Positions 1 through 64,000 of a stretch of 64,000 nucleotides of DNA are shown one piece after another; positions within the stretch are counted from its first letter, which is position 1, and each line of letters begins with the position of its first letter. The stretch lies in contig JBDKFZ010000017.1 in NCBI GenBank assembly GCA_039798445.1, positions 4,195 to 68,194 of the forward strand. The letters run 5' to 3'. Made by a program: the position numbers and the translations under genes. The notes under the pieces are model-generated. The model did no database searches, had not been told where the DNA came from, and worked only from the letters and a program-made list of their open reading frames with translations. This stretch comes from Candidatus Parcubacteria bacterium (GTDB taxonomy: Bacteria > Patescibacteriota > Minisyncoccia > Phycocordibacterales > EsbW-18).

Positions 1-657
1 ATAACGAGGCCGGTGAATTGTTCGAGTTCCTGCATCGTCTCCGTTTGTTTTAGTTCACGGAGATCGAGCGTTTTTTTATACTCTTCTGGTTCTGCTGCTT
101 TGAATGCGGCGTCTTCAAGCTCACCTTTGAATTGACCAATACCAAGGCGGTGTGCAATCGGCGCGTAGATTTGAAGCGTTTCTTCCGCTATGCGGATTTG
201 TTTATCACGACGAAGGGACCCAATGGTGTGAAGATTGTGGAGACGGTCGGAGAGCTTGATGAGGATGACGCGGTTGTCCGCTGCGGTAGCGACAAAGAGC
301 TTGCGGAGCGTATCGCTGTGCCGTTTGAGGCCTTGGTATTTGAGATGTCCGAGCTTCGTAACGCCTTCGACGAGAAAGAGAATTTCGTCTCCGAACTCTC
401 GCTGAATATCCTCCGCTGTTGTTGTCGTGTCTTCGATAGTGTCGTGGAGAAGTCCTGCGGCGATAGTTTGAGCGTCGGTGCCGAGGCGTATGAGATTCTT
501 GGCGGTTTCGATGAGGTGGTCGAAATACGGTCCACCCGATTCACGCACTTGTCCGTGGTGCGCCTTCTCGGCGAAAGCGTAGGCTTTCGCTATAAGAGCT
601 CGGTCGTCTTCATCGTCCGTGTGGAGGAGAGATAGGAGATTCTGTAGTCCTGGTTCC
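1..657 (-). CDS. RelA/SpoT-family (p)ppGpp synthetase/hydrolase, N-terminal HD domain; 3' end runs off the window edge (partial)
   Basis: Reverse-complement translation from the ATG at 657 gives MEPGLQNLLSLLHTDDEDDRALIAKAYAFAEKAHHGQVRESGGPYFDHLIETAKNL...LLHDTIEDT..., the classic HD-hydrolase motifs of RelA/SpoT. Not in the ORF track because it is truncated by the window. TGgTATTAT extended -10 lies about 7 nt upstream of the ATG. Confidence 0.7.
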
Positions 658-688
658 ATGTTGGATAATACCATAAAAGAAAACGACC

Positions 689-1033
689 TCACCCCTGGGA
701 GGGCGAGGCCGCAATGCGGTAGTCCGGCGATGCGAGGACGTCCTCGAGTTGCAGAAGTCCTCCAGCTCGGAAAAACACGATGTGCACCCTTGATCCCCGG
801 GTCGCTGCGACGAGCTCGTCGCGGTACGTTGGTCCAAGGATGCTCGGAGAAAGCAGCACCTTCTGGAAGTGTTCCTGGTCTACCGGTTTGCCTGCAAGGA
901 GAGTCGGCACGTCGGTGATCGGCGACCACCCGAAGATGTGGTTCAGAGCTTCGAACATCCCTTCCGCCTGCTGGCGAAAAATGAGCACCCCGCCCGCAGT
1001 TCCTCGCTGCACGAGCACTTGTGATTCACGCAT
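689..1033 (-). CDS. hypothetical protein (114 aa), higher GC than surroundings
   Basis: ORF with GGAGG Shine-Dalgarno 6 nt upstream of the ATG; about 60% GC; no family recognised from sequence. Confidence 0.5.
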   Translation of the reverse strand: MRESQVLVQRGTAGGVLIFRQQAEGMFEALNHIFGWSPITDVPTLLAGKPVDQEHFQKVLLSPSILGPTYRDELVAATRGSRVHIVFFRAGGLLQLEDVLASPDYRIAASPSQG

Positions 1034-1099
1034 CGTTGCCTCCTCGTCGGTTGTGCTGTCTGCCGCTAGAATACGCCGAAAGAGAACGGGGTCAAGTCT

Positions 1100-3307
1100 T
1101 TATTCCGCCTTCTTCTTTCGTGCAAATCCGCGCTTCTTCTTGGGTTCTTTGAGGATCTCGAGTGCGCGTTCGAGGGTGATTTTGTAAACGTCGTCTGTCT
1201 TGAGCGAGCGGAAGTCGCCATCGTGACCGATGTATGGGCCAAAACGTCCGATGTTTGCGACGATTGGTTTCTGGCTCTCTGGGTGAACGCCGAGTTCACG
1301 AGGAAGACTCAAGTACACAAGTGCATCTTCGACGCTCACGCTGTCGAGATCTTTTTCTTTCGGAATGCTTGCACGGCGAGGTTTCTTATTCTTTTTATCT
1401 TTGACACCAACCTGAACATACGGGCCATACGGACCGTTGAGAACGAAGATTGATTCGCCGGTTTCAGGATACGTACCGATTGCTTCAGGGCTCTTCACTT
1501 CTTCACCTTCTTTGGTGCGCGCACCGGTACATTCGGGGAAGCGTGCACAGCTCATGAACGTGCCGTTTTTGCCGAGCTTCATCACCATCGCATTCTGGCA
1601 GAGCGGACATGTGAATTCGGCAGGCGCGTCGCCGAGGTTGGTAATCTTGTTTGCGTCTTTTGATTTCTTTGCGACTTCTTTTTTGAAAGGAGTATAAAAA
1701 TCTCCGAGCGTCTTCGCGTACTCGCGCTTACCGAGTGCAATATCGTCGAGTTCATCTTCCATTTCTGATGTGAACGAATCACTGATGTACGTGGGGAAGT
1801 TGTCTTCGACAAATGTGCTCACGACATCGCCGGTGTCGGTGGGGGTGAGTGTACGGCCTTCTTTGGTGACATATCCACGCGTCTCGAGCGTGTTGATGAT
1901 TGATGCGTATGTTGACGGACGTCCGATACCGCGCTTCTCGAGCTCTTTGATGAGACCTGCTTCTGAATAGCGTGATGGCGGCTGAGTTTCTTTTTGAGTA
2001 TCAGTAATAGAAAGGAAATCGAGCTCGTCACCGTCATTTACTTTCGGATGTTCGACATCTTCGCCGCGTGCTGCGGTGTCGGCTGCGAGCCATCCTGGGA
2101 AGATGACACGGCTGCCTGTTGCTGAGAATTCAGGAACATCTTTGTGATCTGCGACCGCGGTGATTTTTGTCTGCATCAATTCGGCAGGCGACATCTGGCT
2201 CGCAACGGCGCGTGTCCAGATGAGCTGGTAGAGGCGCTGTTCGTCGTCTGTTGCACCTGCTTTGAATGTACCGGCATTCGTCGGGCGGACCGCTTCATGC
2301 GCTTCCTGTGCATTCTTGCTCTTGCTTGCGTACTTGGTTGGGCGAACATACTCTTTGCCAAATTTTTCAGCGACGACCGAAGCAATCTGGGCCTCAGCCT
2401 GTACAGCAAGGTTTGTGCTGTCGGTACGCATGTAGGTGATGTGACCCTTTTCGTACAACTTCTGCGCTGCACGCATCGTGCGGAACGGCGAGAAGCCGAG
2501 TCGTGTGCTTGCTGATTGCTGGAGCGTCGACGTAGTGAACGGTGCCTTTGGTTGTCGTGATACCGATGTCTCTTTGACGCTTCCAACTTTCCAATCAGCT
2601 CCAGGAGCGGCTTTAAGGATTGCATCGACAACTTTGCGATCGGTGAATTCTTCTGCAGCGGTGAGGAGAAGTTTGTCTTTCTTTGGTGTCTCGAACTCAG
2701 CCGAGAGTACCCAGTATGTCTGAGGATTGAACGCACGGATTTCGCGCTCGCGCTCCATGATGATGCGAAGTGCAGGGGACTGAACGCGTCCTGCCGAGAG
2801 ACCGTAACGGACCTTTTTCCAGATGAGACCAGAGAGGTCATAACCTACCAAACGGTCGAGCACGCGACGCGCCTCTTGTGCTTGGCGAAGATTCTCATCA
2901 ATTGCGCGTGGGTGTTTGAGCGCTTCGGTCACCGCATCTTTGGTGATCTCGTGAAAGACAATGCGGGATACCTTCTTACCACCTTTCTTCTTCTCGAGTC
3001 CAAGTGCCTGCACCAAGTGCCATGCGATTGCTTCTCCTTCTCGGTCGGGGTCAGTTGCCAAGAGAATCTCGTCTGCTTTCGATACCTCAGATTTGAGTTC
3101 GCTGATGATCTCGCGCTTCTCAGGAACAATCTGATAGTTCGGCACAAAGCCCGCCTCGATATCGATGGCATTCTTGTTGCTCTTTGGAAGATCGCGCACA
3201 TGTCCGACGCTCGCTTTGACGACGAACTTTGTGTCGCTTCCTTCAGAGAGATATTTTTCGATCGTCTTTGCCTTTGCAGGTGATTCAACGATGACGAGGG
3301 TAGTCAT
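1100..3307 (-). CDS. topA: DNA topoisomerase I
   Basis: 735 aa. TOPRIM N-terminus (VIVESPAKAKTIEKYL), type IA core, C-terminal zinc ribbon CPLCQNAMVMKLGKNGTFMSCARFPEC, basic tail. Confidence 0.95.
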   Translation of the reverse strand: MTTLVIVESPAKAKTIEKYLSEGSDTKFVVKASVGHVRDLPKSNKNAIDIEAGFVPNYQIVPEKREIISELKSEVSKADEILLATDPDREGEAIAWHLVQALGLEKKKGGKKVSRIVFHEITKDAVTEALKHPRAIDENLRQAQEARRVLDRLVGYDLSGLIWKKVRYGLSAGRVQSPALRIIMEREREIRAFNPQTYWVLSAEFETPKKDKLLLTAAEEFTDRKVVDAILKAAPGADWKVGSVKETSVSRQPKAPFTTSTLQQSASTRLGFSPFRTMRAAQKLYEKGHITYMRTDSTNLAVQAEAQIASVVAEKFGKEYVRPTKYASKSKNAQEAHEAVRPTNAGTFKAGATDDEQRLYQLIWTRAVASQMSPAELMQTKITAVADHKDVPEFSATGSRVIFPGWLAADTAARGEDVEHPKVNDGDELDFLSITDTQKETQPPSRYSEAGLIKELEKRGIGRPSTYASIINTLETRGYVTKEGRTLTPTDTGDVVSTFVEDNFPTYISDSFTSEMEDELDDIALGKREYAKTLGDFYTPFKKEVAKKSKDANKITNLGDAPAEFTCPLCQNAMVMKLGKNGTFMSCARFPECTGARTKEGEEVKSPEAIGTYPETGESIFVLNGPYGPYVQVGVKDKKNKKPRRASIPKEKDLDSVSVEDALVYLSLPRELGVHPESQKPIVANIGRFGPYIGHDGDFRSLKTDDVYKITLERALEILKEPKKKRGFARKKKAE

Positions 3308-3353
3308 GAGGTCAGTTGATACTATAGATGTGTGAGGATTGCAAATCGTCTAC

Positions 3354-4229
3354 TTATTTTAAACGCTCAATTTTCCCCAAACGATGTGTGACGATGCCTT
3401 TGATTTCCATCATTGAAACGGTGATCGATACCTCGCTCGTCGGTATGCCAGTTGTGCGGACGAGATCATCAAATGAAAGTGATGGATTGAGTGCAGAGAG
3501 GATCGTTCGCTCGTTCGTTGAGAGATTATCGAATGATAGTTGAACAGGTTGCTCTGATGAGGGAGTGAGACCGAGCGCTTCAAGAATATCGTCTGACGAT
3601 GTGACGATTTGTGCACCGTCGCGTAGCAACGCATTCGAGCCTTGGTGATTGGGAGAGAAGAGCGGGCCGGGGACAACGAGCACAGAACGATCATAGCTGA
3701 GAGCAAGTCCTGCGGTGATGAGTGTTCCGGACTTTTTCCCCGCTTCGACGATGAGCGTTGCATGAGAGATGCCGGCCATGATGCGATTGCGTCGTGGGAA
3801 GTGCCATTCACCCAAAGCACCGATGTCGCGATGTTCGCTGATGAGTGCACCATTGTGATGGAGAATCTCTTGCGCGAGACGCATGTGTGATTGCGGGTAT
3901 ATCTCCGAGTCCGCAAGTCCATATCCGGGAAATGCAATCGTGGGTATACCAACCTCAAGCGCGGCGCGATGAGCGATGGCGTCGATACCAAGCGCTAGCC
4001 CCGAGACGATAACCACCGCATGCCCTGCCAAGCCCGCAATGAGCTTCTCGCAGGCCGCTTTGCCGTACTCGGAGAACTTGCGGGAGCCGACAACACAGAG
4101 GTACCGATAGATAGAGGGGTCGGGGAGGGCACCTCGGATAAAGAGGGCTTTTGGCGGGTCGGTCATCTCGGCCAAAAGGGGCGGCCAAGCTTTCGGGTCG
4201 AGCTCGGTGATAGAGGAGTGCTCATTCAT
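3354..4229 (-). CDS. dprA: DNA processing protein A (DprA/Smf)
   Basis: Rossmann-like DprA core LCVVGSRKFSEYGKAACEKLIAGLAGHAVVIVSGLALGIDAIAHRAALEVGIPTIAFPGYGL. Start chosen at the internal ATG (MNEHSSITELDPKAWPP; 292 aa); the longer track ORF (to 4631) has a low-complexity N-terminus overlapping serS on the opposite strand. Usual dprA-topA order. Confidence 0.85.
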   Translation of the reverse strand: MNEHSSITELDPKAWPPLLAEMTDPPKALFIRGALPDPSIYRYLCVVGSRKFSEYGKAACEKLIAGLAGHAVVIVSGLALGIDAIAHRAALEVGIPTIAFPGYGLADSEIYPQSHMRLAQEILHHNGALISEHRDIGALGEWHFPRRNRIMAGISHATLIVEAGKKSGTLITAGLALSYDRSVLVVPGPLFSPNHQGSNALLRDGAQIVTSSDDILEALGLTPSSEQPVQLSFDNLSTNERTILSALNPSLSFDDLVRTTGIPTSEVSITVSMMEIKGIVTHRLGKIERLK

Positions 4230-4278
4230 CGGTCGTACTATATAATGAGCAGATAAAGCACCCATAAAGCCCACTGCC

Positions 4279-5547
4279 ATGCTTGATATAAATTTCATTC
4301 GAGACAATAAAGACATCGTTATCGCCGGAGCCAAAAAGAAGCACGTTGATGTCGATATTGAGGCCCTCATCAAAGTTGATGACGAACGTCGAGAGATTCT
4401 CAGGGTTGTCGAAGATCTTCGCGCAAAACAGAACGTTGCTACGGAAGCAATTGCCAAGAACGGTCCCGACCGCGACGCACTCATTGCAGAGATGCGCACC
4501 GTCAAAGAAGAACTTGCGGGTAAAGAAGAAAAGCTCAAAGAGCTCATGGTTGTGTGGCGCGAGCTCATGCTCCAAGTCCCGAACGTTCCTGATATCTCTG
4601 TCCCAGATGGTGTGAGCGATGCGGACAACAAAGAAGTAAAAGTGTGGGGTGAGAAGCCGACATTTGATTTTACACCGAAGGATCATATCGAACTCATGAC
4701 GGCTCTCGATATGGTTGACCTCGAGCGTGGTTCAAAAGTTGCAGGATTCCGAGGGTACTTTCTTAAGGGTGCAGGTGCGGAACTTCAGTCTGCGCTTTGG
4801 CGATTCGTTGAGGACTTCTTCCGTGCTAAGGGTGGTTTTGTACCAATGATTGTTCCTTCGCTTGTTCGTCCAGAAGTTTTCTTGGGCACAGGATATTTGC
4901 CACAAGGTGAAGAGGATTTGTATAAAACACAGGATGGAGAATATCTCGCGGGAACCGCTGAGGTGGCGACGATGGGTTATTACATGAACGATGTGCTTGA
5001 GAAGAAAGATTTACCTATGAAGTTTCTTTCTTTCTCGGATGCATTTCGTCGTGAAGCGGGAAGCCATGGAAAAGACACGCGTGGAATTCTTCGTGTGCAT
5101 GAGTTCTATAAGTACGAACAAGTGGTGCTCTGTGAAGCGTCGCACACTGAGTCGGTCAAATACCACGAAGAGATTCAACGAAATACCGAAGAACTTACTG
5201 AAGCACTCGGTCTTCACTATCACGTTGTAGCGAACTGCGGTGGTGATATCGGCCTCGGACAGGTGAAGAAGTACGACATCGAGGTCTGGTTGCCGTCTGA
5301 GAACACGTACCGAGAAACTGGGTCAGCCTCGTACTTCCATGATTTCCAGACGCGTCGTTTGAATATTCGCTATAAAGACGACGATGGAAAAATGAAATTT
5401 GTACACTCTTTGAACAACACCGCCCTTTCTGGACGACCGCTCATCATGATTGTTGAGAACTACCAGAATGCTGATGGTTCGATTACGATTCCCGAGGCGC
5501 TTCGCCCATATATGGGGGGACGCGAGAAGATCACTCTCAATAAATAG
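4279..5547 (+). CDS. serS: seryl-tRNA synthetase
   Basis: 422 aa; N-terminal coiled-coil arm MLDINFIRDNKDIV..., class II core motifs. Divergent from dprA, with TACTATATAAT -10-like box in the 50-bp spacer. Confidence 0.95.
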   Translation: MLDINFIRDNKDIVIAGAKKKHVDVDIEALIKVDDERREILRVVEDLRAKQNVATEAIAKNGPDRDALIAEMRTVKEELAGKEEKLKELMVVWRELMLQVPNVPDISVPDGVSDADNKEVKVWGEKPTFDFTPKDHIELMTALDMVDLERGSKVAGFRGYFLKGAGAELQSALWRFVEDFFRAKGGFVPMIVPSLVRPEVFLGTGYLPQGEEDLYKTQDGEYLAGTAEVATMGYYMNDVLEKKDLPMKFLSFSDAFRREAGSHGKDTRGILRVHEFYKYEQVVLCEASHTESVKYHEEIQRNTEELTEALGLHYHVVANCGGDIGLGQVKKYDIEVWLPSENTYRETGSASYFHDFQTRRLNIRYKDDDGKMKFVHSLNNTALSGRPLIMIVENYQNADGSITIPEALRPYMGGREKITLNK

Positions 5548-5568
5548 TTTCTGCTGTAAGCTGTAGGC

Positions 5569-6441
5569 ATGCTCCGACGCTTCACATCCGAACGCATCCG
5601 TAAGGCGCACCACAAACGCATTGCTTTGACGGTGAGCATTTGGGCCGGCCTCATCATCTCGTCGATACTCCTCATTCTCGTTCTTTTTTCGAGCAAGCAG
5701 ATAGCAATCACGTCGATATCGTTCGAAGGCAACAAAGCGATTACCGATGAAGAATTGTTTGCTGTAGCTGCGCCGCATCTCGAAGGCTCGTATCTTCATC
5801 TCTTCTCGCGACGCAATATTTTCATTTTTCCAAAGAACGATATCGAAGCGGACATCCACGCTTCATTTGTGAGAGCAGAAGAAGTCGCCATCGATCGTGA
5901 TGGATTCTCAAAACTACTTATAGCTGTAGTGGAACGTGATCCTTCAGGATTGTGGTGTGGATTGACCACAACATCGCTCGCTCCCTGTTATTTTGTCGAT
6001 GAGACAGCACTTGCGTTTGCACCTGCACCGCGCATGAGCGGTAGCTCTTTCATTGCATACGAACGAGCACTTCCACTCAAGCCGATTGGTAGACAGCTTG
6101 TGCCTCAAGAAGAATTTGATGCGCTCAACGATTTCATTGGCTTCATCGCGACGCTCGGATTTAATACGCGCCGTGTCGTATGGAAAGAAGATGCACTCGA
6201 GCTCATGACGACATTTGCTACAAAGACCGGTGAGGAGGATGTGCGACTTCGTGTGCCGCTCGCGGGTCCATATGAACAAGCTTTCACCAATCTCGCCTCA
6301 ATCGTTCAGTCACAAAAAAATAAAAGTGTAGGGGCAGACGAGGAGCCATTTATCTTTGCTGGCCTGGAATACATCGACCTTCGTTTCGAAAACAGAATTT
6401 TTTATAAACAAGAAGCCGGAGCTTCTTCAGTCGTCGAATAG
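5569..6441 (+). CDS. FtsQ/DivIB-like cell division protein (POTRA domain)
   Basis: Short cytoplasmic N-terminus, one TM (LIISSILLILVLF), POTRA-like ISFEGNKAITDEELFAVAAPHLEGSYLHLFSRRNIFIFPKNDIEADI...LLIAVVERDPSGLW. Confidence 0.6.
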   Translation: MLRRFTSERIRKAHHKRIALTVSIWAGLIISSILLILVLFSSKQIAITSISFEGNKAITDEELFAVAAPHLEGSYLHLFSRRNIFIFPKNDIEADIHASFVRAEEVAIDRDGFSKLLIAVVERDPSGLWCGLTTTSLAPCYFVDETALAFAPAPRMSGSSFIAYERALPLKPIGRQLVPQEEFDALNDFIGFIATLGFNTRRVVWKEDALELMTTFATKTGEEDVRLRVPLAGPYEQAFTNLASIVQSQKNKSVGADEEPFIFAGLEYIDLRFENRIFYKQEAGASSVVE

Positions 6442-6482
6442 ATAAAATAGTGACGGCCGCCTCCCTGTGGGGGAGAGCGGCC
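6441..6482 (-). terminator. rho-independent terminator for the minus-strand small-ORF cassette
   Basis: GGCCGCCTCCC-tgtg-GGGAG(A)GCGGCC hairpin followed on the minus strand by GTCACTATTTTATC. Confidence 0.5.
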
Positions 6483-6512
6483 GTGGTGACGGGTTAGACC
6501 CGTCGGGGTCGT

Positions 6513-6656
6513 TCAGGTGAAATCGTTGGTGCGGTTCTGTCCGCGCTGGCGGGGCTTCCCGCGCGGAGCGGTGTTGGGCTTGACCGTCACGCCCTGCCGT
6601 CGCAGGCGACGCCGTTGCTCCTGGAGCTCCTTGCGGGTGAGTCTGTTGGTACCCAA
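6513..6656 (-). CDS. small basic ORF P3 (47 aa, TTG start) in the high-GC cassette
   Basis: GGAG Shine-Dalgarno 7 nt upstream of TTG; LGTNRLTRKELQEQRRRLRRQGVTVKPNTAPRGKPRQRGQNRTNDFT; ends at the TGA immediately before the terminator. It is the C-terminal part of the longer 187-aa track ORF 6513..7076, which is the alternative reading. Confidence 0.3.
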   Translation of the reverse strand: MGTNRLTRKELQEQRRRLRRQGVTVKPNTAPRGKPRQRGQNRTNDFT

Positions 6657-6678
6657 AGTTAGTTCTCCTCTGAGAAAC

Positions 6679-6828
6679 CTAGTTGGCCTGCTCAGCTTCA
6701 GCGTCGGACTCTTCCTGTTCGTCGGGGATCTCCCGGACGATTTGCTGGTTCGCCTTGCGGCGCTCGGCGCGAGCTTCCCGTCGGGACTGTTCGCGCGCGC
6801 GTTCCTTGACCCACCGTGGCGCTCCCAT
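6679..6828 (-). CDS. small ORF P2 (49 aa) in the high-GC cassette
   Basis: ATG preceded by AAGGGG; MGAPRWVKERAREQSRREARAERRKANQQIVREIPDEQEESDAEAEQAN (basic N-terminus, acidic tail). Same frame as P1, separated by TAA plus 4 codons. Confidence 0.3.
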   Translation of the reverse strand: MGAPRWVKERAREQSRREARAERRKANQQIVREIPDEQEESDAEAEQAN

Positions 6829-6840
6829 GAGTGCCCCTTG

Positions 6841-7050
6841 TTAGGCCGAGTTGCGGGCAAGCCGCAGGAACCGATCGTTGAGCGCCCGCAGGAAGCTCTG
6901 CTTGATGCGGATCTTCCACATACGACGGTCGCGACGCTTGTCGCGACTGACCTGCACCCTCTGGGCGACGGCGTGGCGTCTGGAAGCTGCCGGCCGGCGG
7001 CGCTTCCCGGTACGGACCGAATTCTGCCGTCGCTGCGGGTTCTTGGGCAT
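6841..7050 (-). CDS. small arginine-rich ORF P1 (69 aa) in the high-GC cassette
   Basis: Textbook AGGAGG Shine-Dalgarno 8 nt upstream of the ATG; MPKNPQRRQNSVRTGKRRRPAASRRHAVAQRVQVSRDKRRDRRMWKIRIKQSFLRALNDRFLRLARNSA; about 70% GC. Confidence 0.45.
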   Translation of the reverse strand: MPKNPQRRQNSVRTGKRRRPAASRRHAVAQRVQVSRDKRRDRRMWKIRIKQSFLRALNDRFLRLARNSA

Positions 7051-7119
7051 GAAGCTTTCCTCCTGATGACGAGCATCGTCCGCTTGATTGCGGATCAATG
7101 TCGTGTGCATCTGGACGAG

Positions 7120-7148
7120 AATCTACCATTTGAATCAGATACTGGCAA
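7120..7148 (-). promoter_or_regulatory. putative sigma70-type promoter driving the minus-strand cassette
   Basis: On the minus strand: TTGCCA-N17-TAGATT with TG extension, about 60 nt upstream of P1; sits in low-GC DNA overlapping the dus start region. Confidence 0.3.
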
Positions 7149-7153
7149 GTGCT

Positions 7154-8149
7154 ATGGTGTCGTCTGTGGAAAACACCTTCTGGAACAAATTACCCAAGCC
7201 ATTCTTTTGTCTCGCGCCGCTTGCCGACGTGACCGATCCTGCATTCCGCAGAGTCATCGCAAAGTATGGCAAGCCCGACGTTTTGTGGACAGAATTCGTC
7301 TCTGCAGACGGTTTGTTCAAGGGTGGCTACGATGCATTGATCAAAGGATTGCAATACACCGAAGAAGAGCGCCCCATCATCGCGCAGTTCTTTAGTCGTG
7401 AGCCTGAGTTGATGGCAAAGGCCACTGAGCTTGCTACCGAAATGGGATTTGATGGCGTTGATGTAAACATGGGATGTCCTGACGAGAATGTCTGCAAGCA
7501 AGGTGCAGGTGCGGCGATTATGAAAGATCCCGAGCGTGCGCAAGCAATCATCCTTGCGATGAAGGAGGCGAGTGCAAAGAGTTCACGACCGATTCCTGTG
7601 GCGGTGAAGACGCGCATCGGCTACAACGAGAACGAAGTGGAGACGTGGATTCCGCAGATTCTTTCCGCGAAGCCTGATGTGCTTACGATTCACGCACGCA
7701 CCAAAAAAGAGATGTCAAAAGTCGCTGCACATTGGGATGTGGTCAAACGGGTCGTCGAGATTCGCGATGAGATTCAAAAAGACGATGCAGTGAAGACGCT
7801 CATCATCGGCAATGGGGATGTGGTTGATATTGCTGATGCACGAACAAAAGCAGAAGAGACCGGATGCGACGGAGTAATGCTCGGCCGTGCGATCTTCGGT
7901 AACCCATGGCAATTTGCAAGCGAACACGGCGATCGCCCCGATCTCAAAGGTCGTCTCGCAGTTCTTGCTGAACACATTAAACTTTTTGATGAACTGCTCA
8001 CAGGCAAACGCTCATTTGCAACCATGAAGAAACACTTCAAGTCATATATTCAAGGACCTGATGGTGATAAACAGCTCGTTATCAAGCTCATGGAAGAGGC
8101 GCGAACGCCGAAGGAGGCGTTGGAGATTATAGAGGGCTACCAAATCTAA
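7154..8149 (+). CDS. dus: tRNA-dihydrouridine synthase (DusB-like, TIM-barrel flavoenzyme)
   Basis: PFFCLAPLADVTDPAFRRVIAKYG...VDVNMGCPDENVCKQGAGAAIMKDPE...IPVAVKTRIG. Start set at the internal ATG (MVSSVENTFWNKLPK); the longer ORF beginning at 7088 is possible. Confidence 0.85.
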   Translation: MVSSVENTFWNKLPKPFFCLAPLADVTDPAFRRVIAKYGKPDVLWTEFVSADGLFKGGYDALIKGLQYTEEERPIIAQFFSREPELMAKATELATEMGFDGVDVNMGCPDENVCKQGAGAAIMKDPERAQAIILAMKEASAKSSRPIPVAVKTRIGYNENEVETWIPQILSAKPDVLTIHARTKKEMSKVAAHWDVVKRVVEIRDEIQKDDAVKTLIIGNGDVVDIADARTKAEETGCDGVMLGRAIFGNPWQFASEHGDRPDLKGRLAVLAEHIKLFDELLTGKRSFATMKKHFKSYIQGPDGDKQLVIKLMEEARTPKEALEIIEGYQI

Positions 8150-8160
8150 ATTGGGAAATA

Positions 8161-8188
8161 TTGACAATTGTGATAAACAACTTATAAT
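8161..8188 (+). promoter_or_regulatory. consensus sigma70 promoter (TTGACA-N16-TATAAT)
   Basis: Perfect -35 TTGACA and -10 TATAAT with 16-nt spacer, followed by AAGGAGG Shine-Dalgarno (8200-8206) and ATG at 8212. Confidence 0.6.
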
Positions 8189-8211
8189 ACCTTTCAGACA
8201 AGGAGGAACTG

Positions 8212-8478
8212 ATGTCGAGAGAAGATAGTGTTATCGCGCTTTACGCTTCGATTCGTGATGAGCTTCATTTGACCCCTGAGGAGGACTATCACTTCTCAAC
8301 GATGGTCAACTCAGCTCTCTATCCGTCGAGGGACGTCGCTGTAGACTTCGTTCGTGGGGGATTGGCAGCGATGTCGCGTCTCCCCAACCTCCAGAAGGCC
8401 GTGAGCTGGTTTCAGCGCGAAGTGGATTCTCTCCCAGATCAACCTGTAGGGGAAGATGTGCCTGAAATCGCTCTCTAA
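8212..8478 (+). CDS. hypothetical small acidic protein (88 aa)
   Basis: Strong promoter and Shine-Dalgarno upstream, own terminator downstream; no recognisable domain. Confidence 0.6.
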   Translation: MSREDSVIALYASIRDELHLTPEEDYHFSTMVNSALYPSRDVAVDFVRGGLAAMSRLPNLQKAVSWFQREVDSLPDQPVGEDVPEIAL

Positions 8479-8485
8479 GACCCTC

Positions 8486-8541
8486 AGCCGCCCAAAAGGA
8501 AGTCGCCCATCTGCGCTTCTCGGGCGGCTTTCTGTTTTTGC
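8486..8541 (+). terminator. rho-independent terminator (Y-shaped hairpin plus T tract)
   Basis: AGCCGCCC...GGGCGGCT stem enclosing a GAAG/CTTC inner stem, then TTCTGTTTTTGC. Confidence 0.4.
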
Positions 8542-8553
8542 TATACTACCCCC

Positions 8554-9582
8554 ATGTCTCAAGCGCTCTACCGCAAATACCGCCCTCAGGAATTCAAGGA
8601 GGTGAAAGGGCAGGATCATATCGTGGACGTCTTATCGCAAGGCTTGGCCAAGGGTGCCATCGGTCATGCATATCTTTTTGCCGGAACACGCGGCACAGGT
8701 AAGACGAGCGTGGCGCGTATCATGGCTCGTGCGCTCGGCACAACCGACCGCGACTTGTATGAACTCGATGCCGCATCGAACCGCGGTATCGATGACGTTC
8801 GCGCGCTTCGTGAAGCGGTGCACACGATGCCATTCGAATCGACGTACAAGGTTTACATCATCGATGAGGTGCACATGCTCACCAAAGAAGCATTCAACGC
8901 GCTTCTCAAGACGCTCGAAGAGCCACCGGCACACGTCATTTTTATACTCGCTACCACAGAGCTTGATAAACTCCCTGAGACCATCGTCTCGCGCTGTGAA
9001 GTGCACACGTTTAAATCTCCAACGCGCAAGACGCTCCGCGATCACATGGTGAACATTGCCAAGGAGGAGGGAAGAACGCTCGATGCCGGTGCCGCAGACA
9101 TCATCGCGCTTGTTGCTGGGGGTTCATTCCGTGATGCGCACGGTGTCTTGCAAAAGATTATGACGGCAACGGATGAGAAAAAGATCTCTGCGGATGACGC
9201 GGCACGCATCACCGGTGCACCAGCACTCTCGCTTGTAAACGATGTTGTAACTGGTATCGCCGAAGGCACGCCCGAGACTGCTCTTGGTGCCATTTCGACC
9301 GCCGCACAGAACGGCGTATCGATGAAACTCTTCTCTGAGCTCATCCTTCAGCGCCTCCGCGCGGTTCTTATGCTGCGTTTCGCTCCCGCATCCAAGGCAG
9401 ATATTTCTGAAGAATACACAGCAGAAGACGTCGAGCTTCTCGAGAAGCTCGCCAAAGACACAAAGTCACCAATCAACTCAGCATTGTTGCTCCGTTTTCT
9501 CGATGCATCCGCACAAATTGATCGCTCTGCGCTTCCATCGCTTCCACTCGAGCTTGCGGTGGTTGAGAGTGTTTCTCTATAG
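8554..9582 (+). CDS. dnaX: DNA polymerase III subunit gamma/tau, short form (clamp-loader AAA+ ATPase)
   Basis: YRPQEFKEVKGQDHIVDVL; Walker A GTRGTGKTS; Walker B IIDEVHML; sensor SRC. Only 342 aa, no Zn module or C-terminal tau domains. TATACT -10 box 8 nt upstream of ATG. Confidence 0.8.
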   Translation: MSQALYRKYRPQEFKEVKGQDHIVDVLSQGLAKGAIGHAYLFAGTRGTGKTSVARIMARALGTTDRDLYELDAASNRGIDDVRALREAVHTMPFESTYKVYIIDEVHMLTKEAFNALLKTLEEPPAHVIFILATTELDKLPETIVSRCEVHTFKSPTRKTLRDHMVNIAKEEGRTLDAGAADIIALVAGGSFRDAHGVLQKIMTATDEKKISADDAARITGAPALSLVNDVVTGIAEGTPETALGAISTAAQNGVSMKLFSELILQRLRAVLMLRFAPASKADISEEYTAEDVELLEKLAKDTKSPINSALLLRFLDASAQIDRSALPSLPLELAVVESVSL

Positions 9583-9589
9583 AAAGATA

Positions 9590-9660
9590 TTGCCGGACTT
9601 GGATTCGAACCAAGATACCCGCCTCCAAAGGGCGGTGTCCTACCATTAGACGATCCGGCA
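9590..9660 (-). tRNA. tRNA-Gln (anticodon UUG)
   Basis: Cloverleaf TGCCGGA-TC-GTCT-AATGGTA-GGAC-A-CCGCC-CTTTGGA-GGCGG-GTAT-CTTGG-TTCGAAT-CCAAG-TCCGGCA-A; U1:A72 is typical of bacterial tRNA-Gln; no CCA encoded. Confidence 0.75.
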
Positions 9661-9734
9661 GCCTTGCTGTCATTGACAAAATACAACAAAAATCGGAGTA
9701 ACGAAAGGATGTCCAGAATGGTATAGTGCCATCT

Positions 9735-11522
9735 ATGAAAACCAAATCGACTCAGAATAAGTATAAGACTTCCTGGGATTTCACCCTTTTGTATAAGAGT
9801 GACAATGATCCGCAGATTGAACGCGACATGGAGGAGATCGAACGAACGTGCGTGACGTTTGAAAAGAAGTATTCCAAAAAGGATTTTATATCGACGCCAT
9901 CAAAACTTCTTGCGGCACTCAAAGATTATGATGGACTCGAAGCGATAGTAAGCGCTGCGAAGCCGTGGTGGTACTTCGCTCTGCGCGCCGATTCCAACTC
10001 GGATGATACAAAACTCGCGGCTCGTTCGACGCACTATGAACAACGTCTCACCACTGCGACGAATCGCATCCAATTTTTTAGTCTCAAGATTGCTGCGATT
10101 CCCCAGTCGAAACATCGAGCCCTGGTTAATAACCCTGTGCTCAAAGCATACAAGTACTCGCTCGAACGCGCGTTCCGTGGTGCGAAGCATTGTCTTTCTG
10201 AAGGAGAAGAGCAGCTTTCATCTCTTTTGGATCAGACAAGTCACACGATGTGGGTGGATGGGGGTCAGAAGCTTCTTAATGAACGTACAATTCTCTGGAA
10301 AGGGAAGCCGATACCCGTTGCACAGGGAATCGCTCTATTGGCTGACCAGTCGATGAAAGATCGTCAGATTCTCAATACAAAGATCAATGAGACGCTCAAG
10401 GCGGCAAGCGGTTACAGTGAGATTGAGATTAATGCTGTGGTCAATCACAAGAAAGTACTTGATGAGCGTCGGAAGTTCTCCAAGCCATACAGCAGTACGG
10501 TTCTCTCATATCAAAATGACGATGCAACGGTTGAGAACGTCGTGGCGACTGTCTCGAAACGATTCGATATCAGTCATCGTTTCTATAAACTCCATGCAAA
10601 GTTGTTGGGGGTGAAGAAGACGACTACTGCTGATCGTGCGGCAAAAATCGGGAGCATCAAAAGGAAGTTCACGTTCCCTGAAGCTGTTGCACTCGTACGA
10701 GATTCATTCGAGTCCATCGATCCCCGATATGCTGCCGTTCTCGATCAATTTGTTGCCAATGGACAGATAGACGCTTATCCAAAAAAAGGTAAACGGGGTG
10801 GTGCGTACTGTTGGGGAGCAGGAAAGGAACACACATTCGTTCTCCTCAACCATGTGGATGACATTACGTCCACCGAGACTCTCGCACACGAAATGGGTCA
10901 CGCGATTCACACAGAGCTCTCAAACAAGCAACCGGCCCGATATCGCCATTACTCGACAGCAACTGCTGAGGTGGCAAGTACATTTTTCGAATGTATAGCA
11001 GGAGAGCTAATCGAGCAGAACCTCTCTGAGCGAGAACGTGTGGTTTTTCTTCACAATAAAATTCTGGGGGATGTGATGACCATTTTTAGACAGATTGCGT
11101 GTTTCAATTTCGAACTTGAATTGCATAAGCGCATACGAAAAGAAGGCCAGCTTTCGAAGGAGGTAATGGCACAACTTCTCGCCAAGCATCTCCGTTCATA
11201 CATGGGAGACGCGGTGAACGTAACCGAAGATGATGGTTATTTCTTTGCGTATTGGTCGCACATTCGCAATTTCTTCTACGTTTACACATACGCATTCGGG
11301 CAGATCGTCAGTCGCGCTCTTTTTGAAAAGTGGAAAGCTGATAAGAGCTATGCAAAGAAGATAGAGCAGTTTCTAAACGCTGGTGGTTCAATGACACCAG
11401 AGGATATTTTTGCAAGCATTGGTATCAATGTTCGTGATCCCAAGTTTTTCCTCGCAGGGCTCAAGGGAATCGAAAAAGATCTTGATCGACTTGAAGAAAT
11501 GTCTAAAAAGGCCTGGAAATAG
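9735..11522 (+). CDS. pepF: oligoendopeptidase F (M3B family zinc metallopeptidase)
   Basis: HEMGHAIH zinc motif, M3-family length and order. Start set at ATG 9735 (MKTKSTQNKYK); the track ORF begins at GTG 9726. TGgTATAGT extended -10 ends 7 nt before the ATG (leaderless-like). Confidence 0.9.
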   Translation: MKTKSTQNKYKTSWDFTLLYKSDNDPQIERDMEEIERTCVTFEKKYSKKDFISTPSKLLAALKDYDGLEAIVSAAKPWWYFALRADSNSDDTKLAARSTHYEQRLTTATNRIQFFSLKIAAIPQSKHRALVNNPVLKAYKYSLERAFRGAKHCLSEGEEQLSSLLDQTSHTMWVDGGQKLLNERTILWKGKPIPVAQGIALLADQSMKDRQILNTKINETLKAASGYSEIEINAVVNHKKVLDERRKFSKPYSSTVLSYQNDDATVENVVATVSKRFDISHRFYKLHAKLLGVKKTTTADRAAKIGSIKRKFTFPEAVALVRDSFESIDPRYAAVLDQFVANGQIDAYPKKGKRGGAYCWGAGKEHTFVLLNHVDDITSTETLAHEMGHAIHTELSNKQPARYRHYSTATAEVASTFFECIAGELIEQNLSERERVVFLHNKILGDVMTIFRQIACFNFELELHKRIRKEGQLSKEVMAQLLAKHLRSYMGDAVNVTEDDGYFFAYWSHIRNFFYVYTYAFGQIVSRALFEKWKADKSYAKKIEQFLNAGGSMTPEDIFASIGINVRDPKFFLAGLKGIEKDLDRLEEMSKKAWK

Positions 11523-11537
11523 GGTAGTAGAGTGCTA

Positions 11538-11566
11538 TTGACTTTTAGCTAAAAATCATATACAGT
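11538..11566 (+). promoter_or_regulatory. putative sigma70 promoter (TTGACT-N17-TACAGT)
   Basis: Followed by GGAGG Shine-Dalgarno and ATG 11649. Confidence 0.35.
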
Positions 11567-11648
11567 ATTGGGTAGAGATCTCAGGTCATTCGGACTCTAG
11601 AGATCACAAACAACGCAGCACCTTTCCAATTTCTGGAGGAATCAAGCC

Positions 11649-12362
11649 ATGAAGAACAATCTGTTGTTCGTCGCAGTCCTCGCGCTGTTCGCCCTCATCG
11701 CCGCACCCGCCGCACCCGCGGCAGCCGTCAGCATCTTCGCCGACGGCTTCGAAGGAGGTACGACGTGTGCCTGGTCATCCGGTGGTACGTGCATCATTCC
11801 GACGTTCATCGGCGACGATGCGTCGGTGGTCAATGGTTCTACCGCCGAGTACGAAGTCAGCTGGAGTCTGGAGAACGTCCATAACGGACCTGTCTTCCAG
11901 TCAAAGGTCATGTGTCGCGACCTCAACACGGTGAATTGCGGGATGTCGTTCACCATCCGCAAGGCCGATGGCACCATCTACACCGGTGGCGTTATGGCCG
12001 TCCAGTTGTCGTCGTCGAATTCGGCACTCGACAGTCCCACCCACTGGGGTATGGCGGGCAACGGAGCGGACCGCCCGTTCTCGGCGTTCATCGCCCTGAA
12101 CAACACAAATGGTACGGTTGGTTCGTACCGTGCGCGTGTCGAAGGCGTCTCATACGCCTTCGACAGCAACGATATGGTGGGCGATCGATTGCTCACCATG
12201 GGATACCAGACGGATCTGGTCAACCTCCTCAACGTTCAACCGTTGGGAGACCAGACCGAAGCGCTCCTCGATGCGCTTCCATATCCGCTCTGGAAGCCGG
12301 ATGTCGAGACCTTCATCGAGACGGCGGCCGGCAGCGGCGTGTTCAACAGAATCACTCAGTAA
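11649..12362 (+). CDS. secreted hypothetical protein (237 aa), higher GC (about 62%)
   Basis: N-terminal signal peptide MKNNLLFVAVLALFALIAAPAAPAAA; Gly/Thr/Cys-containing mature part; no family recognised. Confidence 0.6.
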   Translation: MKNNLLFVAVLALFALIAAPAAPAAAVSIFADGFEGGTTCAWSSGGTCIIPTFIGDDASVVNGSTAEYEVSWSLENVHNGPVFQSKVMCRDLNTVNCGMSFTIRKADGTIYTGGVMAVQLSSSNSALDSPTHWGMAGNGADRPFSAFIALNNTNGTVGSYRARVEGVSYAFDSNDMVGDRLLTMGYQTDLVNLLNVQPLGDQTEALLDALPYPLWKPDVETFIETAAGSGVFNRITQ

Positions 12363-12389
12363 CCTGTAACTGCACGATGCTTTACAGGT

Positions 12390-12424
12390 CAGGGCCTCCG
12401 CTCACGCGCGAGGCCCTTTCCTAT
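12390..12424 (+). terminator. rho-independent terminator
   Basis: AGGGCCTCCGC-tcac-GCGCGAGGCCCT then TTCCTATT. Confidence 0.5.
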
Positions 12425-12462
12425 TGGCAACAATTATTTGACACGTTTGATACTATAGATAC

Positions 12463-13206
12463 ATGTTGATTCTCATTTCCATCGCAGCATTCATCGCCAC
12501 CTTTGCCGGTGGTCTTTTGGCGCTCCGTTTCCGCGACAAACTCCACTTGGTTCTGGGATTCAGTGCCGGTGCTGTTATCGCGGTCGCATTCTTTGACCTC
12601 ATTCCCGAAGCCTTCGAACTTGCGGCAGGATTCCGCGAACCTACGACGATTGCGCTTTATATGGCGATCGGATTCTTTGCGTATCTCTTCATTGACCGCC
12701 TCCTCTTCTTTCATGCTTCACGACGTGAAGAACAGGATCACGGGATGGATATGCATGAGCATGCTCACACGCACGTCGGGGGATTGGGTGCGGGAGGATT
12801 GGTCGCCCACAGCTTCTTTGACGGTATCGCTGTTGGTCTCGCGTTTCAGGTGTCAGTCGAAGTCGGTGCGCTCGTTGCAACGGCGGTTCTCATCCACAAG
12901 ATTTCTGACGGCATCAGCACGGTGGGCGTTGTTCTTAAAGAAGAGGGAAGCCAAGGTCGTGCGATCAAATGGCTCACCTTCGCAGCAGTGGCTCCCGTTC
13001 TTGGCGTACTCTCAACCGCGGCAATCTCTATTCCCGAGAACGCACTCGGCGTCATGCTCGCAGTCTTTGCTGGGTTCTTCATCTACATGGGCGCGTCCGA
13101 TCTTATTCCCGAAAGTCATCACGCACACCCGAAGCTTCTCACGACGGTGATGACATTCCTTGGTGCGGGCGTTTTGTATGCCGCGATTAGCTTTGCGGGG
13201 GTGTAG
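12463..13206 (+). CDS. ZIP-family zinc/iron transporter (ZupT-like)
   Basis: Multi-TM; HSFFDGIAVGLAF and HKISDGISTVGVVL signature helices with metal-binding His/Asp; His-rich loop HGMDMHEHAHTH. Confidence 0.85.
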   Translation: MLILISIAAFIATFAGGLLALRFRDKLHLVLGFSAGAVIAVAFFDLIPEAFELAAGFREPTTIALYMAIGFFAYLFIDRLLFFHASRREEQDHGMDMHEHAHTHVGGLGAGGLVAHSFFDGIAVGLAFQVSVEVGALVATAVLIHKISDGISTVGVVLKEEGSQGRAIKWLTFAAVAPVLGVLSTAAISIPENALGVMLAVFAGFFIYMGASDLIPESHHAHPKLLTTVMTFLGAGVLYAAISFAGV

Positions 13207-13286
13207 GGGATGGACTTATCGGTCGTTCTCTTGTATTATCTCCCCATCAGGCCTTCGGGCTTTTTTGTTTCTATCTATAAAATCCC

Positions 13287-15068
13287 ATGGAAATCCGCAA
13301 CATCGCCATCATCGCTCACGTCGACCACGGTAAGACCACTCTTACTGACGCTATTTTGCGTCAGGGTGGTGTTGAGGAAGAAGGTGTATCCATGGACTCG
13401 AATGCTCTCGAACAGGAGCGTGGTATCACCATTTACGCCAAGAACACCTCGGTCCCGTACAAGGGAACAAAGATCAACATTCTCGACACACCAGGTCACG
13501 CGGACTTTGGTTCCGAAGTCGAGCGCGTGTTGCGTTCGATCGACTCCGTTCTCCTCGTTGTTGACGCTCAAGAAGGTCCAATGCCTCAGACACGCTTCGT
13601 CCTTAAGAAGTCACTCGAGCTTGGTCTCAAGCCAATCGTCGTCATCAACAAGATCGACAAGCCTGCCGCTGATCCTGCACGCTGTGAAGAACAGGTCCTC
13701 GAATTGTTCCTCGAGCTTGGTGCATCTGACGAACAGGCAAACTTTCCTGTCGTCTACGCGATCGGCCGCATGGGTATCGCCAAGGTAAAACTCGACGAAG
13801 ATTCAAAGGATCTCTCACCACTTCTCGAAGTCATCCTTTCACACGTCCCTCCTGCTTCATCAGCATCATCCGAGGCGCCTCTTTTGGCCCAGCCTTTTAA
13901 CCTCGCATACGACAACTTCCTCGGACGTCTCGCCGTTGCTCGTATCTATCAGGGCACTATCAGCATGGGACAGACTGTCAGCATCAAAAAGCCTGATGGT
14001 CACATTCGAACCGGTAAGATCACCAAACTCTTCACATTCAACGGCCTTCAGCGTGTTGATGTTCCATCGGCTGGTGCTGGTGACATTGTTTTGGTTGCCG
14101 GTCTTTCTGACATCTATATCGGTGAGACGATCTGTTCAGATCCCGAGAGCGAACCGCTTCCTGCCATCGCCGTCGATGAACCAACTATCGTTCTCACATT
14201 CCTCGTCAACAACTCTCCCTTTGCCGGAAAAGAAGGTAAGTTCGTTACGTCACGTCAGATCCGCGAGCGTCTCGAACGCGAGCTCGAAGTGAACGTCGGT
14301 TTGCGTCTTTCATTCCCAACTCCAGATACATTTGAAGTTTATGGTCGTGGTGAACTCCACATCGCCGTTCTCCTTGAAACGATGCGTCGTGAAGGATTTG
14401 AACTCCAGGTCTCTCAGCCAAAGGCCATCATGAAGGAAGAAGACGGAGTCGTCCTTGAACCGTTCGAGGAAGTTGTTGTCGACACGCCGAACGAATTCCA
14501 AGGCGTCATCATCGAACGTTTGAGCAACCGTGGTTTCGTCATGCAAAACATGCATGCACACGACCTCACAACGCGCATCACGTTCGAAGGACCAACACGT
14601 GGTCTCCTTGGATACCGTAACCAGTTTGTCGTCGACACACGTGGTGAGGGTATCCTTGCATCGCACTTCGTCGGATTCCGTAAGTACGCGGGAGAAATTA
14701 AGAAGCGCGCGGTCGGCTCGATGGTTACTATGGTTTCCGGCAAGACGCTCGGCTTCTCGCTCTGGGGTCTTCAGGACCGCGGTATCCTCTATGTCGGTCC
14801 TGCTGTCGAAGTGTACGAAGGCATGGTGATTGGTAACACCTCAAAGGGTGAAGAGATGATGGTGAACCCGACCAAAGGTAAGCAGCTTACCAACATGCGC
14901 GCATCGGGTACCGACGAAGCGATGGATCTCGTTCCACCAATCGATTTGACCATCGAACGCGGTCTCGAGTTCATGACCGAAGACGAATACCTCGAAATCA
15001 CTCCCAAGAGCGTTCGCTTGCGCAAGCAGTTCCTCAGCGAGAACGAGCGTGCTAAGTCCCGCCGATAG
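13287..15068 (+). CDS. typA: translational GTPase TypA/BipA
   Basis: IRNIAIIAHVDHGKTTL, DTPGHADFGSEVER, NKIDK; EF-G-like domain order; 593 aa. Confidence 0.95.
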   Translation: MEIRNIAIIAHVDHGKTTLTDAILRQGGVEEEGVSMDSNALEQERGITIYAKNTSVPYKGTKINILDTPGHADFGSEVERVLRSIDSVLLVVDAQEGPMPQTRFVLKKSLELGLKPIVVINKIDKPAADPARCEEQVLELFLELGASDEQANFPVVYAIGRMGIAKVKLDEDSKDLSPLLEVILSHVPPASSASSEAPLLAQPFNLAYDNFLGRLAVARIYQGTISMGQTVSIKKPDGHIRTGKITKLFTFNGLQRVDVPSAGAGDIVLVAGLSDIYIGETICSDPESEPLPAIAVDEPTIVLTFLVNNSPFAGKEGKFVTSRQIRERLERELEVNVGLRLSFPTPDTFEVYGRGELHIAVLLETMRREGFELQVSQPKAIMKEEDGVVLEPFEEVVVDTPNEFQGVIIERLSNRGFVMQNMHAHDLTTRITFEGPTRGLLGYRNQFVVDTRGEGILASHFVGFRKYAGEIKKRAVGSMVTMVSGKTLGFSLWGLQDRGILYVGPAVEVYEGMVIGNTSKGEEMMVNPTKGKQLTNMRASGTDEAMDLVPPIDLTIERGLEFMTEDEYLEITPKSVRLRKQFLSENERAKSRR

Positions 15069-15086
15069 TCCTTATTTCACAAAGTA

Positions 15087-15116
15087 TAAAACGACCCCCA
15101 CGAGGGGGTCGTTTTT
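15087..15116 (+). terminator. rho-independent terminator after typA
   Basis: AAAACGACCCCC-acga-GGGGGTCGTTTTT. Confidence 0.7.
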
Positions 15117-15153
15117 CGTATGTTTGTTTTATTTCGGAGTGAACGAACGTACA

Positions 15154-16362
15154 ATGGTGTCTATGGAACCGCTCGCATCGCGTATTCGCCCAAAGAACCT
15201 AAAAGAGTTCGTAGGACAAAAACATCTCACCGGGGTGGGGAAGCCGCTTCGCGTTGCAATCGAAAAGAAGCATCTCTCATCGTTTATCTTGTGGGGTCCG
15301 CCAGGTGTTGGAAAGACAACGCTCGCGCGTCTCTACGCGCAGGCGCTTGATGCCCGTTTCTACGAACTTTCTGCTGTTAACGCCGGCAAAGACGATATCA
15401 AAGCAATTGTTGCAGAAGGAAAAGGCGAGCTCACGTTTGACGCTCGTCCCAAGGTCTTGTTTCTCGACGAGATCCATCGTTTCAACAAATCACAGCAGGA
15501 TTTCTTGTTGCCGTTCGTCGAATCAGGGGAGCTGACGCTCATCGGTGCAACGACCGAGAATCCGAGCTTTGAGGTGATTGCACCGCTTCTCTCACGTACG
15601 CGCGTATTCACGCTCAATGAGCTCGATGCTGATGACATGACCGCAATCCTGAAGCGGACGAAGATTTCACTCCTCAAAGATGCACGCGAGTGGCTCATTT
15701 TGATGGCCAACGGTGATGCGCGTCAGATGCTGACACTCCTTGATGCGACGACCCAGCTCTATGGAAAGGTGACACTCGAGAATCTCAAAAACACACTCCA
15801 ATCGAAGCATCTTCGGTATGACAAGAAAGGGGAGGAGCACTTCAACACCATCAGTGCGTTTATCAAAAGCATGCGTGCGAGCCAACCCGATGCTGCGCTC
15901 TACTACCTTGCACGAATGATTGATGCAGGAGAAGATGCCAAGTTCATCGCACGCCGCATGGTTATCTTCGCCTCCGAAGATATTGGTGTCTCGCAGCCGA
16001 CTGCGCTTGTTGTCGCAAACGAAGTGTTTCGCGCGGTCGAAACAATTGGCTATCCGGAGTGTCGGCTCAACTTGGCTCATGGTGTTGTCTATCTTTCGCT
16101 CGCTCCAAAGGATAGACGAATCTACGATGCGCTCGGCGCTGCACAAAAAGACGTGCAACAGTACGGCAATCTCCCAGTTCCGATGAGTATCCGCAATGCA
16201 TCGACGAAGCTCATGAAAGAAATCGGCTACGGAAAAGGATACGAACGATATACCAAAGATGATTTGCTTCCGGATAAAGTAAAAGGTCGCACCTACTTCG
16301 AAAAAGAGCTGCCAGTGGACACTCCATTCAAAAAGGGAAAAAAGAGCGATAGTTCGGTATAG
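15154..16362 (+). CDS. rarA: replication-associated recombination protein A (RarA/MgsA AAA+ ATPase)
   Basis: LILWGPPGVGKTTLARL Walker A, VLFLDEIHRFNKSQQD Walker B, MgsA C-terminal helical domain. Start at internal ATG after the typA terminator. Confidence 0.9.
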   Translation: MVSMEPLASRIRPKNLKEFVGQKHLTGVGKPLRVAIEKKHLSSFILWGPPGVGKTTLARLYAQALDARFYELSAVNAGKDDIKAIVAEGKGELTFDARPKVLFLDEIHRFNKSQQDFLLPFVESGELTLIGATTENPSFEVIAPLLSRTRVFTLNELDADDMTAILKRTKISLLKDAREWLILMANGDARQMLTLLDATTQLYGKVTLENLKNTLQSKHLRYDKKGEEHFNTISAFIKSMRASQPDAALYYLARMIDAGEDAKFIARRMVIFASEDIGVSQPTALVVANEVFRAVETIGYPECRLNLAHGVVYLSLAPKDRRIYDALGAAQKDVQQYGNLPVPMSIRNASTKLMKEIGYGKGYERYTKDDLLPDKVKGRTYFEKELPVDTPFKKGKKSDSSV

Positions 16363-16370
16363 TTCTCTAT

Positions 16371-16964
16371 ATGGAAGCCCTTTCTCCTGTCATCGCTGTT
16401 CTCGGCCCACTCTTTGGAGAACATGTATATCTTTTGCTTTTCGTTGCGCTTTTCTTGGCAGGCGAGAGTATCTTCTTGCCCGCAGTCTATCTGGCTCTTG
16501 CCGGCAAACTTGATCTCAAAGTTGTAGTGATGCTTACACTCTCAGCGAATATTCTCTCTGACCTTGTGAGTTATGGAATCGGACACTATATTCCCGAAGA
16601 ACGCCTCCGCCGTTTTGTTGGTCCGCGCATCTCGCGGGGTATGGATGCCATTCAGGAGTTCTTCGTCAACCATAGTCTGAAAGTGGTCTTCGGTTCGAAG
16701 TTTGTCTACGGGACTCGGACTGTCGCCCATATCTTGGCGGGGGCTTTCAAGACCCCATTCACGCCGTATCTCGCTGTTAATATCTTGAGCAATGTCATCT
16801 TGAGCGGTGCACTTACCGGTCTTGCTATTGGAACGAAATCCTCGGTTGAAACGCTTTCTCAGGGTGTGTATTCGGCACAGATAGCATTCCTTGTTTTTGT
16901 AGTTCTCGTTATTGTTGGGCATCTTCTTATCGGCCGTATCATATCCCGCACATGGTCTCGGTAA
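16371..16964 (+). CDS. DedA/VTT-family membrane protein
   Basis: DedA signature; FVYGTRTVAHILAGAFKTPF; 197 aa; multi-TM. Confidence 0.8.
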   Translation: MEALSPVIAVLGPLFGEHVYLLLFVALFLAGESIFLPAVYLALAGKLDLKVVVMLTLSANILSDLVSYGIGHYIPEERLRRFVGPRISRGMDAIQEFFVNHSLKVVFGSKFVYGTRTVAHILAGAFKTPFTPYLAVNILSNVILSGALTGLAIGTKSSVETLSQGVYSAQIAFLVFVVLVIVGHLLIGRIISRTWSR

Positions 16965-17635
16965 TTATTCCAGCATTCGATGAGGAAAAGACAATTGCCA
17001 CTGTCGTGGCCGTCGCTCGCACACATCCTCAGGTAGCCGAAGTTATTGTTGTGGATGATGGTTCGACGGACGATACTGCGGCTCGGGCAGAAGTGGCTGG
17101 TGCACGGGTTGTCTCGCTTAAGAAGAATGGTGGAAAGGCTCAAGCGATGGAAGCGGGGGTCGAGAGCGCAACGAACGGCGTCGTTCTTTTTCTTGATGCA
17201 GATCTCATTGGTCTCACCCATGAACACATTAATCGCATCATTGGTCCGGTGATGGATGGCAGTCGTGACATGCATGTGGGAATCCATGCACGCCACTCGT
17301 TTTGGCTCAATAAGCTTTTGCGGGTATTTCCCATCATCGGTGGGGAACGGGCGGTCCGTGTTTCTTTGTGGCGATCCGTGCCAGCTGGCTACAAGAAACG
17401 TTTTCAAATCGAAATTGCACTTAATTATTTTTCAAAACAGGCAGGACGGGGGATGTCATTCGAGATCATCCGTGGCCTCGGGCGCGTTATCAAAGAAAAG
17501 AAATATGGAGTCCTCAGAGGCTTTATTGCCCGTCTCTGGATGATAGGCGATATCGTCGCGATATCATTCAATCTCTACATCTTTAAGGAGATTAGGAAAC
17601 CATTTGATATACTTACCACATGGATAGCATCATGA
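16952..17635 (+). CDS. glycosyltransferase family 2 (DPM1/GpgS-like)
   Basis: VSVIIPAFDEEKTI, VVDDGSTDDT, LFLDADL (DxD); 227 aa. Confidence 0.8.
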   Translation: MVSVIIPAFDEEKTIATVVAVARTHPQVAEVIVVDDGSTDDTAARAEVAGARVVSLKKNGGKAQAMEAGVESATNGVVLFLDADLIGLTHEHINRIIGPVMDGSRDMHVGIHARHSFWLNKLLRVFPIIGGERAVRVSLWRSVPAGYKKRFQIEIALNYFSKQAGRGMSFEIIRGLGRVIKEKKYGVLRGFIARLWMIGDIVAISFNLYIFKEIRKPFDILTTWIAS

Positions 17636-17874
17636 AATCAGAGATTTTCTTTGTCATTGCTTCTGTCGGCGTCATTGTTATTACAATTGGTGTCTCAATC
17701 GCACTTTTCTATATCATTAGGCTCCTCAAGACCGTTGATGAGGTCTCTGCAGACGTCAAAGAACACATCGCCGCATTTGGCTCGTGGGTCCGTGGCAATG
17801 CGCTCACCAAACGGTTTTTTGCCGGCGCTCGAAAGCCTCGTAAGAAACGAGCTTCTGGTACGGCAGAGGAGTGA
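17620..17874 (+). CDS. small membrane protein (84 aa)
   Basis: One N-terminal TM helix IFFVIASVGVIVITIGVSIALFYII followed by a basic tail; overlaps the GT2 stop by 16 nt. Confidence 0.4.
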   Translation: MDSIMKSEIFFVIASVGVIVITIGVSIALFYIIRLLKTVDEVSADVKEHIAAFGSWVRGNALTKRFFAGARKPRKKRASGTAEE

Positions 17875-17920
17875 TAGAATAAAAGGGTCGGTATTGTTCA
17901 GCAGTAATCATTCATTCGGT

Positions 17921-18310
17921 ATGGTACAGAAAAAATCAAGCGGCGCAGGAGTAGCGGTCGCGGTCGGAGCAAGCGCAGCAGCTCTCGGCGCGGCCGCGTA
18001 TTATCTTTTTGGTCCTCAAGGCAAACAGCACCGCGTTAAGGCGCAGGGTTGGATGATCAAAATGAAGGGTGAGGTCATCGAACGCCTCGAAGATCTCAAA
18101 GAGGTGAGCGAACCGGTTTACAACCAGGTCGTCGAAGCAGTCGCAACAAAGTATGCGAAGGAGTCGAAGACATCAAAGAAGGACATCCTCGCACTCGCAG
18201 CCGACCTCAAGAAGGGTTGGCGTTCGATTGTCGCATCGACACAGAGCAAAAAGAAGCCTGCACGAAAGACTAAGCCGGTAATGAAGAAGGCGGCCAAGAA
18301 GACCAAATAG
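17921..18310 (+). CDS. YtxH/DUF948-like membrane-anchored protein (129 aa)
   Basis: Start at internal ATG (MVQKKSSGAGVAVAVGASAAALGAAAYYLFGPQGK): Gly/Ala TM helix then coiled-coil and Lys-rich tail. The upstream part of the 219-aa track ORF is judged non-coding. Confidence 0.5.
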   Translation: MVQKKSSGAGVAVAVGASAAALGAAAYYLFGPQGKQHRVKAQGWMIKMKGEVIERLEDLKEVSEPVYNQVVEAVATKYAKESKTSKKDILALAADLKKGWRSIVASTQSKKKPARKTKPVMKKAAKKTK

Positions 18311-18345
18311 TTCTTATCAACCGTTATCAGCGCTAACGTATCACC

Positions 18346-18498
18346 ATGCTCACTACCATTGCAGTCATCTTGTTGGTACTCTGGCTCTTGGGAATCGTCA
18401 CCTCGTATACAATCGGCGGATTCATCCACGTTTTGCTCGTCGTAGCAATCGTGATTTTCCTTCTCCGTATTATCCGCGGTGAGAATCCCCTCAAGTAA
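18346..18498 (+). CDS. lmo0937-family small membrane protein (50 aa)
   Basis: MLTTIAVILLVLWLLGIVTSYTIGGFIHVLLVVAIVIFLLRIIRGENPLK matches the lmo0937 pattern (ILLVLWLLG...GG.IH.LLV.A...F). Below the ORF-track size cutoff. Confidence 0.5.
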   Translation: MLTTIAVILLVLWLLGIVTSYTIGGFIHVLLVVAIVIFLLRIIRGENPLK

Positions 18499-18538
18499 AT
18501 TAAAAGCAGTAATTAATCGGTTAAATAACATCATATCT

Positions 18539-18727
18539 ATGAACAACGAATCAAGCTCAACAAACACAGTCCTCATCGTCATTGTCCTTCTCTTGCTCGT
18601 CGGTTTCGGCGTCTGGTGGTTCGCACGAACCCCAGCTCCTGCAACGACTGAGGACACTGGCGGCGGTATCGAGATCGAAGTCAACGGCGGTACGGGTGAG
18701 ACTCCAAGCGAGACTCCTGCTAACTAG
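18539..18727 (+). CDS. small membrane protein (62 aa)
   Basis: Internal ATG: MNNESSSTNTVLIVIVLLLLVGFGVWWFARTP then Thr/Gly/Glu tail; terminator follows. Confidence 0.4.
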   Translation: MNNESSSTNTVLIVIVLLLLVGFGVWWFARTPAPATTEDTGGGIEIEVNGGTGETPSETPAN

Positions 18728-18744
18728 TCAAAAAAGATTTTTAA

Positions 18745-18776
18745 AACAGCCTCGTCGAAAGACGGGGCTGTTTTTG
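18745..18776 (+). terminator. rho-independent terminator
   Basis: CAGCCTCGTC-gaaa-GACGGGGCTG then TTTTTGT. Confidence 0.6.
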
Positions 18777-18809
18777 TGCTGACTATGCGGTGCGCTATAC
18801 TTTACCCAT

Positions 18810-19433
18810 ATGAAACAAACACGCCTCGACCAGCTTGCTGACGGCATATTCGCGATTGTTATGACGCTCTTGGTGCTCGAGATCCGAGTACCAGCCATTG
18901 ATGGGGCGCTTACGAATGACGCCGTGGTTCAGCTGTTGTTCTCAGCGATGCCACTTTTCCTCAGCTACTTGCTGAGCTTTATGCTTCTCTTCACATACTG
19001 GCGCGGTCACCACTACATCGCTTCGGTGCTCGCAAAGAACATTGATACGACGCTTACGACGATCAACGCATTCTTCTTCCTCTTTGTTGGCCTTGTCCCG
19101 TTCTCCACACTCCTTCTTGGTAAATATGGCATGACACAAGCTGCGGTCATCATCTATGGCGTGCACATCATCATCATTGGCCTCTTGCTCTACTGGATGC
19201 GTCAGTATGTGATTGCATCGCCGACGATTCGCAATTCCGAGATTGACCACACATTGCTTCGCCATGGTACGATTCGTCTCTTGTTCCCAGTCATCAGTGC
19301 TGTCGTCGCAATCGCAATCAGCTTTGTGAATACTGAATTCTCACTCTTCATCTTTACGCTCGCAATTCTCTTCAACCTCTCAGCACGTAGCACGACGCTC
19401 TTCGAAAAGGTGGTTCCTATCGGTTCTCTTTAA
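18810..19433 (+). CDS. DUF1211/TMEM175-like membrane protein (putative K+ channel family)
   Basis: RLDQLADGIFAIVMTLLVLEI signature first helix; 207 aa, 6 TM. TATACT -10 box 9 nt upstream of ATG. Confidence 0.7.
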   Translation: MKQTRLDQLADGIFAIVMTLLVLEIRVPAIDGALTNDAVVQLLFSAMPLFLSYLLSFMLLFTYWRGHHYIASVLAKNIDTTLTTINAFFFLFVGLVPFSTLLLGKYGMTQAAVIIYGVHIIIIGLLLYWMRQYVIASPTIRNSEIDHTLLRHGTIRLLFPVISAVVAIAISFVNTEFSLFIFTLAILFNLSARSTTLFEKVVPIGSL

Positions 19434-19436
19434 TCT

Positions 19437-19913
19437 ATGAAAACAGAGACCGCATACTTTGCCGCAGGATGTTTCTGGGGTGTTGAGGAGGCATTTCGCA
19501 CAACGCCGGGCGTCATGAGTACTGCTGTTGGGTTCATGGGCGGAACGCTCGACAATCCTTCATACAAAGCTGTTTGTGGTGGCGATACCGGACACGCTGA
19601 GACGACCGAGGTCGTATTCGATCCTGAGAAAATCTCGTACGAAGCCTTACTCGAAATGTTCTGGAAGATGCACGACCCAACGCAGGTAGACCGACAAGGA
19701 CCTGATTATGGATCGCAGTATCGTTCGGCAATCTTTACGACGACACCTGAACAAGAAACGAAGGCGATAGCATCAAAAGAGAACGAACAGAAAAATGGGG
19801 GACATGTGGCTCCCATTGCTACAGTAATTCAATCTGCACCGACGTTCTGGAAAGCTGAAGACTACCACCAGCAGTATTTCCTTAAGAATGGGGGAGGAGT
19901 CTGTCATATATAA
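19437..19913 (+). CDS. msrA: peptide methionine sulfoxide reductase MsrA
   Basis: AYFAAGCFWGVEEAF active-site motif; 158 aa. Confidence 0.9.
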   Translation: MKTETAYFAAGCFWGVEEAFRTTPGVMSTAVGFMGGTLDNPSYKAVCGGDTGHAETTEVVFDPEKISYEALLEMFWKMHDPTQVDRQGPDYGSQYRSAIFTTTPEQETKAIASKENEQKNGGHVAPIATVIQSAPTFWKAEDYHQQYFLKNGGGVCHI

Positions 19914-19970
19914 ATACCCAATTGGGAGCGGAGTACTCACCCAAATCACCTTGTGGTATAATGCTTCTCT

Positions 19971-21395
19971 ATGAATTGGATCAAAACCCACCGCCTTATT
20001 TCAGGCATTATCGCACTCGTTATTATCCTTATCCTTGGCTTCACCGTATTTGGGGGAGGTAATGGAGATCAAGAAGTCGTCACTGTCGAACGTCGTGATG
20101 TTACCGAAGCGGTACGTATCGCTGGTACCGTCGAAGCACGCATCGTGTCTGATCTCGGATTCGAGACATCCGGCATCGTTCGGGATGTTGCTGTTGATGT
20201 GAACGACGTCGTCTACCGCGGGCAGACGCTCGTGAGCCTCGGTCTTGGAACACTTGGTGCCGAACTCCAATCGGCACAGGCGGCTCTCGCTATCAAGCGC
20301 GCTGAACATGCGAACACAACAGTTAACATTGATGCCATCCGCGATAAGCAGGACACATTGGTCGCTAATGCTTACAGTGAGCTCCTCTCGAGTGATCTTG
20401 CTGCAGAGCCAAAGAGCTCTACCTATACACAGACACCTCCCATCATTAGCGGACGTTACAGCGGAAGCGAGGGAACCTACAAGTTCACCGTACGACCCGG
20501 AGCACAGGTAGGAAAAGCCGACCTCTTCGTTTTTGATGTAGAAGATGCTGAACCAATCGAAATAGAGAAGACAGGATCGACTCCGTTGGGTACCCGCGGT
20601 CTCTTTGTTACATTCCCAGGAAGCCCAACAGACTATCGAGACACAACATGGTATGTCGAGTTGCCAAACACAAAGTCTGACTTGTATGCCTCAAACTACA
20701 GCACGTATCAAGACGCCATCCGCGAACGTGGCCGCGCAATTGACGAAGCTGAGGCAGAGGTTCGTGCACAGACAACCGGTGCTTCCATCGCTGATGCAGA
20801 ACTTGCACAGGCAGAAGCCGAAGTCGCTCGCATCCAAGCGCTCATTGGTCAGCGCATTCTCACTGCGCCATTCAACGGTACCGTTGCATCGATTGATGTC
20901 GATCCGGGCGAATCAGTGAATGCGAACGATTCAGCTGTATCTGTCATCTCAAATGACGGCTTCGGTGTCGAGATTGATCTTCCCGAAGTTGATAGCGTCA
21001 AAGTACGCATCGGCAATCCGGTTTCCATCATGCTCGATGCTCTTGGCGAAGAAGTATTCACCGGTACGGTTGTATCAGTGAGCCGTAGTGAGACACTCGT
21101 TGATGGAGTTTCTGTCTACGAAGCACGCATCGCATTCGACAAAACTGATGACCGCATCTCTTCGGGTATGACGGCTGATGTTTCTATCGAAACAAACAAG
21201 CGTTCGGGCGTTCTCTCGGTGCCTGCTCGCGCCATCAAATACCGCGAAGACGGTACGCCATATGTTTTGCTCCGCAAAGCAGAAGGCGACAAGGGTGAAG
21301 AAAGGGAGATCGTCCTCGGCCTCCGCGGCAGTGACGGTTCAATGGAAGTAACCGCCGGTCTTTCCGAAGGAGATACCGTCATCATTGCCGAATAA
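19971..21395 (+). CDS. HlyD/membrane-fusion-protein family periplasmic adaptor
   Basis: N-terminal TM, long coiled coil (AQAALAIKRAEHAN...AEAEVARIQALIGQRILTAPFNGTV), beta-barrel C-terminus; precedes an FtsX permease and ABC ATPase. Confidence 0.75.
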   Translation: MNWIKTHRLISGIIALVIILILGFTVFGGGNGDQEVVTVERRDVTEAVRIAGTVEARIVSDLGFETSGIVRDVAVDVNDVVYRGQTLVSLGLGTLGAELQSAQAALAIKRAEHANTTVNIDAIRDKQDTLVANAYSELLSSDLAAEPKSSTYTQTPPIISGRYSGSEGTYKFTVRPGAQVGKADLFVFDVEDAEPIEIEKTGSTPLGTRGLFVTFPGSPTDYRDTTWYVELPNTKSDLYASNYSTYQDAIRERGRAIDEAEAEVRAQTTGASIADAELAQAEAEVARIQALIGQRILTAPFNGTVASIDVDPGESVNANDSAVSVISNDGFGVEIDLPEVDSVKVRIGNPVSIMLDALGEEVFTGTVVSVSRSETLVDGVSVYEARIAFDKTDDRISSGMTADVSIETNKRSGVLSVPARAIKYREDGTPYVLLRKAEGDKGEEREIVLGLRGSDGSMEVTAGLSEGDTVIIAE

Positions 21396-21410
21396 CCACG
21401 CAACGCAGGT

Positions 21411-22670
21411 ATGTTCAAAGACACGCTACGAGTAGGATTCATGCTCGGCTGGAAGCAGATTCGCCATGCGAGCAAATGGACGACAGGTCTCATCATCTTC
21501 ATCATGATGTTGACCTTCCTGAACCTTGTTGCTGTCTCGGGTATTCTTGTCGGTCTTATCGAGGGGTCAGTGAAGACATATGAAGACCAGTTCACTGGCA
21601 ATGTGTTCATCTCGACACTCACTGGTGAGAAGTCCATTGAGCAGTCGCCGAGCCTCATCTCGACACTCGAGACTATTCCTGGTGTTGCTTCGTATACAGC
21701 ACGCTACACCGGAGGAGTCACTGTCGAAGCGAATTACCGCGAGCGGCGCGATCCCAAGGCGCTTCGTGATAGCGTCGGCACTACCATCGTCGGTCTCGAT
21801 CCAACAATCGAGGATGATGTCACAGGTCTCTCGAAGAACATCGTTGAGGGTGAGTTCCTTACGAATCAAGATGGGGGATATGTGATGCTCGGGGCGAACC
21901 TCCTTGAACAATATTCTCCGCTCGGATCGGGGGATGATGTGGGCTATCCGACGCTCTCAAACATCAAACCAGGAAGTCGTGTTCGTATTACGGTTGGAGA
22001 TGCAACCAAGGAGTACATCGTCAAAGGTATTCTCAAGACCAAGGTCGATGAAATTTCTCGTCGTGTGTTTGTTACAAAAGGCGAATTTGTGCGCATCGCC
22101 GGTCGCACCGATCTCAACCTCAACGAAATCGCTATCCGTGCCGAAGAGGGATACGACCCAGCACTTATTAAGCGTGATCTTGTTGAAAGTGGAGCTAAGG
22201 ACATCGCTGTTGTCCGTCTCTCGCGCGAGGGCTTGCCGCAGTTCCTTCTTGACATGATTGATACGTTCGCGATGCTTGGTAACGGCATCAGCTCGGTTGG
22301 TCTCATTGTTTCGTCAATCACCATCTTCATCGTCATCTTCGTTAACGCAATTACACGCCGCAAGTACATCGGTATTCTCAAGGGTATCGGCGTGTCGGCA
22401 TCAGCAATTGAGCTCTCATACGTTATCCAGTCGCTTCTCTATGTGGCTGTCGGTTCAGCAATCGCCCTCTTTCTTATCTATGGTGTGATGGTGCCGTTCT
22501 TTAATGCACACCCAATCAACTTCCCATTCTCTGACGGTATCCTTGTTGCGCCACTTTCGGGCACAATCAAGAAGCTCGTTATTCTCGTCATTGCAACACT
22601 GTTGGCCGGTTACATCCCGGCGCGCATGATTGTGAAGCGTAATACGCTCGATGCCATTTTGGGTCGCTAA
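21411..22670 (+). CDS. ABC transporter permease, FtsX/MacB-like
   Basis: N-terminal TM, large extracytoplasmic domain, three C-terminal TMs (FtsX domain); 419 aa. Confidence 0.8.
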   Translation: MFKDTLRVGFMLGWKQIRHASKWTTGLIIFIMMLTFLNLVAVSGILVGLIEGSVKTYEDQFTGNVFISTLTGEKSIEQSPSLISTLETIPGVASYTARYTGGVTVEANYRERRDPKALRDSVGTTIVGLDPTIEDDVTGLSKNIVEGEFLTNQDGGYVMLGANLLEQYSPLGSGDDVGYPTLSNIKPGSRVRITVGDATKEYIVKGILKTKVDEISRRVFVTKGEFVRIAGRTDLNLNEIAIRAEEGYDPALIKRDLVESGAKDIAVVRLSREGLPQFLLDMIDTFAMLGNGISSVGLIVSSITIFIVIFVNAITRRKYIGILKGIGVSASAIELSYVIQSLLYVAVGSAIALFLIYGVMVPFFNAHPINFPFSDGILVAPLSGTIKKLVILVIATLLAGYIPARMIVKRNTLDAILGR

Positions 22671-22679
22671 ATCCTATCT

Positions 22680-23372
22680 ATGATTGAAGTTAAAAATCTC
22701 ATAAAGAATTACGGAGAAGGCGAAGTCGTCACGCGCGTGTTGCGCGGTATCGACCTTACAATTCCTGCAGGGCAGTTTGTTGCGATCATGGGCAAGTCTG
22801 GAGCAGGAAAATCGACACTCATGTATCAAATGAGTCTTCTCGATCAGCCGACAGGAGGAAGTGTGATTCTTGATGGTGTTGTTACAGACGAGTTTGATGA
22901 AAAGGAACGCACAACGTTCCGTCTCAAGAAGCTCGGCTATATCTTCCAAGACTACGCGCTTTTGCCTGAGCTCAATGCGGTCGAGAATGTCGAAGTGCCG
23001 CTCCTCATGCTTGGTCTTACCAATGCAGAAGCGCGCGAGAAGGCAAGCAAGGGGCTCGAAGCTGTAGGTCTCGGTCATCGCCTCAACAACCGCCCGAGCC
23101 AGCTTTCGGGTGGTGAACAACAGCGCGTTTCAATTGCTCGTGCTATCGCCCAGAAGCCGGACATTCTCTTTGCCGACGAACCAACAGCGAGCCTCGACAG
23201 CGTATCGAGCGAAGACGTCATCAAGGTGATGCGCGATCTTCACGCCAAGGGTCAGACCATCGTTATGGTTACACACGAACCCGAATACGCTGCTTTTGCG
23301 GAGCGTGTTATCACGCTCGAAGACGGTCAGGTAGTTTCGGACAAGATGCAGATCGCGCGGACTGTCGTTTAG
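22680..23372 (+). CDS. ABC transporter ATP-binding protein (MacB/LolD/YknY-like)
   Basis: Walker [11 protein letters not shown]-loop, signature [14 protein letters not shown], Walker [13 protein letters not shown]. Confidence 0.9.
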
Positions 23373-23380
23373 TTTTATTT

Positions 23381-23418
23381 CCATACAAACGAAAACCCCA
23401 CCTCCGAAGGGGTCTTCG
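23381..23418 (-). terminator. nested hairpin terminator between convergent genes
   Basis: CCCCA..CCGAAG-gggt-CTTCGG..TGGGG; T-rich tail on the minus strand (GGGGTTTTCGTTTG). Confidence 0.45.
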
Positions 23419-23465
23419 GTGATGGGGCGGGTTGGAAATCTCGACGGAACAGGAGGTCGGTCTGG

Positions 23466-23765
23466 CTAGCTGGTGAAAACTACCAGAGCGATGCCGGCGT
23501 TCACGAGCCAGGCTGCAAGGCACAGCATGCAGAACTCGCGGATCAGGATGGTCTTGATGATGAGCCACAGCGTGGCGATCGTCATGAGCGCCGCCAACGT
23601 GGTCGTCGTTTCAGGCAGCAACCACGCGCTGAGAATCATCACGATGTAACCGATGCCCCCGATGGGGGCCAAGTTCCAATGCTTGCTCCCGCACGTGCAC
23701 TCCTTTTCGAGGAGCAGCACGACGAACAGTCCAACGACCGACAAAACAGTGATGCCATATTCCAT
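23466..23765 (-). CDS. minimal VKOR-like 4-TM thiol oxidoreductase paralog A (99 aa)
   Basis: Four TM helices; CTC pair in the short loop 1; IREFCMLCLAAWLVNAG at the start of TM4 reproduces the VKOR CxxCxxx[YW]xxN spacing (human VKORC1 CIVCITTYAIN). AGGAGG Shine-Dalgarno 7 nt upstream. Confidence 0.55.
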   Translation of the reverse strand: MEYGITVLSVVGLFVVLLLEKECTCGSKHWNLAPIGGIGYIVMILSAWLLPETTTTLAALMTIATLWLIIKTILIREFCMLCLAAWLVNAGIALVVFTS

Positions 23766-23784
23766 GACTCGTTCCTCCTAGAAG

Positions 23785-24081
23785 TTAGTGGCGGAATGCC
23801 ACGATGATGATGCCGATGTTCACGAACCACGAGAGGATGCACAACACGCACAGCTCCCGAAGTCGGATTGACTTGATGATGAGCCAAATGGTGACGACTA
23901 TCGTAATCACCGCGAGTCCCATCGTGACGCTCGGGAACTTTACTGTTGCGGCGATGATGATATAGCCGATGAAGCCCATCAGCGCCCACTCCGTCTTGCC
24001 ATTGTCGGAAGAAGCTTCCTTGACGAGGAACCACAAGGAGATGAGAAATCCGACGAGCGCGAGACCGACGATGTTCGACAT
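23785..24081 (-). CDS. minimal VKOR-like 4-TM paralog B (98 aa)
   Basis: Paralog of A (LRELCVLCILSWFVNIG) but lacks the loop cysteine pair. Start at internal ATG with AAGGAG/GAGGTGG Shine-Dalgarno; the longer track ORF extends to 24141. Confidence 0.55.
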   Translation of the reverse strand: MSNIVGLALVGFLISLWFLVKEASSDNGKTEWALMGFIGYIIIAATVKFPSVTMGLAVITIVVTIWLIIKSIRLRELCVLCILSWFVNIGIIIVAFRH

Positions 24082-24178
24082 GATTCCACCTCTCCTTCTA
24101 GGACTCGTGATGTGCGAGGATTCGCACCATCGTTTGTACAATTTGCTGGCGATAATATGCCAGAATTAGAGCCCTTGG

Positions 24179-24856
24179 TCAAGATTGAGTGATCGGCAAC
24201 GTGATTGCTACTTTTGTCCCGACTCCTTCGGTGCTTTCGATGGTGATGTGCCCTTTGTGAAGTTCAACAATCTTTTTGGTGATTGCCAAACCAAGTCCCG
24301 AACCAGATGCATGTTGTGTGGCGGGGCGCGTTCGATAGAAGCGCGTGAAGACATGCTGGAGTTCATCTTTTGGAATACCGATGCCGGTATCTTCGACCGA
24401 CAAACAACAACTCTTTCCTGTTTTTGTTAGTGATATCGATATCTCTCGTGGTCCCGAGACAGTGAGGTACTTCATACTGTTGCTCACCAAGTTGAGGAAT
24501 GCCTCGTCGATTTTTCCTGGTACGCCCTCGATGATAATTTCTGGGTGGATGTCTGAAGTGATTTTTACTCGACATGACCGTGCAACTGTCTCGACATAGT
24601 CGAGTGCTTCTATAATCCGTGCACTCAAGTCAAATTCTTTTTGGTTGATGGTTTCGAATCCTGTACCTGATCGTGCATACGCGAGAAGGTCACTCACCAT
24701 GGATGACATCGAATCGATGATCTCGTGGCACGCTTTAATCTCATCGGTACGCCGGGTCTTGGTGATGAGGGATAGCTGCGCTTTGAGGGCAGTAAGAGGA
24801 GTCTGAAGATCGTGGGCCACATCGTAGACGAGATTTGTCGGTTCCGGTGTGGTCAT
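24179..24856 (-). CDS. sensor histidine kinase, soluble (HisKA + HATPase_c only)
   Basis: H-box DVAHDLQTPLTAL; N, G1, G2 boxes (DTGIGIP, GSGLGLAI). 225 aa, no TM or sensor domain. Confidence 0.85.
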   Translation of the reverse strand: MTTPEPTNLVYDVAHDLQTPLTALKAQLSLITKTRRTDEIKACHEIIDSMSSMVSDLLAYARSGTGFETINQKEFDLSARIIEALDYVETVARSCRVKITSDIHPEIIIEGVPGKIDEAFLNLVSNSMKYLTVSGPREISISLTKTGKSCCLSVEDTGIGIPKDELQHVFTRFYRTRPATQHASGSGLGLAITKKIVELHKGHITIESTEGVGTKVAITLPITQS

Positions 24857-24864
24857 AAGGGTGG

Positions 24865-25563
24865 TTAAGAGACCAACGAGAGCTTATACCCAGAGCCCGG
24901 CACGGTATGGATGAGGGGCGGGGAGTTTTTGAACTTAATCTTCCGTCGCAAGCTCATGATGTGCGCCTCGATGGTGTTTGAAAATGGATCGGTCATTTCG
25001 TCCCAGACATGTTCAAGAAGAAGGCCACGCGATACAACTGAATCTTGGTTGCGTATGAGATATTCGAGAAGCGCGAATTCTTTGCGGGTGAGATGTATCG
25101 AAGCTTTCCTGCGGGTGATTGTTCGAGCACGTGTGTCCATGGTGAGATCACCCACGGAGAGCACATCGCCCAAGAGTGCATGTGGGCGACGGAGGAGAGC
25201 GCGTACCCGCGCTATAACTTCGCGCAATACAAACGGCTTGCCGATGTAGTCATCAACTCCCGCTTCGAGAAGCTCTACCTTGGTGACAGGGTCAGCTTTT
25301 GCAGATATGGAAAGGATGGGAGTCTTCTTGCCAGCCATTCGGATGATGCGACACACTTCTCGGCCGTTCTTTTTGGGAAGCATCGTGTCGAGCAAAATGA
25401 TGTCGTAATCGTTGGTCGTGGCAGAAAAAGCCCCCGATTCTCCATCGGGGGCGATTTCAACCACAAGATTTTCACTCATAAGGGCGCTTTTGAGCGCCTC
25501 CGCTATGTAACAGTCATCTTCGATGATGAGAGCTCTCATAGGATTGGTTGAGGGTATATACAC
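24865..25563 (-). CDS. OmpR-family response regulator (receiver + winged helix)
   Basis: MRALIIEDD...DIILLDTMLPKKNG receiver; C-terminal wHTH LTRKEFALLEYLIRN...VPGSGYKL. Confidence 0.9.
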   Translation of the reverse strand: MYIPSTNPMRALIIEDDCYIAEALKSALMSENLVVEIAPDGESGAFSATTNDYDIILLDTMLPKKNGREVCRIIRMAGKKTPILSISAKADPVTKVELLEAGVDDYIGKPFVLREVIARVRALLRRPHALLGDVLSVGDLTMDTRARTITRRKASIHLTRKEFALLEYLIRNQDSVVSRGLLLEHVWDEMTDPFSNTIEAHIMSLRRKIKFKNSPPLIHTVPGSGYKLSLVS

Positions 25564-25646
25564 CCCTTTTTGGGACGTGTAAAGAGTTTCTTTATAAATA
25601 TTTTATCTCGGGCGGGTGGTCGTATTGTGCGCTATACTGTTGAAAT

Positions 25647-26927
25647 ATGACCGAACAGGGCCCTAAAACGCATCACGTGGTGATTGTTGGAGCGGGTTTT
25701 GGCGGTATCTACGCGCTTCGCACGCTTCAGAAGCTCGCTCGGGCGGAAGATCGGATTGAGATTACACTCATCGACAAGAACGATTCCTTCGTCTTCATCC
25801 CGATGATTCACGAAGTCGCGACGGGATTGCTTCGTCCTGATTCGATTACGATGCCACTTCGGCTTTTCTCAAGCAGTCATGTTCGCAACATCATCCAAGG
25901 AACCGTGTCGAACGTCGACAACGACAAGAAGATTGTCACGGTCGCGCGATGTGAGGGAACAATCGAAGAGATATCATACGATTCACTCATCATCGCAACG
26001 GGTTCGATGACGAACTTTTTCGGCGTGCCGGGCGCCGCTGAACATTCGTTCCCGCTTCGTACGCTCGACGACGCTCGCCGTATTAAAAATCAGATTATCG
26101 CGACGTTTGATGCGGCAGATGAATATGTTGATCCTGCGGAACGCGAACGTCTCACGCGTTTTGTCATCGTTGGTGGGGGAGCCACGGGTGTCGAGATGGC
26201 GGCAGAGTTCGGGGAATGCCTTTGCGAAGAGCTCCCTGGACTTTTCCCACGCCTCAAAGGACACGGCGAAGTTGTAATTGTTGATCGAGGAGAGCGGCTC
26301 TTAGCTGAAGGGGACCCGTGGTTCTCACAGAAAGCCGAAGAGGCGCTTTTGCAGAAGCCGTGCACCAAGATTATGCACGAGACAGTTGTCGAAGAAGTGA
26401 CTCCCGACGGTGTAAAGACGAACAATGGCATCATTCGTTCGGCGACCGTCATCTGGTGTGCAGGTGTTGGGCCTTCATTACCATCGGTTTTGGCGAACAC
26501 AGCACCGGCATACGAAGAGCGAAGCAAACGACTTGTGGTGACGCCAGAGCTCAACACGGATGCGTACCCCGATGTGTTTGTTGTCGGAGATGCAGCAGCT
26601 GTTACCGACAAAGAGACGGGCAAGCCCTACGGTATGCGCGCGCAATTTGCTGTTCGACAAGGCACACATGCGGCCGAGAACATCATTGCGGGTCTTCGTG
26701 GTGAGGAGCTTCAACCGTTCTCATTCCGTGAACAAGGCTTTCTTGTGTCACTCGGCAAGTCAAAAGGCATCGCCAAGATTGGCTCAATGAAGTTTTCAGG
26801 CCGTACCGCGTGGGTTATCTATCACGTCGCATACATTCGATCGCTTGTTGGAATGCGCGCAAAGCTTCGAACGTTGCTTGATTGGACAATCAACTTGTTT
26901 GGTTCGCGTGATTTCTCGCGAGTCTAA
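25647..26927 (+). CDS. ndh: type II NADH dehydrogenase (NDH-2)
   Basis: HVVIVGAGFGGIYALR and VIVGGGATGVEMAAEF dinucleotide-binding motifs; 426 aa. Confidence 0.85.
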   Translation: MTEQGPKTHHVVIVGAGFGGIYALRTLQKLARAEDRIEITLIDKNDSFVFIPMIHEVATGLLRPDSITMPLRLFSSSHVRNIIQGTVSNVDNDKKIVTVARCEGTIEEISYDSLIIATGSMTNFFGVPGAAEHSFPLRTLDDARRIKNQIIATFDAADEYVDPAERERLTRFVIVGGGATGVEMAAEFGECLCEELPGLFPRLKGHGEVVIVDRGERLLAEGDPWFSQKAEEALLQKPCTKIMHETVVEEVTPDGVKTNNGIIRSATVIWCAGVGPSLPSVLANTAPAYEERSKRLVVTPELNTDAYPDVFVVGDAAAVTDKETGKPYGMRAQFAVRQGTHAAENIIAGLRGEELQPFSFREQGFLVSLGKSKGIAKIGSMKFSGRTAWVIYHVAYIRSLVGMRAKLRTLLDWTINLFGSRDFSRV

Positions 26928-26954
26928 AAACTTTTAGCTTCTAACCCTTATCCT

Positions 26955-27332
26955 ATGGAAATTCTTTACCTTATCGGTCGCATCGTCGTTGGTCTCTACT
27001 TCATCACGCACGGATATAACCACATTAAGCATAAAGCCAACATGGTCGGGTATGCACAGTCGCGCGGTATGAAGATGGCACCGAACATGGTCCTCATCTC
27101 AGGTATCGGCATCATGCTCGCTGGCGCGGGCCTCATCGTCGGCATCCTTCCCGAAGTGGCACTCATCGGTATGATTGTCTTCCTGGTTGCAGTGTCCGTG
27201 ATGGTTCACAGTTTCTGGAAAGATACCGATCCTGCTAAGCGCTCTCAGGAACGCACATCGTTCGAAGGTAATATTGCTCTCGCAGCCGCGCTTCTCATGG
27301 TTTTGTCGTTCGTGAGCGGCTGGGTTCTCTAG
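26955..27332 (+). CDS. DoxX-family membrane protein
   Basis: LIGRIVVGLYFITHGYNHI first-helix signature; 125 aa, 4 TM. Confidence 0.8.
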   Translation: MEILYLIGRIVVGLYFITHGYNHIKHKANMVGYAQSRGMKMAPNMVLISGIGIMLAGAGLIVGILPEVALIGMIVFLVAVSVMVHSFWKDTDPAKRSQERTSFEGNIALAAALLMVLSFVSGWVL

Positions 27333-27415
27333 AAAAACCTTTAATTGGCGAAGGGTTCTTCATCGCGCCGGATTGTGGTATTCTCCCAAAAGGAAAAACT
27401 ACAAGGAGACGCATT

Positions 27416-27739
27416 ATGGGAAACGTTGTGACCGTTGAAGTGCGCTCGAAGCTGGCCCAGCAGAAGCTTGCGCATGAATTTGAAGCCCGTGGAATTTCCG
27501 AGGAGGAGTATCTCTCTCGGCCTGAAGATGGAGAGAATACGACGTTCAAGATCCCACAGGACATGTGCGACTTACTTCTCACGGATTCGGATTTCCGGAG
27601 AGGTCTCGACTACAAGATTGTCGCCGGGACTGCCCGCCGGACCCGAAAGCATCCTAAGAGGGCTCGTCCGAAGCTCAAGAGGATGGTCACCAAAGGTTTG
27701 GTCACACGGGGCATTCCACCCCGTACACCGACCGCCTGA
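27416..27739 (+). CDS. hypothetical protein (107 aa) with basic Arg/Lys/Pro-rich C-terminus
   Basis: AAGGAG Shine-Dalgarno; moderately high GC; C-terminus RTRKHPKRARPKLKRMVTKGLVTRGIPPRTPTA. Confidence 0.45.
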   Translation: MGNVVTVEVRSKLAQQKLAHEFEARGISEEEYLSRPEDGENTTFKIPQDMCDLLLTDSDFRRGLDYKIVAGTARRTRKHPKRARPKLKRMVTKGLVTRGIPPRTPTA

Positions 27740-27816
27740 CGTCCACTCCAAGTAGACCGTTCTTCATTGCTTAACGCGACAGGTCCCGCATATGGGACCT
27801 TTTGCTATACTGCTTC

Positions 27817-29862
27817 ATGTCAGCTTTTAAACTCACAAGTGAATTCGAGCCCGCAGGCGATCAGATCAAGGCCATCAAAGACCTCACCGCAGGTCTTGAG
27901 GCGGGGAAGCGTCACCAGACGCTCTTGGGCGTGACTGGCTCTGGTAAGACGTTCACCGCGGCCAACCTCATCGCCAACGTCGACAAACCGACGCTTGTTA
28001 TTGCGCACAACAAGACGCTCGCCGCTCAGCTCGCCCAAGAGTATCGAGACTTTTTTCCTGATGCTGCGGTGCAGTATTTCGTTTCGTATTACGACTACTA
28101 CCAGCCCGAAGCCTACGTGCCGGTGACGGATACGTATATCGAAAAAGAGTCGATGATTAACGAAGAGATCGAACGTTTGCGTCATGCCGCAACACAAGCA
28201 CTGCTCACGCGTCGTGATGTCATCGTTGTTGCATCGGTCTCGTGTATCTACGGTCTCGGAAATCCGGAGGAGTATCAGAAGTTCCACCTCAAGCTTGATG
28301 TTGGAGATCATCATCCGCGCGCGGAGCTTATTCGCGAGTTGATTCGCATTTACTTCCAACGAACAAGTACCGATCTCACACCCGGATTCTTTCGTGCAAT
28401 CGGCTCTGCAATCGAAGTAATGCCAACGAACGAAAAGGTCGTCTATCGCATTGAGCTATCAAATGATGAGATTGTTTCGATTCAGACCCTTGATGCGGTT
28501 TCTCGTATGGTTCGTGCTGAACCAAAAACACTTTTCATATTCCCTGCAAAACACTTCGTTTCAACCGAAGACCAAGTCAAAAGGGCAATCGAGAGTATTA
28601 AAGCAGAATTGGTTGATCAGCTTGCCAAGTTTGAGAAAGAAGGGAAGCTTCTCGAAGCAGAACGTCTCAAGCGTCGCACCACGTATGACATTGCGATGAT
28701 TCGCGAGGTTGGCTATGCGTCAGGTATCGAGAACTATTCGCGCCACTTTGACGGCCGTGCTCCTGGAGAACCGCCGTTTACGCTCATTTCATATTTCCCA
28801 AAGAAGGCAGACGGAACACCGGACTTTTTGACCATCATCGATGAGTCGCACGTCACCATTCCACAGATTGGTGGTATGTATGCCGGTGATCGTTCGCGCA
28901 AAGAGACGCTCGTTGAGCACGGATTCCGTCTTCCGTCGGCAATCGACAACCGCCCGCTTACATTTGATGAATTTGATAAGAGAATTGGACAGGTCGTATA
29001 CACCTCTGCCACTCCCGCATCATATGAGCTTGAGCACAGTGGCAAAGATGGCATCGTCGAGCAAATCATCCGCCCAACAGGCCTTATTGATCCAGAGATT
29101 ATCATCCGCCCGATTCAGTCCAAGGGTGACTATCAGGGACAGGTGCGCGATTTTATTACTGAGTCCAAGAAAGTTATCGCTACAGGTGCACGCGTTCTCG
29201 CAACGACGCTCACCAAGAAGATGGCTGAAGATCTCTCGGAGTATCTCAAAGAAGAGGGAATTAAGGCGGTCTATCTTCACAGTGATGTGAAGACTATTGA
29301 ACGCATTGAGATCCTCACGAAGTTCCGCCGAGGAGAATTCGACATGATCGTTGGTGTGAACCTGCTCCGTGAAGGATTGGACCTTCCTGAAGTCGAGCTT
29401 ATTGGTATCCTCGATGCCGATAAAGAAGGATTCCTTCGTTCGGAGACATCACTCATCCAGACCATTGGTCGTGCGGCGCGTAACGTCTTGGGTCGCGTCA
29501 TCCTTTATGCCGATGTCATGACCGGTTCGATGGAGAAAGCGATTGGTGAGACCAACCGTCGCCGTGCGATTCAGATCGCATACAACACGAAGCATGGCAT
29601 CACACCGATGACCATTAAAAAGAAGATCTCAGACATCACCGATGTGCTTGCCCGCGAACGTCAAGAGACGCTTGAAGAACTTGTTGCGATGGATACAAAG
29701 TCTGGAGGAACTATCAAACAAGTGATCAAACGAAAAGAAGCCGAGATGAGCGAAGCGGTGAAAGTGCTCGACTTTGAAACTGCAGCGCTTTTGCGTGACG
29801 AGATTGCAAAGCTTGAAGGGCTCAGTGGGGGAGCGACGAAGACGAAGAAGTCGAAGAAATAA
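27817..29862 (+). CDS. uvrB: excinuclease ABC subunit B
   Basis: FKLTSEFEPAGDQIKAI, Walker A GVTGSGKT, helicase motifs, C-terminal UVR domain ETAALLRDEIAKLE. Start set at ATG 27817. Confidence 0.95.
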   Translation: MSAFKLTSEFEPAGDQIKAIKDLTAGLEAGKRHQTLLGVTGSGKTFTAANLIANVDKPTLVIAHNKTLAAQLAQEYRDFFPDAAVQYFVSYYDYYQPEAYVPVTDTYIEKESMINEEIERLRHAATQALLTRRDVIVVASVSCIYGLGNPEEYQKFHLKLDVGDHHPRAELIRELIRIYFQRTSTDLTPGFFRAIGSAIEVMPTNEKVVYRIELSNDEIVSIQTLDAVSRMVRAEPKTLFIFPAKHFVSTEDQVKRAIESIKAELVDQLAKFEKEGKLLEAERLKRRTTYDIAMIREVGYASGIENYSRHFDGRAPGEPPFTLISYFPKKADGTPDFLTIIDESHVTIPQIGGMYAGDRSRKETLVEHGFRLPSAIDNRPLTFDEFDKRIGQVVYTSATPASYELEHSGKDGIVEQIIRPTGLIDPEIIIRPIQSKGDYQGQVRDFITESKKVIATGARVLATTLTKKMAEDLSEYLKEEGIKAVYLHSDVKTIERIEILTKFRRGEFDMIVGVNLLREGLDLPEVELIGILDADKEGFLRSETSLIQTIGRAARNVLGRVILYADVMTGSMEKAIGETNRRRAIQIAYNTKHGITPMTIKKKISDITDVLARERQETLEELVAMDTKSGGTIKQVIKRKEAEMSEAVKVLDFETAALLRDEIAKLEGLSGGATKTKKSKK

Positions 29863-29873
29863 ATCGCAGAGTG

Positions 29874-29902
29874 TTGACGATTTGCGTAATGTGGCCTATA
29901 GT
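29874..29902 (+). promoter_or_regulatory. near-consensus sigma70 promoter (TTGACG-N17-TATAGT)
   Basis: Directly after the uvrB stop; drives the 157-aa orphan gene. Confidence 0.5.
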
Positions 29903-29955
29903 CTTTTTGGAGTACGCCCAGCACTAGGCTGGCCGACAACGCATCAAAGGGGGAC

Positions 29956-30429
29956 ATGGTGGTAAAGATTCCCGGGTTTCCAAAGGTCGTGGTTTTCGAG
30001 AACTATCCTCGGCTTGATGCCAGGGGAGGCTTCCAGCTTCAGGCTCGACTTCCGCCGGAATTTCCTCACAGACCGCAGAGGCTGGTCATCGTTCCCGACA
30101 GTCATGGTCCCATTCCAGTGCAGACCGGTGTTCCGTATGAGATCGAGTTCTGCATGTTCCTCGGGAAGACCCGTCGGTGGTCGATCATGGCCCTGGTCAA
30201 AGCGTTGCGGGTGAGCGACGTTCATCCCGAGCCGGTGGTGTTCACCCCTGAAATTCAAGCGCCGAAACGGCGCGTGAAGCCGCCGCTTCGGGCACTGCCA
30301 CGGCCTCCGTTGCCCTCCGTGACGACGGAAGATCTGGTGCGGAGGAATATTCCGTTCATTCCTCTCGACCGGAGCGAGCCGCAGAGACGGCATTTCAAGC
30401 CCTCGGCACGGCCGAGGATGCGCGCGTAG
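29956..30429 (+). CDS. hypothetical Pro/Arg-rich protein (157 aa), higher GC (about 59%)
   Basis: Own promoter and terminator; inserted between uvrB and uvrA; no family recognised. Confidence 0.5.
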   Translation: MVVKIPGFPKVVVFENYPRLDARGGFQLQARLPPEFPHRPQRLVIVPDSHGPIPVQTGVPYEIEFCMFLGKTRRWSIMALVKALRVSDVHPEPVVFTPEIQAPKRRVKPPLRALPRPPLPSVTTEDLVRRNIPFIPLDRSEPQRRHFKPSARPRMRA

Positions 30430-30448
30430 CAAGCCATCGCTTCGCGCA

Positions 30449-30489
30449 AACGGCGGGTCCAACTTCGGACCCGCCGTTCTTCTTTTTAT
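30449..30489 (+). terminator. rho-independent terminator
   Basis: AACGGCGGGTCC-aacttc-GGACCCGCCGTT then CTTCTTTTT. Confidence 0.65.
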
Positions 30490-30550
30490 GGTATATTCAT
30501 TTCACGCATGAGACCCCCCACGAGCAACCAGGGGGCGTTTGGCGTTCTCT

Positions 30551-33247
30551 ATGACAGATAAAAAGCCCCACAAACGAGAGAATCTGGCCTCCATCAAGGC
30601 TCGCCGAAATGATGACATCATTGTCAAAGGCGCTCGTACCCACAATCTCAAGAACATCACCGTCGACATGCCGCGAAACACCATGGTGGTCTTCACGGGT
30701 CTTTCTGGTTCCGGAAAATCATCGCTTGCCTTCGACACCATTTTCGCCGAAGGTCAGCGACGCTACGTTGAATCCCTTTCTGCATATGCACGTCAGTTCA
30801 TCAGCCAGATGCCCAAGCCGGACGTTGATGAGATTATCGGATTGTCGCCGGCCATCTCAATCGACCAGAAGAGCCGTTCAAACAACCCACGCTCGACTGT
30901 TGCAACAATCACCGAAATCTACGACTACCTCCGTATTCTCTATGCGCGCATCGGCACGCCATATTGTTTGATGTGTGGAGAGCCAATCAAACGCCTCACA
31001 CTCGAAGAGATCCAGAATTTCATCATGAATAAGGTCCGCGCTTCGTCAAAAGGATTGAAGCCGCGTAAAGATAAAGATCTTGCCGAAGCGGTGAATGACG
31101 CAGCCTCAGGTGTACCATCGCTCGAGCTCTATGCTCCTGCGGTTCGTGGTCGTAAGGGTGAGTACTATCAGTTGCTCTACGACGCACTTGGTAAGGGATA
31201 CAGTGAGGTGCTTGTTGACGGTGCTCGCAAGAATCTCCGTGAACAGATTCTTCTCGAGAAGAACAAGAAACACGATATCGATATCCTCACTGACCGCATC
31301 GCGCTCGCAGATTTTGCTGACAGTCCTGATGGTGCTCGCGAGCGTCTCCGTGAGGGTCTTGAGCGTGCGATCACCGAATCGTCCGGCTTGGTTCGTATTG
31401 TTTTGCCGGGCGATGAATTCGTAGGTGAACACGTTAACGAGATTGGTACCGTGATGTCATCGAAGTTCGCCTGTAAGAACGACGGATATTCATATCCCGA
31501 GATTGAACCACGTCTTTTCTCTTTCAACAGCCCGTACGGTGCTTGTCCCGAATGTAATGGGTTGGGTACAAAGCATTTCTTTGGGGATGAACCATGTCCG
31601 ATGTGTCAGGGAGCCCGATTGCGTCAAGAAGCCCTCAATGTTCGCATTGGTGGAAAGAATGTGGTTGAAGTCGCAGCACTTTCTGTCTATAAAGCACATG
31701 AGCTTTTTGAATCGCTCGACCTTACACCAAAAGAAAAGGAGATCTCTCACGTCGTGGTTCGCGAAATCAGCGATCGTCTTACGTTCATGAAGAACGTCGG
31801 TATCGGCTACCTCACACTCGACCGCCGTGCACACACGCTCTCGGGTGGTGAAGCACAGCGCATTCGTCTCGCATCACAGCTCGGTTCAGGTCTCGTGGGC
31901 GCGCTCTATGTGCTCGACGAACCGACCATTGGTCTTCACTCACGCGACAACGCGCGTCTCATCCAGACGCTTCTCAATCTCCGTGACCTTGGTAACACCA
32001 TTATTGTCGTTGAACACGATGAAGAGACCATTTTTGCATCGGATTATCTCATCGACATCGGTCCGGGTGCAGGCGTTCATGGCGGCAACGTCGTCGTGTC
32101 AGGATTCCTCGACGATCTTTTGGCGGCCAAGACCAACTCTTCTAAATCGCTGACGCTTTCATATCTCCGTGGCGAAACAATGATTCCGATTCCTGAGACA
32201 CGTCGCACATCGGACAAGGGTGTCATCAAGATCCGCGACGCTAATGCTTTCAATATTAAGAACATGAATGTCGATTTTCCGCTTGGTCGATTCCTCGTTA
32301 TCACGGGAGTCTCGGGTTCAGGAAAGTCCACCCTCATGTACGAGGTGCTTTACAAGAACCTTCAGGCTCGTTTCGAACGCAAGTATCGCTCGGCACAAAT
32401 ATTTAACTGCGCATCAATCACGGGTCTCGAATATGCATCACGTACCATCCTCATCGATCAGTCACCGATCGGGCGTACTTCGCGCTCGAATCCTGCCACA
32501 TACACCGGCGCGTTCACGCACATCCGTGACATGTTCGCAGCAACAGCAGAAGCCCGCGCACGCGGATGGAAGGCTAATCGTTTTTCGTTCAACGTAAAAG
32601 GCGGACGCTGTGAGGCGTGTGAAGGAAAGGGTGAGATCGCTGTTGAGATGCACTTCTTGCCGACTGTGTATGTGACGTGTGATATCTGTAACGGCAAGCG
32701 CTTTATGCGCGAGACGCTCGAAGTGGAATATAAAGGCAAGAACATCCACGATGTCCTCTCAATGACCGTCGAGGAGTCCATTGCATTTTTTGAGGATATC
32801 CCCGCAATCTATGATCGCCTTCGAACACTCTTTGATGTGGGTCTTGGCTACCTCCAGCTTGGACAATCGGCGACGACGCTTTCGGGTGGTGAGTCACAGC
32901 GTGTAAAGATCTCATCTGAGCTTTATCGTCCTCACGTTCACAAGACCATCTATCTTCTCGACGAACCAACAATTGGTCTCCACTATGAAGACGTTCGTAA
33001 GTTGATTGAAATTCTCCAGACGCTTGTTGCAAAAGGGAACACCGTCATGCTCATTGAGCACAACATGGATATCATCAAGAGCGCCGACTACGTTGTCGAC
33101 ATTGGACCGGAAGGCGGTATCGAAGGTGGAAAGCTCGTCGCATTCGGTACGCCCGAAGAAGTTGCCCAGAGCGGTACGTACACCGGTGACTATCTCAAGA
33201 AAGCATTGAAGCAGAAAGTGAAGGGGAAGGAGAAGGGATCCAAATAA
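30551..33247 (+). CDS. uvrA: excinuclease ABC subunit A
   Basis: Two ABC ATPase modules ([12 protein letters not shown]; [12 protein letters not shown]; two LSGGE signatures), zinc fingers ([14 protein letters not shown]; [17 protein letters not shown]). Track ORF starts at TTG 30539; ATG 30551 preferred. Confidence 0.95.
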
Positions 33248-33321
33248 AAAACGAACCCACCACAATCGGAATCGAACCGAAAGGGGTGGGTAAGGCGGGG
33301 AGAGCGGTGAACGATGGAAGA

Positions 33322-33621
33322 TCAGTCGATATGGCCGTCGCTCATGTCACGGCCGACATCAACGAAACCCGGATTGGCGCGCTCCTTGATGGTGAGGACT
33401 TCACTGACCATCTTCTGGAGCTCGCCGAAGAGTTTCTCGGCCTCCGGGCCAATCGGTGCATCTCCCGGGGCGTTGATGTTCATGGCTCTACCGAGGCGTC
33501 TTGTGGCTTCGTTGTAGATGCGCCGGTCTTTCCCGGACATCTTGAGAAGGGCCTCCCCCATGCGGCCGAGGCCGTCATGGTCGAAGAACAGGAATTCTTG
33601 CACGTCACGAGTAGTGCTCAT
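33322..33621 (-). CDS. hypothetical protein (99 aa), higher GC
   Basis: AGGAGA Shine-Dalgarno 6 nt upstream; hairpin plus T-tract downstream on the minus strand; sits between uvrA and uvrC on the opposite strand. Confidence 0.5.
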   Translation of the reverse strand: MSTTRDVQEFLFFDHDGLGRMGEALLKMSGKDRRIYNEATRRLGRAMNINAPGDAPIGPEAEKLFGELQKMVSEVLTIKERANPGFVDVGRDMSDGHID

Positions 33622-33684
33622 GATTGGTCTCCTTGAGCCGAAAGCGTCCTACGTCTGAACAAACTCTATGGTATAATCGCAAAA

Positions 33685-34902
33685 ATGTCAATTACGCTCG
33701 AAAAACTAAAAAAGCTTCCAGACACGCCCGGCGTCTATCTTTTCAAGAAAGGAAAAGAGATTTTGTACGTGGGCAAAGCCACATCGCTCAAGAGTCGTGT
33801 GAGGAGTTATCTTCTCGAATCGGCAGCGATTTCTCGCGGACCCAAAATTCCTAAACTCATTAGCGAAGCGGTGCGTGTCGACTTTGAAGAGACTGATACA
33901 GTGCTCGAAGCGCTCATCCGTGAGGCTGCGCTCATCAAACGTCATCAGCCGCCGTACAACGTTCTCGAGAAGAGCGATGCGAGCTACAACTATGTTGTGA
34001 TTACTGACGAAGCATATCCGCGTGTTTTCACGATTCGCGAGCGTGAGCTCCGCACAACTCCGCTCAAGACGCTCGAGATGTACGGACCATTCCCATACGG
34101 CACACAGCTTCGTGATGCGATGAAGATCATCCGCAAGATATTTCCATACCGCGGCAAGACCGATGCGCCGATTGCTCGGGGTAAACAGCGCGTCTCACGA
34201 TTTTATGAAGAGCTCGGTCTCGCTCCCAAAGCCGCTACGGCTGAGGATCAAAAAGCATATGCTCGTACAATCCGCCATTTGCGTATGTTCTTCGAAGGAA
34301 AGAAGACAAAGCTGATTGCTGAACTCGAACGTGAGATGAAGCGTCACGCGCGTGCAAAGGAGTTTGAAGCAGCGGCTGCAATCAAGCGTCAGGTCTTTGC
34401 GCTTCAGCACATCAATGACATCGCACTCATTAAACGCACGAGCGAAACACCTTTTGCATACCGCATCGAAGCGTACGATATCGCTCACACGTCAGGTACT
34501 GATGTTGTCGGCGTGATGACGGTTGTTGAGGGTGGGGAAGCCGCCAAGAACGAATACCGCATGTTCAAAATTAAGGGCGATGGTAGTAAACGCTTTGTGA
34601 ACGATACTGGTGCACTCACCGAGACGCTCGAACGCCGTTTTGGTCATCCAGAATGGGCATATCCTCGCCTCATCGCTGTTGATGGCGGTGTCGCTCAACA
34701 GAATGCGGCAAAGCGAGTTCTCGATGAGCTTGGCATCGCTATTCCCATTGTCGCCGTCACCAAGAACGAACGCCACCGCCCTGAGAGGATTTTGGGCGAT
34801 GCGGCCATTGTTCAACAGCACGGTTCAGCTATTCTTTTGGCCAATAGTGAAGCGCATCGTTTTGCGATCGGTTTTCACCGAAGACGAAGAGGAATTATCT
34901 AA
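33685..34902 (+). CDS. uvrC: excinuclease ABC subunit C, short form
   Basis: GIY-YIG (PGVYLFKKGKEILYVGKATSLKSRVRSY), UVR motif (EFEAAAAIKRQ), RNase H-like endonuclease domain (IEAYDIAHTSGTDVVGVMTVV). Only 405 aa, no HhH. TGgTATAAT extended -10 ends 8 nt before the ATG. Confidence 0.85.
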   Translation: MSITLEKLKKLPDTPGVYLFKKGKEILYVGKATSLKSRVRSYLLESAAISRGPKIPKLISEAVRVDFEETDTVLEALIREAALIKRHQPPYNVLEKSDASYNYVVITDEAYPRVFTIRERELRTTPLKTLEMYGPFPYGTQLRDAMKIIRKIFPYRGKTDAPIARGKQRVSRFYEELGLAPKAATAEDQKAYARTIRHLRMFFEGKKTKLIAELEREMKRHARAKEFEAAAAIKRQVFALQHINDIALIKRTSETPFAYRIEAYDIAHTSGTDVVGVMTVVEGGEAAKNEYRMFKIKGDGSKRFVNDTGALTETLERRFGHPEWAYPRLIAVDGGVAQQNAAKRVLDELGIAIPIVAVTKNERHRPERILGDAAIVQQHGSAILLANSEAHRFAIGFHRRRRGII

Positions 34903-35097
34903 GCTTTTGCTTCGCCAAAGTAATGTGCTATGCTCCGTCCGGATTACGTAGGAGGGGTGCCTTCACGAACGAACAGGGCAAAGCCACCAACCGACCGTCC
35001 TTGCTGATCACAGGGATATTACGCGACCTCTTCAGGCGCGTCCCACAATCGTTGATGCCCGACGAAATGATAACGCGAAAGCCACTGCCCCCTCTCG

Positions 35098-35133
35098 GGA
35101 CCGTCCAGGATGCATACTGGACGGTCCTTTTTC
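35098..35133 (+). terminator. strong rho-independent terminator 23 nt upstream of ddl
   Basis: GGACCGTCCAG-gatgcata-CTGGACGGTCC then TTTTTCTTTTTT. Confidence 0.7.
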
Positions 35134-35155
35134 TTTTTTACGATATACTATCCGC

Positions 35156-36124
35156 ATGAGTAAACTCCGTGTTGCCGTGCTTCGTGGTGGTCCAAGCAAT
35201 GAGTATGATGTGTCGCTCAAAACAGGGGCGACCGTCTTGAAGCATCTCGATCGCGAGAAGTATCAGCCACTCGATGTTTTTATTGATAAAAATGCTTCAT
35301 GGCATGTCGATGGTGTTGTAACAAATCCGCTCGACCTTCGTCATCGCGTTGACGTTGCGTGGAACGCTCTTCATGGATCGTATGGCGAGGACGGGGAAGT
35401 TCAGCGGCTTCTCGAATCGATTGATCTTCCGTACACCGGTTCTGGTGTCGTTGCATCTGCGGTAGCGATGCACAAAGCAAAAGCAAAAGAAGTATTCGTT
35501 CGACACGGTCTCTCGGTTGCTCCGGGTATTGAGGTGGAACTATCGGTCATCGATGACGGAGATGTCCGTGAGATCTTCCGAACGCTCCCGCCTCCCTACA
35601 TTGTGAAGCCTGTCTCGAGCGGTTCATCGGTCGGCATGTCCGTCGCGCATTCAATCAGTGAGCTTCATGATGCGCTTATGCGTGCCAATGAACAGTCGTC
35701 GAATGTGCTCATCGAATCGATGGTGCGGGGCAGGGAGGCGACGTGTGGAATCATCGACGGTTATCGAGGTGAGAAATTCTACGCGCTCATGCCAATCGAG
35801 ATTGTGCCACCAACCGACGCATCGTTCTTCGATTACAGCGCAAAATACTCCGGCACAAGCCAAGAGATCTGCCCGGGACGATTCTCACGAGAAGAAACAA
35901 ATGCTATTCAAGAGGCAGCGCGCACCGCACACGAGGCGCTTGGCGCACGGCACTACTCACGCTCCGATTTCATCGTTACTCCAAAAGGAAAGCCATATAT
36001 CCTCGAGACCAACACCTTGCCTGGTCTCACCGAAGAATCGCTCGTGCCAAAAGCACTTGCTGCAGCAGGATGTTCGCTAAAGGAATTTTTGGACCACGTC
36101 ATCAAGCAGGCGGCGAGAAGCTAG
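35156..36124 (+). CDS. ddl: D-alanine--D-alanine ligase
   Basis: MSKLRVAVLRGGPSNEYDVSLKTG, ATP-grasp motifs; 322 aa. TATACT -10 7 nt upstream of ATG. Confidence 0.95.
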   Translation: MSKLRVAVLRGGPSNEYDVSLKTGATVLKHLDREKYQPLDVFIDKNASWHVDGVVTNPLDLRHRVDVAWNALHGSYGEDGEVQRLLESIDLPYTGSGVVASAVAMHKAKAKEVFVRHGLSVAPGIEVELSVIDDGDVREIFRTLPPPYIVKPVSSGSSVGMSVAHSISELHDALMRANEQSSNVLIESMVRGREATCGIIDGYRGEKFYALMPIEIVPPTDASFFDYSAKYSGTSQEICPGRFSREETNAIQEAARTAHEALGARHYSRSDFIVTPKGKPYILETNTLPGLTEESLVPKALAAAGCSLKEFLDHVIKQAARS

Positions 36125-36154
36125 AGCTCTGGATGATACAAAATCTGAGACGGG

Positions 36155-37630
36155 CTACTCTTGCGTCAATTTTGTAACAATTGACTTCAAATCTTCGAGA
36201 GTTGAGGTCGTTATTGGCAGAGAGCTCGCTGTGTTGTTCGATTCTGTAAAAAAATGCCGTCGGATCCGAGATGCTGCCTTGAATATTGTTGGGTCATCTT
36301 GGTGATCGTCTCTCATGAGAGCACTGAGCCGATTCCACATCATCTGTGGATGATCCATCCCTTTCCCGGCTATAGCTTCAAGTATAAAACGGGCCGTTTT
36401 CTGATCATCGTTTAGGGGGAGCTCTAATTCATCGAGGACGTCTATATATGTCTTAACCATGTTTCGGTATGTCTCAGCTTGGTCTGCGGTGGTTTCTTCG
36501 GGACTGTCGATACAGACGATGGGCATCGTCATTGGTGTCGATCCGGTGAGTTTGTGAACTCTTGCGAGCAACTGCACATCAAAGGCAAGTGAAGGGTTTT
36601 TGTCATCAAGCTCAATGAGTTGTCGAACGATATCGCTTCGGAATGCTTTAAAGCCAGCCTGCGTATCTCGGGGAAGGATTCCCTCGAAGAGATAGGCTCG
36701 CAGTGAACCGATGAGAGCTTTCATCCGACGCTTGCTTGGGTCGTGAGAATCTGACGAAACATCTTCGGTGAAGGATCGTTCGTGACGGCGATTAGCTACG
36801 ACTGAGACACTGCTCCCAGTGATGATTGGGTATACGAGAGAGCCGACCATCCCGAGGTCGTAGGAGAGATCGGCATCGGTGTAGACGATGATATCTGCGT
36901 CATGGTCTTCAATGGCCAATGCCATTCCTGCATATACCGACCCAGACTTCTTACTATCTGTGGCTGAGTTCAGATTGGAGACAGAGCGGGACGCCAAAGA
37001 GAGCGGGTCTTTGTAGGAGTTTCTGATTATCTCATCAAGCTCATACACGGATTCGGTATCAGCTTGGCGATTGTTTGCTTCAAGAACTTGGCGTACGAGT
37101 AGAGCGCTTTGCTGGTTGCATCCATCATCCATGTATATCGTCACAAATTTATTGAGTGGATTGGCTTTTTTGAGCCAATCAATTTGTGCTGCTTTTTCAT
37201 AAACAAAATCCTCACCATTCGGATGAGGTTCATGTCCCTCGGGGGTATTCCAAACTTTATCTGGAGCTGTTTTCTCACCGCGGGGGCGGATTCGAGTCAT
37301 TTCTCGAAACGTGGGGACTACGACGGCGATACGGAGCGGTATCTGTACGCTCATCATGCATGCTTTTGACAGCGCAAGTTTGACGATGAGGTGCTGTGCC
37401 AAGGTCTGAGCCCTTCTTGATCGGCTAGAAAGAGCCCGATCGAGAGCGTCAAGCTTTCCGATATCGTAATCACTTGCCTCGAGGATGATATCCGCCTGCT
37501 CGCGCGCCCACCGAAAGAATTCCGATGAACGTGTGTCTTGCGAAGGGGAAACAGCCTTTTTCAAGAGCTCACCAAGCACGTCTTTTTGGATCAAAAGACT
37601 GCTGAGACGACTTGCGATACTCATGAACAT
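36155..37630 (-). CDS. GT-A fold glycosyltransferase (family 2-like) with N- and C-terminal extensions (491 aa)
   Basis: IAVVVPTFREMTRI, YMDDGCNQQS, IIVYTDADLSYD (DxD), GFKAFRSDI; about 90-aa N-terminal and 120-aa C-terminal extra regions. Confidence 0.6.
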   Translation of the reverse strand: MFMSIASRLSSLLIQKDVLGELLKKAVSPSQDTRSSEFFRWAREQADIILEASDYDIGKLDALDRALSSRSRRAQTLAQHLIVKLALSKACMMSVQIPLRIAVVVPTFREMTRIRPRGEKTAPDKVWNTPEGHEPHPNGEDFVYEKAAQIDWLKKANPLNKFVTIYMDDGCNQQSALLVRQVLEANNRQADTESVYELDEIIRNSYKDPLSLASRSVSNLNSATDSKKSGSVYAGMALAIEDHDADIIVYTDADLSYDLGMVGSLVYPIITGSSVSVVANRRHERSFTEDVSSDSHDPSKRRMKALIGSLRAYLFEGILPRDTQAGFKAFRSDIVRQLIELDDKNPSLAFDVQLLARVHKLTGSTPMTMPIVCIDSPEETTADQAETYRNMVKTYIDVLDELELPLNDDQKTARFILEAIAGKGMDHPQMMWNRLSALMRDDHQDDPTIFKAASRIRRHFFTESNNTASSLPITTSTLEDLKSIVTKLTQE

Positions 37631-37665
37631 AAAAGGAAAGAAAGAGCGTCTCCGAGGAGTAGAGA

Positions 37666-38727
37666 CTAGATCGAGAAGAGCGAGTTGACCGTTGCTACGG
37701 CTCGGTCGAGATCATCGTTCACCACATAGACGATGCCTGGTGCATTCTCGCCCTTGAGGAACTCCTGCGTGTCGCTTATTTCTTCTATTTGAGCAGGACC
37801 AATCGTTGATGTGAGATAGCTGTCTTTGATTTTGTAGACACCCTCAGGGCTTTCAGAATCTCGGTGGTTTGGGTCACCATAAGAACGCACAACCACGCGG
37901 GTTGCGAGCTCAAGAATGCCACGACCAGGAGGGAGGATACATACAGGAAGGACGAGCAAGTCGGGCATGATTTCGCGAGCTCGGTCTGCAATTTCTTGGA
38001 CCTTTTCGGGGCTCTGTTCGATGAAGACCACGTTAGAGGTCTTGAGCGCCTCTTCTACTGCTTCTTTGGAAGTCATGTAGCGGCCTCTTCCTGGGCGTAC
38101 AAGGTCTGCGAGTATCTCGGTTCCAAGCGCTTCCTCGACCTCTGAGAGAGGCATTTCTGGAGAGATGTCGGTGCGATAGTGATAATCTTTTCCCTCGACT
38201 TCTCCTGGTCGGCTCGGACGGGTTGTGTGGTTGACGGTTCGGTCGAAGTCAGAGCGTTCAATCACAGTTCCTTTGCCAGTGCCTCCGATACCCAACATGA
38301 TTGCCGCTATTTTACCACCAGCTGCGAGATGCGCTTTGATGCGGGGCGATTCTCTGTCGATGGATGCCTGTTCGATGGTGCGGACCAGGTCTTCACGGTC
38401 AACGCTTCGAGGATCGATGCCATTTACTGCTGCAATCTCATCCAAAGCCTCATCATAGGGCTTTTGGAGATCAAGTATGGTTTCGCGTGAGGCAAAAAGA
38501 GATTCAACAATCTTTGTCGGGTCTTTCTGGACGCTTTGTCGGGCGGCTTTGACCTCTTCGGGTGCGTCATCGGGTACCGAAATAGGATGTTCGCTGTAGC
38601 GCGTCATGAGCTCTTCAAGTTTTCCTACCTGGTCATCAAAGCGCCCTTCTTGCTGGGTGACGAGTTCCTCGAGACGAGCAGTGGTTTCGCTCTTGTTAGA
38701 GAGGCCTTTTTCAGATTCAAAGCTCAT
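37666..38727 (-). CDS. gmk: guanylate kinase-like protein with about 140-aa N-terminal coiled-coil extension
   Basis: C-terminal domain IAAIMLGIGGTGKGT (P-loop), HTTRPSRPGEVEGKDYHY (Gmk TTRPPRPGE..G.DY motif), VYVVNDDLDRAVATVNSLF (Gmk C-terminus). Confidence 0.7.
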   Translation of the reverse strand: MSFESEKGLSNKSETTARLEELVTQQEGRFDDQVGKLEELMTRYSEHPISVPDDAPEEVKAARQSVQKDPTKIVESLFASRETILDLQKPYDEALDEIAAVNGIDPRSVDREDLVRTIEQASIDRESPRIKAHLAAGGKIAAIMLGIGGTGKGTVIERSDFDRTVNHTTRPSRPGEVEGKDYHYRTDISPEMPLSEVEEALGTEILADLVRPGRGRYMTSKEAVEEALKTSNVVFIEQSPEKVQEIADRAREIMPDLLVLPVCILPPGRGILELATRVVVRSYGDPNHRDSESPEGVYKIKDSYLTSTIGPAQIEEISDTQEFLKGENAPGIVYVVNDDLDRAVATVNSLFSI

Positions 38728-38780
38728 ATTGTGGTGAGTTACTATAGAAGATAATCAGTCGTTGACTCGGCTCTATTCAG

Positions 38781-38853
38781 TGGACCCTATCGGATTCGAA
38801 CCGATGACCTCCTCATTGCAAATGAGGCGCTCTACCAACTAAGCTAAGGGCCC
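38781..38853 (-). tRNA. tRNA-Ala (anticodon UGC)
   Basis: GGGCCCT-TA-GCTT-AGTTGGTA-GAGC-G-CCTCA-TTTGCAA-TGAGG-AGGTC-ATCGG-TTCGAAT-CCGAT-AGGGTCC-A; G3:U70 alanine identity pair present. Confidence 0.85.
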
Positions 38854-38966
38854 GACGCTGACTAGGATACCTCATACCCATAACGAAATCAACGCTGAAT
38901 TTACTCAACTAGTCGTTTCTGATAGTCTTTATCGAGAAACGATATCTCTATTCCTAACCGCTCAAA

Positions 38967-39350
38967 ATGAATCCATCTGAATCATCCAAAAAAGTCCTCG
39001 TAATTGATGACGACGAAGCGTTGGTAGCGGCATTGAATGAACGCCTTACTGAGGCTGGCTACACAGTCTCATCCGCCTCAGACGGACAAAAAGGGCTCGA
39101 TACTGCCCTTGAAACACAGCCGGATCTCATCATCCTCGATGTTGCGATGCCGGTTATGAACGGATGGGATGTGCTTACCGCTCTTCGAGCTGATGGTTGG
39201 GGCAAAGATGCTCGCGTGGTTATGCTCACGAATTCTGACGATATGGAAAATGTCTCGCAGGCAATCGAACAGGGGAGCACAGAATATCTCATCAAAGGAT
39301 CATGGACGCTTGATGACATTGTGGCCAAGGTGGGTCAGATGATTTCATAA
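38967..39350 (+). CDS. single-domain response regulator (CheY-like receiver)
   Basis: KVLVIDDDEALVAAL...DLIILDVAMPVMNGWDV...LTNSDD...YLIKGS; 127 aa. Confidence 0.85.
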   Translation: MNPSESSKKVLVIDDDEALVAALNERLTEAGYTVSSASDGQKGLDTALETQPDLIILDVAMPVMNGWDVLTALRADGWGKDARVVMLTNSDDMENVSQAIEQGSTEYLIKGSWTLDDIVAKVGQMIS

Positions 39351-39358
39351 CAATACGC

Positions 39359-39432
39359 GGACGATTAGCTCAGCTGGTTAGAGCGTTCGCCTCACACGCG
39401 AGAGGTCACAGGTTCAAATCCTGTATCGTCCA
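39359..39432 (+). tRNA. tRNA-Val (anticodon CAC)
   Basis: GGACGAT-TA-GCTC-AGCTGGTTA-GAGC-G-TTCGC-CTCACAC-GCGAG-AGGTC-ACAGG-TTCAAAT-CCTGT-ATCGTCC-A. Confidence 0.85.
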
Positions 39433-39458
39433 CAGGCTTTGTGTTATAAAGCCATAAA

Positions 39459-39529
39459 CGGGCTGTAGTATACCGGTAGTACATACGATTCGGGTTCGTA
39501 TAGACTGGGTTCGATTCCCAGCAGCCCGA
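39459..39529 (+). tRNA. tRNA-Pro (anticodon CGG)
   Basis: CGGGCTG-TA-GTAT-ACCGGTA-GTAC-A-TACGA-TTCGGGT-TCGTA-TAGA-CTGGG-TTCGATT-CCCAG-CAGCCCG-A; C1:G72 as in bacterial tRNA-Pro; 4-nt variable loop. Confidence 0.7.
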
Positions 39530-39585
39530 CAACATGGAGAGGTTTTGCCATCCTAGCGGGTGGGTGCATACTAAGATGACACAAT

Positions 39586-40791
39586 ATGCACAAAAAACTT
39601 TTCCACATAGGTCTTATTGTGGGGACGATCGTGCTTCTTTTTGTCCTTTTTCCTCAGGTACTGGTCCCTCAGATTGATGATCTCCCCAAGCCGCCAAGCG
39701 CAATGGCGGAATTTGTTCGTTTCGATCTGCCACCAGGTTTTACGGCTAATGTTTTTGCGTCGGATCTTCCAGGAGTTCGAGTTTTGGAAGAGGACCCCAA
39801 CGGCACAATTATTGCCTCACTAACAAAGGAGGGTAGGGTCGTGGCAGTGACTGATACCGATTATGATGGAGAGGCAAACGAAGTGGTGCCACTCATTGAT
39901 GGACTCCACAATCCCCACGGACTGGCACTCTTGTGTGAGTCAAAGAATGATAGAGAGTGTTCTCTCTATGTTGCTGAGACGGAACAAATTAGTCTTTATA
40001 CATATGATCCCGTGGCTCGAGACGCGGAGTTCGTCAAAAAAGTCGTTGATCTTCCTTCGATGGGAGACCGTATAACACGAACACTCCTTACCGACCCTTC
40101 AGGGGAGAATATCTTTGTTTCGATCGGTTCATCGTGTGAGTTTTGTCAGGAGCTTGATAGGCGTTACGCAACTATTCAGCTGCTTGATCTCAAAAAGGAA
40201 AAAATGACGACTTATGCAAATGGTCTTTACAACACGGTCTTTATGGCCATTCAGCCAACCACGGGACTTTTGTGGGGTACCGAGATGGCGCCGGGAGATC
40301 CGAGCAGTGCCCAACATTTTCCGGACGAGATTAATATTTTAAGAAAAGGCAAGAATTACGGATGGCCGTTTTGCTATGGAGATAATCTTTCGTTAGAGGA
40401 TTTTCAGGCAGAAGAAGAGTCTTTTTTTGAACAATGCAATTCTTCCAAGATTCCTTCGACGCTTGACCTTCCTCCGCATTCTGCACCACTCGGTCTTGCC
40501 TTCATACCTTCTGAGGGGTGGCCGGAAGAGTATAAAGGTGACCTTTTGGTCACATACCATGGTCCGGCAACTGCAAAGCTTGGTGATGGGCATCGAGTTG
40601 TGCGTATTAAAATGAATTCAAAAGGAATGCCTATAGGTACGGCGGAGCCTTTTATGACAGGCTTTGCCGACGAAGAGGGCCGTATTGTCGGGCGACCGGT
40701 TGCTCTCATTGCTCGAAAAGATGGGACACTCCTCGTTAGTGGAGACCTCAGCGGGGTGATTTACCGAGTTTCATGGCAAGGAGATCGTTAG
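39586..40791 (+). CDS. PQQ-dependent soluble sugar dehydrogenase-like beta-propeller protein (YliI/GSDH family), membrane-anchored
   Basis: N-terminal TM; LHNPHGLAL and GKNYGWPFCYG motifs typical of soluble aldose sugar dehydrogenases; 401 aa. Confidence 0.7.
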   Translation: MHKKLFHIGLIVGTIVLLFVLFPQVLVPQIDDLPKPPSAMAEFVRFDLPPGFTANVFASDLPGVRVLEEDPNGTIIASLTKEGRVVAVTDTDYDGEANEVVPLIDGLHNPHGLALLCESKNDRECSLYVAETEQISLYTYDPVARDAEFVKKVVDLPSMGDRITRTLLTDPSGENIFVSIGSSCEFCQELDRRYATIQLLDLKKEKMTTYANGLYNTVFMAIQPTTGLLWGTEMAPGDPSSAQHFPDEINILRKGKNYGWPFCYGDNLSLEDFQAEEESFFEQCNSSKIPSTLDLPPHSAPLGLAFIPSEGWPEEYKGDLLVTYHGPATAKLGDGHRVVRIKMNSKGMPIGTAEPFMTGFADEEGRIVGRPVALIARKDGTLLVSGDLSGVIYRVSWQGDR

Positions 40792-40889
40792 CCGTTCTCT
40801 ATCCACACTTTCTTGTCAAAGACTTTCTTGCGGGGTGATACACTGTATAGGAACAGGCGATAATGCCTGCCCGCACCCACTACCATTTT

Positions 40890-41528
40890 ATGAATCGTTT
40901 TCTCTGCCTCGTGGCGTTAGTAGGAATCGTTTCTTTGCCGTTTATTTATCCACTTGTCGAAGCGGGGATTGCAACTGCTGCAACTGCGAGCGATACCGTT
41001 GTCGTTACACTTAACGTTGATGCTGGTATTTCAATCACAAGCCCCGCTGACGTACCGATGAGCCAGAACCTCGGTGTGTCTGCAGATACTGCCGTTGGAA
41101 CAGCGGTTTGGAACGTTAAAACGAACAACGCTGCTGGGTACACGATTGCCGTCAAAGCAACAACGAGCCCAGCTCTTGTTTCTGGAGCGAACTCTGTGGC
41201 TGACTATACTCCAGGTGTTGCTGCAACACCTGAAACATGGAGCGTTTCTTCGGGTAGCGCAGAATTTGGCTTCTCGGCATTTGGGTCGCACATCTCGACT
41301 GGAACATGGGGTACAGACTCTGATTGTCTCGCAGGTGCCAACGTTCCAAGTGCGGGACTTAAGTATCGCGATTTCGATACGAGCGATATCACAATTGGTT
41401 CATCGAATGCGACAACCACAACGACAGGGGTTGATACTACGGTGTGTTTTGCAGCCGAACAAGACACGGTTTATATCCCGTCAGGTGTCTATCAGGCAAC
41501 GATTGTCGCTACTGCGACAACTCAATAA
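40890..41528 (+). CDS. secreted WxL-like domain protein, paralog 1
   Basis: Signal peptide MNRFLCLVALVGIVSLPFIYPLVEA; TAVWNVKTNNAAGYTIAVKATTSPAL and C-terminal GVYQATIVATATTQ resemble the two WxL motifs (TW.L.D.P / Y.ATL.W.L). Start at internal ATG; the track ORF starts at 40863. Confidence 0.5.
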   Translation: MNRFLCLVALVGIVSLPFIYPLVEAGIATAATASDTVVVTLNVDAGISITSPADVPMSQNLGVSADTAVGTAVWNVKTNNAAGYTIAVKATTSPALVSGANSVADYTPGVAATPETWSVSSGSAEFGFSAFGSHISTGTWGTDSDCLAGANVPSAGLKYRDFDTSDITIGSSNATTTTTGVDTTVCFAAEQDTVYIPSGVYQATIVATATTQ

Positions 41529-42488
41529 ATGAATATGAATCGGCGATCATCTATAATAAGCGCGCTCGCCGCTGCGTTTATCGTCTTTTGGGCGACTCAA
41601 GCAGTGGCTTATTCTATCGAACAGGTCAGTGTCGTCGCTTCAAACGATTTTGTTGTTGAACCTGCGAAGATTGAGATATTTGCAGACCCAGGTGATGTCA
41701 TCTCCAAGAACGTCACAATCATCAACCGTATCGAAGGGCGGTCCACGTTCACTATCTCGCTCGAAGACTTCGTTGGTTCTGATGACCCATCGGTAGCAGT
41801 AAAGCTCTTGGGTGATGAAGTAAGCCGATATTCATTCCGTGACAATATCATCCCTGAGATTGATCAGCTGAATCTGAACTTTGGTGAAAAAGCGCTCATC
41901 CCCATTACTATTCGTGTTCCTGAGACAGCTTCGCCGGGCGGTTATTATACGTCGATTGTTATCGCTCACACATCGACCGATAGTGCGGGGGAGGCGACAG
42001 GAGCCAAGACGGTTTCCCGTGTTGCCCAACTCTTGTTCGTCCGTGTTAACGGTGATGTCATTGAGGACGGCGCAGTAAAGGATTTCGTTATCTCACCGAC
42101 AAGCTTTGTTCATCTCACAGGTCCACTTACGTTCAATATTCTGTTTGAGAACCGTGGTTCGGTTCACCTTGCTCCGTACGGCTATATCACCATCAAGAAT
42201 ATTTTTGGTACCACAGTGGATCAGATTCCAGTCGATGCATATTATTCGCTTCCGCAATCGCAACGCTACCGTCAGATTATCTGGCAACAGGGAGCACGCT
42301 TCGGATACTACACAGCGACACTCGAGCTCAATAAGGGTTATCGCGAAAGCGAGACGACGGAAACAAGGACGACGTCATTCGTCTTCATTCCAATGGCGTA
42401 CCTCGCAGTCCTTCTCGTTGTCATCGTTCTTCTCCTCCTCGCGCATCGCTATGTTAAGAAGAATTTTGAGTTGCGTCGCAAGAAATAA
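41529..42488 (+). CDS. DUF916/DUF3324-like (WxL-interacting protein-like) cell-surface protein with C-terminal TM anchor
   Basis: Signal peptide, two beta-rich domains (FVVEPAKIEIFADPGDVISKNVTIINRIEG...SPGGYYTSIVIAH; LLFVRVNGDVIEDG...PYGYITIKNIFG), C-terminal TM plus basic tail FIPMAYLAVLLVVIVLLLLAHRYVKKN. Confidence 0.5.
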   Translation: MNMNRRSSIISALAAAFIVFWATQAVAYSIEQVSVVASNDFVVEPAKIEIFADPGDVISKNVTIINRIEGRSTFTISLEDFVGSDDPSVAVKLLGDEVSRYSFRDNIIPEIDQLNLNFGEKALIPITIRVPETASPGGYYTSIVIAHTSTDSAGEATGAKTVSRVAQLLFVRVNGDVIEDGAVKDFVISPTSFVHLTGPLTFNILFENRGSVHLAPYGYITIKNIFGTTVDQIPVDAYYSLPQSQRYRQIIWQQGARFGYYTATLELNKGYRESETTETRTTSFVFIPMAYLAVLLVVIVLLLLAHRYVKKNFELRRKK

Positions 42489-42493
42489 GCCCA

Positions 42494-43249
42494 ATGAGAG
42501 CATTGCCGTACATCGCAGCCACTTTTCTCTGCGTACCCTTATTGCTCTACGCTCAGGTGCGTCAAAGCAACAACTACCAGATTCTTTTTGATGCCCTCGA
42601 CAGCGGAGGAGGCCTTGGTACAAGCACAAACTACATACTCGAAAGCAGTGTCGGCGAACAAGCGACAGGGGATTCTACAAGCACAAACTACATGGTTTCT
42701 GCGGGATACCAACAAGCCGAGACAAATCTTGGCGGGGGTTCCATTTCTCTCTCTGCACCGTCAGACGTAACACTCGCGCCAATATCAGGTCTTACCGGAG
42801 GTACTTCAAAGAATACTGCAGCGTGGACAGTCATCACTGATAGCCCTGGTGGGTATACGCTTACGATTGAAGCGACATCAACACCGGCCTTTCGTGCCCC
42901 GAGCGGTGCAAGTTTCTCGAATTATGTACCCGCAACAAGCGCCCCGGATTTTAACTTTAGCGTGAACGCTGCTAGCTCTACGTTCGGGTTCTCACCTGAG
43001 GGTACGCATATCGTTGCCCGATTCAAAGATGATGGGTCATCCACCTGTAACACGGGTTCTTCAGACACAGCTGATAGATGTTATGACGCGGTAACTACAA
43101 CACCGACGAACATTGCTTCGAGCAATAGTGCTAACAGCCCAACTGGAACTGTTACGACGGTGCGTTTTGCGGCAGGCGTCGGTTCCAATAAAATTCAGGA
43201 CTCAGGATCGTACACTGCAACAATTGTTGTGACTGCTATAACACAATGA
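42494..43249 (+). CDS. secreted WxL-like domain protein, paralog 2
   Basis: Signal peptide; TAAWTVITDSPGGYTLTIEATSTPAF and C-terminal GSYTATIVVTAITQ are homologous to paralog 1. Confidence 0.5.
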   Translation: MRALPYIAATFLCVPLLLYAQVRQSNNYQILFDALDSGGGLGTSTNYILESSVGEQATGDSTSTNYMVSAGYQQAETNLGGGSISLSAPSDVTLAPISGLTGGTSKNTAAWTVITDSPGGYTLTIEATSTPAFRAPSGASFSNYVPATSAPDFNFSVNAASSTFGFSPEGTHIVARFKDDGSSTCNTGSSDTADRCYDAVTTTPTNIASSNSANSPTGTVTTVRFAAGVGSNKIQDSGSYTATIVVTAITQ

Positions 43250-44037
43250 CCATGAGATGGACGCTCTCTTTTCTTGGGTTCGTGTCACTCATCTCATTCT
43301 CGGGTCATGTGTACGCAGCATCCGATACGCTCCGTGTCGAATTGGGTGTCTATCACTGCGACAATGACGCAATCTGCGAAGTTGCTGAGAACGTCGAGTT
43401 TTGTCCGCTTGATTGTGTCGCTACAACCACAGAGGAAGAACCTGAAGAAGACGACCCACCACGACCTTCTCAAGGACCACGGGTAATCCAACAACTTGTC
43501 GACTTGTTCCAAACCTACATTCCTTTTGTTGGTGAGGGGATTGTGCCATTTGTGGGTCCAATGGATGAATCGGGATACGTTTGTGAAGATGATTTTTGCA
43601 CGGCGTTTACCGACGATCTCGCCCGCTCCGTTATTGTTTCTTTTGAGGAATCGTTTGATGGTTGGGAAAGCGGTAGTGTTTCAATCAAGCCAATTGTAGG
43701 AGGAGAGATTATTTTTGAATGGGACGACGACGTGACGATGCGTATTATGAGAAGTTTCAAAGAGTTTCCCATTGACCCATTGAGTGGTGAGCTGGTTTAT
43801 GAGGGAATGAGTGGAAAATTCATTTCGCCAGCATTTCTTGGTGCTGACATCATGTATTATTCGCTCTTTCCAAAGCATCCAGACGGCTCATATGGTCAGC
43901 CTGAATTCATCATCATCAGAAGTCAGAATGTATCGGATGACAAAAAGGCAACGAGCACGTTCCTAACGGTTGGTATAGGTGCTGTTCTTGCAGCTATCCT
44001 CGGTTTTGTCGGGAGATTTATCTTTCTTTTGATATAA
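43246..44037 (+). CDS. secreted Cys-rich, acidic protein with C-terminal TM anchor (263 aa)
   Basis: Signal peptide MTMRWTLSFLGFVSLISFSGHVYA; N-terminal CDNDAICEVAENVEFCPLDC; EEEPEEDDPP linker; C-terminal hydrophobic TFLTVGIGAVLAAILGFVGRFIFLLI. Overlaps the upstream stop by 4 nt. Confidence 0.5.
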   Translation: MTMRWTLSFLGFVSLISFSGHVYAASDTLRVELGVYHCDNDAICEVAENVEFCPLDCVATTTEEEPEEDDPPRPSQGPRVIQQLVDLFQTYIPFVGEGIVPFVGPMDESGYVCEDDFCTAFTDDLARSVIVSFEESFDGWESGSVSIKPIVGGEIIFEWDDDVTMRIMRSFKEFPIDPLSGELVYEGMSGKFISPAFLGADIMYYSLFPKHPDGSYGQPEFIIIRSQNVSDDKKATSTFLTVGIGAVLAAILGFVGRFIFLLI

Positions 44038-44045
44038 TAAACGGC

Positions 44046-47000
44046 ATGATCCGCACCTGCGCGGCATGGTTTCTGGTTGGAGTTGCACTCATTGCTGCAC
44101 AGTCTTTTGTGCCCCCAGCACAGGCAGCTTTTTCTCCCTACATCAACTATCAAGGCAAGCTTGCTGACGACACGGGAACTCCAGTTGCTGATGACCTCTA
44201 TAACATGGAGTTCAAACTCTACGACGACCCGGTGGCTGGGTCGGTTGTGTGGACTGAAACCAGAACGGGTGCAGATAAGGTGCAGGTAACTGACGGGCTT
44301 TTCAGCATCTTGTTGGGAGAGGTTGCCGCCATTGATGGTGTTAATTTCAATCAGCCGCTCTATCTCTCGGTGCAGATTGGTGGTGTTGGGACTCCATCAT
44401 GGGATGGTGAGATGACGCCACGTCGAGATATCAGTAGTGTTCCTACGGCCTTTCTTGCGGGCACGGCACTTGCACTTGATGCAACAAATGCCACGAGCAC
44501 AAACGCGACAACAACAAATCTCTATGTGAGCGGTGCTGTTGGTGTCGGGACATCAACGCCGATAACATCGATGCTTGCCATCAAGGGGTCCGCAAGCAAG
44601 GCGAATATTTTCGAAATCGCTTCTTCGACTGATGCGAATATTTTTATGGTAACGGGAACAGGGAGGGTTGGTATCGGCACGAGTTCGCCCTACGCCCGAC
44701 TCTCTGTTGCTGGCGACATCGCTCTCACCGGAGGGCTCTATGACTCAGGGGCGTCATTGGGCTCGAACGGTATGGTACTTCTTTCCACAGGAACAGGAGT
44801 TGATTGGGTCGCAACATCGACGCTTGGTATCACGGGTGGTAGCGGAAGTCTTCAGAGTGCATATGATGGCGGCGCGACTATTCAAACTGCAGCTGGCTCT
44901 CCGGTAGTCATCACTGAAACTGCCGCCGCCCTTAGCTCCTCGCACAATCTCCTACAACTCACTGCTAATCCTGGCATCGGTGGGGATTACTCAGGTGACG
45001 CGCTTCAGATCACCCTTGATGGTGTCGACGCGAACAGCAATACGGGTATCGGACTGCACATGGTGATTGATCAGTCACAGGCAACAGGAAATCCGATTGT
45101 CATTGAAGACGATGCCGGTTTTGACCTCCTGGCACTTTCACAAACAGGTGGACTGACTGTTGGTAGTGCAACACAACGTTTAGACAGCACCATCTATGGC
45201 GATTTGGTGACAAAAGGTCACACCATTCAACGTTCGCTTACGGGTATTCTTGATATCTTTATTTATGATACGACACGTGACTCTGATGGAGGTGCGTGGC
45301 GCACCAATGGTCTCACGTCAGGAACATCGTGGTATACCGAAACAAAAGATGATGGGCCGAATGATGCTTGTGTTATTGGGACGGATGACCGTTGCGGTTC
45401 GTCTGTTTTTCCGCGCAAAGCAATCTTGGTAACGACAGTTGAGAGCCTCTATATTTTTGATGCAAAGGACAACTCATTGTGGATGGAGTTCACACAAGAT
45501 GGAACATATGCGCTTGGTGCAAGCACGGGTAATCCTTCAGGTGTTGGTGCGGTAAACGGTACGGTCTACGTTGGTACTAATGGAACAGGAACAGGTCTCT
45601 ACGCTTTTGATTTTATTAGCGATCGAATGTATCGCTATAACGCTACAAACCGTGTTCAGGCGGATACGAAGATTGGGACTCGTAATACAGCAACAACATA
45701 TGCGACAGATGCTCAAACAAGTCTTGCGATTCTAGATGCAGTTGTGAACGACGTGTCTGCAGCGCTCCAGTACGGTAGTAGTGAAGGAACTACAAACGTC
45801 GCTGGTGCCATACCCCTCGACTCAGGTGCCGGACCACTTCGTGGTGTCGTGCTCATTGCCGCTGCCACGGATACAGGAATCTCTGTCATTCATCCCGATA
45901 CACAGGAGGTCATTAACTACTCTGATGCCACAAACGACGACTACAATACGGTGCACATGACAACGCGCGGTCGCATGTATGCTGCAAATGAAACACGCGC
46001 ACAACTTGAAACATGGAGAAACGTTGATAGAGATGTAACGGCGGAAACAAACGGTACGCCAGATAGATGGTATGACGAAACAATCACGGCCGGTACTATC
46101 ACCGGAGGACAGGTTCCTGCTATTGCAACATCACCCGCAACAATTGCTGTAGCCGAGCGCGCATCTCTTGCGAGAGAGGCAACAGCAACAGGTAACAATG
46201 ATTCGGGTGATGTTGTTCTTTTTGGAACAAGCCAAGGTTTTGCTGAAATCCATGATTCAGGAGGTAACTTGGGTGCTGCGGCATGGACCCGATTCGTCAG
46301 TACGGCAACAGCGACACCGCTTATGGTTGGTGGTGTAAAAAGCCTCTTCCTTTTTGAGGAGGCCGCTGGAGCAACAGACGCTCTGTCATCACTTGGTAGT
46401 GGTGCAAACATTCTTCAGAGTTTTAATACCCCCACCTTCGGCACATCGGGGGTTCGTGGGACAGCGGTTGATCTCAATGGAACATCACAATTTTTCTGTA
46501 CTGACGGAACAGGAAACGATGGTGTGTGTGATAACGACACCGACTACAATATGGCGGCCACAAGTTGGACCGTTTCTGCGTGGCTGAAGCATGATTTGAC
46601 TCCCGCAGGTATAGATACTGTATTTGAAAAGTGTTGGGTACCCGCAACGCCATCAGCAGGAACGGGGTGTGCGTGGGGAGGAATGAATGCTTCTGGGCAG
46701 TACATTATGGGTGTTGATGACGACGCAACGTGGACGGTTGGTTCGTCGATGGACGACTTAACTACAGCTGCAGGACCTTCATATGCCGATGGTCTTTGGC
46801 ACCATGTCGTGTTTACTAACACAGACACCGACATCTGTGTGTATGTTGACGGAAAACAAGTGACCTGTGACTCAACTCTTGCGGCAACGGCGACACTTGA
46901 TACCTCTGCTGTAACACTTACGGTCGGTGCATCGTGTGCTGGGGCAAACTGTGTAACGGGTGCAAACTTTTTTGCAGGTGAAATGGATGATCTCGCGTTT

Positions 47001-49472
47001 AGCATGGGTGGCGGTACAACAGCGAGTGGTGTGACACAGGCAGGAGCGGCATCACTTTTCCTTGATGGTAGAGCACACCTTCTTCAAAAACGTATTGCTG
47101 TGACGAATGCAACTGCCTTTTCAGCAACAACAATCGGAGATTCTGGAGAGACATGGATTCCTAATGAATTTGTTGGAAGAATTGTTGAAATAACGGGTGA
47201 TTTGGGTGCGGGTCAGACACGTCGAGTTGTTTCAAACACAGCAACTGTGCTTACGGTGGATACTGCCTGGGGCACAACACCAGATGCAACATCTGACTTT
47301 AGTATTGATTCAGAACGACTTTTTGGAACAAGCAATAACGTTACATCTGTTGCTGTTGATGCCACAACATACGTACTCGGTCAGGCACGAAGGATGTACG
47401 TTGGTACGAGTGATGGGTCTGATGGTGGTGGTGTAAACGTCTTCTCGAACATAGGTTCTGGTTCTATACTCACCGATGTTATTCACACACAAGGAACTGT
47501 TCCAAATGACGACTTTGGTACAGCGTGGTCAGGAAGTGATGCTGATGATATACAAGCATTGGCCATGACATCAGGTACGCTCGTTTTTGGAACACAGGCA
47601 TTTATACGAGCCCAGGAAAATGATGTAAGTCTTGAACAACAGCAGCAGACTGTTCTTGGTGCATTGAACGGTATCCAGCAAGAACTTGTTGCACACTACT
47701 TGTTTGGATCAACAAACAATTTGCTTGGTGTGGGGAATGGTGCTGACCTTGCTGAACTTTATGTTTCAGCAGAGCCGCTCCTTGCGGGGGATATTGTTGC
47801 GGTTGATCAGAACGTTACGAGTGGCGTTCTTCGCTCAACGAAGGCATATCAAAAGAATGTCATTGGTATTGTTGCAACGCGCCCAGGGCTCGTTCTTGGT
47901 CCTGCAGAAGCATCATCATACCCAATTGCACTCGTTGGACGAGTGCCGGTGAATGTAACAACAGACAATGGCGTTATTAGAATGGGGGACAGAATTACGA
48001 CGTCCTCGCTTAGTGGGTATGGTATGCGCGCTACCCAGGCGGGTCGCGTGCTTGGTACTGCACTCGAAAGCATGAAGGTAGAAAATCTCGATGCGTGTCC
48101 TGGCGATGACGAATCATCACCGCGACGTTGCGGACAGGTAATGGTGTTTGTGAATCTTGTTGATTACTCGGGTATGTCGGTATCTCTTCTTGCTCAAGAG
48201 GCGGGGGATATCACGACAGCCGAGATTATTCCCGCCGCTTGTATCGACGCCGATGGTGCGACAACGACTCCAAGCTCGGGAGGTGTCTGTGGGGAAGACG
48301 AGACACTTGTTCCTTCGTATGAACTCTCTGTGGTGTCCGAGACAGGGTCTTATGAACTGTTGGATGGTCTCGAAGTTCTCTCATTCCTCAAAGAGAATGG
48401 AGATACTGTCCTTGATTCTGAGATGTTCACCGGACGGCTCTCAGCAGGTCTCGATATCATCACGCCGCACATATTTACCGACACTCTTTCGGTCAGTGCA
48501 ATCGAATCATCTTCGGATGATGGGGGGATAGCCCTTATGCTCGGAGACAATGGTCGTTTTGAGATACGAAGAAAGGGTGACCCAGAAGATCCTTCCGCAA
48601 CATCGTCCGTCTTGGTGACGTTTGATGCGGAAGGAAATGCTGTCTTCTCAGGAACAATCAGCGCTCAAGGATTGACGTTCGGTAGTGACGTCGCGACACA
48701 CACCGCTACAACCAGCTCTCCAGCATTGTTCATCGCATCAATCGAAGAAGGTGTCGCCGATGCTCTTGTGGTAATCCGATCCGCGTTGGTGCGCTCATTT
48801 GCGGCAGTGACGCTCTATGCAGAGAACATGTTCGCTTCGACCATCACGATTATTCCTGAAGGACGTATTGCAGTACCATCGGGAAGGGATCAAATCTCAG
48901 GTACTGCACGCATCCCGTCAGGATCTTCAAGTGTTGATGTTGAGAATGCGTCTGTCCTTGCAACAAGCAAGATCTTCATTACACCGCTTTCTGTCAGTGA
49001 ACACCCACTGGTCGTCACATTGAAGCGCCCCGGTATCGGATTCACGATTTCGCTCTTCGCTCCGGCCGCTCTCGACATCTACTTCGATTGGCTCCTTGTC
49101 GATTCGTATCCGACAGACGATACTACAACGTCGGTTCCAGGTGAGACGGTGGTTGAAGACATCCCAATAGAGGAGACCCCTCTCGAAGAGGCCCCGCCAG
49201 ACACGTCTGACGAGCCTGAAGTCGAACCCTCATCTGAAGAACTCGAGGTAGAGACCGCACCGGAGCCTGTAGTTGAAGAGGGAACAGAACCCGAAGTTGA
49301 GGAGCTTCCACAAGAGCCAGAGGCGGCGGTTGAACCTCCAGCTGACCTGCCTGCGCAGATGGGAGAGTCCGAACCCAAGATCGAGGCCGAACCGACACCT
49401 GAACCTGAGCCAGAAGAAGAGCCAGAACAAGAAAACGTAGAACCTGAGCCTACGGAGGAACCCACCACATAG
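44046..49472 (+). CDS. giant secreted surface protein (1808 aa) with tail-fibre-like Gly/Thr/Ser repeats, LamG/concanavalin-A-like domain and acidic Pro/Glu-rich C-terminal tail
   Basis: Signal peptide MIRTCAAWFLVGVALIAAQSFVPPAQA; repeated ..VGIGTS.P..L.V.G.. segments; LamG-like block around DLNGTSQFFCTDG...WTVSAWLKHD...GLWHHVVFTN...ICVYVDGKQV; C-terminus EPEVEPSSEELEVETAPEPVVEEGTEPEVEELPQEPE... Confidence 0.8.
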   Translation: MIRTCAAWFLVGVALIAAQSFVPPAQAAFSPYINYQGKLADDTGTPVADDLYNMEFKLYDDPVAGSVVWTETRTGADKVQVTDGLFSILLGEVAAIDGVNFNQPLYLSVQIGGVGTPSWDGEMTPRRDISSVPTAFLAGTALALDATNATSTNATTTNLYVSGAVGVGTSTPITSMLAIKGSASKANIFEIASSTDANIFMVTGTGRVGIGTSSPYARLSVAGDIALTGGLYDSGASLGSNGMVLLSTGTGVDWVATSTLGITGGSGSLQSAYDGGATIQTAAGSPVVITETAAALSSSHNLLQLTANPGIGGDYSGDALQITLDGVDANSNTGIGLHMVIDQSQATGNPIVIEDDAGFDLLALSQTGGLTVGSATQRLDSTIYGDLVTKGHTIQRSLTGILDIFIYDTTRDSDGGAWRTNGLTSGTSWYTETKDDGPNDACVIGTDDRCGSSVFPRKAILVTTVESLYIFDAKDNSLWMEFTQDGTYALGASTGNPSGVGAVNGTVYVGTNGTGTGLYAFDFISDRMYRYNATNRVQADTKIGTRNTATTYATDAQTSLAILDAVVNDVSAALQYGSSEGTTNVAGAIPLDSGAGPLRGVVLIAAATDTGISVIHPDTQEVINYSDATNDDYNTVHMTTRGRMYAANETRAQLETWRNVDRDVTAETNGTPDRWYDETITAGTITGGQVPAIATSPATIAVAERASLAREATATGNNDSGDVVLFGTSQGFAEIHDSGGNLGAAAWTRFVSTATATPLMVGGVKSLFLFEEAAGATDALSSLGSGANILQSFNTPTFGTSGVRGTAVDLNGTSQFFCTDGTGNDGVCDNDTDYNMAATSWTVSAWLKHDLTPAGIDTVFEKCWVPATPSAGTGCAWGGMNASGQYIMGVDDDATWTVGSSMDDLTTAAGPSYADGLWHHVVFTNTDTDICVYVDGKQVTCDSTLAATATLDTSAVTLTVGASCAGANCVTGANFFAGEMDDLAFSMGGGTTASGVTQAGAASLFLDGRAHLLQKRIAVTNATAFSATTIGDSGETWIPNEFVGRIVEITGDLGAGQTRRVVSNTATVLTVDTAWGTTPDATSDFSIDSERLFGTSNNVTSVAVDATTYVLGQARRMYVGTSDGSDGGGVNVFSNIGSGSILTDVIHTQGTVPNDDFGTAWSGSDADDIQALAMTSGTLVFGTQAFIRAQENDVSLEQQQQTVLGALNGIQQELVAHYLFGSTNNLLGVGNGADLAELYVSAEPLLAGDIVAVDQNVTSGVLRSTKAYQKNVIGIVATRPGLVLGPAEASSYPIALVGRVPVNVTTDNGVIRMGDRITTSSLSGYGMRATQAGRVLGTALESMKVENLDACPGDDESSPRRCGQVMVFVNLVDYSGMSVSLLAQEAGDITTAEIIPAACIDADGATTTPSSGGVCGEDETLVPSYELSVVSETGSYELLDGLEVLSFLKENGDTVLDSEMFTGRLSAGLDIITPHIFTDTLSVSAIESSSDDGGIALMLGDNGRFEIRRKGDPEDPSATSSVLVTFDAEGNAVFSGTISAQGLTFGSDVATHTATTSSPALFIASIEEGVADALVVIRSALVRSFAAVTLYAENMFASTITIIPEGRIAVPSGRDQISGTARIPSGSSSVDVENASVLATSKIFITPLSVSEHPLVVTLKRPGIGFTISLFAPAALDIYFDWLLVDSYPTDDTTTSVPGETVVEDIPIEETPLEEAPPDTSDEPEVEPSSEELEVETAPEPVVEEGTEPEVEELPQEPEAAVEPPADLPAQMGESEPKIEAEPTPEPEPEEEPEQENVEPEPTEEPTT

Positions 49473-49478
49473 AACATC

Positions 49479-50465
49479 ATGATGCTTTCTCGTAACAAAA
49501 TGATTCTCATCGCCGCAGGGACACTCGTACTTGGGTTTTTGTTTGGCTTTTTCTTTCCGCGCAGCAGCGAGGTCAACGAGGCTACGGGCGAATGGCGTCT
49601 TGGCTCCTCATCACTTACAAATCCTTTGCTTGAGTGCGATCTCGGGGAAGAAGCTCTTTCAAGTAAAAAAATTGATTTTACATCGGATCTTAGACATTTT
49701 GTTGATGATCTCAAAGATGAAATGGGCATAGAGGATATTTCTGTGTATTATCGCGATCTCAATAACGGACCAGTGTTCGGTATCAACCAAGAGGAATCAT
49801 TTGCGCCGGCAAGTCTTCTTAAGATTCCGCTTCTGATTTCATATTTGCGATGGGCCGAGGATGACCCAAAGGTATTGGATGAACGGATACTTTTTGAAAA
49901 CTCAGTTGATGTGGGCTATCAGCAGGAGTTTGCGCCGTCAGTTCCTCTTGTGCCAGGAACAACATACACCGCTCGCGAACTGCTTGAACACATGATTAAG
50001 TATTCTGACAATCAGGCGCTTATGTTGTTGTTTAATCGTATTCCTCGACAATATCAAGAAGAACTCTACACATTACTGGGTGTCGACGCATCTCTCATTA
50101 CTGACCCACTCGGTCGTCTTACAGTGAAGCAGTACAGTATCTTCTTTAGAATCCTCTTTAACGCGTCATTTTTGTCGAGAACACACTCCGAATATGCTTT
50201 AAAGCTCTTAACGGAAACCTCTTTCGTTGATGGTCTCCGCGCATCGGTGCCCGAGTCAATTCCTATTGCACATAAGTTTGGAGAACGAAAGACAAGGACG
50301 GACCTTCAGCAGTTCCACGACTGCGGTATTGTTTATTATCCAGGACATCCATATCTAATTTGCATTATGACTCGCGGAAATGATGTGACGTCGCTCATTA
50401 ATGCTATTCGAGAGACCTCGCGCTTTGTGTACGAGGAGATTGATGCGCAATATGCATCTGAATAG
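49479..50465 (+). CDS. class A beta-lactamase-like / penicillin-binding serine hydrolase
   Basis: N-terminal TM; SxxK (ASLLK), SDN (YSDNQ), K[ST]G-like (HKFG) motifs in the right order; 328 aa. Confidence 0.7.
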   Translation: MMLSRNKMILIAAGTLVLGFLFGFFFPRSSEVNEATGEWRLGSSSLTNPLLECDLGEEALSSKKIDFTSDLRHFVDDLKDEMGIEDISVYYRDLNNGPVFGINQEESFAPASLLKIPLLISYLRWAEDDPKVLDERILFENSVDVGYQQEFAPSVPLVPGTTYTARELLEHMIKYSDNQALMLLFNRIPRQYQEELYTLLGVDASLITDPLGRLTVKQYSIFFRILFNASFLSRTHSEYALKLLTETSFVDGLRASVPESIPIAHKFGERKTRTDLQQFHDCGIVYYPGHPYLICIMTRGNDVTSLINAIRETSRFVYEEIDAQYASE

Positions 50466-50519
50466 AAGCTGTTGATATCCCACTTCAAATCGCATCGTTG
50501 AGGACGTATACTCATATCA

Positions 50520-50987
50520 ATGATTACTTCACCACAAAAAATGATGGAAACAAAAATCTCGTCGTCTGCAGGTGTGCTTCATCGTTCACGTTTTAATAAA
50601 AAGGCCATTCTTCTTGTCATTATTTTTGCCATTCTTGCAGGGGCTGCCTTCTATTTCTTTACAAAATACCAAGAGCTAAAAGAAAATCCTGATGTTGTAA
50701 ATCAGGAAGAAGCCATTGACTTGGCAGCCGAAGTGGGAGAGATCATGGTTGTGCCTCAAGGAGAGGTCCCGACGATCGCCACAGTCTCCGACCCGGCACT
50801 CCTCGTCGACCAGCCATTTTTCAAGGATGCGAAAAAGGGCGATAAGGTTCTTATCTATTCTCAGGCAGGCAAAGCCATACTCTATGATCCAGAGGCAAAG
50901 AAGATCATCGAAGTTGCTCCTATCACCAACGGAAAAGCCACGACCCCTGAGCCTGTACCTGCTATAGAAACAACTCCTGAGGAATAA
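50520..50987 (+). CDS. hypothetical membrane-anchored protein (155 aa)
   Basis: One N-terminal TM (ILLVIIFAILAGAAFYFF), Pro/Glu/Thr-rich C-terminus; no family recognised. Confidence 0.5.
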   Translation: MITSPQKMMETKISSSAGVLHRSRFNKKAILLVIIFAILAGAAFYFFTKYQELKENPDVVNQEEAIDLAAEVGEIMVVPQGEVPTIATVSDPALLVDQPFFKDAKKGDKVLIYSQAGKAILYDPEAKKIIEVAPITNGKATTPEPVPAIETTPEE

Positions 50988-50998
50988 GCGTCACACAG

Positions 50999-51394
50999 AT
51001 GCTCAAGATATTTCTCATCGCTCTCATTGTCTTCCTCATCATCGATGCCATCTGGCTTTTGGGCATCTCTCGTGATTTGTATCAGCGTGCGATTGGTTTC
51101 TTGATGCCGGAGAAGGTGAATCTCTTGGCAGCGATGAGGGCGTACCTCCTCCTCGCGCTCGGTTTGACGTTGTTTGTTATTGCGCCGGGTATTCGCGAAG
51201 GCCTTTCAATCGGACATATCACTCTTTTGGGCGCAGCCTTTGGTCTCGTTGCTTACGGCATCTACGACTTCACCAATCTCGCCACCATCAAAGGCTGGCC
51301 GCTCTGGATATCGCTCGTCGATATGGGGTGGGGGACGCTCGTGTCGGGTCTTACGACCGCCGCCACGGTTTACCTTCTCAGATTCTTCTCCTAG
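50999..51394 (+). CDS. DUF2177-family membrane protein
   Basis: MLKIFLIALIVFLIIDAIWLLGI...LLGAAFGLVAYGIYDFTNLATIKGWPLWISLVD; 131 aa. Confidence 0.6.
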   Translation: MLKIFLIALIVFLIIDAIWLLGISRDLYQRAIGFLMPEKVNLLAAMRAYLLLALGLTLFVIAPGIREGLSIGHITLLGAAFGLVAYGIYDFTNLATIKGWPLWISLVDMGWGTLVSGLTTAATVYLLRFFS

Positions 51395-51421
51395 GGCGCT
51401 TGGATGTTAGGATAGGCCCAC

Positions 51422-51493
51422 GCTCTCGTCGTTCAATGGATAGGATGCCTCCCTCCGAAGGAGGCGATGCAGGTTCGATTCCTGCTGAGAGCA
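51422..51493 (+). tRNA. tRNA-Arg (anticodon CCG), candidate with weak D stem
   Basis: GCTCTCG-TC-GTTC-AATGGATA-GGAT-G-CCTCC-CTCCGAA-GGAGG-CGAT-GCAGG-TTCGATT-CCTGC-TGAGAGC-A; good acceptor, anticodon and T arms; D stem relies on G:U pairs. Confidence 0.55.
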
Positions 51494-51494
51494 T
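51476..51494 (+). repeat. direct repeat copy 1 (tRNA-Arg 3' end, CGATTCCTGCTGAGAGCAT)
   Basis: Identical 19-mer repeated at 51612..51630; an inverted partial copy GCAGGAATCGAA lies at 51509..51520. Confidence 0.7.
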
Positions 51495-51611
51495 TGAATT
51501 TGACCAAATGGGTTGGTGCAGGAATCGAAGGCCGGAAGAAAGGCCCTTGGAGGGCCTTTCTGAGGCGGGGTCGAGAGCACTTACGAGCGAAGCGAGTTAG
51601 TGACTCGTGAC

Positions 51612-51630
51612 CGATTCCTGCTGAGAGCAT
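51612..51630 (+). repeat. direct repeat copy 2 of the tRNA-Arg 3' end
   Basis: CGATTCCTGCTGAGAGCAT, 118 nt downstream of copy 1. Confidence 0.7.
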
Positions 51631-51643
51631 CCCAAAAAGGCAC

Positions 51644-51672
51644 TTGATACGTCTTACATTTTAAGCTATAGT
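51644..51672 (+). promoter_or_regulatory. sigma70-type promoter (TTGATA-N17-TATAGT) upstream of rplU
   Basis: Seen directly in sequence. Confidence 0.5.
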
Positions 51673-51699
51673 GGGGGGTCTAAAAACCGATATATTCAT

Positions 51700-51999
51700 A
51701 TGAAAATCGCAGTCATCGAAACAGGCGGAAAGCAGTACCTCGTCAACGAGGGCTCAAAGCTCACAATCGAAAAGATCATTGGTGCAGAAGCCGGCAAGGA
51801 CGTCTCATTCAAGACTCTTCTTACTGACGATGGTGCCCTCACACTTGGCGCACCGTACCTCTCAGAAGCCACAGCTTCATACGACGCAGAAGGTCGCAAC
51901 AAGACAATCAATGTCGTCAAATACAAGGCAAAGAGCCGTTACTACAAGAAGCGCGGACACCGCCAGCCTCACGCAAAGGTGACTCTCAAAAAGATCTAA
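51700..51999 (+). CDS. rplU: 50S ribosomal protein L21
   Basis: MKIAVIETGGKQYLVNEGSKLTIEKI...; 99 aa. Confidence 0.95.
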   Translation: MKIAVIETGGKQYLVNEGSKLTIEKIIGAEAGKDVSFKTLLTDDGALTLGAPYLSEATASYDAEGRNKTINVVKYKAKSRYYKKRGHRQPHAKVTLKKI

Positions 52000-52005
52000 C
52001 AACCA

Positions 52006-52029
52006 AGCCCTCGAAAGAGGGTTTTGTTG
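52006..52029 (+). terminator. rho-independent terminator after rplU
   Basis: CCCTC-gaaa-GAGGG then TTTTGTTG. Confidence 0.6.
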
Positions 52030-52042
52030 AACCTGCTATAGA

Positions 52043-52071
52043 TTGACAAAAGGAGTCTGGCATGCTATGAT
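52043..52071 (+). promoter_or_regulatory. consensus-like sigma70 promoter (TTGACA-N17-TATGAT)
   Basis: Followed by GGAGG Shine-Dalgarno and ATG 52126. Confidence 0.5.
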
Positions 52072-52125
52072 ACTCGCCAGTAATACTAACGAAGTTCTTT
52101 GATGGCCGGGAGGCCGGAGGTTCAA

Positions 52126-52584
52126 ATGCGCAACGCTCATCAGGTGTTGGCACCACTCGACGCCCGCAACAAGAAGAAGATCCTCTACTCGGGGATCAAG
52201 TGGCTCCTCATCGCGGCAATCATGGTGGGGGGAGTCGTCGTGGCAATGATCGTTCGGGAAGGTTTCGCGACGGCTGGGTCTGTCGCAATATCTCGACCCG
52301 AACCTGCTCTGTCGCCGGTCGTCACCGTCCTTTACGAGCACGATCTCTGGACACTCAGGGTCAGCTCGGCCGGTCCGATCGATGCTGAAGTCGTTGGCGA
52401 AGGAACGATCGTCGATGGGGTGCGGTATGTCCCCATCAAGAGAGAGGGATCATCGCTCGTCTGGAATCTGGTCGTTCTGGGGACTAACACGTTCACGGTC
52501 GGTCAGAAGATCCAGGTCCACTCGCATTACCACACTGGTGGTGTTCCGGGCCCTGGTTCTGTCATCTACATCCTCGCTCAGTAG
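52126..52584 (+). CDS. hypothetical membrane-anchored protein (152 aa), higher GC (about 59%)
   Basis: Start at ATG with GGAGG 5 nt upstream; N-terminal basic stretch plus TM (KKKILYSGIKWLLIAAIMVGGVVVAMIV); no family recognised. Confidence 0.5.
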   Translation: MRNAHQVLAPLDARNKKKILYSGIKWLLIAAIMVGGVVVAMIVREGFATAGSVAISRPEPALSPVVTVLYEHDLWTLRVSSAGPIDAEVVGEGTIVDGVRYVPIKREGSSLVWNLVVLGTNTFTVGQKIQVHSHYHTGGVPGPGSVIYILAQ

Positions 52585-52605
52585 TCCTCGGAGCATCCCG
52601 CTCCA

Positions 52606-52640
52606 AAACGCCCCGCGCGCAAGCCGGGGCGTTCTTACGT
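52606..52640. terminator. bidirectional rho-independent terminator between convergent genes
   Basis: AAAACGCCCCG-cgcgcaag-CGGGGCGTT with T/A runs on both sides. Confidence 0.6.
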
Positions 52641-53252
52641 CTATTTTCTATTTTGCAGTGCGTTTCGAATGGTCTCTCTATCTGAATATTCAAGCTCGGA
52701 TCCTGTCGAAAGTCCGCGGCCGAGGAGCGTAATGGGGAATGGATTCTTTTCGGCAATGGGGGAGAGAAGCCCACGCACGTGGTCGGCTGTCGCTTCGCCT
52801 TCGGGATGAGCCCCTGTGGCGATGATAACCTCTTTGAGACTTGGTGCCATTGTCTGAACGCGCTTCACGAGCTCATCGAGTCGTAATGGTGCAGCGTCAG
52901 AGATCTCCATGAGCGGTACGGTACCACCAAGCACAAAGTAGAGGCCATCGTAGGTGCCGCTTCGTTCGATGGCTTCGAGATCGACATCTTTTTCAACAAT
53001 CATCAAAAGCGATGTCTCGCGGTTCGGACTCGTACAAATGTCACACGACGTTCCATAACCATCGGCTTCAAAGAAGCGGTGGCACGTGATGCACTCAGCG
53101 GTTTTATTGCGAAGCGTCTCAATGAGCTTCGCCATATCCTCGAGCGTGCGCGGTTCTTGTCGCAACAAAAAGTACACAAACCGCTTTGCTTGGCGCGGAC
53201 CGATGCCGGGGAACTTTTGGAAATACGCTGCGAGCTTTTCTATGCCGTGCAT
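52641..53252 (-). CDS. recR: recombination protein RecR
   Basis: HhH N-terminus (QKFPGIGPRQAKRFVYFLL), C4 zinc finger (CITCHRF...CDIC), Toprim domain (LLMIVEKDVDL...YFVLGG); 203 aa. Confidence 0.95.
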   Translation of the reverse strand: MHGIEKLAAYFQKFPGIGPRQAKRFVYFLLRQEPRTLEDMAKLIETLRNKTAECITCHRFFEADGYGTSCDICTSPNRETSLLMIVEKDVDLEAIERSGTYDGLYFVLGGTVPLMEISDAAPLRLDELVKRVQTMAPSLKEVIIATGAHPEGEATADHVRGLLSPIAEKNPFPITLLGRGLSTGSELEYSDRETIRNALQNRK

Positions 53253-53264
53253 GGGGTGGAAGAA

Positions 53265-54719
53265 CTAAAACGCCTGTGAGCTTGCTGCTGGAGGAGCCTT
53301 GGCGATTTGGTCGAAGGCATCGCCACCATGACGTTCGAGCGAGCGGAAGGTGGTCTTTTTGGTATCGAAGAAGAGCTCAACAACACCCACGGGTCCGTTA
53401 CGGTGCTTGGCAATGATGAACTCGACAATGTTGGTGCGATCGGCCGCGTCCTTGTAGCGGTCTTCGTTGTGGATGAAAGCAACGACGTCGGCGTCTTGTT
53501 CGATAGAACCTGAGTCACGGAGGTCAGAGAGCTGTGGTCGTCCACGGCGTGTCTCGATTGCACGGTTGAGCTGTGAGAGCGCCAAGACGGGCACATCGAG
53601 CTCACGAGCGAGCTGTTTGAGCGAACGTGAGAGCTCGGTGACCTGCTGAACGGTCGACTCGGACTTGAGACGCGTTGACGGCATCATGAGCTGAAGGTAG
53701 TCGACGATGATCATGTCGAGGCCGTGTTCGCTCTTGAGACGTCGTGCAACCGAACGCATCTTGATGATGCTGTTGGCAGGCTCATCATCGATGAAGATTT
53801 TGGCCTGTGAGAGGCGATTGAGTGCTTCGCTGATGCGGTCGAAATCTTCGTCGCTCTTGAGTTGACCGGTGCGGAGGTGCCACGAGTTGACCTGAGCCTC
53901 GGCTGCGAGCATGCGGTCGACGAGCTGCTGGGCGCTCATTTCGAGTGAGAAGATACCAATCGACATACCGTGTTCGACGGCGGCCTTGCGGGCGATGTCG
54001 AGCGCGAGTGTTGTCTTACCCATCGAAGGACGTGCGGCCAAGATGATGAGGTCAGACTTTTGGAGACCGGAGAGCTCACGGTCGATGTCGACGAATCCAG
54101 TTGGAACACCACGAAGACCACCGCCTGATTTGGAAAGTGTCTCGAGACGCTCAAACGCGTCGGTGAGGACGTGCGACATGGAGACGAACTTGTGGTTCAT
54201 TGGTGCGTTCGTCACTTCGTAGATTTTTTTCTCGGCCTTATCGAGGAGCTCACCAAGATCGGATTCTTCGCTGAAGCCGAGCTCTGCTATGTGATGCGAT
54301 GCTTCGATGAGCTGGCGCATCGTGTGTTTCTTTTGTGTGATCTCGGCATAGTGCTTGGCGTTCATTGATGACGGAACCGTATCGACGAGCGACGCGAGGT
54401 TTGTCATGCCACCGGCATTTTCGAGCTCGCGCATCTCTTTGAGCTTTGATGAAAGCGAGACAAGGTCAATGGGATCGTTCTTGCGGAACAAGTCGAACAT
54501 CGCCGAAAAAATAAGGCGGTGTTTGCGCGCATAAAAAGAATCAGCAGTGATGATGTCCACAACTTCGTGGATCACGTCGGGACGTAGCAGGATAGAACCG
54601 AGAAGCGCGCGCTCGGCCTCAACGTCTTGAGGAGGTGTGCGAAGCTCGCGGTGTTGCTGGTTTGTGGCGGTGGTATCTGCCATATGTCCACCATGATACC
54701 ACCCGCTCTCAGACCCCAT
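53265..54719 (-). CDS. dnaB: replicative DNA helicase DnaB
   Basis: N-terminal domain (PPQDVEAERALLGSILL), Walker A ILAARPSMGKTTLAL, RecA-like core, LSQLNR; 484 aa. Confidence 0.95.
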   Translation of the reverse strand: MGSESGWYHGGHMADTTATNQQHRELRTPPQDVEAERALLGSILLRPDVIHEVVDIITADSFYARKHRLIFSAMFDLFRKNDPIDLVSLSSKLKEMRELENAGGMTNLASLVDTVPSSMNAKHYAEITQKKHTMRQLIEASHHIAELGFSEESDLGELLDKAEKKIYEVTNAPMNHKFVSMSHVLTDAFERLETLSKSGGGLRGVPTGFVDIDRELSGLQKSDLIILAARPSMGKTTLALDIARKAAVEHGMSIGIFSLEMSAQQLVDRMLAAEAQVNSWHLRTGQLKSDEDFDRISEALNRLSQAKIFIDDEPANSIIKMRSVARRLKSEHGLDMIIVDYLQLMMPSTRLKSESTVQQVTELSRSLKQLARELDVPVLALSQLNRAIETRRGRPQLSDLRDSGSIEQDADVVAFIHNEDRYKDAADRTNIVEFIIAKHRNGPVGVVELFFDTKKTTFRSLERHGGDAFDQIAKAPPAASSQAF

Positions 54720-54772
54720 TCATGTACACCATCAATAAAAGTTCAAAAGGCGGGGACGACGTGGGGACAACT

Positions 54773-56134
54773 TTATTTCTTGATGATTCTTGGTCCCGAG
54801 GCCGTGTCTTCAACATCAAATCCAAGATCCTGCAATTCTTTTCGAAGTGTGTCAGATGTTGTCCAGTCTTTTGCGAGGCGGGCAGCTTCGCGTTTTTCGG
54901 CGAGTTCTGATACCTCAGTCGGGATCTCAAACGTCACTACTTCATCGAGCTTAAGACCCAATGCGTCATCAAATGAGAGAATCGTGGTCTTTTTGTCTGC
55001 ATCAGAAAGAGAAGTGTCTTTGAGGGCTTCCCACACAATGGCGAGCGCTTGAGGTGTCCCGAGGTCATCATTCAAAGCTTCGTCAAAGCGGTTTTTGTAT
55101 TCTTCATTGATTGCACCGCCGTCGGGCAATTCTGCGAGGCGCGTTTTTAATTTATCGTATGCGACATACGCAGCGTCGAGCGACTCAAATGTGAAGTTAA
55201 GTGGGCTTCGGTAGTGTGATGTGAGGAGAAGATATCGGAATGCAAGCAGATGATAGTAACCTTTATTTTTGAGATCTTGGAGTGTGTAGAAATTTCCAAG
55301 AGACTTTGACATCTTCTTTCCATCAACCAATATCCATCCGTTGTGGAGCCAGTAGCGGACGAATTGATGACCGGTGCATCCTTCTGATTGTGCTATCTCG
55401 TTATCATGGTGGGGGAAGATGTTGTCGATGCCGCCAGTGTGAACGTCAAAGCTTTCGCCGAGGTTTTTCATACTCATTGCAGAGCATTCGATGTGCCAGC
55501 CTGGGCGGCCCTTGCCAAGACGAGTCTCCCAGAACACGTCACCATCGGTCTCATCCCACGCTTTCCAAAGCGCAAAGTCAGAAGGGTTTTCTTTGTCGTA
55601 CTCGTCTTTTTTGATGCGCCCTGCGGCATTCTCTTTGAGGGTTTCTTGGTCGAGACCGACAAGCTGACCGTAGTGTTTGAACTGGTCGATCTTGTAGTAG
55701 ATGCTTCCATCATCACTGCGATATGCGAAGCCTTTCTCAAGGAGCTTTTCGGTGATGTCGACCATCTCGTCGATATATGCAGTTGCGCGAGGGTATTCGT
55801 TTGCAGGGATGATATTGAGCTCCTCAATTTCTTTGAGAAATCCCTCGGTATAGAATTCAGTAAATTCTTGGAGTGTTTTGCCGGCCTTTTGTGAATCCCG
55901 GATAGTCTTGTCGTCGACGTCGGTGATGTTCATGATGTGTGTGACATCAAAACCATTTCGCATGAGTGCTCGTTTGAGCGTGTCAGCGAAAATGTAGGCT
56001 CGGTAGTTGCCTATGTGTGGATAGTTGTAGACCGTGGGACCACAGCTGTAGAAACCAACTTTGCCTGGGATGATAGGGACGAACTCCTCTTTCTTTTTGG
56101 TGAGTGTGTTGTGGAACGAAAGCATTGTGTCCAT
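54773..56134 (-). CDS. cysS: cysteinyl-tRNA synthetase
   Basis: HIGH motif (YPHIGNYRAY), KMSKS motif, Zn-binding Cys; 453 aa. Confidence 0.95.
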   Translation of the reverse strand: MDTMLSFHNTLTKKKEEFVPIIPGKVGFYSCGPTVYNYPHIGNYRAYIFADTLKRALMRNGFDVTHIMNITDVDDKTIRDSQKAGKTLQEFTEFYTEGFLKEIEELNIIPANEYPRATAYIDEMVDITEKLLEKGFAYRSDDGSIYYKIDQFKHYGQLVGLDQETLKENAAGRIKKDEYDKENPSDFALWKAWDETDGDVFWETRLGKGRPGWHIECSAMSMKNLGESFDVHTGGIDNIFPHHDNEIAQSEGCTGHQFVRYWLHNGWILVDGKKMSKSLGNFYTLQDLKNKGYYHLLAFRYLLLTSHYRSPLNFTFESLDAAYVAYDKLKTRLAELPDGGAINEEYKNRFDEALNDDLGTPQALAIVWEALKDTSLSDADKKTTILSFDDALGLKLDEVVTFEIPTEVSELAEKREAARLAKDWTTSDTLRKELQDLGFDVEDTASGPRIIKK

Positions 56135-56162
56135 ATTCTACTTCATGCGATACTGGGACGCC

Positions 56163-57353
56163 ATGAAGCCACGTATCATCATTGGTTCACTCGTTCTCCT
56201 CGGTCTCGGCTTCTTTGTGGGCCGTCAATCGGTCTTGCCAAGCCAGCTTGTGAGTGGTGTTTATAACACCGAGAATGCTAGCACCACTGAGAACGTCGAC
56301 TTCCAGCCTTTTTGGGATGCGTGGAATACCATCAATGAGCGATATGAGGGGACAGACCCTGTTGATGCTCAAACCAAGGTGTGGGGGGCTATCCAAGGCC
56401 TTGCAGATTCGTTGGGAGACCCGTACACGGTCTTTCTTCCTCCAGAAGACAACGAAGCCTTCGGTGAATTAATCGGTGGCAGCTTTGGTGGGGTAGGAAT
56501 GGAGATAGGGAAGGAGGACGACGTCTTGGTTGTCATGGCTCCCCTCAAGGGAACTCCGGCCGAACGAGCCGGTGTTCGTGCGGGAGACATGATTGTTGAG
56601 ATTGGTACGACGACCACCAATGGATTGAGTGTTGATGAAGCGGTGGATTTGATTCGTGGTGAACCGGGGACATCCATCAGTATTACTTTTTTCCGAGAAG
56701 GGGAGACCGAACCGCGCGAACTGACCATTGTTCGCGAAAAGATCATCGTTCCAACGCTTGATACCGAACTCCGTGCTGACGGTATCTTTGTCATTTCTCT
56801 CTACAACTTTGATGCACATGCGACTGCCGATTTTAGAAAAGCAATCAAAGAATTCTCTGAGACGAGGAGCGACAAGCTCATCATCGATGTTCGCGGCAAT
56901 CCAGGAGGATATCTTGATGCCGCCGTCTCGATTGCGAGCTACTTCCTTCCTGAAGGAGAGGTGATTGTGCGAGAGTCGGTCGATGGTGCTGAGGAAACTG
57001 TGTACCGAAGCAAGGGATATGCGCGCGCTAGCAAGCCACTCAAGATGGTTGTGCTCGTTGATGGGGGTTCAGCGTCAGCGTCGGAGATTCTTGCCGGCGC
57101 TCTCCAAGAGAACAACATTGCCAAGCTTGTTGGTTCCCAAACATTCGGCAAGGGATCGGTACAAGAGCTCATCCCAATCACCGGCGACACGTCACTCAAG
57201 CTCACTATTGCTCAATGGCTTACTCCTGGAGGCACATCAATTTCAAAAGAAGGCCTAACTCCCGATATTGTTGTCGAACGCACTGCCGAAGATTTTGAGG
57301 CAGATAAGGACCCCCAGCTTGATGCCGCGGTGGCAGATATCCTCGCTCGTTAG
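56163..57353 (+). CDS. ctpA: carboxyl-terminal processing protease (S41 family, PDZ domain)
   Basis: N-terminal TM; GGVGMEIGKEDDVLVVMAPLKGTPAERAGVRAGDMIVEI (PDZ); LIIDVRGNPGGYL and GSASASEILAGAL (S41 Ser/Lys catalytic region). Start at internal ATG; the track ORF 56061 overlaps the cysS start. Confidence 0.85.
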   Translation: MKPRIIIGSLVLLGLGFFVGRQSVLPSQLVSGVYNTENASTTENVDFQPFWDAWNTINERYEGTDPVDAQTKVWGAIQGLADSLGDPYTVFLPPEDNEAFGELIGGSFGGVGMEIGKEDDVLVVMAPLKGTPAERAGVRAGDMIVEIGTTTTNGLSVDEAVDLIRGEPGTSISITFFREGETEPRELTIVREKIIVPTLDTELRADGIFVISLYNFDAHATADFRKAIKEFSETRSDKLIIDVRGNPGGYLDAAVSIASYFLPEGEVIVRESVDGAEETVYRSKGYARASKPLKMVVLVDGGSASASEILAGALQENNIAKLVGSQTFGKGSVQELIPITGDTSLKLTIAQWLTPGGTSISKEGLTPDIVVERTAEDFEADKDPQLDAAVADILAR

Positions 57354-57394
57354 ACCGATTGTCTTTATAACCCCACCATAGTATTCTTTCGCCC

Positions 57395-57838
57395 ATGGAA
57401 GTAATCCTTTTGAAAGACGTCCCGAAGGTCGGTCAGCGCTACGAAGCCGTCACTGTTTCTGAGGGCTATGCCGTCAACTTTCTCATTCCTCGAGGATTGG
57501 CTAAGGCTGCGACTGCAAATGCAAAGAAAGAGCTCGAGATGAAGAAGGCGAAGTTGGAGCATGGTATGAAAGCCGAAGAATCCAAGATTGTTGAGGGCAT
57601 CGTTGCTGCCAATGGCAAGACTGTCACAATTCGGCGCAAGGCAAGTGACGAGGGCAATCTTTTCGCAGGCATTCATGCTGATGCAATCACTGCAGCAGTC
57701 TACGATCAGCTCGGCGTCTCTCTTCCCGAAGAGCTCTTCAATATTGATCACATCAAAGCTCTTGGCACGTATGAAATGAACCTCGAGTGCAAAGGCAAAA
57801 AGGGGAAGGTTACGCTTCTTGTTGAACGCGAAGACTAA
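57395..57838 (+). CDS. rplI: 50S ribosomal protein L9
   Basis: MEVILLKDVPKVGQRYEAVTVSEGYAVNFLIPRGLA...; 147 aa. Confidence 0.95.
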   Translation: MEVILLKDVPKVGQRYEAVTVSEGYAVNFLIPRGLAKAATANAKKELEMKKAKLEHGMKAEESKIVEGIVAANGKTVTIRRKASDEGNLFAGIHADAITAAVYDQLGVSLPEELFNIDHIKALGTYEMNLECKGKKGKVTLLVERED

Positions 57839-57871
57839 GGAAGCAATTTGCAATAAGCAATTAAAAAAACG

Positions 57872-57903
57872 AAAAACCTCCGATTTTTGTCGGAGGTTTT
57901 TCT
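57872..57903. terminator. bidirectional rho-independent terminator between rplI and rpmA
   Basis: AAAAACCTCCGA-tttttg-TCGGAGGTTTTT. Confidence 0.7.
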
Positions 57904-57922
57904 AATTGCCAATTGCTCGTTG

Positions 57923-58195
57923 CTATTTTACGTGGACGATCTTTCGAGTGACCTTTGCACCGTCGTAACGGATTTTTCGCTTGTTGCCGAATGATACGGT
58001 TCCAGGAACGAGAGCGAAGAGGGTGTGGTCCTTACCCATACCAACGTTGGTACCTGGGATGACTTCTGTTCCGCGCTGGCGGACGATGATTGCGCCTGCC
58101 TTTGCTGTTTGACCATCAGAAAGCTTCACACCGAGGAATTTCGGGTTTGAGTCTCTAAGGTTTCGGGCTGTACCACCCGCTTTTCTATGTGCCAT
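57923..58195 (-). CDS. rpmA: 50S ribosomal protein L27
   Basis: [24 protein letters not shown]...; 90 aa. Confidence 0.95.
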
Positions 58196-58238
58196 AAAAT
58201 TTTATCTTGTATTGAGACCTCGCCTTTATCCTTGGGGG

Positions 58239-58724
58239 ATGTTGGCTCGAATCGCTGGTTACGTGGGCTCTAGAATAGCACGAACCCTTAAACAGGGCAA
58301 GATGGCCTGCCTCAGTCTTACGCTATGGGGTAAGGCTCATATTGGGGATGAGGATCTCAAACGGCAGGCTCTTGGAGCTTTGATGGTCCTTGGGCTTGCT
58401 GTGGGCTCCTGGTGCCTCGGAAGGCTCTCTATGAGCCCCACATGGAGCTCGGCGGCCGTATCTGCGGTAGAGATTAAAGATGTGTTTAAAGATGCTCAGG
58501 ATAGATTCGCCTGCCGTTCTCAAAATGATGCCCAAGGCAGGGAAGAGGGGATAGAGAGCCCCAGTCGACTCGAAGGCTCAGTTGTCGGGTCAAAGAATGG
58601 ATCCAAGTATCACCTTCCCCGGTGCTCCGGAGCGAACTCCATCAAAGAAGAGAATAAGATATGGTTCGCATCTGAGTCAGCCGCACAGGCGGCAGGATAT
58701 ACGAGAGCGGGGAATTGCAAATAG
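58239..58724 (+). CDS. hypothetical exported protein with C-terminal Cys/His motif (start uncertain)
   Basis: Hydrophobic segment ALGALMVLGLAVGSWCLG; C-terminus KYHLPRCSGANSIKEENKIWFASESAAQAAGYTRAGNC resembles a small Cys-containing 'sunset-like' putative metal-binding module. Track ORF starts at TTG 58212; ATGs at 58239 and 58302 are alternatives. Confidence 0.4.
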   Translation: MLARIAGYVGSRIARTLKQGKMACLSLTLWGKAHIGDEDLKRQALGALMVLGLAVGSWCLGRLSMSPTWSSAAVSAVEIKDVFKDAQDRFACRSQNDAQGREEGIESPSRLEGSVVGSKNGSKYHLPRCSGANSIKEENKIWFASESAAQAAGYTRAGNCK

Positions 58725-58783
58725 CCAATTCTGTGGTGTTGGGGTATAGGGGTCTAGAAAGATATACCTGTCGCACAATATAT

Positions 58784-58911
58784 CTTTTACGACACGTTAT
58801 CCGTGGATAAGCCGTGCTTTGCCTGCAGGGCTTTATTCGTCCACGCTCTTCCGTGTCGTAAAAGATCCCCAAGATTGTGCAACAGTGAGTACACCATCGC
58901 ACAATCTTGGG
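58784..58911. repeat. cluster of inverted repeats in a 380-bp intergenic region
   Basis: IR2: CTTTTACGACACG (58784-58796) / CGTGTCGTAAAAG (58852-58864). IR1: CCCAAGATTGTGC (58868-58880) / GCACAATCTTGGG (58899-58911), 13-bp perfect arms. Also palindromes TTATCC-GT-GGATAA and CCTGCAGG; a further hairpin CTCCCCCG..CGGGGGAG at 58974-59005. Confidence 0.6.
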
Positions 58912-59045
58912 TCCACCCCTTTCTTTGTCGTAGGCTTCTTTAAGGCCTGATAAGAGATTCTTTGCACCACCCTCTCCCCCGCAAAAATCAAAAAATACGG
59001 GGGAGTCGGAGTTCTTAAAATCTGATACCTACTTCTCTGTTCTAA

Positions 59046-59070
59046 AAACAAAAACCCCAATAGGGGCTCT
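59046..59070 (-). terminator. rho-independent terminator for the minus-strand small membrane gene
   Basis: On minus strand: GAGCCCC-tatt-GGGG then TTTTTGTTTTT. Confidence 0.6.
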
Positions 59071-59104
59071 TGTTATAAAAATTTGATTCAAACTACCTAC
59101 TTGC

Positions 59105-59395
59105 CTACTGCATCATCGCCTCTACTGGGGATCCATTCTTCATTCCTGCAAGTCCGTTGAGTATGAGCTCCCAGAGGAACTTGATGATGTTTTCGAAGAC
59201 CCAATGTGCAGGAGCTGCGAGCCAGGTGCTCCAGATGTGCTTCGCCATCTCCCATGCGTATGCGAGGTTTTCTTTGACCACCGGTGAGGCCAAGATGTCT
59301 TTGATATTCAAACCGAAGTATCCAAGGATGATCAAACCGATGACGATAAGAATGATCAGCTTGATGAATCCCCTTGTGCCGTTTTTCTTTTCCAT
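59105..59395 (-). CDS. small membrane protein (96 aa)
   Basis: N-terminal TM FIKLIILIVIGLIILGYFGL; Trp-rich amphipathic C-terminus; no family recognised. Confidence 0.45.
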   Translation of the reverse strand: MEKKNGTRGFIKLIILIVIGLIILGYFGLNIKDILASPVVKENLAYAWEMAKHIWSTWLAAPAHWVFENIIKFLWELILNGLAGMKNGSPVEAMMQ

Positions 59396-59425
59396 GAAAA
59401 AGTTGAGCGTCGTTACTACTAAGAT

Positions 59426-60730
59426 CTACTCTGGTAGATATGATAGCGGATTCAAATACGCTTCATAGGGGGCGTATGGGACTTTGGCGTTCTTACATCC
59501 GTTGCTCCATGAGAACGGCGAAACTTTGACGGCTTCTCGGTCGAAGGCCGAAAAGTGAAGATGCGGTCCGGTTGCGTAGCCGCTTTGACCCGAATAGCCA
59601 ATAATCTGACCCGTAGTTACCGAATCCCCTGCACTCACATTGAAAACCGAAAGGTGCGCGTAGAGCGTCGACAAGCCGTTGTCGTGGTCTATGAGAATCC
59701 ATTTGCCGTAAGAATAACAACCCGGAGTTTTGTCCATGTCAACAGCATCACGAACGGTCCCTGAAGCGGCTGCAAGAAGCGGTGTTCCTACTGATGCCTT
59801 AAAGTCGATGCCGCGGTGGGGGTTTGGATTGCCTTGTGCGTCGTATCCGTAGGAACCACTTGCAGCAAAACTTGTGATGCCGTATCCCTGAGTGAGTATT
59901 GGGTTCGCAATAGGCCAGGCAAGCCCGCCGCTCCCCTCTTGTGGTAAGCGCGAAGGGTCAAGGATGTAGGTGAGCTTCGATTCGTATTCTTGCATCGCGG
60001 TTTCGATTTGTGTACGTGCAGCTTGTTTCTCTGCGAGGAGTGCCTGATACTCAGCTTCTTTATTTTTTGTCACTGCGAGAAGATCACTTTTGTTTTTTGC
60101 GTTCTCATCAATGACGCGCTGTTGTCCTGCGAGGTTGTCTTTGAACGCCGTGAGGTTCTCACGTTCGGAGCGCTGCTTTGTATGCTGACCTTCAAGATCG
60201 GCTTTGACAGCGCGAAGGTCAGCGAGCTGTGCATAGATGGTGTTTTGCAACTGCTCCATTTGATCGAGCTCAACCCAGAGGTCGGAGATTGATTCGTTGG
60301 CGAGGATTGTCTCGATGAGTGATTCTCCGTCGGCAACATGAATGTCGCGGAGTGCGCTTGCGAGGATGCGATCGTTACGCTCGATCTTGCTCTCACTGTC
60401 ATCGATGTCTATCTCGATCTCACGGATGGTGTATGTCGCCTGCTCAATCTTCTTTTGTGTGAGTGAGATGTCGGTGAGAAGCTTTTTGCGCGTGAGGTTG
60501 AGTTCGTTGATGGCCGCTTGGAGAGTCGACTTTTCGGCACCGACCATTTGAAGTTGTCGTTCGAATTCGGCGATTTCTTTGTTGATTTGTTCGACTTGGT
60601 CTTGGGTCTCGGCGATCTTTTCACGCAAATCATCAGCCTCGTCGGCACGGGTCAAAACCGGCACAAAAATTACCCCTAAAATCGCTATAAAGATGAGATG
60701 TGCGGCAAATGTCGAAAGGCGTTTGAACAT
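59426..60730 (-). CDS. M23-family peptidoglycan DD-metalloendopeptidase with N-terminal coiled coil (EnvC-like)
   Basis: Signal/TM, about 250-aa coiled coil, LytM domain (HRGIDFKASVGTPLLAAASGTV...DHDNGLSTLYAHLS...GYSGQSGYATGPHLHF); 434 aa. Confidence 0.85.
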   Translation of the reverse strand: MFKRLSTFAAHLIFIAILGVIFVPVLTRADEADDLREKIAETQDQVEQINKEIAEFERQLQMVGAEKSTLQAAINELNLTRKKLLTDISLTQKKIEQATYTIREIEIDIDDSESKIERNDRILASALRDIHVADGESLIETILANESISDLWVELDQMEQLQNTIYAQLADLRAVKADLEGQHTKQRSERENLTAFKDNLAGQQRVIDENAKNKSDLLAVTKNKEAEYQALLAEKQAARTQIETAMQEYESKLTYILDPSRLPQEGSGGLAWPIANPILTQGYGITSFAASGSYGYDAQGNPNPHRGIDFKASVGTPLLAAASGTVRDAVDMDKTPGCYSYGKWILIDHDNGLSTLYAHLSVFNVSAGDSVTTGQIIGYSGQSGYATGPHLHFSAFDREAVKVSPFSWSNGCKNAKVPYAPYEAYLNPLSYLPE

Positions 60731-60733
60731 GGC

Positions 60734-62068
60734 TTATAGGGCATTCTGGAGGCTTTGGAGGCCTGTTTCGAGGCGTTTGAGGGTCACAGCCTTGCCCAGG
60801 ATGCCTGCGCAGACAAAGGGGTCAGGGGATTTGTCCTTCCCCGACAGGGCATAGCGGATAGGCCAGAGAACGTTCCCTCTCCCCTTCTCTTCGGCGTACG
60901 GCCACAGAAGCTCCTTAGCTTCGTTAGCTTCAATAGCTTCGTTAGGAAGACTGTTTAGAAGTTCAATGGCTTTTTTCAGATGTTCGATGGTTTCTTCTTT
61001 TGATGCAGCTTTCCAGACGAGCTTTTCGGCTTCGTACACCGGTTCGCTCAAAACGTAGTCGAACTCCCCTGCTGTAAAAAGGTCTTTGATCTCGCCGAAT
61101 GCGCTGATACGGTCAATGATGACGGATTCGAGTTTGAGAAGAACGTCGTCAGAGACTTCTGCCGGTGCGAATTCTCGCACGAGTTTTGTGCGTTCTTCGG
61201 GAGAAAGCAATTTGATGTATTCACGATTGATCCAATCGAGTTTCTCGACATTGAACACCGCACCGCCTTTTTGCACGTTCTCGAGTTTGAACTGTGCAAT
61301 TAATTCATCAAGCGAAAGGATCTCTTGTTCTGTCCCGGGGTTCCATCCAAGCAATGCAACAAAGTTGATGATTGCGGCAGAAAGATATCCACGTGAACGA
61401 TAGTATGTGAGCCAAACCGTTTCGCCGTGTTTGCGCTTGGAGAGCTTTGATTTGTCGGCTGCGAGCACAAGCGGAAGGTGTGCGTAGACGGGGCGAGGCG
61501 CGCCGATTGCTTCCTGAATCAGAATCTGGCGAGGAGTATTTGAAAGATGTTCTTCGGCACGGATCACGTGCGTGATACCCATGTCGAAATCGTCTGCGAC
61601 GACCGCGAAGTGATAGAGCGGTTCGTCGATTGAGCGTGCGATGATGAAATCACCGAGGTCTGTCGTGTCGATTGATACCTCACCACGAATGAGATCGTTG
61701 ATGACAACGACTTTGTTCGGATTCTTAAAACGAATCACCTCATCTCGCTGACCCTCTTCTTTGGGTGTCTCTTTTGAGATGTATGCCTTTCCTTCGTCGA
61801 TGATCTTTTGGAGATACTCTTTGTGTTTTGGTGCTCGTTCTGACTGGATGACAAAGACGTCGTGTTCCAATCCAAGCCATTTGAGATCTTCGACGAGGCC
61901 GGTCGTCCATTCGGGCTTATTTCGTGCTGCGTCGGTATCTTCGATACGCAAAGCAAAGGTGCCCTTGTTTTGTCGGGCGTAGAGGAATGAAAAAAGCGCG
62001 GTACGAACTCCTCCCATGTGGAGAAATCCTGTCGGTGAAGGCGCGAAGCGGGTTACAACGGAAGTCAT
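60734..62068 (-). CDS. gltX: glutamyl-tRNA synthetase
   Basis: FAPSPTGFLHMGGVRTALFSFLYAR (HIGH region), KLSKR (KMSKS); 444 aa. Confidence 0.95.
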   Translation of the reverse strand: MTSVVTRFAPSPTGFLHMGGVRTALFSFLYARQNKGTFALRIEDTDAARNKPEWTTGLVEDLKWLGLEHDVFVIQSERAPKHKEYLQKIIDEGKAYISKETPKEEGQRDEVIRFKNPNKVVVINDLIRGEVSIDTTDLGDFIIARSIDEPLYHFAVVADDFDMGITHVIRAEEHLSNTPRQILIQEAIGAPRPVYAHLPLVLAADKSKLSKRKHGETVWLTYYRSRGYLSAAIINFVALLGWNPGTEQEILSLDELIAQFKLENVQKGGAVFNVEKLDWINREYIKLLSPEERTKLVREFAPAEVSDDVLLKLESVIIDRISAFGEIKDLFTAGEFDYVLSEPVYEAEKLVWKAASKEETIEHLKKAIELLNSLPNEAIEANEAKELLWPYAEEKGRGNVLWPIRYALSGKDKSPDPFVCAGILGKAVTLKRLETGLQSLQNAL

Positions 62069-62117
62069 GCGCTTATTTTAGCATAAAACGAAAAGGGCCT
62101 CTCGTATCTAAGAATGT

Positions 62118-62486
62118 TCAGATCTTTTCTTTTATTGCCTCGAATTCAAAGTTGTATGTGTTGGCATCCGCTTTAGTGACCCATGCAAATTCGGAGTGTT
62201 CAGAACTCAATTGAATATTTGATGATTCCTTGCTCTCGCATTCGAATATAACAAGGAGTGTTTCTTTGCTATCACTTAGACCAACATCTAAAACATTCTT
62301 TACCACGATATCTTCGAGACCCGTTTCTTCTCGGAGTTCTCTTCTTAGTCCAGCTTCGGGCGATTGGTCATCTTCGAGTCTTCCTCCAGGTAAAACCCAA
62401 TAATCTCCTCTTTTTAAGATGAGAGTCTGTCCAAGATTATTTCTAATGAGTGCGTGAAGATTAACTTTGAATGTCTTATGTTGCAC
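62118..62486 (-). CDS. NUDIX hydrolase, low GC (about 40%)
   Basis: Nudix box GGRLEDDQSPEAGLRRELREETGL; 122 aa. Confidence 0.8.
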   Translation of the reverse strand: MQHKTFKVNLHALIRNNLGQTLILKRGDYWVLPGGRLEDDQSPEAGLRRELREETGLEDIVVKNVLDVGLSDSKETLLVIFECESKESSNIQLSSEHSEFAWVTKADANTYNFEFEAIKEKI

Positions 62487-62509
62487 AAAAGTATTTTTTG
62501 TAAGTAATA

Positions 62510-63658
62510 CTAGTTCTCGTGCTCGAGGGCCAATTCAATCACTTCACGGGCGATTTTGTCGGCTGCGTCAGGACGTGCAAATGCTTTGGCGGCAACGGAC
62601 ATCTTTTCACGCTCTGCAGGGTTTTCCATGAGACGGTCGATTTCGGAAACAATGAGGTGCGGGGTGAGGTTTGCTTGTTCGATGACGAGTGCGGCGCCGG
62701 TGCGGGCATAGGCAAAAGCGTTGCTACGCTGATCACGGCTCACATCCTCAGGAATTGGAATGATGAACGATGGCTTGCCCCATGCAGCGATTTCGAAGAT
62801 GGCATTTGAGCCTGCGCGTGAGATAACGAGCGACGCAGCGCCGGCGGCCATGCGCATTGCAAGAAGATCGAGGTATGCAAAAGGCTTGTAACGGTTGGTG
62901 TGTTGGTTACCACTAAGGATGATGTCCGCAGTACCCTTGGTGATTTCGTACAACGCCTTCCCTGTTTGGTGGATGACGTAATATTTTTCGAGAAGTTCAG
63001 GCAATGCCTCAATGAGGGTTTCATTGATGCGCTGAGCACCCTGTGATCCTCCCAATACCAAGATGACCGGGAGATCTTCTTTGAGGTCAAGGAATTCTTT
63101 TGCTCCTTCAGATGCCGGCGTAAGGAGATCTTTGCGGACAGGATTACCAGTAAGCGCGATTTTACCTCCCGCTTTTGCTGCGAGTTTGCCGAATGCATCG
63201 GCTGCTTCTGGATATGAGATAGCGATACGCTTTGCGAACTTGGAAGCCCACGCGCCACCTTTGCTTGGAACGCTGTCTGATTCGTGGATGATGACGGGAA
63301 TGCCGAGGATGCGCGCCGCAAAAAGCACCGGACCGCTCGCATAGCCACCTTTGCTGAAGACGACATCAGGAAAGATGAAGAAGAGCTTCACGAGTGCCTT
63401 CATGATGCCGATCGCGGTTTTGAAGAAATCAAAAAAGTTCTTGATCGAACGATACTCACGCATCTTGCCCGCGTTCACATGCTGGTATGTGATGTTCTGC
63501 TCGAAGAGCATATCTTTGTCGTATTCCTCCGGAGCGAGGTAATACAAATCTGGTTCGAGGAGATGTTCCTCACGAGCAATAGCGCGAAGACGCTCGGCGA
63601 CCGCCATAAGCGGATAAAAGTGTCCCCCGCTTCCTCCTCCTGTCAGTACGATTTTCAT
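62510..63658 (-). CDS. murG: undecaprenyldiphospho-muramoylpentapeptide beta-N-acetylglucosaminyltransferase MurG
   Basis: MKIVLTGGGSGGHFYPLMAVAERL; GT28 two-domain order; 382 aa. Confidence 0.95.
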   Translation of the reverse strand: MKIVLTGGGSGGHFYPLMAVAERLRAIAREEHLLEPDLYYLAPEEYDKDMLFEQNITYQHVNAGKMREYRSIKNFFDFFKTAIGIMKALVKLFFIFPDVVFSKGGYASGPVLFAARILGIPVIIHESDSVPSKGGAWASKFAKRIAISYPEAADAFGKLAAKAGGKIALTGNPVRKDLLTPASEGAKEFLDLKEDLPVILVLGGSQGAQRINETLIEALPELLEKYYVIHQTGKALYEITKGTADIILSGNQHTNRYKPFAYLDLLAMRMAAGAASLVISRAGSNAIFEIAAWGKPSFIIPIPEDVSRDQRSNAFAYARTGAALVIEQANLTPHLIVSEIDRLMENPAEREKMSVAAKAFARPDAADKIAREVIELALEHEN

Positions 63659-64000
63659 GCTTGTTTGGCTCCTAGTGTATCAGATTTGGAGTATCTGGAG
63701 ATATTAAGAATGATGCCCGAGGCAACCAAAACCATAACCAGTGAGGTGCCGCCTTGGCTCACAAAGACCAATGGATCGCCGGTCAGTGGGAATACGCCCA
63801 ACATCGAGCCGATGTTCATGAAGGATTGGGCGGTAATCATTGTGACGAATCCTATGACCGTAAGCCGGGCAAATGTGGTGGGCGCTTGTTTGGCGATACG
63901 GAATCCTCTCAGGAAGAACGAGCTGAAAAGCAAAATCAACAGCACGCTCCCAACGAAACCCCACTCTTCAGCAAATACGGCGAAGATCGAGTCTCCCACC
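63655..64000 (-). CDS. ftsW: SEDS-family peptidoglycan polymerase FtsW/RodA, C-terminal part (5' end outside window)
   Basis: IFAVFAEEWGFVGSVLLILLF...MNIGSMLGVFPLTGDPLVFVSQGGTSLV is typical of the SEDS C-terminus; overlaps the murG start by 4 nt (dcw-cluster order ftsW-murG). Confidence 0.85.
   Translation of the reverse strand, partial: VGDSIFAVFAEEWGFVGSVLLILLFSSFFLRGFRIAKQAPTTFARLTVIGFVTMITAQSFMNIGSMLGVFPLTGDPLVFVSQGGTSLVMVLVASGIILNISRYSKSDTLGAKQA

Follow-up and report, generated by a model that had tools for sequence, protein, structure and literature searches.

Arginine-rich-motif RNA-binding peptides, such as the N proteins of lambda and P22 and the Tat and Rev proteins of HIV, are short and Arg-rich, and the chlamydial Hc1 and Hc2 are bacterial histone-like or protamine-like condensers rich in Lys and Ala; small basic proteins are not always nucleic acid binders. 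The genomes of the Candidate Phyla Radiation are tiny and contain many unknown genes. DUF1127 proteins (YjiS, Agrobacterium proteins) are ~50 aa long, Arg-rich, and helical, and are regulatory via binding partners (PMC11707872, PMC12501420). Typical orphan genes, in turn, are rare within a species and have a GC content like that of their host (PMC11293555). The locus analysed here, a minus-strand cassette encoding three small proteins (P1, P2, and P3) between ftsQ and dus in a window of 64 kb (the whole stretch of DNA that was analysed), shares traits with several of these systems, and we found no account of such a cassette in the literature.

Composition and gene content of the ftsQ–dus cassette

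The stretch 6450–7085 has a GC content of 65.4%, whereas the window averages 50.7% (SD 3.1% in 636-nt windows), which places it 4.8 SD above the mean and makes it the GC maximum among the 636-nt stretches of the 64 kb. Within it, the peak 50-nt windows reach 72–76%, and GC falls sharply at the edges, to 34–54% on the ftsQ side and 44–50% on the dus side. Thus, the first-pass annotation had rightly seen a GC island with an abrupt change at both flanks, but its figure of 70% was too high for the average. GC3 amounts to 0.74–0.81 in the cassette versus a host mean of 0.53 (SD 0.065), and codon use is atypical (CGG 26% vs. 7% in the host, with CTG and ACC also over-used). The GC excess is made up of Arg, Ala, Gly, and Pro codons together with a strong bias to G/C-ending codons, a preference present in every diverged allele and in unrelated small ORFs at the site in related genera. 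By composition the cassette thus differs from its host in the manner used to recognize horizontal islands; the same GC3 excess occurs at the ftsQ–dus locus in other genera. High expression was considered as a source of the high GC3 and rejected: the bL21 and bL27 genes share AAG, AAC, GTC, and CGC with the cassette, but have a GC3 of 0.50–0.60 and no CGG, and high expression does not explain the GC3 because codon use only partly matches these two ribosomal protein genes of the window.

The cassette has serS, ftsQ, and dus as neighbours, and it is read away from dus and towards ftsQ. Its promoter adjoins the start codon of dus (ATG at 7154, plus strand), and its terminator abuts the ftsQ stop codon (6439–6441, plus strand). 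Of the two flanking genes, the downstream one encodes Dus (PF01207, E 9e-57); the product of the upstream one is weakly FtsQ-like (POTRA_1, E 0.001, under the cut-off), its name being the NCBI label on a cluster member at 90% identity. Three small ORFs are read on the minus strand with the extents, starts, and Shine-Dalgarno sites originally described for them. P1 (69 aa, 6841..7050) begins at an ATG preceded, at a distance of 8 nt, by an AGGAGG Shine-Dalgarno sequence (7064..7059); P2 (49 aa, 6679..6828) begins at an ATG in frame with P1, 12 nt past the P1 TAA; and P3, in its type A allele (47 aa, 6513..6656), has a TTG start with GGAG upstream. P1 has a pI of 12 and a net charge of about +21, and is predicted to consist of a disordered Arg-rich N-terminal tail (1–20) and one long helix (21–68) with an amphipathic C-terminal part (AF2 model, pLDDT 79). 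P3 is similarly basic (pI 12, charge +10.5) and predicted to be mainly non-globular. P2 has a pI of 5.4 and is net acidic; its N-terminal half is basic and its tail acidic, and AF2 predicts a basic helix (5–33) followed by PDEQEESDAEAEQAN (pLDDT 73). Hence, the earlier description of all three as Arg/Lys-rich is apt for P1 and P3 and fits P2 only loosely. Arg-rich helical or disordered segments of ~10–20 residues are present, as deduced from composition and from the AF2 helices of P1 (21–68) and P2 (5–33). Elsewhere in the window, tblastn retrieved no paralogues of P1–P3, and a scan of the gaps revealed no further small basic GC3-rich ORFs.

A predicted sigma-70-type promoter, TTGCCA-N17-(TG)TAGATT (7120..7148, minus strand), with 9 of 12 matches and a TG extension (extended -10), adjoins the dus start codon; shuffles of the region yield a mean of 0.4 such sites, and the sequence is almost unchanged across alleles and in a sister species (L017). 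This element would act as the cassette promoter. The 5' leader (7051..7119, minus strand), described from sequence and fold, contains a conserved 5-bp hairpin, UCCGC-AAUCAA-GCGGA (7094..7079), kept in L017 with an altered loop and in L003–5 via a G-U pair, besides the Shine-Dalgarno sequence and an upstream ATG. The latter, at 7110, is in frame with P1 in all alleles, would make an 89-aa P1, and is replaced by ACG in L017. Leader conservation may arise because the stretch must also contain the dus promoter. At the other end (6441..6504, minus strand), the MFE fold forms GC-rich hairpins at 6504..6488 and 6484..6453 and then runs into CACTATTTTATC, in this model the intrinsic terminator of the cassette; a simple terminator scan makes no call there because the stem is bulged. 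The terminator is conserved in L003/4, L006–8, L010, and L099, and by architecture in L017–L025. With predicted promoter, Shine-Dalgarno-led ORFs, and terminator in place, the locus is indeed the self-contained minus-strand mini-operon of small uncharacterised proteins that it was first taken for.

Orphan status, alleles, and selection

A search of 5.8 billion clusters returned matches to P1–P3 only in their own clade, and when the P1 profile was run with HMMER against all of 1.84 billion representatives, no homologue emerged beyond that clade; the same profile matched no virus in IMG/VR. P1–P3 have no family in Pfam (E up to 1) or NCBIfam (E up to 10), nothing in PHROGs beyond a sole phrog at E 1.5, and no toxin, antitoxin, or defence profile in PADLOC (E up to 10) or Pfam. 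Profile searches of the PDB with the P1, P2, and P3 alignments (E up to 10) were equally empty, though its chains include many ribosomes, in line with the initial impression that none fits bL34, bL35, bS21, bL28, or bS22. Foldseek with the P1 model found no match in the PDB, a single helix being an uninformative query, and Rfam 15 gave 0 matches on both strands of 5500–8200 at E up to 1. Apparently, then, P1, P2, and P3 are taxonomically restricted (orphan) proteins of a narrow clade.

The cassette occurs in its ftsQ/dus context in ~20 contigs; the samples behind them are independent and come from JGI, ENA, Logan, and NCBI. Its ORFs are unbroken in every contig; a scan of metagenome contigs with the conserved promoter pattern added one locus, L099. 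P1 exists as five allele types with 58–88% identity and in-frame deletions of 3 nt and 12 nt, whereas P2 alleles share 51–92% identity, their indels likewise in frame. The start codons of P1–P3 are kept in all alleles, most of them preceded by a purine-rich Shine-Dalgarno-like motif, clear for P1 and P3 and weak for P2 in some alleles; that of P1 is of the AGGAGG type, with AGGAGA or AGAAGG in some alleles. At least six allele types and one clear recombinant are found at the locus: L099 is a mosaic of an L010-type P1 and window-type P2 and P3. The C-terminus of the window P1 is the same as in L009 and unlike that of L006. As read from these alleles, homologous recombination swaps whole modules between strains. 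P3 has been exchanged for a very different nucleotide sequence, with protein-level motifs remaining. Promoter and terminator recur in the sister species L017 together with a P3 homologue, in which ATG GGC ACC AAT aligns with the P3 start TTG GGT ACC AAC; the similarity of P3 to this ORF (L017a) has a z of 5.7, a value equalled by 0 of 2000 composition-preserving shuffles, and that of P3B to L096a a z of 5.1. By these scores, P3 and the first ORF in the cassette of the sister species are members of one family.

P1–P3 change ~6–20 times faster than Dus and FtsQ. dN/dS is 0.25–0.57 for P1 and 0.06–0.75 for P2, compared with 0.02–0.08 for the flanking genes; it never exceeds 1 in cassette comparisons and lies below 1 in four of five P1/P2 Fisher comparisons (p 0.001–0.03; P1, 0.004 and 0.01; P2 of the window vs. 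L009, 0.001), two pairwise tests (P2 of L004 and L010; P3B) being without significance. Variable columns at the three codon positions number 20/19/34 in P1 and 22/13/28 in P2, the third position being the most variable. Judged by these substitution patterns, P1 and P2 are coding, and purifying selection on them is measurable but less strict than on the genes at either side; dN/dS values of 0.3–0.6 denote weak constraint. Among strains with P1 and P2, dS is 0.14–1.7 in the cassette (mostly 0.14–1.1) and 0.06–1.4 in the flanks. Window-type P3 is identical in the window, L001, L006–8, and L099, so it yields no dN/dS; it is predicted to be coding from its homology with L017a and from its GC3 (0.81).

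Origin of the cassette and alternative readings

The ftsQ–dus junction is empty in 16 of 33 syntenic relatives. The empty site suggested as a check on the cassette thus exists, but only in relatives with a Dus identity of at most 60%; all close relatives (Dus at least 90% identical) carry the cassette. Related genera hold other small basic GC3-rich ORFs at the site, where promoter and terminator architecture persists while ORF content differs; the GC3 of the small ORFs at the locus is 0.62–0.86 in L017–L020 and L025 and only 0.56 in L023, against a host GC3 of 0.40–0.56. The small ORFs of L018, L019, L020, L023, and L025 were tried as homologues of P1–P3 and rejected, their similarity not exceeding that of composition-preserving shuffles and Pfam being silent; they appear to share architecture and composition with the cassette, and we claim no homology. 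Basic "ORFs" in the gaps of L029, L041, L056, and L069 are without Shine-Dalgarno sequences, look random, and were discarded.

A foreign origin, as was first proposed from composition, would make the cassette a mini-island acquired horizontally from a high-GC organism or virus and still retaining the composition of its donor. GC content (65% vs. 51%), GC3, and atypical codon use agree with this, as do the relatives in which ftsQ abuts dus without insert, and the reported import of most E. coli ORFans (PMC13012023) was counted on the same side. Yet neither of the two large protein databases nor IMG/VR holds a homologue; the cassette is without terminal inverted repeats, target-site duplications, or other boundary repeats, and without integrase, transposase, or tRNA (the nearest tRNA is at 9590); every sampled clade member and the sister species carry it; allele dS is as large as that of the flanks, GC3 being nonetheless undecayed in all alleles; and the non-homologous small ORFs that occupy this site in other genera likewise exceed their hosts in GC3. 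We consider such an import unlikely: a recent foreign origin is not supported, and the cassette is probably not a recent insert. It is resident DNA, an operon that a small clade of Paceibacteria (Parcubacteria) inherits vertically. An ancient insertion may have taken place, since ftsQ and dus adjoin directly in about half of the relatives with synteny, and for the same reason there has been gain or loss of the locus at some stage. Birth in place, whereby short ORFs arise, duplicate, and shuffle in a transcribed gap between a bidirectional dus promoter and a terminator, as weakly selected proto-genes of marginal or no specific function, accounts for orphan, very short proteins predicted to be disordered or single-helical, for their high dN, for an ORF content that varies between genera under a constant promoter/terminator architecture, and for a possible paralogy of modules (P2 vs. 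L096b, z 2.8); a native origin documented for some orphans (PMC11293555, PMC12542359) was also counted for it. It sits less well with dN/dS values of P1 and P2 clearly below 1, ORFs intact throughout, a retained AGGAGG-type Shine-Dalgarno sequence, a promoter with an extended -10, and a search for a non-coding ancestor sequence that identified none; neutral intergenic DNA, moreover, would not resemble a GC-rich gap in a 51% GC genome. We hold it, too, to be unlikely.

The extremely positive P1 and P3 and the acidic-tailed P2 could also be read as exported cationic peptides (antimicrobial or cell-penetrating) with which a presumed episymbiont acts on its host or competitors, P2 being a neutralising or immunity partner and an arms race driving change; fast protein evolution and allele shuffling, as at conflict loci, would suit this. 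However, inspection of P1–P3 by eye reveals neither a signal peptide nor a leader-cleavage motif nor a hydrophobic segment, the neighbourhood is without transporter, processing, or immunity genes, and dN/dS never exceeds 1, making export quite improbable. Still less probable, indeed very much so, is a structured non-coding or antisense RNA as the product (e.g. a regulator of ftsQ–dus readthrough) with incidental ORFs. The cassette transcript does fold more stably than 20 shuffled versions of it (z -4.0), lies antisense to any readthrough from ftsQ into dus, and has the elevated GC common in structured RNAs; Rfam is nevertheless without match, substitutions are codon-like, indels are in frame, start codons are retained, and P3 keeps protein-level motifs through replacement of its nucleotides. 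Comparative data, finally, refute an artefact or a decayed gene, to which we attach next to no probability. A chimeric assembly, raised by the first-pass annotation, does not recur with the same flanks across independent assemblies, as this cassette does. In the window, P1 and P2 share a frame and are separated by four codons, and were accordingly suspected of being a split 123-aa gene or a readthrough pair; their frames are offset by +1 in L003–5 and L010–16, and each has its own start codon. The 187-aa ORF annotated by NCBI (RLY47_513) is open in the window but has a stop in its frame in L006–8, and this and the antisense ORFs are disrupted in other alleles. The annotation on deposit, which shows a 187-aa hypothetical protein, is wrong and masks three real small genes.

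Proposed role and comparison with known systems

Overall, we suggest that the resident operon is a fast-evolving one in which P1 and P3 bind nucleic acid and P2 is their partner, a reading that, taken whole, we hold with about even confidence. From charge, disorder, and helix prediction, P1 (+21), with its floppy Arg-rich tail and 48-residue helix, would bind nucleic acid in the cell, as might the basic, mainly non-globular P3 (+10.5). Their target could be RNA or the ribosome, or else DNA, as for histone-like or protamine-like condensers. P2, combining a basic helix and an acidic tail, may serve as a partner or as a charge-neutralising chaperone. Selection would act mainly on charge and helicity and less on exact sequence, thereby permitting fast evolution. 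A bolder and unlikely extension casts the ftsQ–dus junction as a "microprotein nursery": a constitutively expressed slot, bounded by promoter and terminator, where Arg-rich ORFs originate, duplicate, recombine between strains, and diversify, with evolutionary conflict with the host bacterium or phages as the driver and a locus-specific process (e.g. GC-biased gene conversion at a recombination hotspot) holding GC3 at ~0.8 in a 51% GC genome. A three-gene microprotein operon that is present in every clade member and has strong expression signals makes a good candidate for biology peculiar to the lineage (accessory factors of nucleoid or ribosome, host interaction), and the locus offers a compact natural system to study the origin and evolution of orphan microproteins. 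A GC excess that persists across diverged alleles and genera also cautions against equating local GC excess with horizontal transfer.

Compared with small ribosomal proteins (bL34, bL35, bL36, bS21, bS22, and bTHX), P1–P3 are alike in size, charge, and strong translation signals; yet they match none in Pfam or NCBIfam even at permissive E-values, change much too quickly to be core ribosomal proteins (58% identity at a Dus identity of 98.5%), and differ in codon use from bL21 and bL27 of the same window. DUF1127 proteins are of the same size class and composition but belong to different phyla, and PF06568 has no match in P1–P3 (E up to 1). Condensers of the Hc1/Hc2 type are likewise very basic, low in complexity, fast-evolving, and small, and by analogy P1 and P3 would bind DNA by charge; P1–P3 are, however, much shorter, Arg-rich rather than Lys/Ala-rich, and without Pfam or PDB similarity. 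With arginine-rich-motif peptides they share short Arg-rich segments predicted to be helical or disordered, and the operon leader has a small conserved hairpin (7094..7079); P2 8–28 (KERAREQSRREARAERRKANQ) and P3 (RKELQEQRRRLRRQ) resemble such motifs; the cassette has no sequence homology to these peptides and is not phage-borne. Bacterial orphan small-protein genes (e.g. PMC11293555, PMC13012023) are also confined to narrow clades, short, predicted to be disordered or helical, and under weak but detectable purifying selection. Unlike typical orphans, the cassette occupies a fixed site in every sampled clade member, lies 14 GC points above its host, and combines three genes with a full expression apparatus and modular recombination.

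A small-gene operon between ftsQ and dus

The window was taken from a 79-kb contig of a Candidatus Parcubacteria (Patescibacteria) MAG, and the GC-rich cassette examined here lies between an FtsQ-like gene (5569-6441, plus strand; NCBI MEN9405553.1), which gives a weak POTRA_1 match and has a cluster member named FtsQ by NCBI, and dus (7154-8149, plus strand; PF01207, E 9e-57). On the minus strand follow a predicted promoter, TTGCCA-N17-TAGATT with TG extension (7148..7120), a leader that contains a small hairpin as well as AGGAGG, P1 (69 aa, 7050..6841), P2 (49 aa, 6828..6679), P3 (47 aa, TTG start, 6656..6513), and, at the 3' end, two GC hairpins and a T-tract that abut the ftsQ stop codon. 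GC over 6450-7085 is 65.4% versus 50.7% for the window (+4.8 SD among same-size windows, the top value in 64 kb), with 50-nt local peaks of 72-76% and sharp edges. The first-pass annotation described this layout accurately, except that GC averages 65%, not 70%, and that P2, listed there as arginine-rich, is net acidic (pI 5.4). Directly after dus lies an 88-aa acidic ORF (8212-8478, plus strand) with a GGAGG Shine-Dalgarno, which gene calling recovers in every related contig and which matches nothing in Pfam.

Comparison of five allele types indicates that the cassette ORFs are coding and form three separate genes. Deletions among P1 alleles (3 and 12 nt) and indels among P2 alleles keep the reading frame; variable columns are most numerous at the third codon position (20/19/34 for positions 1/2/3 in P1, 22/13/28 in P2), and dN/dS (Nei-Gojobori) ranges from 0.25 to 0.57 in P1 and from 0.06 to 0.75 in P2. 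By Fisher test dN is below dS in P1 (p 0.004 and 0.01) and P2 (p 0.001 and 0.03), and the test is non-significant for one P2 pair and for the pair of P3B, an alternative P3. P1 and P2 share a frame in the window and in the related loci L006-8 and L009, and are offset by +1 in L003-5 and L010-16; they are therefore neither the split gene nor the readthrough pair proposed earlier. An annotated 187-aa hypothetical protein (MEN9405554.1, RLY47_513; 6513-7076, minus strand), which extends through P1 and P2 in the frame of P3, is a mis-call, its frame having a stop in L006-8; a long antisense ORF was also rejected, being broken into fragments in L010. An ATG further upstream (7108-7110, minus strand), immediately behind the -10 box, keeps the frame of the first ORF in every allele, despite a 6-nt insertion in L003-5 and also where the first ORF is P3-like; in the sister species (L017) the codon there is ACG. 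A start at 7110 would add 20 residues (MHTTLIRNQADDARHQEESF) to the first ORF. Given this conserved frame, P1 may be 89 aa long, possibly from a near-leaderless mRNA or an alternative start; the strong Shine-Dalgarno favours the start at 7050.

Distribution, protein features and recombination

A search of 5.8 billion protein clusters found just four relatives of P1, 83-100% identical and all situated between dus and ftsQ. When loci found via P2, P3, Dus or a scan for the promoter pattern are added, about 20 contigs from independent assemblies (JGI, ENA, Logan, NCBI) contain the cassette, which excludes the assembly chimera first considered. With a P1 profile, HMMER run over all 1.84 billion representatives returned only P1 alleles and one repeat artefact; matches to a P3-family profile were again confined to this clade. 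No known fold or family matched P1-P3 in Pfam, NCBIfam, PHROGs, PADLOC or PDB, or in a Foldseek search with the P1 model. By these searches the three proteins form new families, with no homologues in the databases scanned. Of the 69 residues of P1, 19 are Arg and 5 Lys, for a net charge of about +21; in its AF2 model the first 20 residues are of low confidence and one helix spans 21-68, with pLDDT >90 from roughly residue 31 onwards. The C-terminal stretch (W45, I49, F53/L54, L57, F61, L64) is, by eye, amphipathic with roughly heptad spacing, and would suit dimerisation or partner binding. The P2 model shows a helix (5-33) and then a low-confidence acidic tail; P3 is basic, has many Pro, Gly and Asn residues, and is probably disordered.

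At first sight, P3 is swapped for an unrelated basic ORF (type B, or P3B) in L003-5, L009 and L010-16. The sister species (Dus 90% identical, FtsQ 72%) has the window's promoter, leader hairpin and terminator with only two ORFs, the first of which (MGTNGCTKEELKTQKRAARK...KHRTNGH...) connects both P3 types. Window-type P3 scores z 5.7 against it (0/2000 composition-preserving shuffles as good) and the P3B of L010 z 3.3, while the P3B of L004 scores z 5.1 against the first ORF of L096; the motif NR(x)TN(G/D) is common to window-type P3, the L017 ORF and the L004/L009 forms of P3B. By these similarities, P3 is the locus's oldest recognisable resident. P1 and P2 are restricted to the window's species group, and the second ORF of the L096/L017 type is a possible relative of P2, on a weak signal (z 2.8). 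The two-gene cassettes of the sister species lie at 2562-2906 in L017 and 941-1307 in L096: the P3-family ORF has 56 or 65 aa, with big in-frame indels between strains, and the second ORF is basic, 48 or 46 aa long, with a wholly different C-terminus in the two, that of L096 ending in P3-like KNRTNG.

Between the window and the L010/L016 lineage, identity is 98.5% for Dus, 92.8% for FtsQ, 58% for P1 and 72% for P2, P3 being of the other type; dN is 0.24 for P1 and 0.135 for P2, versus 0.011 for dus and 0.038 for ftsQ. In strains bearing P1/P2, cassette dS (0.14-1.7, mostly 0.14-1.1) falls within the range of the flanks (dus 0.06-0.75, ftsQ 0.04-1.4), so the cassette has diverged together with the genome. 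Recombination is evident in three respects. The contig L099 (Ga0172380_10008515, 1575-2310) is a clear recombinant, with P1 and the P1-P2 spacer of L010 type, P2 and P3 identical to the window's, and the breakpoint inside P2's conserved 5' portion; the C-terminus of the window's P1 is that of L009, but differs at 9/20 residues from the otherwise nearly identical L006. Flank dS between the window and L010 is discordant (dus, 7154-8149, 0.20; ftsQ, 5569-6441, 1.13); the cassette therefore sits where differently related genome segments meet, suggestive of a recombination hotspot.

Codon bias and the ftsQ-dus slot

Cassette GC3 is 0.74-0.81 versus 0.53 +/- 0.065 in the host, with marked codon preferences (AAG 10/10, CAG 13/15, AAC 9/10, ACC 6/7), and CGG makes up 26% of Arg codons versus 7%. 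The ftsQ-to-dus order is widespread in Paceibacteria; among 33 species representatives with this synteny the junction is empty (<100 nt) in 16 and spans at least 250 nt in 15. A same-orientation unit of promoter, Shine-Dalgarno-led small basic ORF and terminator occurs there in the five nearest relatives (Dus 63-98% identical) and in L023 and L025, two of the next six. Homology of these ORFs to P1-P3 was not demonstrable; their GC3 is 0.56-0.86 versus 0.40-0.56 in the hosts, most clearly in L020 (0.86 versus 0.40). High GC3 is thus a lasting property of whatever the slot encodes. The junction ORFs of related genera (L018-L026, upstream of dus; e.g., L020 2635-3000, L025 2567-3000, L026 2151-3000) all share the cassette's orientation, each with its own promoter, Shine-Dalgarno and terminator, and most are very basic and GC3-rich; L026 has instead a 119-aa CxxC...CxxC protein and a 66-aa ORF, and L080 a hydrophobic 41-aa ORF. 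High expression explains the excess only partly: bL21 and bL27, also encoded in the window, have AAG, AAC, GTC and CGC in common with the cassette, but their GC3 is 0.50-0.60 and they leave CGG unused. The excess could stem from a need of polybasic mRNAs to avoid A-runs, from mRNA structure (fold z -4.0) or from gene conversion biased towards GC at a recombination hotspot.

Cassette GC3 is extreme in the window, yet not unique. A 237-aa ORF (11649-12362, plus strand; no Pfam match) has the next-highest value, 0.76, and a hydrophobic N-terminus resembling a signal peptide. A second GC-rich gap (29863-30538; 676 nt, about 60% GC) separates uvrB from uvrA, with shadow-like ORFs only (157 aa, plus strand; 172 aa, minus strand); Pfam gives no match there, and the Rfam hits all stay below threshold (24.9 bits at best versus a gathering score of 45).

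Possible role and origin

We consider the cassette very probably a real, native and translated orphan operon. Such an operon would supply abundant small polycations that bind nucleic acids inside the cell, either RNA (rRNA or another), as arginine-rich-motif peptides do, or DNA, which they would condense like protamines or histones, with P2 as an acidic-tailed partner. Function would hinge on charge and helicity, less on exact sequence, which would account for dN/dS of 0.3-0.6 with ORFs intact everywhere. This specific role is proposed tentatively, at somewhat under even odds.

The atypical composition from which the first-pass annotation derived a foreign origin is real, but several results speak against a recent import: database searches found no homologue in a donor or virus, the cassette lacks boundary repeats and mobility genes, all close relatives carry it, GC3 is undecayed in every allele despite dS up to about 1, and GC3-rich small basic ORFs occupy the same slot in related genera. 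An ancient or unsampled import is unlikely, slightly more so than turnover of proto-genes in place, itself a minority reading. That the ORFs encode exported cationic peptides seems improbable, and that the product is a functional RNA more improbable still; an artefact or decayed gene we regard as practically discounted. As an operon restricted to its lineage and encoding microproteins, the cassette belongs to an already known kind of object. It differs from those in published orphan surveys (PMC11293555, PMC13012023) in its fixed, clade-wide location, its lasting 14-point GC excess and its modular recombination.

Follow-up and report, generated by a model that had tools for sequence, protein, structure and literature searches.

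A pair of short genes on the minus strand of a contig from an uncultivated member of the Patescibacteria (CPR), a Candidatus Parcubacteria bacterium, encodes membrane proteins whose last helix opens with a motif resembling the active site of vitamin K epoxide reductase (VKOR). This raises the question whether the two proteins are VKOR relatives and, if so, whether they act as a disulfide-generating unit. The initial annotation had proposed such a unit, in the form of a heterodimer or relay with an extracytoplasmic active site, functionally linked to a neighbouring two-component system, NDH-2 and DoxX. We analysed the genes together with their surroundings in a stretch of 64,000 nucleotides (the window, 64 kb).

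The gene pair and its conservation

The slot-1 gene B (23785..24081, minus strand) encodes 98 amino acids with four modelled helices and a CxxC motif (C78, C81), and is the constant member of the pair. The slot-2 gene A (23466..23765, minus strand) encodes 99 amino acids with four predicted TM helices, C23-T-C25 in loop 1 and the segment E77-F-C79-M-L-C82...W86..N89, and is the fast-evolving partner whose alleles are swapped between relatives. A ribosome binding site is present for both genes. In B the start is the ATG that follows the site AGAAGGAGAGG; the mechanically called ORF (23785-24141) begins at a TTG further upstream. Helix 4 opens with E-F-C-M-L-C-L-A-A-W-L-V-N in A and E-L-C-V-L-C-I-L-S-W-F-V-N in B, a spacing identical to that of D130-x-C132-x-x-C135-x-x-x-Y139-x-x-N142 in human VKORC1 (the sequence used was checked against PDB 6wv3). 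All sequence statements of the initial annotation, among them two adjacent minus-strand genes whose products carry a VKORC1-spaced motif in predicted helix 4, were confirmed. The cysteine totals are four in A and two in B, and a Cys-x-Cys pair in the helix 1-2 loop is indeed found only in A, the loop of B being cysteine-free. An AF2 model of B (pLDDT 91) contains helices at residues 2-23, 30-48, 50-74 and 79-97, with loop 1 formed by residues 24-29; the corresponding loop of A has ca. 10 residues. Both A and B are predicted to be four-helix membrane proteins.

The CxxC is retained in every B and every A ortholog, and the CTC in seven of seven A-type proteins. The dN/dS values of A and B are 0.30-0.34 as compared to 0.01-0.16 for the flanking genes, and these values indicate that both genes are under purifying selection. 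Together with the ribosome binding sites and the cysteine conservation, this places the observation beyond chance.

Relationship to VKOR and other disulfide catalysts

A and B belong to a rare clade of proteins of ca. 100 amino acids that straddles the threshold of the Pfam VKOR family (PF07884, gathering cutoff 27.5 bits). B scores 23.6 bits (E 6e-5) and A 14.1 bits (E 0.05), both under the cutoff; among other clade members P0033 (30.1) and P0013 (27.7) score above it and P0015 (27.3) and P0012 (26.8) below, and the B orthologs P0002 and P0004 bear a precomputed PF07884 assignment. The family was matched by 27 of the 31 clade members at E<=0.01 (best 9.7e-10) and was the sole recurrent one, which bears out the VKOR relationship noted earlier. 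A search of the PDB with the clade profile gave VKOR structures only, with weak matches (E 0.23-1.7); as a yardstick, the genuine human and Synechococcus VKORs match each other with an E value of just 0.46. In hhalign, a Chroococcidiopsis VKOR aligns collinearly over the stretch FG-xP...G..GY to CxxC, and Pfam positions ca. 43-133 are likewise matched collinearly, with positions 1 to ca. 45-57 remaining unmatched.

With bacterial VKORs (Synechococcus 3KP9/4NV5, M. tuberculosis Rv2968c, Actinomyces oris) the two proteins have in common a predicted four-helix membrane core and, where helix 4 begins, a CxxC with an aromatic residue (+4) and an Asn (+7) behind it. The G-x-x-G/A-Y/F of helix 2 is shared as well, and the FG-xP preceding helix 2 occurs in the wider clade of small proteins. 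In A and B this core signature consists of G-x-x-G-Y (helix 2), a helix-3 Thr and the motif [DE]-x-C-x-x-C-x-x-x-[W/Y]-x-x-N that opens helix 4. In contrast, A and B are ca. 35 residues shorter, in agreement with the earlier remark on their small size (98-99 amino acids versus a domain model of 134 positions). The helix 1-2 loop is shortened to ca. 6-11 residues, in place of the cap domain, the horizontal helix, the shuttle-cysteine pair C50/C56 and the conserved Ser of the bacterial enzymes. Of the helix 2-3 loop, which is cytoplasmic and positively charged in canonical bacterial VKORs, nothing remains, and a fifth helix, a fused thioredoxin domain and an adjacent thioredoxin-like gene are all missing.

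The active-site cysteines C78/C81 of B and C79/C82 of A, at the helix 4 N-terminus, align with C132/C135 of human VKORC1, and the G-x-x-x-Y of helix 2 is in common with VKORC1 and VKORC1L1; sequence similarity to VKORC1 is otherwise restricted to helix 4. No equivalent of Ser57 or of the cap region could be aligned in A or B, using the Pfam VKOR alignment and the model of B, and the position of Asn80 corresponds to W32 of B in a hand alignment (G84 to G36, Y88 to Y40). The loop-cysteine pair (human C43/C51), reported to be fully conserved across VKOR (PMC4555120), has no counterpart in B; A contains only C23-x-C25 with its non-canonical spacing, and in this region most clade members have only one Cys, where helix 1 ends. 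Judged from their sequences, A and B are genuine but strongly reduced VKOR relatives, for which the label VKOR-like is valid. On a strict reading they do not qualify as members of VKOR, because the cap loop and the canonical loop-cysteine pair are absent and the scores lie under the cutoff.

DsbB and MauE, two other quinone-linked disulfide generators, resemble A and B in their small size, in the four TM helices (predicted for A and B) and in the interfacial position of the redox cysteines. DsbB carries its CxxC in loop 1, the first periplasmic loop, whereas the cysteine placement in A and B is VKOR-like, with the CxxC at helix 4, and the DsbB profile (PF02600) gave no match to either protein at E<=1. 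The CxC of A resembles the CXC that reportedly forms the catalytic centre of MauE (bioRxiv 10.64898/2026.03.05.709764), but the Pfam profiles of MauE (at E<=1) and DoxX matched neither A nor B. An antiparallel heterodimer of the small multidrug-resistance (SMR) type was rejected: there is no SMR Pfam match, and the charge bias of A and B (see below) has the same direction. VKOR is common in CPR bacteria (PMC6744442), and a comparison of Saccharibacteria strains places it with the core genes that evolve fast (PMC9040727).

Variation of slot 2 and genomic context

Among eight species-level relatives, slot 1 is constant (B, 76-95% identity) and slot 2 is occupied by A, by a form with the CxxC only, or by Cys-less NxxR forms. 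A CxxC-only paralog stands in place of A in L003 and Cys-less NxxR paralogs in L015 and L017/L018, with flanking genes that are 88-99% identical in close relatives with a swapped slot 2. The CxxC is missing from the slot-2 alleles of L006, L015 and L017, and in L006 B is lost altogether. An insertion hotspot adjoins slot 2. Because of the slot-2 replacements and the loss of B, an obligatory cysteine relay between A and B is unlikely, and the Cys-less alleles together with the loss of B show that some of the function, at least, is independent of the CxxC.

Residues G11, G36, Y40, L56, T64, E76, W85 and N88 are invariant even when Cys-less alleles are included. The conserved polar residues Y40, T64 and N88 lie within helices, which suggests a ligand pocket. 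This putative pocket bears on the possibility that A and B are not redox proteins but small, fast-diversifying membrane proteins, such as factors conferring immunity or protection in connection with the adjacent MacAB-type exporter, or proteins of the host interface, in which the VKOR ancestry would be vestigial and the CxxC structural. The hypervariability of slot 2 between conserved flanks and its neighbouring hotspot, a dN/dS ca. tenfold above that of the neighbours, and the conservation of the Cys-less alleles themselves (EFNMMR is kept in P0025, P0040 and P0041) would all fit such a role. We consider it improbable, as the CxxC is kept not only in all B and A orthologs but also, among the more distant clade members, in 27 of 28, the polar residues within helices suggest a ligand pocket, and significant PADLOC hits, phage matches and matches to other Pfam families were all absent.

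The B-A pair is a cassette bounded by conserved elements of its own: a promoter-like site, a palindrome in the leader and a terminator. A candidate sigma-70-like promoter, TTGACC-17-(TG)CATATT (24154..24182, minus strand), overlaps the stop codon of the kinase gene upstream, and its hexamers are conserved in related loci. Between this site and the ribosome binding site of B lies a conserved palindrome or hairpin, GTGCGA-ATCC-TCGCAC (24112..24127, minus strand), of which L001 keeps the inner five stem pairs (TGCGA/TCGCA) with an altered loop and outermost stem base. The pair ends in a predicted intrinsic terminator (23386..23428, minus strand), in which a hairpin with a folding energy of -23.6 kcal/mol (z -3.4) precedes UUUUCGUUU. 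The terminator's 3' core was matched in nine related loci irrespective of the slot-2 allele; L001 and L002 have a one-base deletion in the loop.

The neighbouring genes that the initial annotation listed are as described there. Upstream of the pair, a minimal histidine kinase of 225 amino acids (24179..24856, minus strand; HisKA 8-66, HATPase_c 114-223) starts 8 nt past the stop codon of an OmpR/PhoB-type response regulator (24865..25563, minus strand; probable ATG at 25539, 224 amino acids). Divergent from the regulator gene are an NDH-2-like flavoprotein (25647..26927, plus strand; Pyr_redox_2, and NDH2_C at 25.9 bits, slightly under the cutoff) and a DoxX-family membrane protein of 125 amino acids without cysteines (26955..27332, plus strand), which shows a weak MauE match (E 0.002). 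The genes of the MacAB-type exporter (HlyD-like, FtsX-permease and ABC-ATPase; 19971..23372, plus strand) converge on the B-A terminator, and MsrA (19437..19913, plus strand; PMSR 209 bits) is located ca. 3.5 kb from the pair.

The kinase consists of DHp and CA alone: it has no TM segment or sensor domain and there is no space for an N-terminal extension. The mini-VKOR pair might serve as its membrane input, reading the redox state of the quinone pool or of thiols via quinone binding and/or CxxC chemistry and modulating the cytoplasmic DHp-CA, with the regulator controlling the divergent NDH-2 and DoxX genes. Wherever the upstream region is present, the kinase gene is followed by one or more mini-VKOR genes, the persistence of the non-cysteine invariants in Cys-less alleles fits a binding or sensing role, and the predicted cytoplasmic loops 1 and 3 could touch the kinase. 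ArcB is regulated by quinone-dependent cysteine oxidation. Such an accessory role is nevertheless improbable. The association with the two-component system, NDH-2 and DoxX was seen solely within one species-level lineage, and none of these genes, nor a thioredoxin-like gene, neighbours the five more distant family members inspected. With a promoter-like element of its own, B-A may be controlled by the system instead of being its partner, the predicted cytoplasmic loops measure merely 4-11 residues, and shared regulator-box repeats were not found. The narrow distribution and the Cys-free DoxX also count against the functional link to these neighbours that had been proposed.

Membrane orientation and proposed function

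The distribution of Lys and Arg residues places loops 1 and 3, on the side of the CxxC, inside in 30 of 31 family members, mostly with a bias of +3 to +5; A and B both have a bias of +3, and the N-terminal tail is without Lys or Arg in 28 of the 31. In canonical VKORs the distribution is reversed, with the charge on the N-terminal tail and loop 2 (bias ca. -5 for a canonical cyanobacterial enzyme, counted by hand). A lone Arg or Lys at the third position ahead of the first Cys is found in canonical VKORs as well. This pattern predicts a CxxC active site facing the cytoplasm, opposite to that of canonical bacterial VKORs and to the extracytoplasmic position assumed earlier; the positive-inside rule misleads for human VKORC1, which has a K/R-rich luminal loop. 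A CxxC on the cytoplasmic side was among the findings that the initial annotation had named as telling against its model, and the prediction therefore weakens that model. Naturally inverted VKORs reportedly occur in hyperthermophilic archaea. Engineered inverted VKOR and DsbB have a VKOR core with its active site on the cytoplasmic side and served, according to the account in PMC5471842 (citing Hatahet & Ruddock 2013), as cytoplasmic disulfide catalysts in E. coli. These proteins retain the full loop and both shuttle cysteines, whereas A and B are far smaller, form a constant-plus-variable pair and have an orientation that is predicted only.

The originally proposed route, in which electrons pass from an exported thioredoxin-fold protein of the MdbA/DsbA type via the loop CxC of A and the CxxC to quinone, would draw on the VKOR homology of both proteins, the 2+2 cysteines of A with a CTC invariant in seven orthologs, the pairing of B with a slot-2 gene in seven of eight loci at a spacing of 18-19 nt, the MdbA-like oxidoreductases that commonly accompany VKOR in CPR genomes (PMC6744442) and the CXC of MauE. 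It is nonetheless unlikely to operate here. Both the CxxC and the CxC are predicted to be cytoplasmic, the cap domain on which partners dock in canonical VKOR is missing, Cys-less slot-2 alleles occur in near-identical genomic backgrounds, and L006 lacks B. A gene for a thioredoxin-fold protein (thioredoxin, DsbA or MdbA), including the exported partner that the route needs, was not found among the screened ORFs of the window or in the neighbourhoods of the five distant family members, and neither A nor B is fused to a thioredoxin. In view of the Cys-less swaps in close relatives and of the charge pattern, the A-B pair probably does not work in the way first proposed.

A very improbable but more inclusive possibility combines several of these elements. 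The mini-VKOR core, flipped towards the cytoplasm, would be the quinone/thiol redox input of the sensor-less kinase, and the second subunit would diversify, even losing its cysteines, to track the different quinones taken up from the hosts by this episymbiotic CPR cell. NDH-2 and DoxX would be controlled by the output.

We tentatively favour, at somewhat less than an even chance, a capless VKOR-core module that transfers electrons from thiols to quinone and consists of one constant and one diversifying subunit. Apart from the caveats on the positive-inside rule and the Cys-less alleles given above, it is weakened by the scores of A and B themselves, which lie under the Pfam cutoff, and by the usual lack of quinone synthesis in CPR bacteria. 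The conservation of W85, N88, Y40 and T64 and the NDH-2-like and DoxX neighbours are consistent with a reaction in which quinone reduction may be coupled to thiol oxidation. In this scheme a thiol donor would give up its electrons to the CxxC of B (or of A, in loci that have it), and from there they would go straight to a membrane quinone or a comparable lipophilic acceptor bound in the putative, conserved Y40/T64/W85/N88 pocket; a four-cysteine relay would not be involved. The CxC of A may serve as a short built-in shuttle, and the slot-2 protein would be a diversifying partner or paralog rather than an obligatory relay component. With the CxxC facing the cytoplasm, as the charges predict, cytoplasmic thiols (thioredoxin or a specific protein) would be drained into the quinone pool. 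The pair would then act as a thiol-dependent quinone reductase beside its NADH-dependent NDH-2 neighbour, and not as an oxidase of exported proteins.

Genes A and B and their putative transcription unit

Gene B (23785-24081, minus strand) encodes a VKOR-like polypeptide of 98 amino acids and gene A (23466-23765, minus strand) one of 99 amino acids; the two proteins are 40% identical. The ATG of B is preceded by AGAAGGAGAGG and the start of A by TAGGAGGA, and the mechanical ORF of B extends to 24141 with an upstream TTG start. In both proteins the last helix opens with the motif E-x-C-x-x-C-x-x-x-W-x-x-N, with the spacing of D130-x-C132-x-x-C135-x-x-x-Y139-x-x-N142 in human VKORC1 (sequence checked against PDB 6wv3). 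The initial annotation correctly described two adjacent minus-strand genes with this spacing, as well as a loop Cys-x-Cys in A alone: A has an additional C23-T-C25 following its first helix, and the two CxxC residues are the only cysteines of B.

Orthologues of A and B are known from a handful of metagenomes. The CxxC is kept in all orthologues of both proteins and the CTC in 7 of 7 A-type proteins. The dN/dS values of 0.34 for A (window versus related locus L001) and 0.30 for B (window versus L003), compared to 0.01-0.16 for the flanking genes, indicate constrained coding genes that evolve about 10 times faster than their neighbours. In a comparison of Saccharibacteria strains, VKOR was noted as one of the core genes that evolve fast (PMC9040727). 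Out-of-frame ORFs overlapping the pair (23311-23568, 23639-24034, 23969-24169 and 23979-24182) are regarded as spurious. At the DNA level, B of the window (23785-24081) is 97.6% identical to its counterpart in L001 (2778-3071; dS 0.014), whereas dS between these loci is 0.5-0.76 for the kinase, A and the ABC genes and 0.15 for the regulator; the mosaic points to a recent exchange by homologous recombination in the population.

A promoter-like site, TTGACC-17-(TG)CATATT (24182-24154, minus strand), overlaps the stop codon of the upstream kinase gene, the leader contains the palindrome GTGCGA-ATCC-TCGCAC (24112-24127), and a terminator hairpin with a U-tract is found at 23386-23428 (-23.6 kcal/mol, z -3.4). 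Six related loci share the -10 hexamer and the inner stem of the palindrome. The 3' core of the terminator is matched in nine, whatever the second gene is; in L001 and L002 the terminator loop lacks one base. Because these elements are conserved, B-A looks like a unit of its own and not a mere tail of the regulator-kinase operon. The unit is possibly a target of the upstream regulator; a repeat search of the two intergenic regions gave no convincing shared regulator boxes, and an Rfam search of the leader gave no match. The gap at 23373-23465, between the B-A terminator and the ABC ATPase gene that converges on it, is a hotspot for insertions in close relatives: it holds a 203 amino acid ORF in L003 (1664-2275) and in L006 (6405-7016; a TehB-like SAM methyltransferase according to Pfam) and a Pyr_excise pyrimidine-dimer glycosylase in L017 (3321-3665) and L018, and is empty in the window, L001 and L016.

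Relation to the VKOR family

When 1.8 billion representative proteins were searched exhaustively with a profile, only 29 relatives emerged, all of 89-148 amino acids. Within the resulting mini-VKOR clade, an alignment of 31 sequences, the Pfam VKOR profile PF07884 matches 27 members at E<=0.01 (best E 9.7e-10) and is the only family that recurs. Scores fall on both sides of the 27.5-bit cutoff (clade members P0033 30.1, P0013 27.7, P0015 27.3 and P0012 26.8; B 23.6; A 14.1), and the matches span model positions ~43-133 of 134, which cover everything from the last part of loop 1 to helix 4. With hhalign, the clade profile aligned weakly (E 0.024) and collinearly, from FG-xP...G-x-x-G-Y to the CxxC, with Chroococcidiopsis VKOR, the plasmid-encoded canonical cyanobacterial comparison sequence, and weakly with human VKOR (E 0.0055, helix 4 only). 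PDB sequence matches of the clade profile were VKOR structures only, all weak (E 0.23-1.7); as a yardstick, human VKORC1 matches the Synechococcus VKOR structure with an E of only 0.46. Sequence profiles thus support the descent of A and B from the VKOR family, whose active-site spacing the initial annotation had recognised in them.

Other searches added little. A degenerate DNA pattern retrieved just four metagenome loci, whose contexts were uninformative. The hhalign match of a profile from the 12 sequences of the window's own lineage (A1) was judged spurious, and phmmer and hmmsearch of B and A1 against the PDB gave nothing relevant. The best Pfam match of A, DUF4491 (18 bits, cutoff 27), was dismissed as hydrophobic noise, as were Ost5 and CcmD. 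The NCBIfam matches of A and B were all noise below threshold (best E 0.046). PADLOC gave a single weak match for A (PDC-S70, E 0.003) and none for B or the remaining second-gene proteins, and a phage search gave no match. One clade member (P0034, L007 1660-2037) is located on a contig with GC-rich-looking ORFs unlike the other loci, so the clade may not be restricted to Patescibacteria.

In canonical VKORs the loop between helices 1 and 2 comprises 35-50 residues with two shuttle cysteines, a conserved Ser and a cap helix. In contrast, this loop has ~6 residues and no cysteine in B and ~10 residues with the CxC in A, and the Lys/Arg-rich cytoplasmic helix 2-3 loop of Chroococcidiopsis VKOR is shortened by 17 residues in the clade (hhalign). 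In most other clade members helix 1 ends with a lone Cys and helix 4 contains a CPxC. VKOR residues C43, C51, S57, C132 and C135 have been described as fully conserved (PMC4555120). With the loop reduced, cysteines missing and the helix 2-3 loop deleted, A and B are capless VKOR cores: predicted four-helix membrane proteins in which a CxxC in helix 4 and polar pocket residues are conserved, and which fail several VKOR-defining features despite their descent. They represent a strongly reduced variant of a known family, not a system of a new kind; what a specialist would not expect is the missing cap, together with the probable inversion and the Cys-less alleles described below.

Predicted orientation and genomic neighbourhood

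Lys and Arg residues were counted per loop in the 31 sequences, with helix boundaries from an AF2 model based on the same alignment (a run on a shallow alignment of 12 sequences reached a pLDDT of 56 and was set aside). In 30 of the 31 the CxxC side (loops 1 and 3) is richer in these residues than the other side (N-tail, loop 2 and C-tail), with an excess of +3 to +5 in most cases and of +3 in both A and B. A conserved K-x-x-R-x-R/K immediately ahead of the CxxC accounts for most of the bias; the tail of 1-4 residues at the N terminus is K/R-free in 28 of 31. Canonical bacterial VKORs show the opposite pattern: Chroococcidiopsis VKOR has three K/R each in the N-tail and loop 2 and one each in loops 1 and 3 (bias ~-5 by hand count), and Synechococcus VKOR has KRWRW in loop 2. 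By the positive-inside rule, a rule of thumb to which the K/R-rich luminal loop of human VKORC1 does not conform, the proteins are predicted to be N-out with the CxxC, and the CxC of A, at the cytoplasmic face; the basic residue at -3 from the first Cys is common to the clade and canonical VKORs, which tempers this call. We consider the inverted orientation somewhat better than an even chance. The extracytoplasmic DsbB-like relay of the initial annotation, which the VKOR descent would accommodate and this charge bias opposes, appears unlikely. Inverted VKOR and DsbB are mentioned in PMC5471842, citing Hatahet & Ruddock 2013, as cytoplasmic disulfide catalysts in E. coli.

The neighbours listed initially were all found: an OmpR-type regulator and then a kinase upstream of B on the same strand, an NDH-2-like flavoprotein and a DoxX protein on the opposite strand, and MsrA 3.5 kb away. 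The proposed functional link to them fared less well, since the regulator/kinase/NDH-2/DoxX arrangement is conserved solely within one species-level lineage and adds little independent functional support; five more distant clade members (L007/L008, L009, L010, L011 and L013) have neither a two-component system nor NDH-2, DoxX or a thioredoxin-like gene as a neighbour. The kinase (225 amino acids) consists of HisKA (8-66) and HATPase_c (114-223) only, and its start 8 nt past the regulator stop codon leaves no room upstream for a hidden sensor or transmembrane part. That A and B serve this sensor-less kinase as a redox or quinone sensing accessory would suit such an architecture, and is quite improbable when set beside the single-lineage arrangement. 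The DoxX protein has no cysteine and is not a MauE-type catalyst (bioRxiv 10.64898/2026.03.05.709764). A CxxC scan and Pfam searches of most ORFs in the 64 kb window found no thioredoxin, DsbA or MdbA; a thioredoxin-fold partner may be encoded elsewhere in the genome. MdbA-like proteins and VKOR are frequent in CPR genomes, and in 88 of 750 genomes the two are adjacent (PMC6744442).

Several further features were observed. The kinase (24179-24856), a bare DHp+CA protein, has four cysteines (C43 in DHp, C95, C149 and C150), all retained in L006. A terminator-like hairpin, GCCCCCGATGGAGAATCGGGGGC followed by TTTTT (25430-25452, minus strand), lies within the response-regulator coding region, is probably due to chance, and overlaps a sub-threshold Rfam rteR match (29 versus 72 bits, E 0.17). 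A TMEM175-family potassium channel homologue (18810-19433) is located directly upstream of msrA, a pairing kept in L016. Between uvrB and uvrA, ~600 bp (29900-30500) have a GC content of 0.57-0.63 versus ~0.50 around, with only overlapping Pro/Arg-rich ORFs on both strands and no Pfam or Rfam match. Several ORFs without Pfam match (40863-44037) precede an ORF of 1808 amino acids (44046-49472) whose sole Pfam match is a Laminin_G_3/ConA-like domain.

The allele series and a proposed function

The organism is assigned to the Patescibacteria (CPR) on the basis of a close GTDB relative, and the window matches a 66 kb JGI metagenome contig. Eight loci belong to the same species-level lineage, with flanking proteins (regulator, kinase, NDH-2, DoxX, ABC ATPase, FtsX and MsrA) 88-99.6% identical to those of the window. 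The first gene, B, is 76-95% identical across the lineage and always has the CxxC, never a loop cysteine. The second position holds an A-type protein with CTC and CxxC (73-89% identity) in the window, L001/L002, L016 and a JGI contig; a CxxC-only paralogue 33% identical to A in L003; and Cys-less forms in which C-x-x-C is replaced by N-x-x-R in L015 (EFNMMR) and L017/L018 (EYNSMR). In L006 the N-x-x-R form stands alone and B is cleanly deleted. This series disfavours an obligatory cysteine relay from A to B. The Cys-less type is conserved across P0025, P0040 and P0041, and residues G11, G36, Y40, L56, T64, E76, W85 and N88 are invariant in 12 of 12 first- and second-gene proteins, so that a pocket or core is maintained even in forms that have lost the redox cysteines. 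That the pair are diversifying membrane proteins with no redox role, a reading to which the Cys-less alleles lend some colour and the unfailing CxxC of B does not, is quite unlikely. The series fits a constant catalytic subunit with a diversifying, sometimes non-catalytic, paralogue, and B-A is a constant-plus-variable gene pair with its own promoter-like site and terminator. Overall, the initial sequence observations stand, and their interpretation is partly supported.

In the mechanism that we favour for the pair, electrons would pass from a thiol to the CxxC and directly to quinone, with no four-cysteine relay; within A, the CxC may serve as a short shuttle. Should the orientation be as predicted, electrons would come from a cytoplasmic donor, either thioredoxin or a specific protein, and the module would be a thiol-dependent quinone reductase beside the NADH-dependent NDH-2, plausibly keeping scavenged quinone reduced.

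If none of these readings is true, the pair is a divergent, lineage-restricted VKOR-family duplication. If active, A and B would be among the smallest known thiol-quinone oxidoreductases, a VKOR core minus the cap and the four-cysteine relay. Such a core would reveal what VKOR can do without and still be chemically active, and structural and mechanistic studies would gain a compact target. If a bacterial VKOR were naturally inverted, this would suggest that thiol oxidation is linked to quinone, or quinol regeneration driven by thiols, inside the cells of a phylum thought to be without respiratory chains. The pairing of a constant with a hypervariable protein, including conserved Cys-less pseudo-enzyme alleles, would be a natural experiment in the conversion of a redox enzyme to a non-catalytic partner.

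Follow-up and report, generated by a model that had tools for sequence, protein, structure and literature searches.

The described systems closest to the locus analyzed here are the Pam pili of CPR bacteria and the WxL/WxLIP clusters of Lactobacillales and Bacillales. Pam pili were described in Candidatus Mycosynbacter amalyticus in a 2026 preprint (bioRxiv 10.64898/2026.03.03.709456), and the corresponding NCBIfam models (NF058579, PamT; NF058581, Pam_pilin_C) are dated June 2026. According to the preprint, PamR is composed of tandem FnIII domains, a C-terminal transmembrane (TM) helix and an additional strand at its N-terminus, the pam operons have a conserved 'tail fibre-like protein' next to them, and PamT is proposed on the basis of AlphaFold models to be the tip subunit (bioRxiv 10.64898/2026.03.03.709456). 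In the WxL clusters, the β-sandwich of the partner is predicted to be completed by a strand inserted from the WxLIP, namely a hairpin strand that closes a gap left in the WxL sandwich (PMC10599100). This strand insertion is in effect donor-strand complementation.

In the 64,000-nucleotide window, i.e. the whole stretch of DNA that was analyzed, the five tightly packed co-directional genes of the first-pass annotation were recovered as ORFs for secreted proteins at 40863-49472, all on the + strand and with spacers of 0, 5, -4 and 8 nt (g1-g2, g2-g3, g3-g4 and g4-g5, respectively); signal peptides were assigned solely by the presence of a hydrophobic segment or helix at the N-terminus. The identical gene order recurs in approximately 80 species-level Patescibacteria genomes, and the suggestion of a locus for the cell surface or for host contact, in a small-genome background outside the Firmicutes, was right, this background being Patescibacteria. 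g2 adjoins g3 in 78 of the 80 loci and the upstream pilin, g2 and g3 occur together in 57; g4 was found in 50/80 loci, a giant ORF with a g5-type N-terminus comes after g4 in 53/80 and all five genes are together in 33/80. Many of the loci are truncated at contig ends. Order and strand of the genes are constant across loci and the flanking genes are kept only in close relatives, and therefore the boundaries 40863-49472 are those of a conserved module. The five-gene block is far beyond chance.

We suggest, as a reasonably probable interpretation, that in this block Patescibacteria (Parcubacteria/Paceibacteria) have a minimal operon for a pilus or fibre whose assembly is assisted by a chaperone and needs no usher, a distant variant of Pam combined with a giant variable adhesin. 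Both systems are CPR-restricted operons of Sec-exported proteins that lack an usher and have a tail-fibre-like protein next door. They differ in host lineage, which is Paceibacteria/Parcubacteria here and Saccharimonadia or Microgenomatia for Pam, and in that no ATP-synthase neighborhood was seen within the conserved module. Given the publication of Pam pili in 2026, the earlier statement that such an arrangement had not been described no longer holds in full; Pam is later than the knowledge on which that statement drew.

g2 (41529..42488, + strand) is a membrane-anchored protein of 319 aa and a candidate pilin chaperone. The AF2 model (pLDDT 93.5) consists of two β-sandwich, Ig-type domains followed by a C-terminal TM helix at aa ~289-312 (42393..42464, + strand) and a basic tail, and the hydropathy peak lies at aa 280-311, in agreement with the architecture read from the sequence in the first-pass annotation. 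In Foldseek searches the top matches are the WxLIPs 9i25_C (2.7e-12) and 9i1y (E~3e-12), of which the former, the E. faecium WxLIP bound to a long WxL protein, is the best fold match in the PDB; these are followed by RbmA and then by the chaperone-usher (CU) chaperones CsuC, CfaA, FimC and Caf1M. While the sequence of g2 itself has no Pfam match, PF06030 is matched by 34/65 members of its family, the family profile matches EfmWxLIP1 in the PDB (E=2e-8), and the HHalign comparison with genuine Firmicute WxLIPs reaches 96.8% (E=3e-10) across both domains and the TM helix. Thus, g2 is a homologue of full-length WxLIPs (DUF916, DUF3324 and TM helix), as the first-pass annotation had proposed, and has a PapD-like fold. 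The Pam-named NCBIfam models have no match among g2 relatives; by description, g2 is comparable to PamC and PamD, which are likewise PapD/FimC-like two-domain chaperones with a C-terminal TM helix. Pam has two such chaperones and a separate PamE, whereas this block has one candidate chaperone and no separate PamE.

g1 (40890..41528, + strand; 212 aa) and g3 (42494..43249, + strand; 251 aa) are paralogues (BLASTP, 39% identity over 171 aa, E=6e-22), as proposed earlier. An alternative upstream ATG at 40863 would extend g1 to 221 aa; the 212-aa form is the one called at NCBI (P0230), with a 100% identical protein in a Candidatus Parcubacteria MAG. The termini of g1 and g3 had been likened to WxL motifs. 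However, the WxL Pfam models match none of 115 relatives of the two proteins (0/60 and 0/55), HHalign against the WxL alignment gives 2.8-4.7% (trimmed domains, <1%), a literal W-x-L motif is absent from both proteins, and structure searches with the g3 model did not return the WxL chain of 9i25. We therefore reject g1 and g3 as WxL-domain proteins, and the earlier WxL reading of the locus is retained only in respect of the WxLIP relative g2.

Structure searches with the g3 model lead instead to donor-strand pilins, with weak Foldseek E-values (best, 3e-3). On this model g3 is a protein of pilin fold, and by paralogy we extend this fold to g1, a putative single-domain shaft subunit with a conserved Cys pair (C146/C186). 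g3, a PamT-like candidate tip or cap subunit, carries three S-x-N-Y repeats in its mature N-terminus (aa ~25-72; 42566..42709, + strand), defined from the sequence and the family consensus and modeled by AF2 as low-confidence β-hairpins, ahead of the pilin-fold C-domain; repeats of the same type are present in distant PamT-like proteins of two other loci (L002 and L091). All matches of the two proteins to Pam HMMs are far under the NCBIfam cutoffs: that of g3 to PamT is significant at 28 bits (cutoff 240), and that of g1 to CPR_Pam_pilin_C (profile positions 13-146 of 148) is weak at E~1e-3 and 19 bits (cutoff 55) and shared by just 2/55 g1 relatives. The parallels to Pam are an Ig-like pilin domain that would be completed by a strand from its neighbor and a PamT-type subunit without donor strand; by comparison, the shaft pilin has a single domain of ~190 aa here and two domains in PamA and PamB (55 and 39 kDa). 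It is very improbable that g1 self-assembles into a TasA-like or archaeal-type, chaperone-independent donor-strand fibre with g2 as an unrelated Ig-domain surface protein: TasA-like matches ranked below CU pilins, g2 is allied by fold and homology to WxLIP and PapD-like proteins, which donate strands, and g2 is next to g3 in nearly every locus.

The fourth protein, g4 (43246..44037, + strand; 263 aa), has a PamR-like architecture and is a candidate terminator and membrane anchor. A signal peptide is followed by a donor-like strand, a 4-Cys knot, an acidic/Pro linker, an FnIII-like block and a C-terminal TM anchor (aa 235-263; 43948..44034, + strand; hydropathy scan). With 6 Cys and 42 D+E versus 15 K+R, the protein is indeed the Cys-rich, acidic, TM-anchored protein of the first-pass annotation. 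Two blocks (aa 12-66 and 160-220) are conserved among 94 representatives of the family, homologues terminate in a TM segment and a basic tail, and the longer ones contain fn3 / Pur_ac_phosph_N as well as a tandem-FnIII-like stretch. FnIII domains combined with a TM anchor and an extra N-terminal strand are common to both systems, and g4 is likened to PamR by description.

The N-terminal strand connects g4 to g1. In g1, the segment D-T-V-V-V-T-L-N-V (aa 35-43; 40992..41018, + strand) immediately follows the signal peptide and is strongly conserved in the family (D35 98%, V37 100%, V39 83% and 100% hydrophobic, L41 98%, V43 100%); we infer that it acts as a donor strand. The motif D-x-V-x-V-x-L-x-V is present in 72% of g1-type ORFs, compared to 1.1% for other ORFs and 1% for those of g3 type. 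In g4, the candidate donor strand D-T-L-R-V-E-L-G-V (aa 27-35; 43324..43350, + strand) lies directly before the C-N-N-N..C-E..C-P-x-D-C knot, and when 73 family members are aligned on their first Cys, hydrophobic residues occupy positions -9, -7, -5 and -3 in 75, 95, 88 and 92%, with D at -11 in 57%. This spacing equals that of the g1 motif; the strict motif is found in only 30% of g4-type ORFs at the loci. The donor-like motif is conserved in g1 and g4 and is absent from g3, g2 and g5.

These observations bear on the possibility of a non-polymeric complex as in WxL clusters, in which membrane-bound g2 would hold g1 and g3 at the cell surface as single molecules by strand insertion and bridge wall to host without a filament, g4 and g5 being extra surface proteins. 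The g2 homology, which takes in the two Ig domains as well as the TM helix, is what would be expected of such a complex; the order small protein, WxLIP, second paralogue is that of many Firmicute clusters (e.g. L089 and L086), the commonest type of WxL cluster combines a single WxLIP with two WxL proteins (PMC10599100), often a large surface protein follows the WxLIP and its two small paralogues, and polymerization is putative here. The partners in those clusters are WxL domains, and neither g1 nor g3 is one according to sequence, motif or structure search; moreover, the g3 model resembles polymerizing donor-strand pilins, retention of monomers leaves a donor-type strand common to g1 and TM-anchored g4 unexplained, and extra tandem copies of g1 are present at some loci. 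In addition, WxL clusters are Firmicute while this organism is not, and the WxL cluster definition includes neither a g4-type anchor nor a giant-fibre N-terminus that is conserved. We consider such a complex unlikely, if worth keeping in view.

g5 (44046..49472, + strand), an 1808-aa secreted tail-fibre-like giant, is a candidate host-recognition adhesin. It has an N-terminal signal peptide and is without TM segment (hydropathy scan). Its N-terminal module (aa ~20-240; 44103..44765, + strand) is conserved in a coverage profile over 50 loci, and the near-invariant mature N-terminus (..QINYQGKL..YNMEFKLY..WTETRT..VQVT.GLFS) precedes two VG[IV]GTSxP fibre repeats. The LamG / concanavalin-A-like lectin domain (aa 824-985; 46515..47000, + strand; Laminin_G_3 PF13385, E=1.9e-11, above gathering score) is confined to close relatives (L001, L004, L005 and L078) and is therefore part of the variable region. 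The last 150 aa (49020..49469, + strand) form an acidic Pro/Glu-rich tail with 38 E and 27 P; lectin domain, repeats and tail were all correctly read in the first-pass annotation. PHROGs and PDB sequence searches gave no match, and one related giant carries Peptidase_S74, the chaperone domain of tail fibres. The combination of a conserved N-terminal module and a mosaic, genome-specific distal part is shared with Bdellovibrio MAT (mosaic adhesive trimer) fibres and phage tail fibres (PMC10769870). In Bdellovibrio, as here, the organism must recognize another bacterium; unlike in these systems, g5 is coupled genetically to a module of pilin and chaperone genes.

This coupling could mean that g1-g4 provide the g5 fibre with a chaperone, an adaptor and a membrane anchor without forming a pilus, e.g. 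with g3 or g1 capping the QINYQGKL N-terminus and g4 acting as tether. The recurrence of the near-invariant giant after g4 would fit, as would the lack of an anchor in g5, the three SxNY repeats of g3, which could match a trimeric fibre, and the pattern hydrophobic-x-hydrophobic-x-G-x-hydrophobic in the g5 N-terminus, which resembles CU donor strands. This pattern is known from Pap/Fim N-terminal extensions. However, the g5 N-terminus also weakly matches the Bdellovibrio MAT fibre N-terminal domain (NCBIfam Bdello_MAT_N, aa 28-92, E=1.7e-4), and we know of no donor-strand pilus in that system; hence, the motif may simply be part of the fibre domain. In one locus (L090), moreover, the g4-like gene and the giant are set apart by an HTH gene. 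As a replacement for the pilus this anchoring function seems doubtful; it is compatible with a pilus and may be an addition to it.

Returning to the pilus operon as the preferred model, we infer a scheme in which (i) all five products would be exported by Sec and g2 held in the membrane by its C-terminal helix, (ii) the first Ig domain of g2 would lend a β-strand to g1 and g3 just after their export and complete their Ig fold, similarly to WxLIP and PapD-type chaperones, (iii) g3, with a pilin domain and no donor strand, would only accept a strand and sit at the distal end, (iv) g1, having both pilin domain and N-terminal strand, would polymerize head-to-tail by donor-strand exchange, (v) g4, which combines the same strand with FnIII-type spacer(s) and a TM anchor and has no pilin domain, would close off the final g1 and fasten the fibre to the membrane, and (vi) g5 would most likely supply host or surface specificity, any physical link to the fibre being conjectural. 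Counting against this model, WxLIP is known as a retaining or bridging protein rather than as a chaperone. Archaic CU pili (Csu of Acinetobacter, CupE of Pseudomonas) and classical Fim/Pap pili differ in that an outer membrane and an usher gene are lacking here, the chaperone would be membrane-tethered and the terminator would be a TM protein and not a pilin like PapH; sequence similarity to these pili was not detectable. Distant loci in which the pilins are larger and there are two chaperones of g2 type form a bridge towards the canonical Pam layout.

In total, the block most likely encodes a thin surface fibre of pilin subunits held by a membrane-anchored chaperone beside a giant variable adhesin, i.e. 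a stripped-down relative of Pam. It would represent a Pam-related layout in which a single-domain pilin, one WxLIP-homologous chaperone and a giant adhesin are combined in an ultra-small (CPR/Parcubacteria) bacterium.

The five genes g1 to g5 form a real, conserved, predicted operon. All lie on the + strand of the window and encode a pilin-like protein (g1, 40863 or 40890-41528, 221 or 212 aa), a candidate chaperone (g2, 41529-42488, 319 aa), a PamT-like protein (g3, 42494-43249, 251 aa), a candidate anchor (g4, 43246-44037, 263 aa) and a giant fibre-like protein (g5, 44046-49472, 1808 aa), with intergenic spacers of 0, 5, -4 and 8 nt, so that the tight co-directional packing described in the first-pass annotation holds. 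A weak sigma-70-like hexamer pair (GTGATA-18-GATAAT, 40835-40864) lies over the first in-frame ATG of g1 at 40863 and we therefore favor the start at 40890, in agreement with the public annotation; the 212-aa form is identical to the annotated protein of a 'Candidatus Parcubacteria bacterium' MAG. In a promoter and terminator scan of the region, sites were no more frequent than in the shuffled expectation. The complete block recurs with all of its genes in a second, independent assembly (L001), and the proposed paralogy of g1 and g3 is confirmed by 39% identity over 171 aa (E=6e-22). Searches of Pfam, PHROGs and the PDB with the window protein sequences returned no match for g1 to g4 and a LamG domain alone for g5.

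A pattern scan for the g3 family across GTDB species representatives recovered at least 155 relatives, 80 of which were kept as loci and mapped for synteny with HMMs and phmmer. Among these 80 loci, many of which are cut by contig ends, g2 adjoins g3 in 78, an upstream pilin accompanies g2 and g3 in 57, a giant ORF bearing the g5 N-terminus is found in 53, g4 in 50 and all five genes in 33. Gene order is constant on a single strand throughout, and some loci carry two or three tandem copies of g1. The loci are titled almost wholly as Patescibacteria (Nomura-, Vogel-, Taylor-, Lloyd-, Kaiser- and Zambryskii-bacteria, Paceibacteria, Minisyncoccia), and the non-Firmicute background proposed in the first-pass annotation holds. 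A few of the loci have doubtful labels. Some operon-bearing records (JAMPXW010000002.1, JBBQKF010000118.1 and many 'uncultured Candidatus Saccharibacteria' TPA_asm records) have Burkholderiales, Saccharofermentanales or Saccharibacteria titles; we take them for MAG contigs that were probably mislabelled or misbinned, and for no sign of a wider taxonomic spread. At present all components are labelled 'hypothetical' in the genomes carrying the operon.

The flanking genes are kept in close relatives only, and we therefore take the module to extend from g1 to g5. Six nt after g5 on the same strand lies a gene for a 328-aa membrane-anchored protein with a class-A beta-lactamase fold (PF13354, 49479-50465), which by the same reasoning is probably outside the core module. 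The gene directly upstream (39586-40791) is likewise kept beside the block only in close relatives; its 401-aa product starts with a hydrophobic segment and has domains like those of PQQ-type sugar dehydrogenases (GSDH / TrAA12). Just upstream (38780-39530), genes for tRNA-Ala, tRNA-Val and tRNA-Pro flank a response-regulator gene on either side, and a tRNA-Arg gene (51422-51493) lies approximately 2 kb downstream of the block. A DUF2177 membrane-protein gene (50999-51394) is located approximately 1.5 kb downstream; a DUF2177 gene is also found a few kb downstream of a WxL/WxLIP cluster of Listeria innocua (L086, 10013-10375), which is probably a coincidence.

The product of g2 had been proposed to have the architecture of a WxL-interacting protein (WxLIP). 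Of the 65 aligned g2 relatives, 34 match the WxLIP_PGBD/DUF916 model (PF06030, best 1.4e-8); PF11797 was not among the 25 of 36 families listed. The family profile matches E. faecium WxLIP1 (EfmWxLIP1) in the PDB with E=2e-8. In an AF2 model of g2 (pLDDT 93.5) a signal helix precedes two beta-sandwich domains and residues 289-312 form a TM helix, and Foldseek ranked first 9i25_C (2.7e-12), described as 'WxLIP from E. faecium locus A bound to long WxL', and 9i1y, followed by RbmA and then by the pilus chaperones CsuC, CfaA, FimC and Caf1M. Aligned with HHalign to seven Firmicute WxLIPs, taken from reference WxL clusters on plasmids of Enterococcus, Lactococcus, Listeria and Lactiplantibacillus, the g2 family scored a probability of 96.8% (E=3.1e-10) over 256 columns that span both domains and the TM helix. 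Together, these results identify g2 as a WxLIP homologue with a PapD-like two-domain fold, and its family has the DUF916, DUF3324 and C-terminal TM helix architecture of WxLIPs, as had been proposed. The homology between a chaperone-like protein of CPR bacteria, i.e. Patescibacteria, and a Firmicute WxLIP is statistically supported and is an additional finding of the analysis. Alongside this chaperone-like fold, a chaperone-independent fibre resembling TasA appears highly improbable as an explanation of the operon.

The companion claim, that g1 and g3 are WxL proteins, did not survive. WxL Pfam models match none of the relatives in the two families (0/60 and 0/55), HHalign of the two against 10 genuine WxL proteins gave 4.7% and 2.8%, and less than 1% for the trimmed domains, the literal W-x-L motif is absent from both, and the WxL chain of 9i25 is missing from the structural match lists obtained with the g3 model. 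The equation by eye of 'GY-T-L-x-V' and 'Y-x-A-T-I' with the two WxL motifs has no statistical support. The WxLIP paper defines WxL clusters and assigns WxL proteins almost wholly to Lactobacillales and Bacillales (PMC10599100). Whereas a WxL cluster has two or more proteins with WxL domains (Pfam WxL, dual W-x-L motifs) close to its WxLIP, no more than a few genes away, such proteins are lacking in the g1-g5 block, and all homologues of g1 to g3 come from Patescibacteria MAGs. In WxL systems a hairpin strand of the WxLIP is predicted to fill a gap in the WxL sandwich (PMC10599100). A non-polymeric retention complex of this WxL-like kind would accommodate g2 as a WxLIP homologue; weighed against the negative WxL searches with g1 and g3, we consider it unlikely.

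The affinities of g1 and g3 point instead to Pam, a pilus system reported in 2026, mainly from Saccharimonadia and Microgenomatia, and described in Ca. Mycosynbacter amalyticus (10.64898/2026.03.03.709456). In Pam (i) PamA and PamB are two-domain pilins that form filaments via donor-strand exchange, (ii) PamC and PamD are PapD/FimC-like chaperones with C-terminal TM helices, (iii) PamT is a single-domain subunit that lacks a donor strand and is the proposed tip, and (iv) PamR, which combines two FnIII domains and a TM helix with an additional strand at the N-terminus, is the proposed terminator and anchor; the system has no usher and a conserved tail-fibre-like neighbour (10.64898/2026.03.03.709456). 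g3 matches NF058579, 'CPR-type pilus protein PamT', over positions 11-129 of the 241 in the profile (28.3 bits, E=1.1e-6), and 56 of 60 g3 relatives match this model (best 2.6e-17). Because this similarity is significant yet far under the equivalog cutoff of 240 bits, g3 is a relative and no equivalog. For g1 the corresponding match, to NF058581 'Pam pilus system pilin subunit', is weak (19 bits against a cutoff of 55, E~1e-3), although it covers 13-146 of 148 profile positions, and is shared by two of 55 relatives; this model describes pilins with the truncated C-terminal Ig domain of Pam, whose N-terminal domain is a beta-sandwich with a donor strand in the linker. g1 lacks such an N-terminal domain of the PamA/B type and has only a short N-terminal strand. 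The pilin fold of g1 is predicted by transfer from the g3 model via paralogy. Neither g1, g3 and their profiles nor the larger pilins of the distant loci L002 and L091 returned a solved Pam structure from the PDB copy searched. The g3 family profile aligned to 9jdi_C ('BtpiA') below significance (E=0.12), and we found no paper on BtpiA; the alignment pairs W-T-V-x-T-D-x-x-x-G-Y-x-L, conserved in g3, with the similar stretch W-T-I-x-A-D-x-x-x-G-Y-S-L. The g3 protein also contains exactly three S-x-N-Y repeats (42566-42709, aa ~25-72).

The families of g2 and g4 match none of the Pam-named NCBIfam models, and both resemble Pam components in architecture. With its two Ig domains, TM helix and matches to chaperone-usher (CU) chaperones, g2 corresponds to PamC/PamD in architecture and fold. 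The g4 protein contains six Cys and far more acidic than basic residues, and its C-terminal segment is hydrophobic. Its family (94 representatives, two conserved blocks, typically 430-560 aa) carries fn3 / Pur_ac_phosph_N domains and a tandem-FnIII-like stretch and ends in a TM helix followed by a basic tail; together with an N-terminal strand this is the architecture of PamR, and the g4 of the window is a short member with one FnIII-like block. After the signal peptide, the g4 family has the motif [AS]-x-D-x-[VI]-x-[VI]-x-L-x-V-x-G, followed by a C-N-N-N-x-I-C-E...C-P-x-D-C knot and a Pro/Thr linker. In motif-anchored analysis the g1 family has the same motif in the same place (D35 98%, V37 100%, V39 83% and 100% hydrophobic, L41 98%, V43 100%). 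When counted in the first 130 residues of ORFs over the 80 loci, with relaxed versions also scored, the strict motif is present in 72% of g1-type and 30% of g4-type ORFs, 1% of g3-type ORFs, none of the g2-type and giant ORFs (0% each) and 1.1% of all other ORFs.

Combining the fold, homology, architecture, motif and synteny results returned by these tools, we infer a scheme of chaperone action, polymerization and subunit order in which g2 would act as a tethered chaperone complementing g1 and g3. As g3 would accept a strand and could not donate one, we propose that it is distal; g1, which would donate and accept, would form the shaft; and g4, which would only donate and is predicted to be membrane-anchored, would be the base. 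A putative filament built by donor-strand exchange has the support of the conserved donor-like motif, read from sequence, and of the modelled pilin fold.

g5 has the LamG domain that had been predicted (Laminin_G_3, PF13385, aa 824-985, E=1.9e-11, 44.8 bits against a gathering cutoff of 27.6), two VG[IV]GTSxP repeats, an E/P-rich tail and only a signal-type hydrophobic segment at the N-terminus. Conservation across genomes is limited to aa ~20-240: more than 50 loci share an almost unchanged mature N-terminus (..QINYQGKL..YNMEFKLY..WTETRT..VQVT.GLFS..), which weakly matches the N-terminal domain of the mosaic adhesive trimer (MAT) fibres of Bdellovibrio (PMC10769870). Beyond it, g5-type giants are variable in content and range from ~1,000 to 2,900 aa or more; LamG is found in close relatives only, and one relative carries Peptidase_S74, a tail-fibre chaperone domain. 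We propose that g5 is a mosaic host-recognition fibre, acting independently or docked through its invariant N-terminus, and a giant protein with a conserved N-terminus and a variable body is plausible as a host-range determinant. It is conceivable that g3, as the putative tip subunit, is physically joined to a putative trimeric g5 fibre. A reduced role for g1 to g4, in which they would only assemble and anchor the giant fibre, could draw on the invariance of the g5 N-terminus; we regard it as improbable. In one related genome (L090), a small HTH_17 gene of the excisionase type (13286-13660) lies between a g4-like gene and a 4169-aa giant with Peptidase_S74, hinting that the giant-fibre gene may be an exchangeable cassette. 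In g5 of the window and of loci L003-L082, QINYQGKL (aa ~27-39, 44124-44160) has a hydrophobic-x-hydrophobic-x-G-x-hydrophobic pattern, which is typical of Pap/Fim donor strands.

Other types of pilus were considered and rejected. A C-terminal LPxTG-like signal is absent from g1, g3 and g5 and no sortase is found among the called neighbours, and a sortase-dependent pilus was rejected on these grounds. Similarly, neither the five products nor the listed neighbours in L001 contain an usher domain as in classical or archaic CU pili; Patescibacteria are monoderm. To our knowledge, Pam is the sole non-type-IV pilus described for Patescibacteria. In our literature search for an earlier description of such a system in these bacteria, the Pam preprint alone was found, and it mentions neither WxL nor DUF916, Parcubacteria or Paceibacteria (10.64898/2026.03.03.709456). 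The Pam pilus is the closest described system. Relative to it, the window locus is a variant from another CPR class, simpler in architecture and with scores below threshold, in which the Pam components recur as a smaller set: one tethered chaperone, a pilin of a single domain, a subunit like PamT, an anchor with FnIII and TM parts and a giant fibre of mosaic type. In more distant loci (L091, OZ246408.1, 6825-20972; L002, SCUM01000001.1, 7545-20957) the pilins are larger (317-385 aa), and the PamT-like protein has repeats of the type seen in g3. L091 also encodes a pair of chaperone paralogues resembling g2, a 644-aa fn3x2 protein and, ahead of a giant of more than 3100 aa, a SpaA/CarboxypepD_reg-type protein of 1019 aa; such loci seem to stand between the window operon and the canonical Pam operon. 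By eye, the N-terminal domain of the 644-aa protein looks pilin-like. In total, we favor, with moderate confidence, an usher-less, chaperone-assisted minimal pilus combined with a giant adhesin, and the surface or host-contact role initially put forward was in our judgment right.

A broader reading joins two proposals and, taken as one, is tentative and rather doubtful. First, a WxLIP-type tethered chaperone and a strand-complemented subunit may represent one ancient, usher-less system of bacteria without an outer membrane, whose branches would be the WxL clusters of Firmicutes, the Pam pili known from Saccharimonadia and Microgenomatia, and the minimal operon of Paceibacteria. Second, the giant fibre would be joined to the pilin module via the QINYQGKL strand, and the SxNY repeats of g3 could be part of the junction. 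The link between the CPR chaperone and WxLIPs is mentioned neither in the Pam preprint (10.64898/2026.03.03.709456) nor in the WxLIP paper, which does not discuss chaperones and CPR bacteria (PMC10599100). This link suggests experiments on both Pam-like and WxL systems, and the finding would matter more if either the unification of WxLIP and Pam or the coupling of pilus and giant fibre proved true.

A life attached to other microbes is assumed for Patescibacteria, and little has been described of the means by which hosts are found and held. The window locus would represent a simpler system built on the logic of Pam, in an operon conserved in many Paceibacteria/Parcubacteria genomes, and the variable bodies of the giant proteins could be mined across genomes for host range. 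If the joint reading were true, the subunits complemented by a donor strand would include WxL proteins, and a candidate organelle for host attachment, with a swappable specificity module, would be added to what is described for Paceibacteria, the largest class of CPR bacteria.
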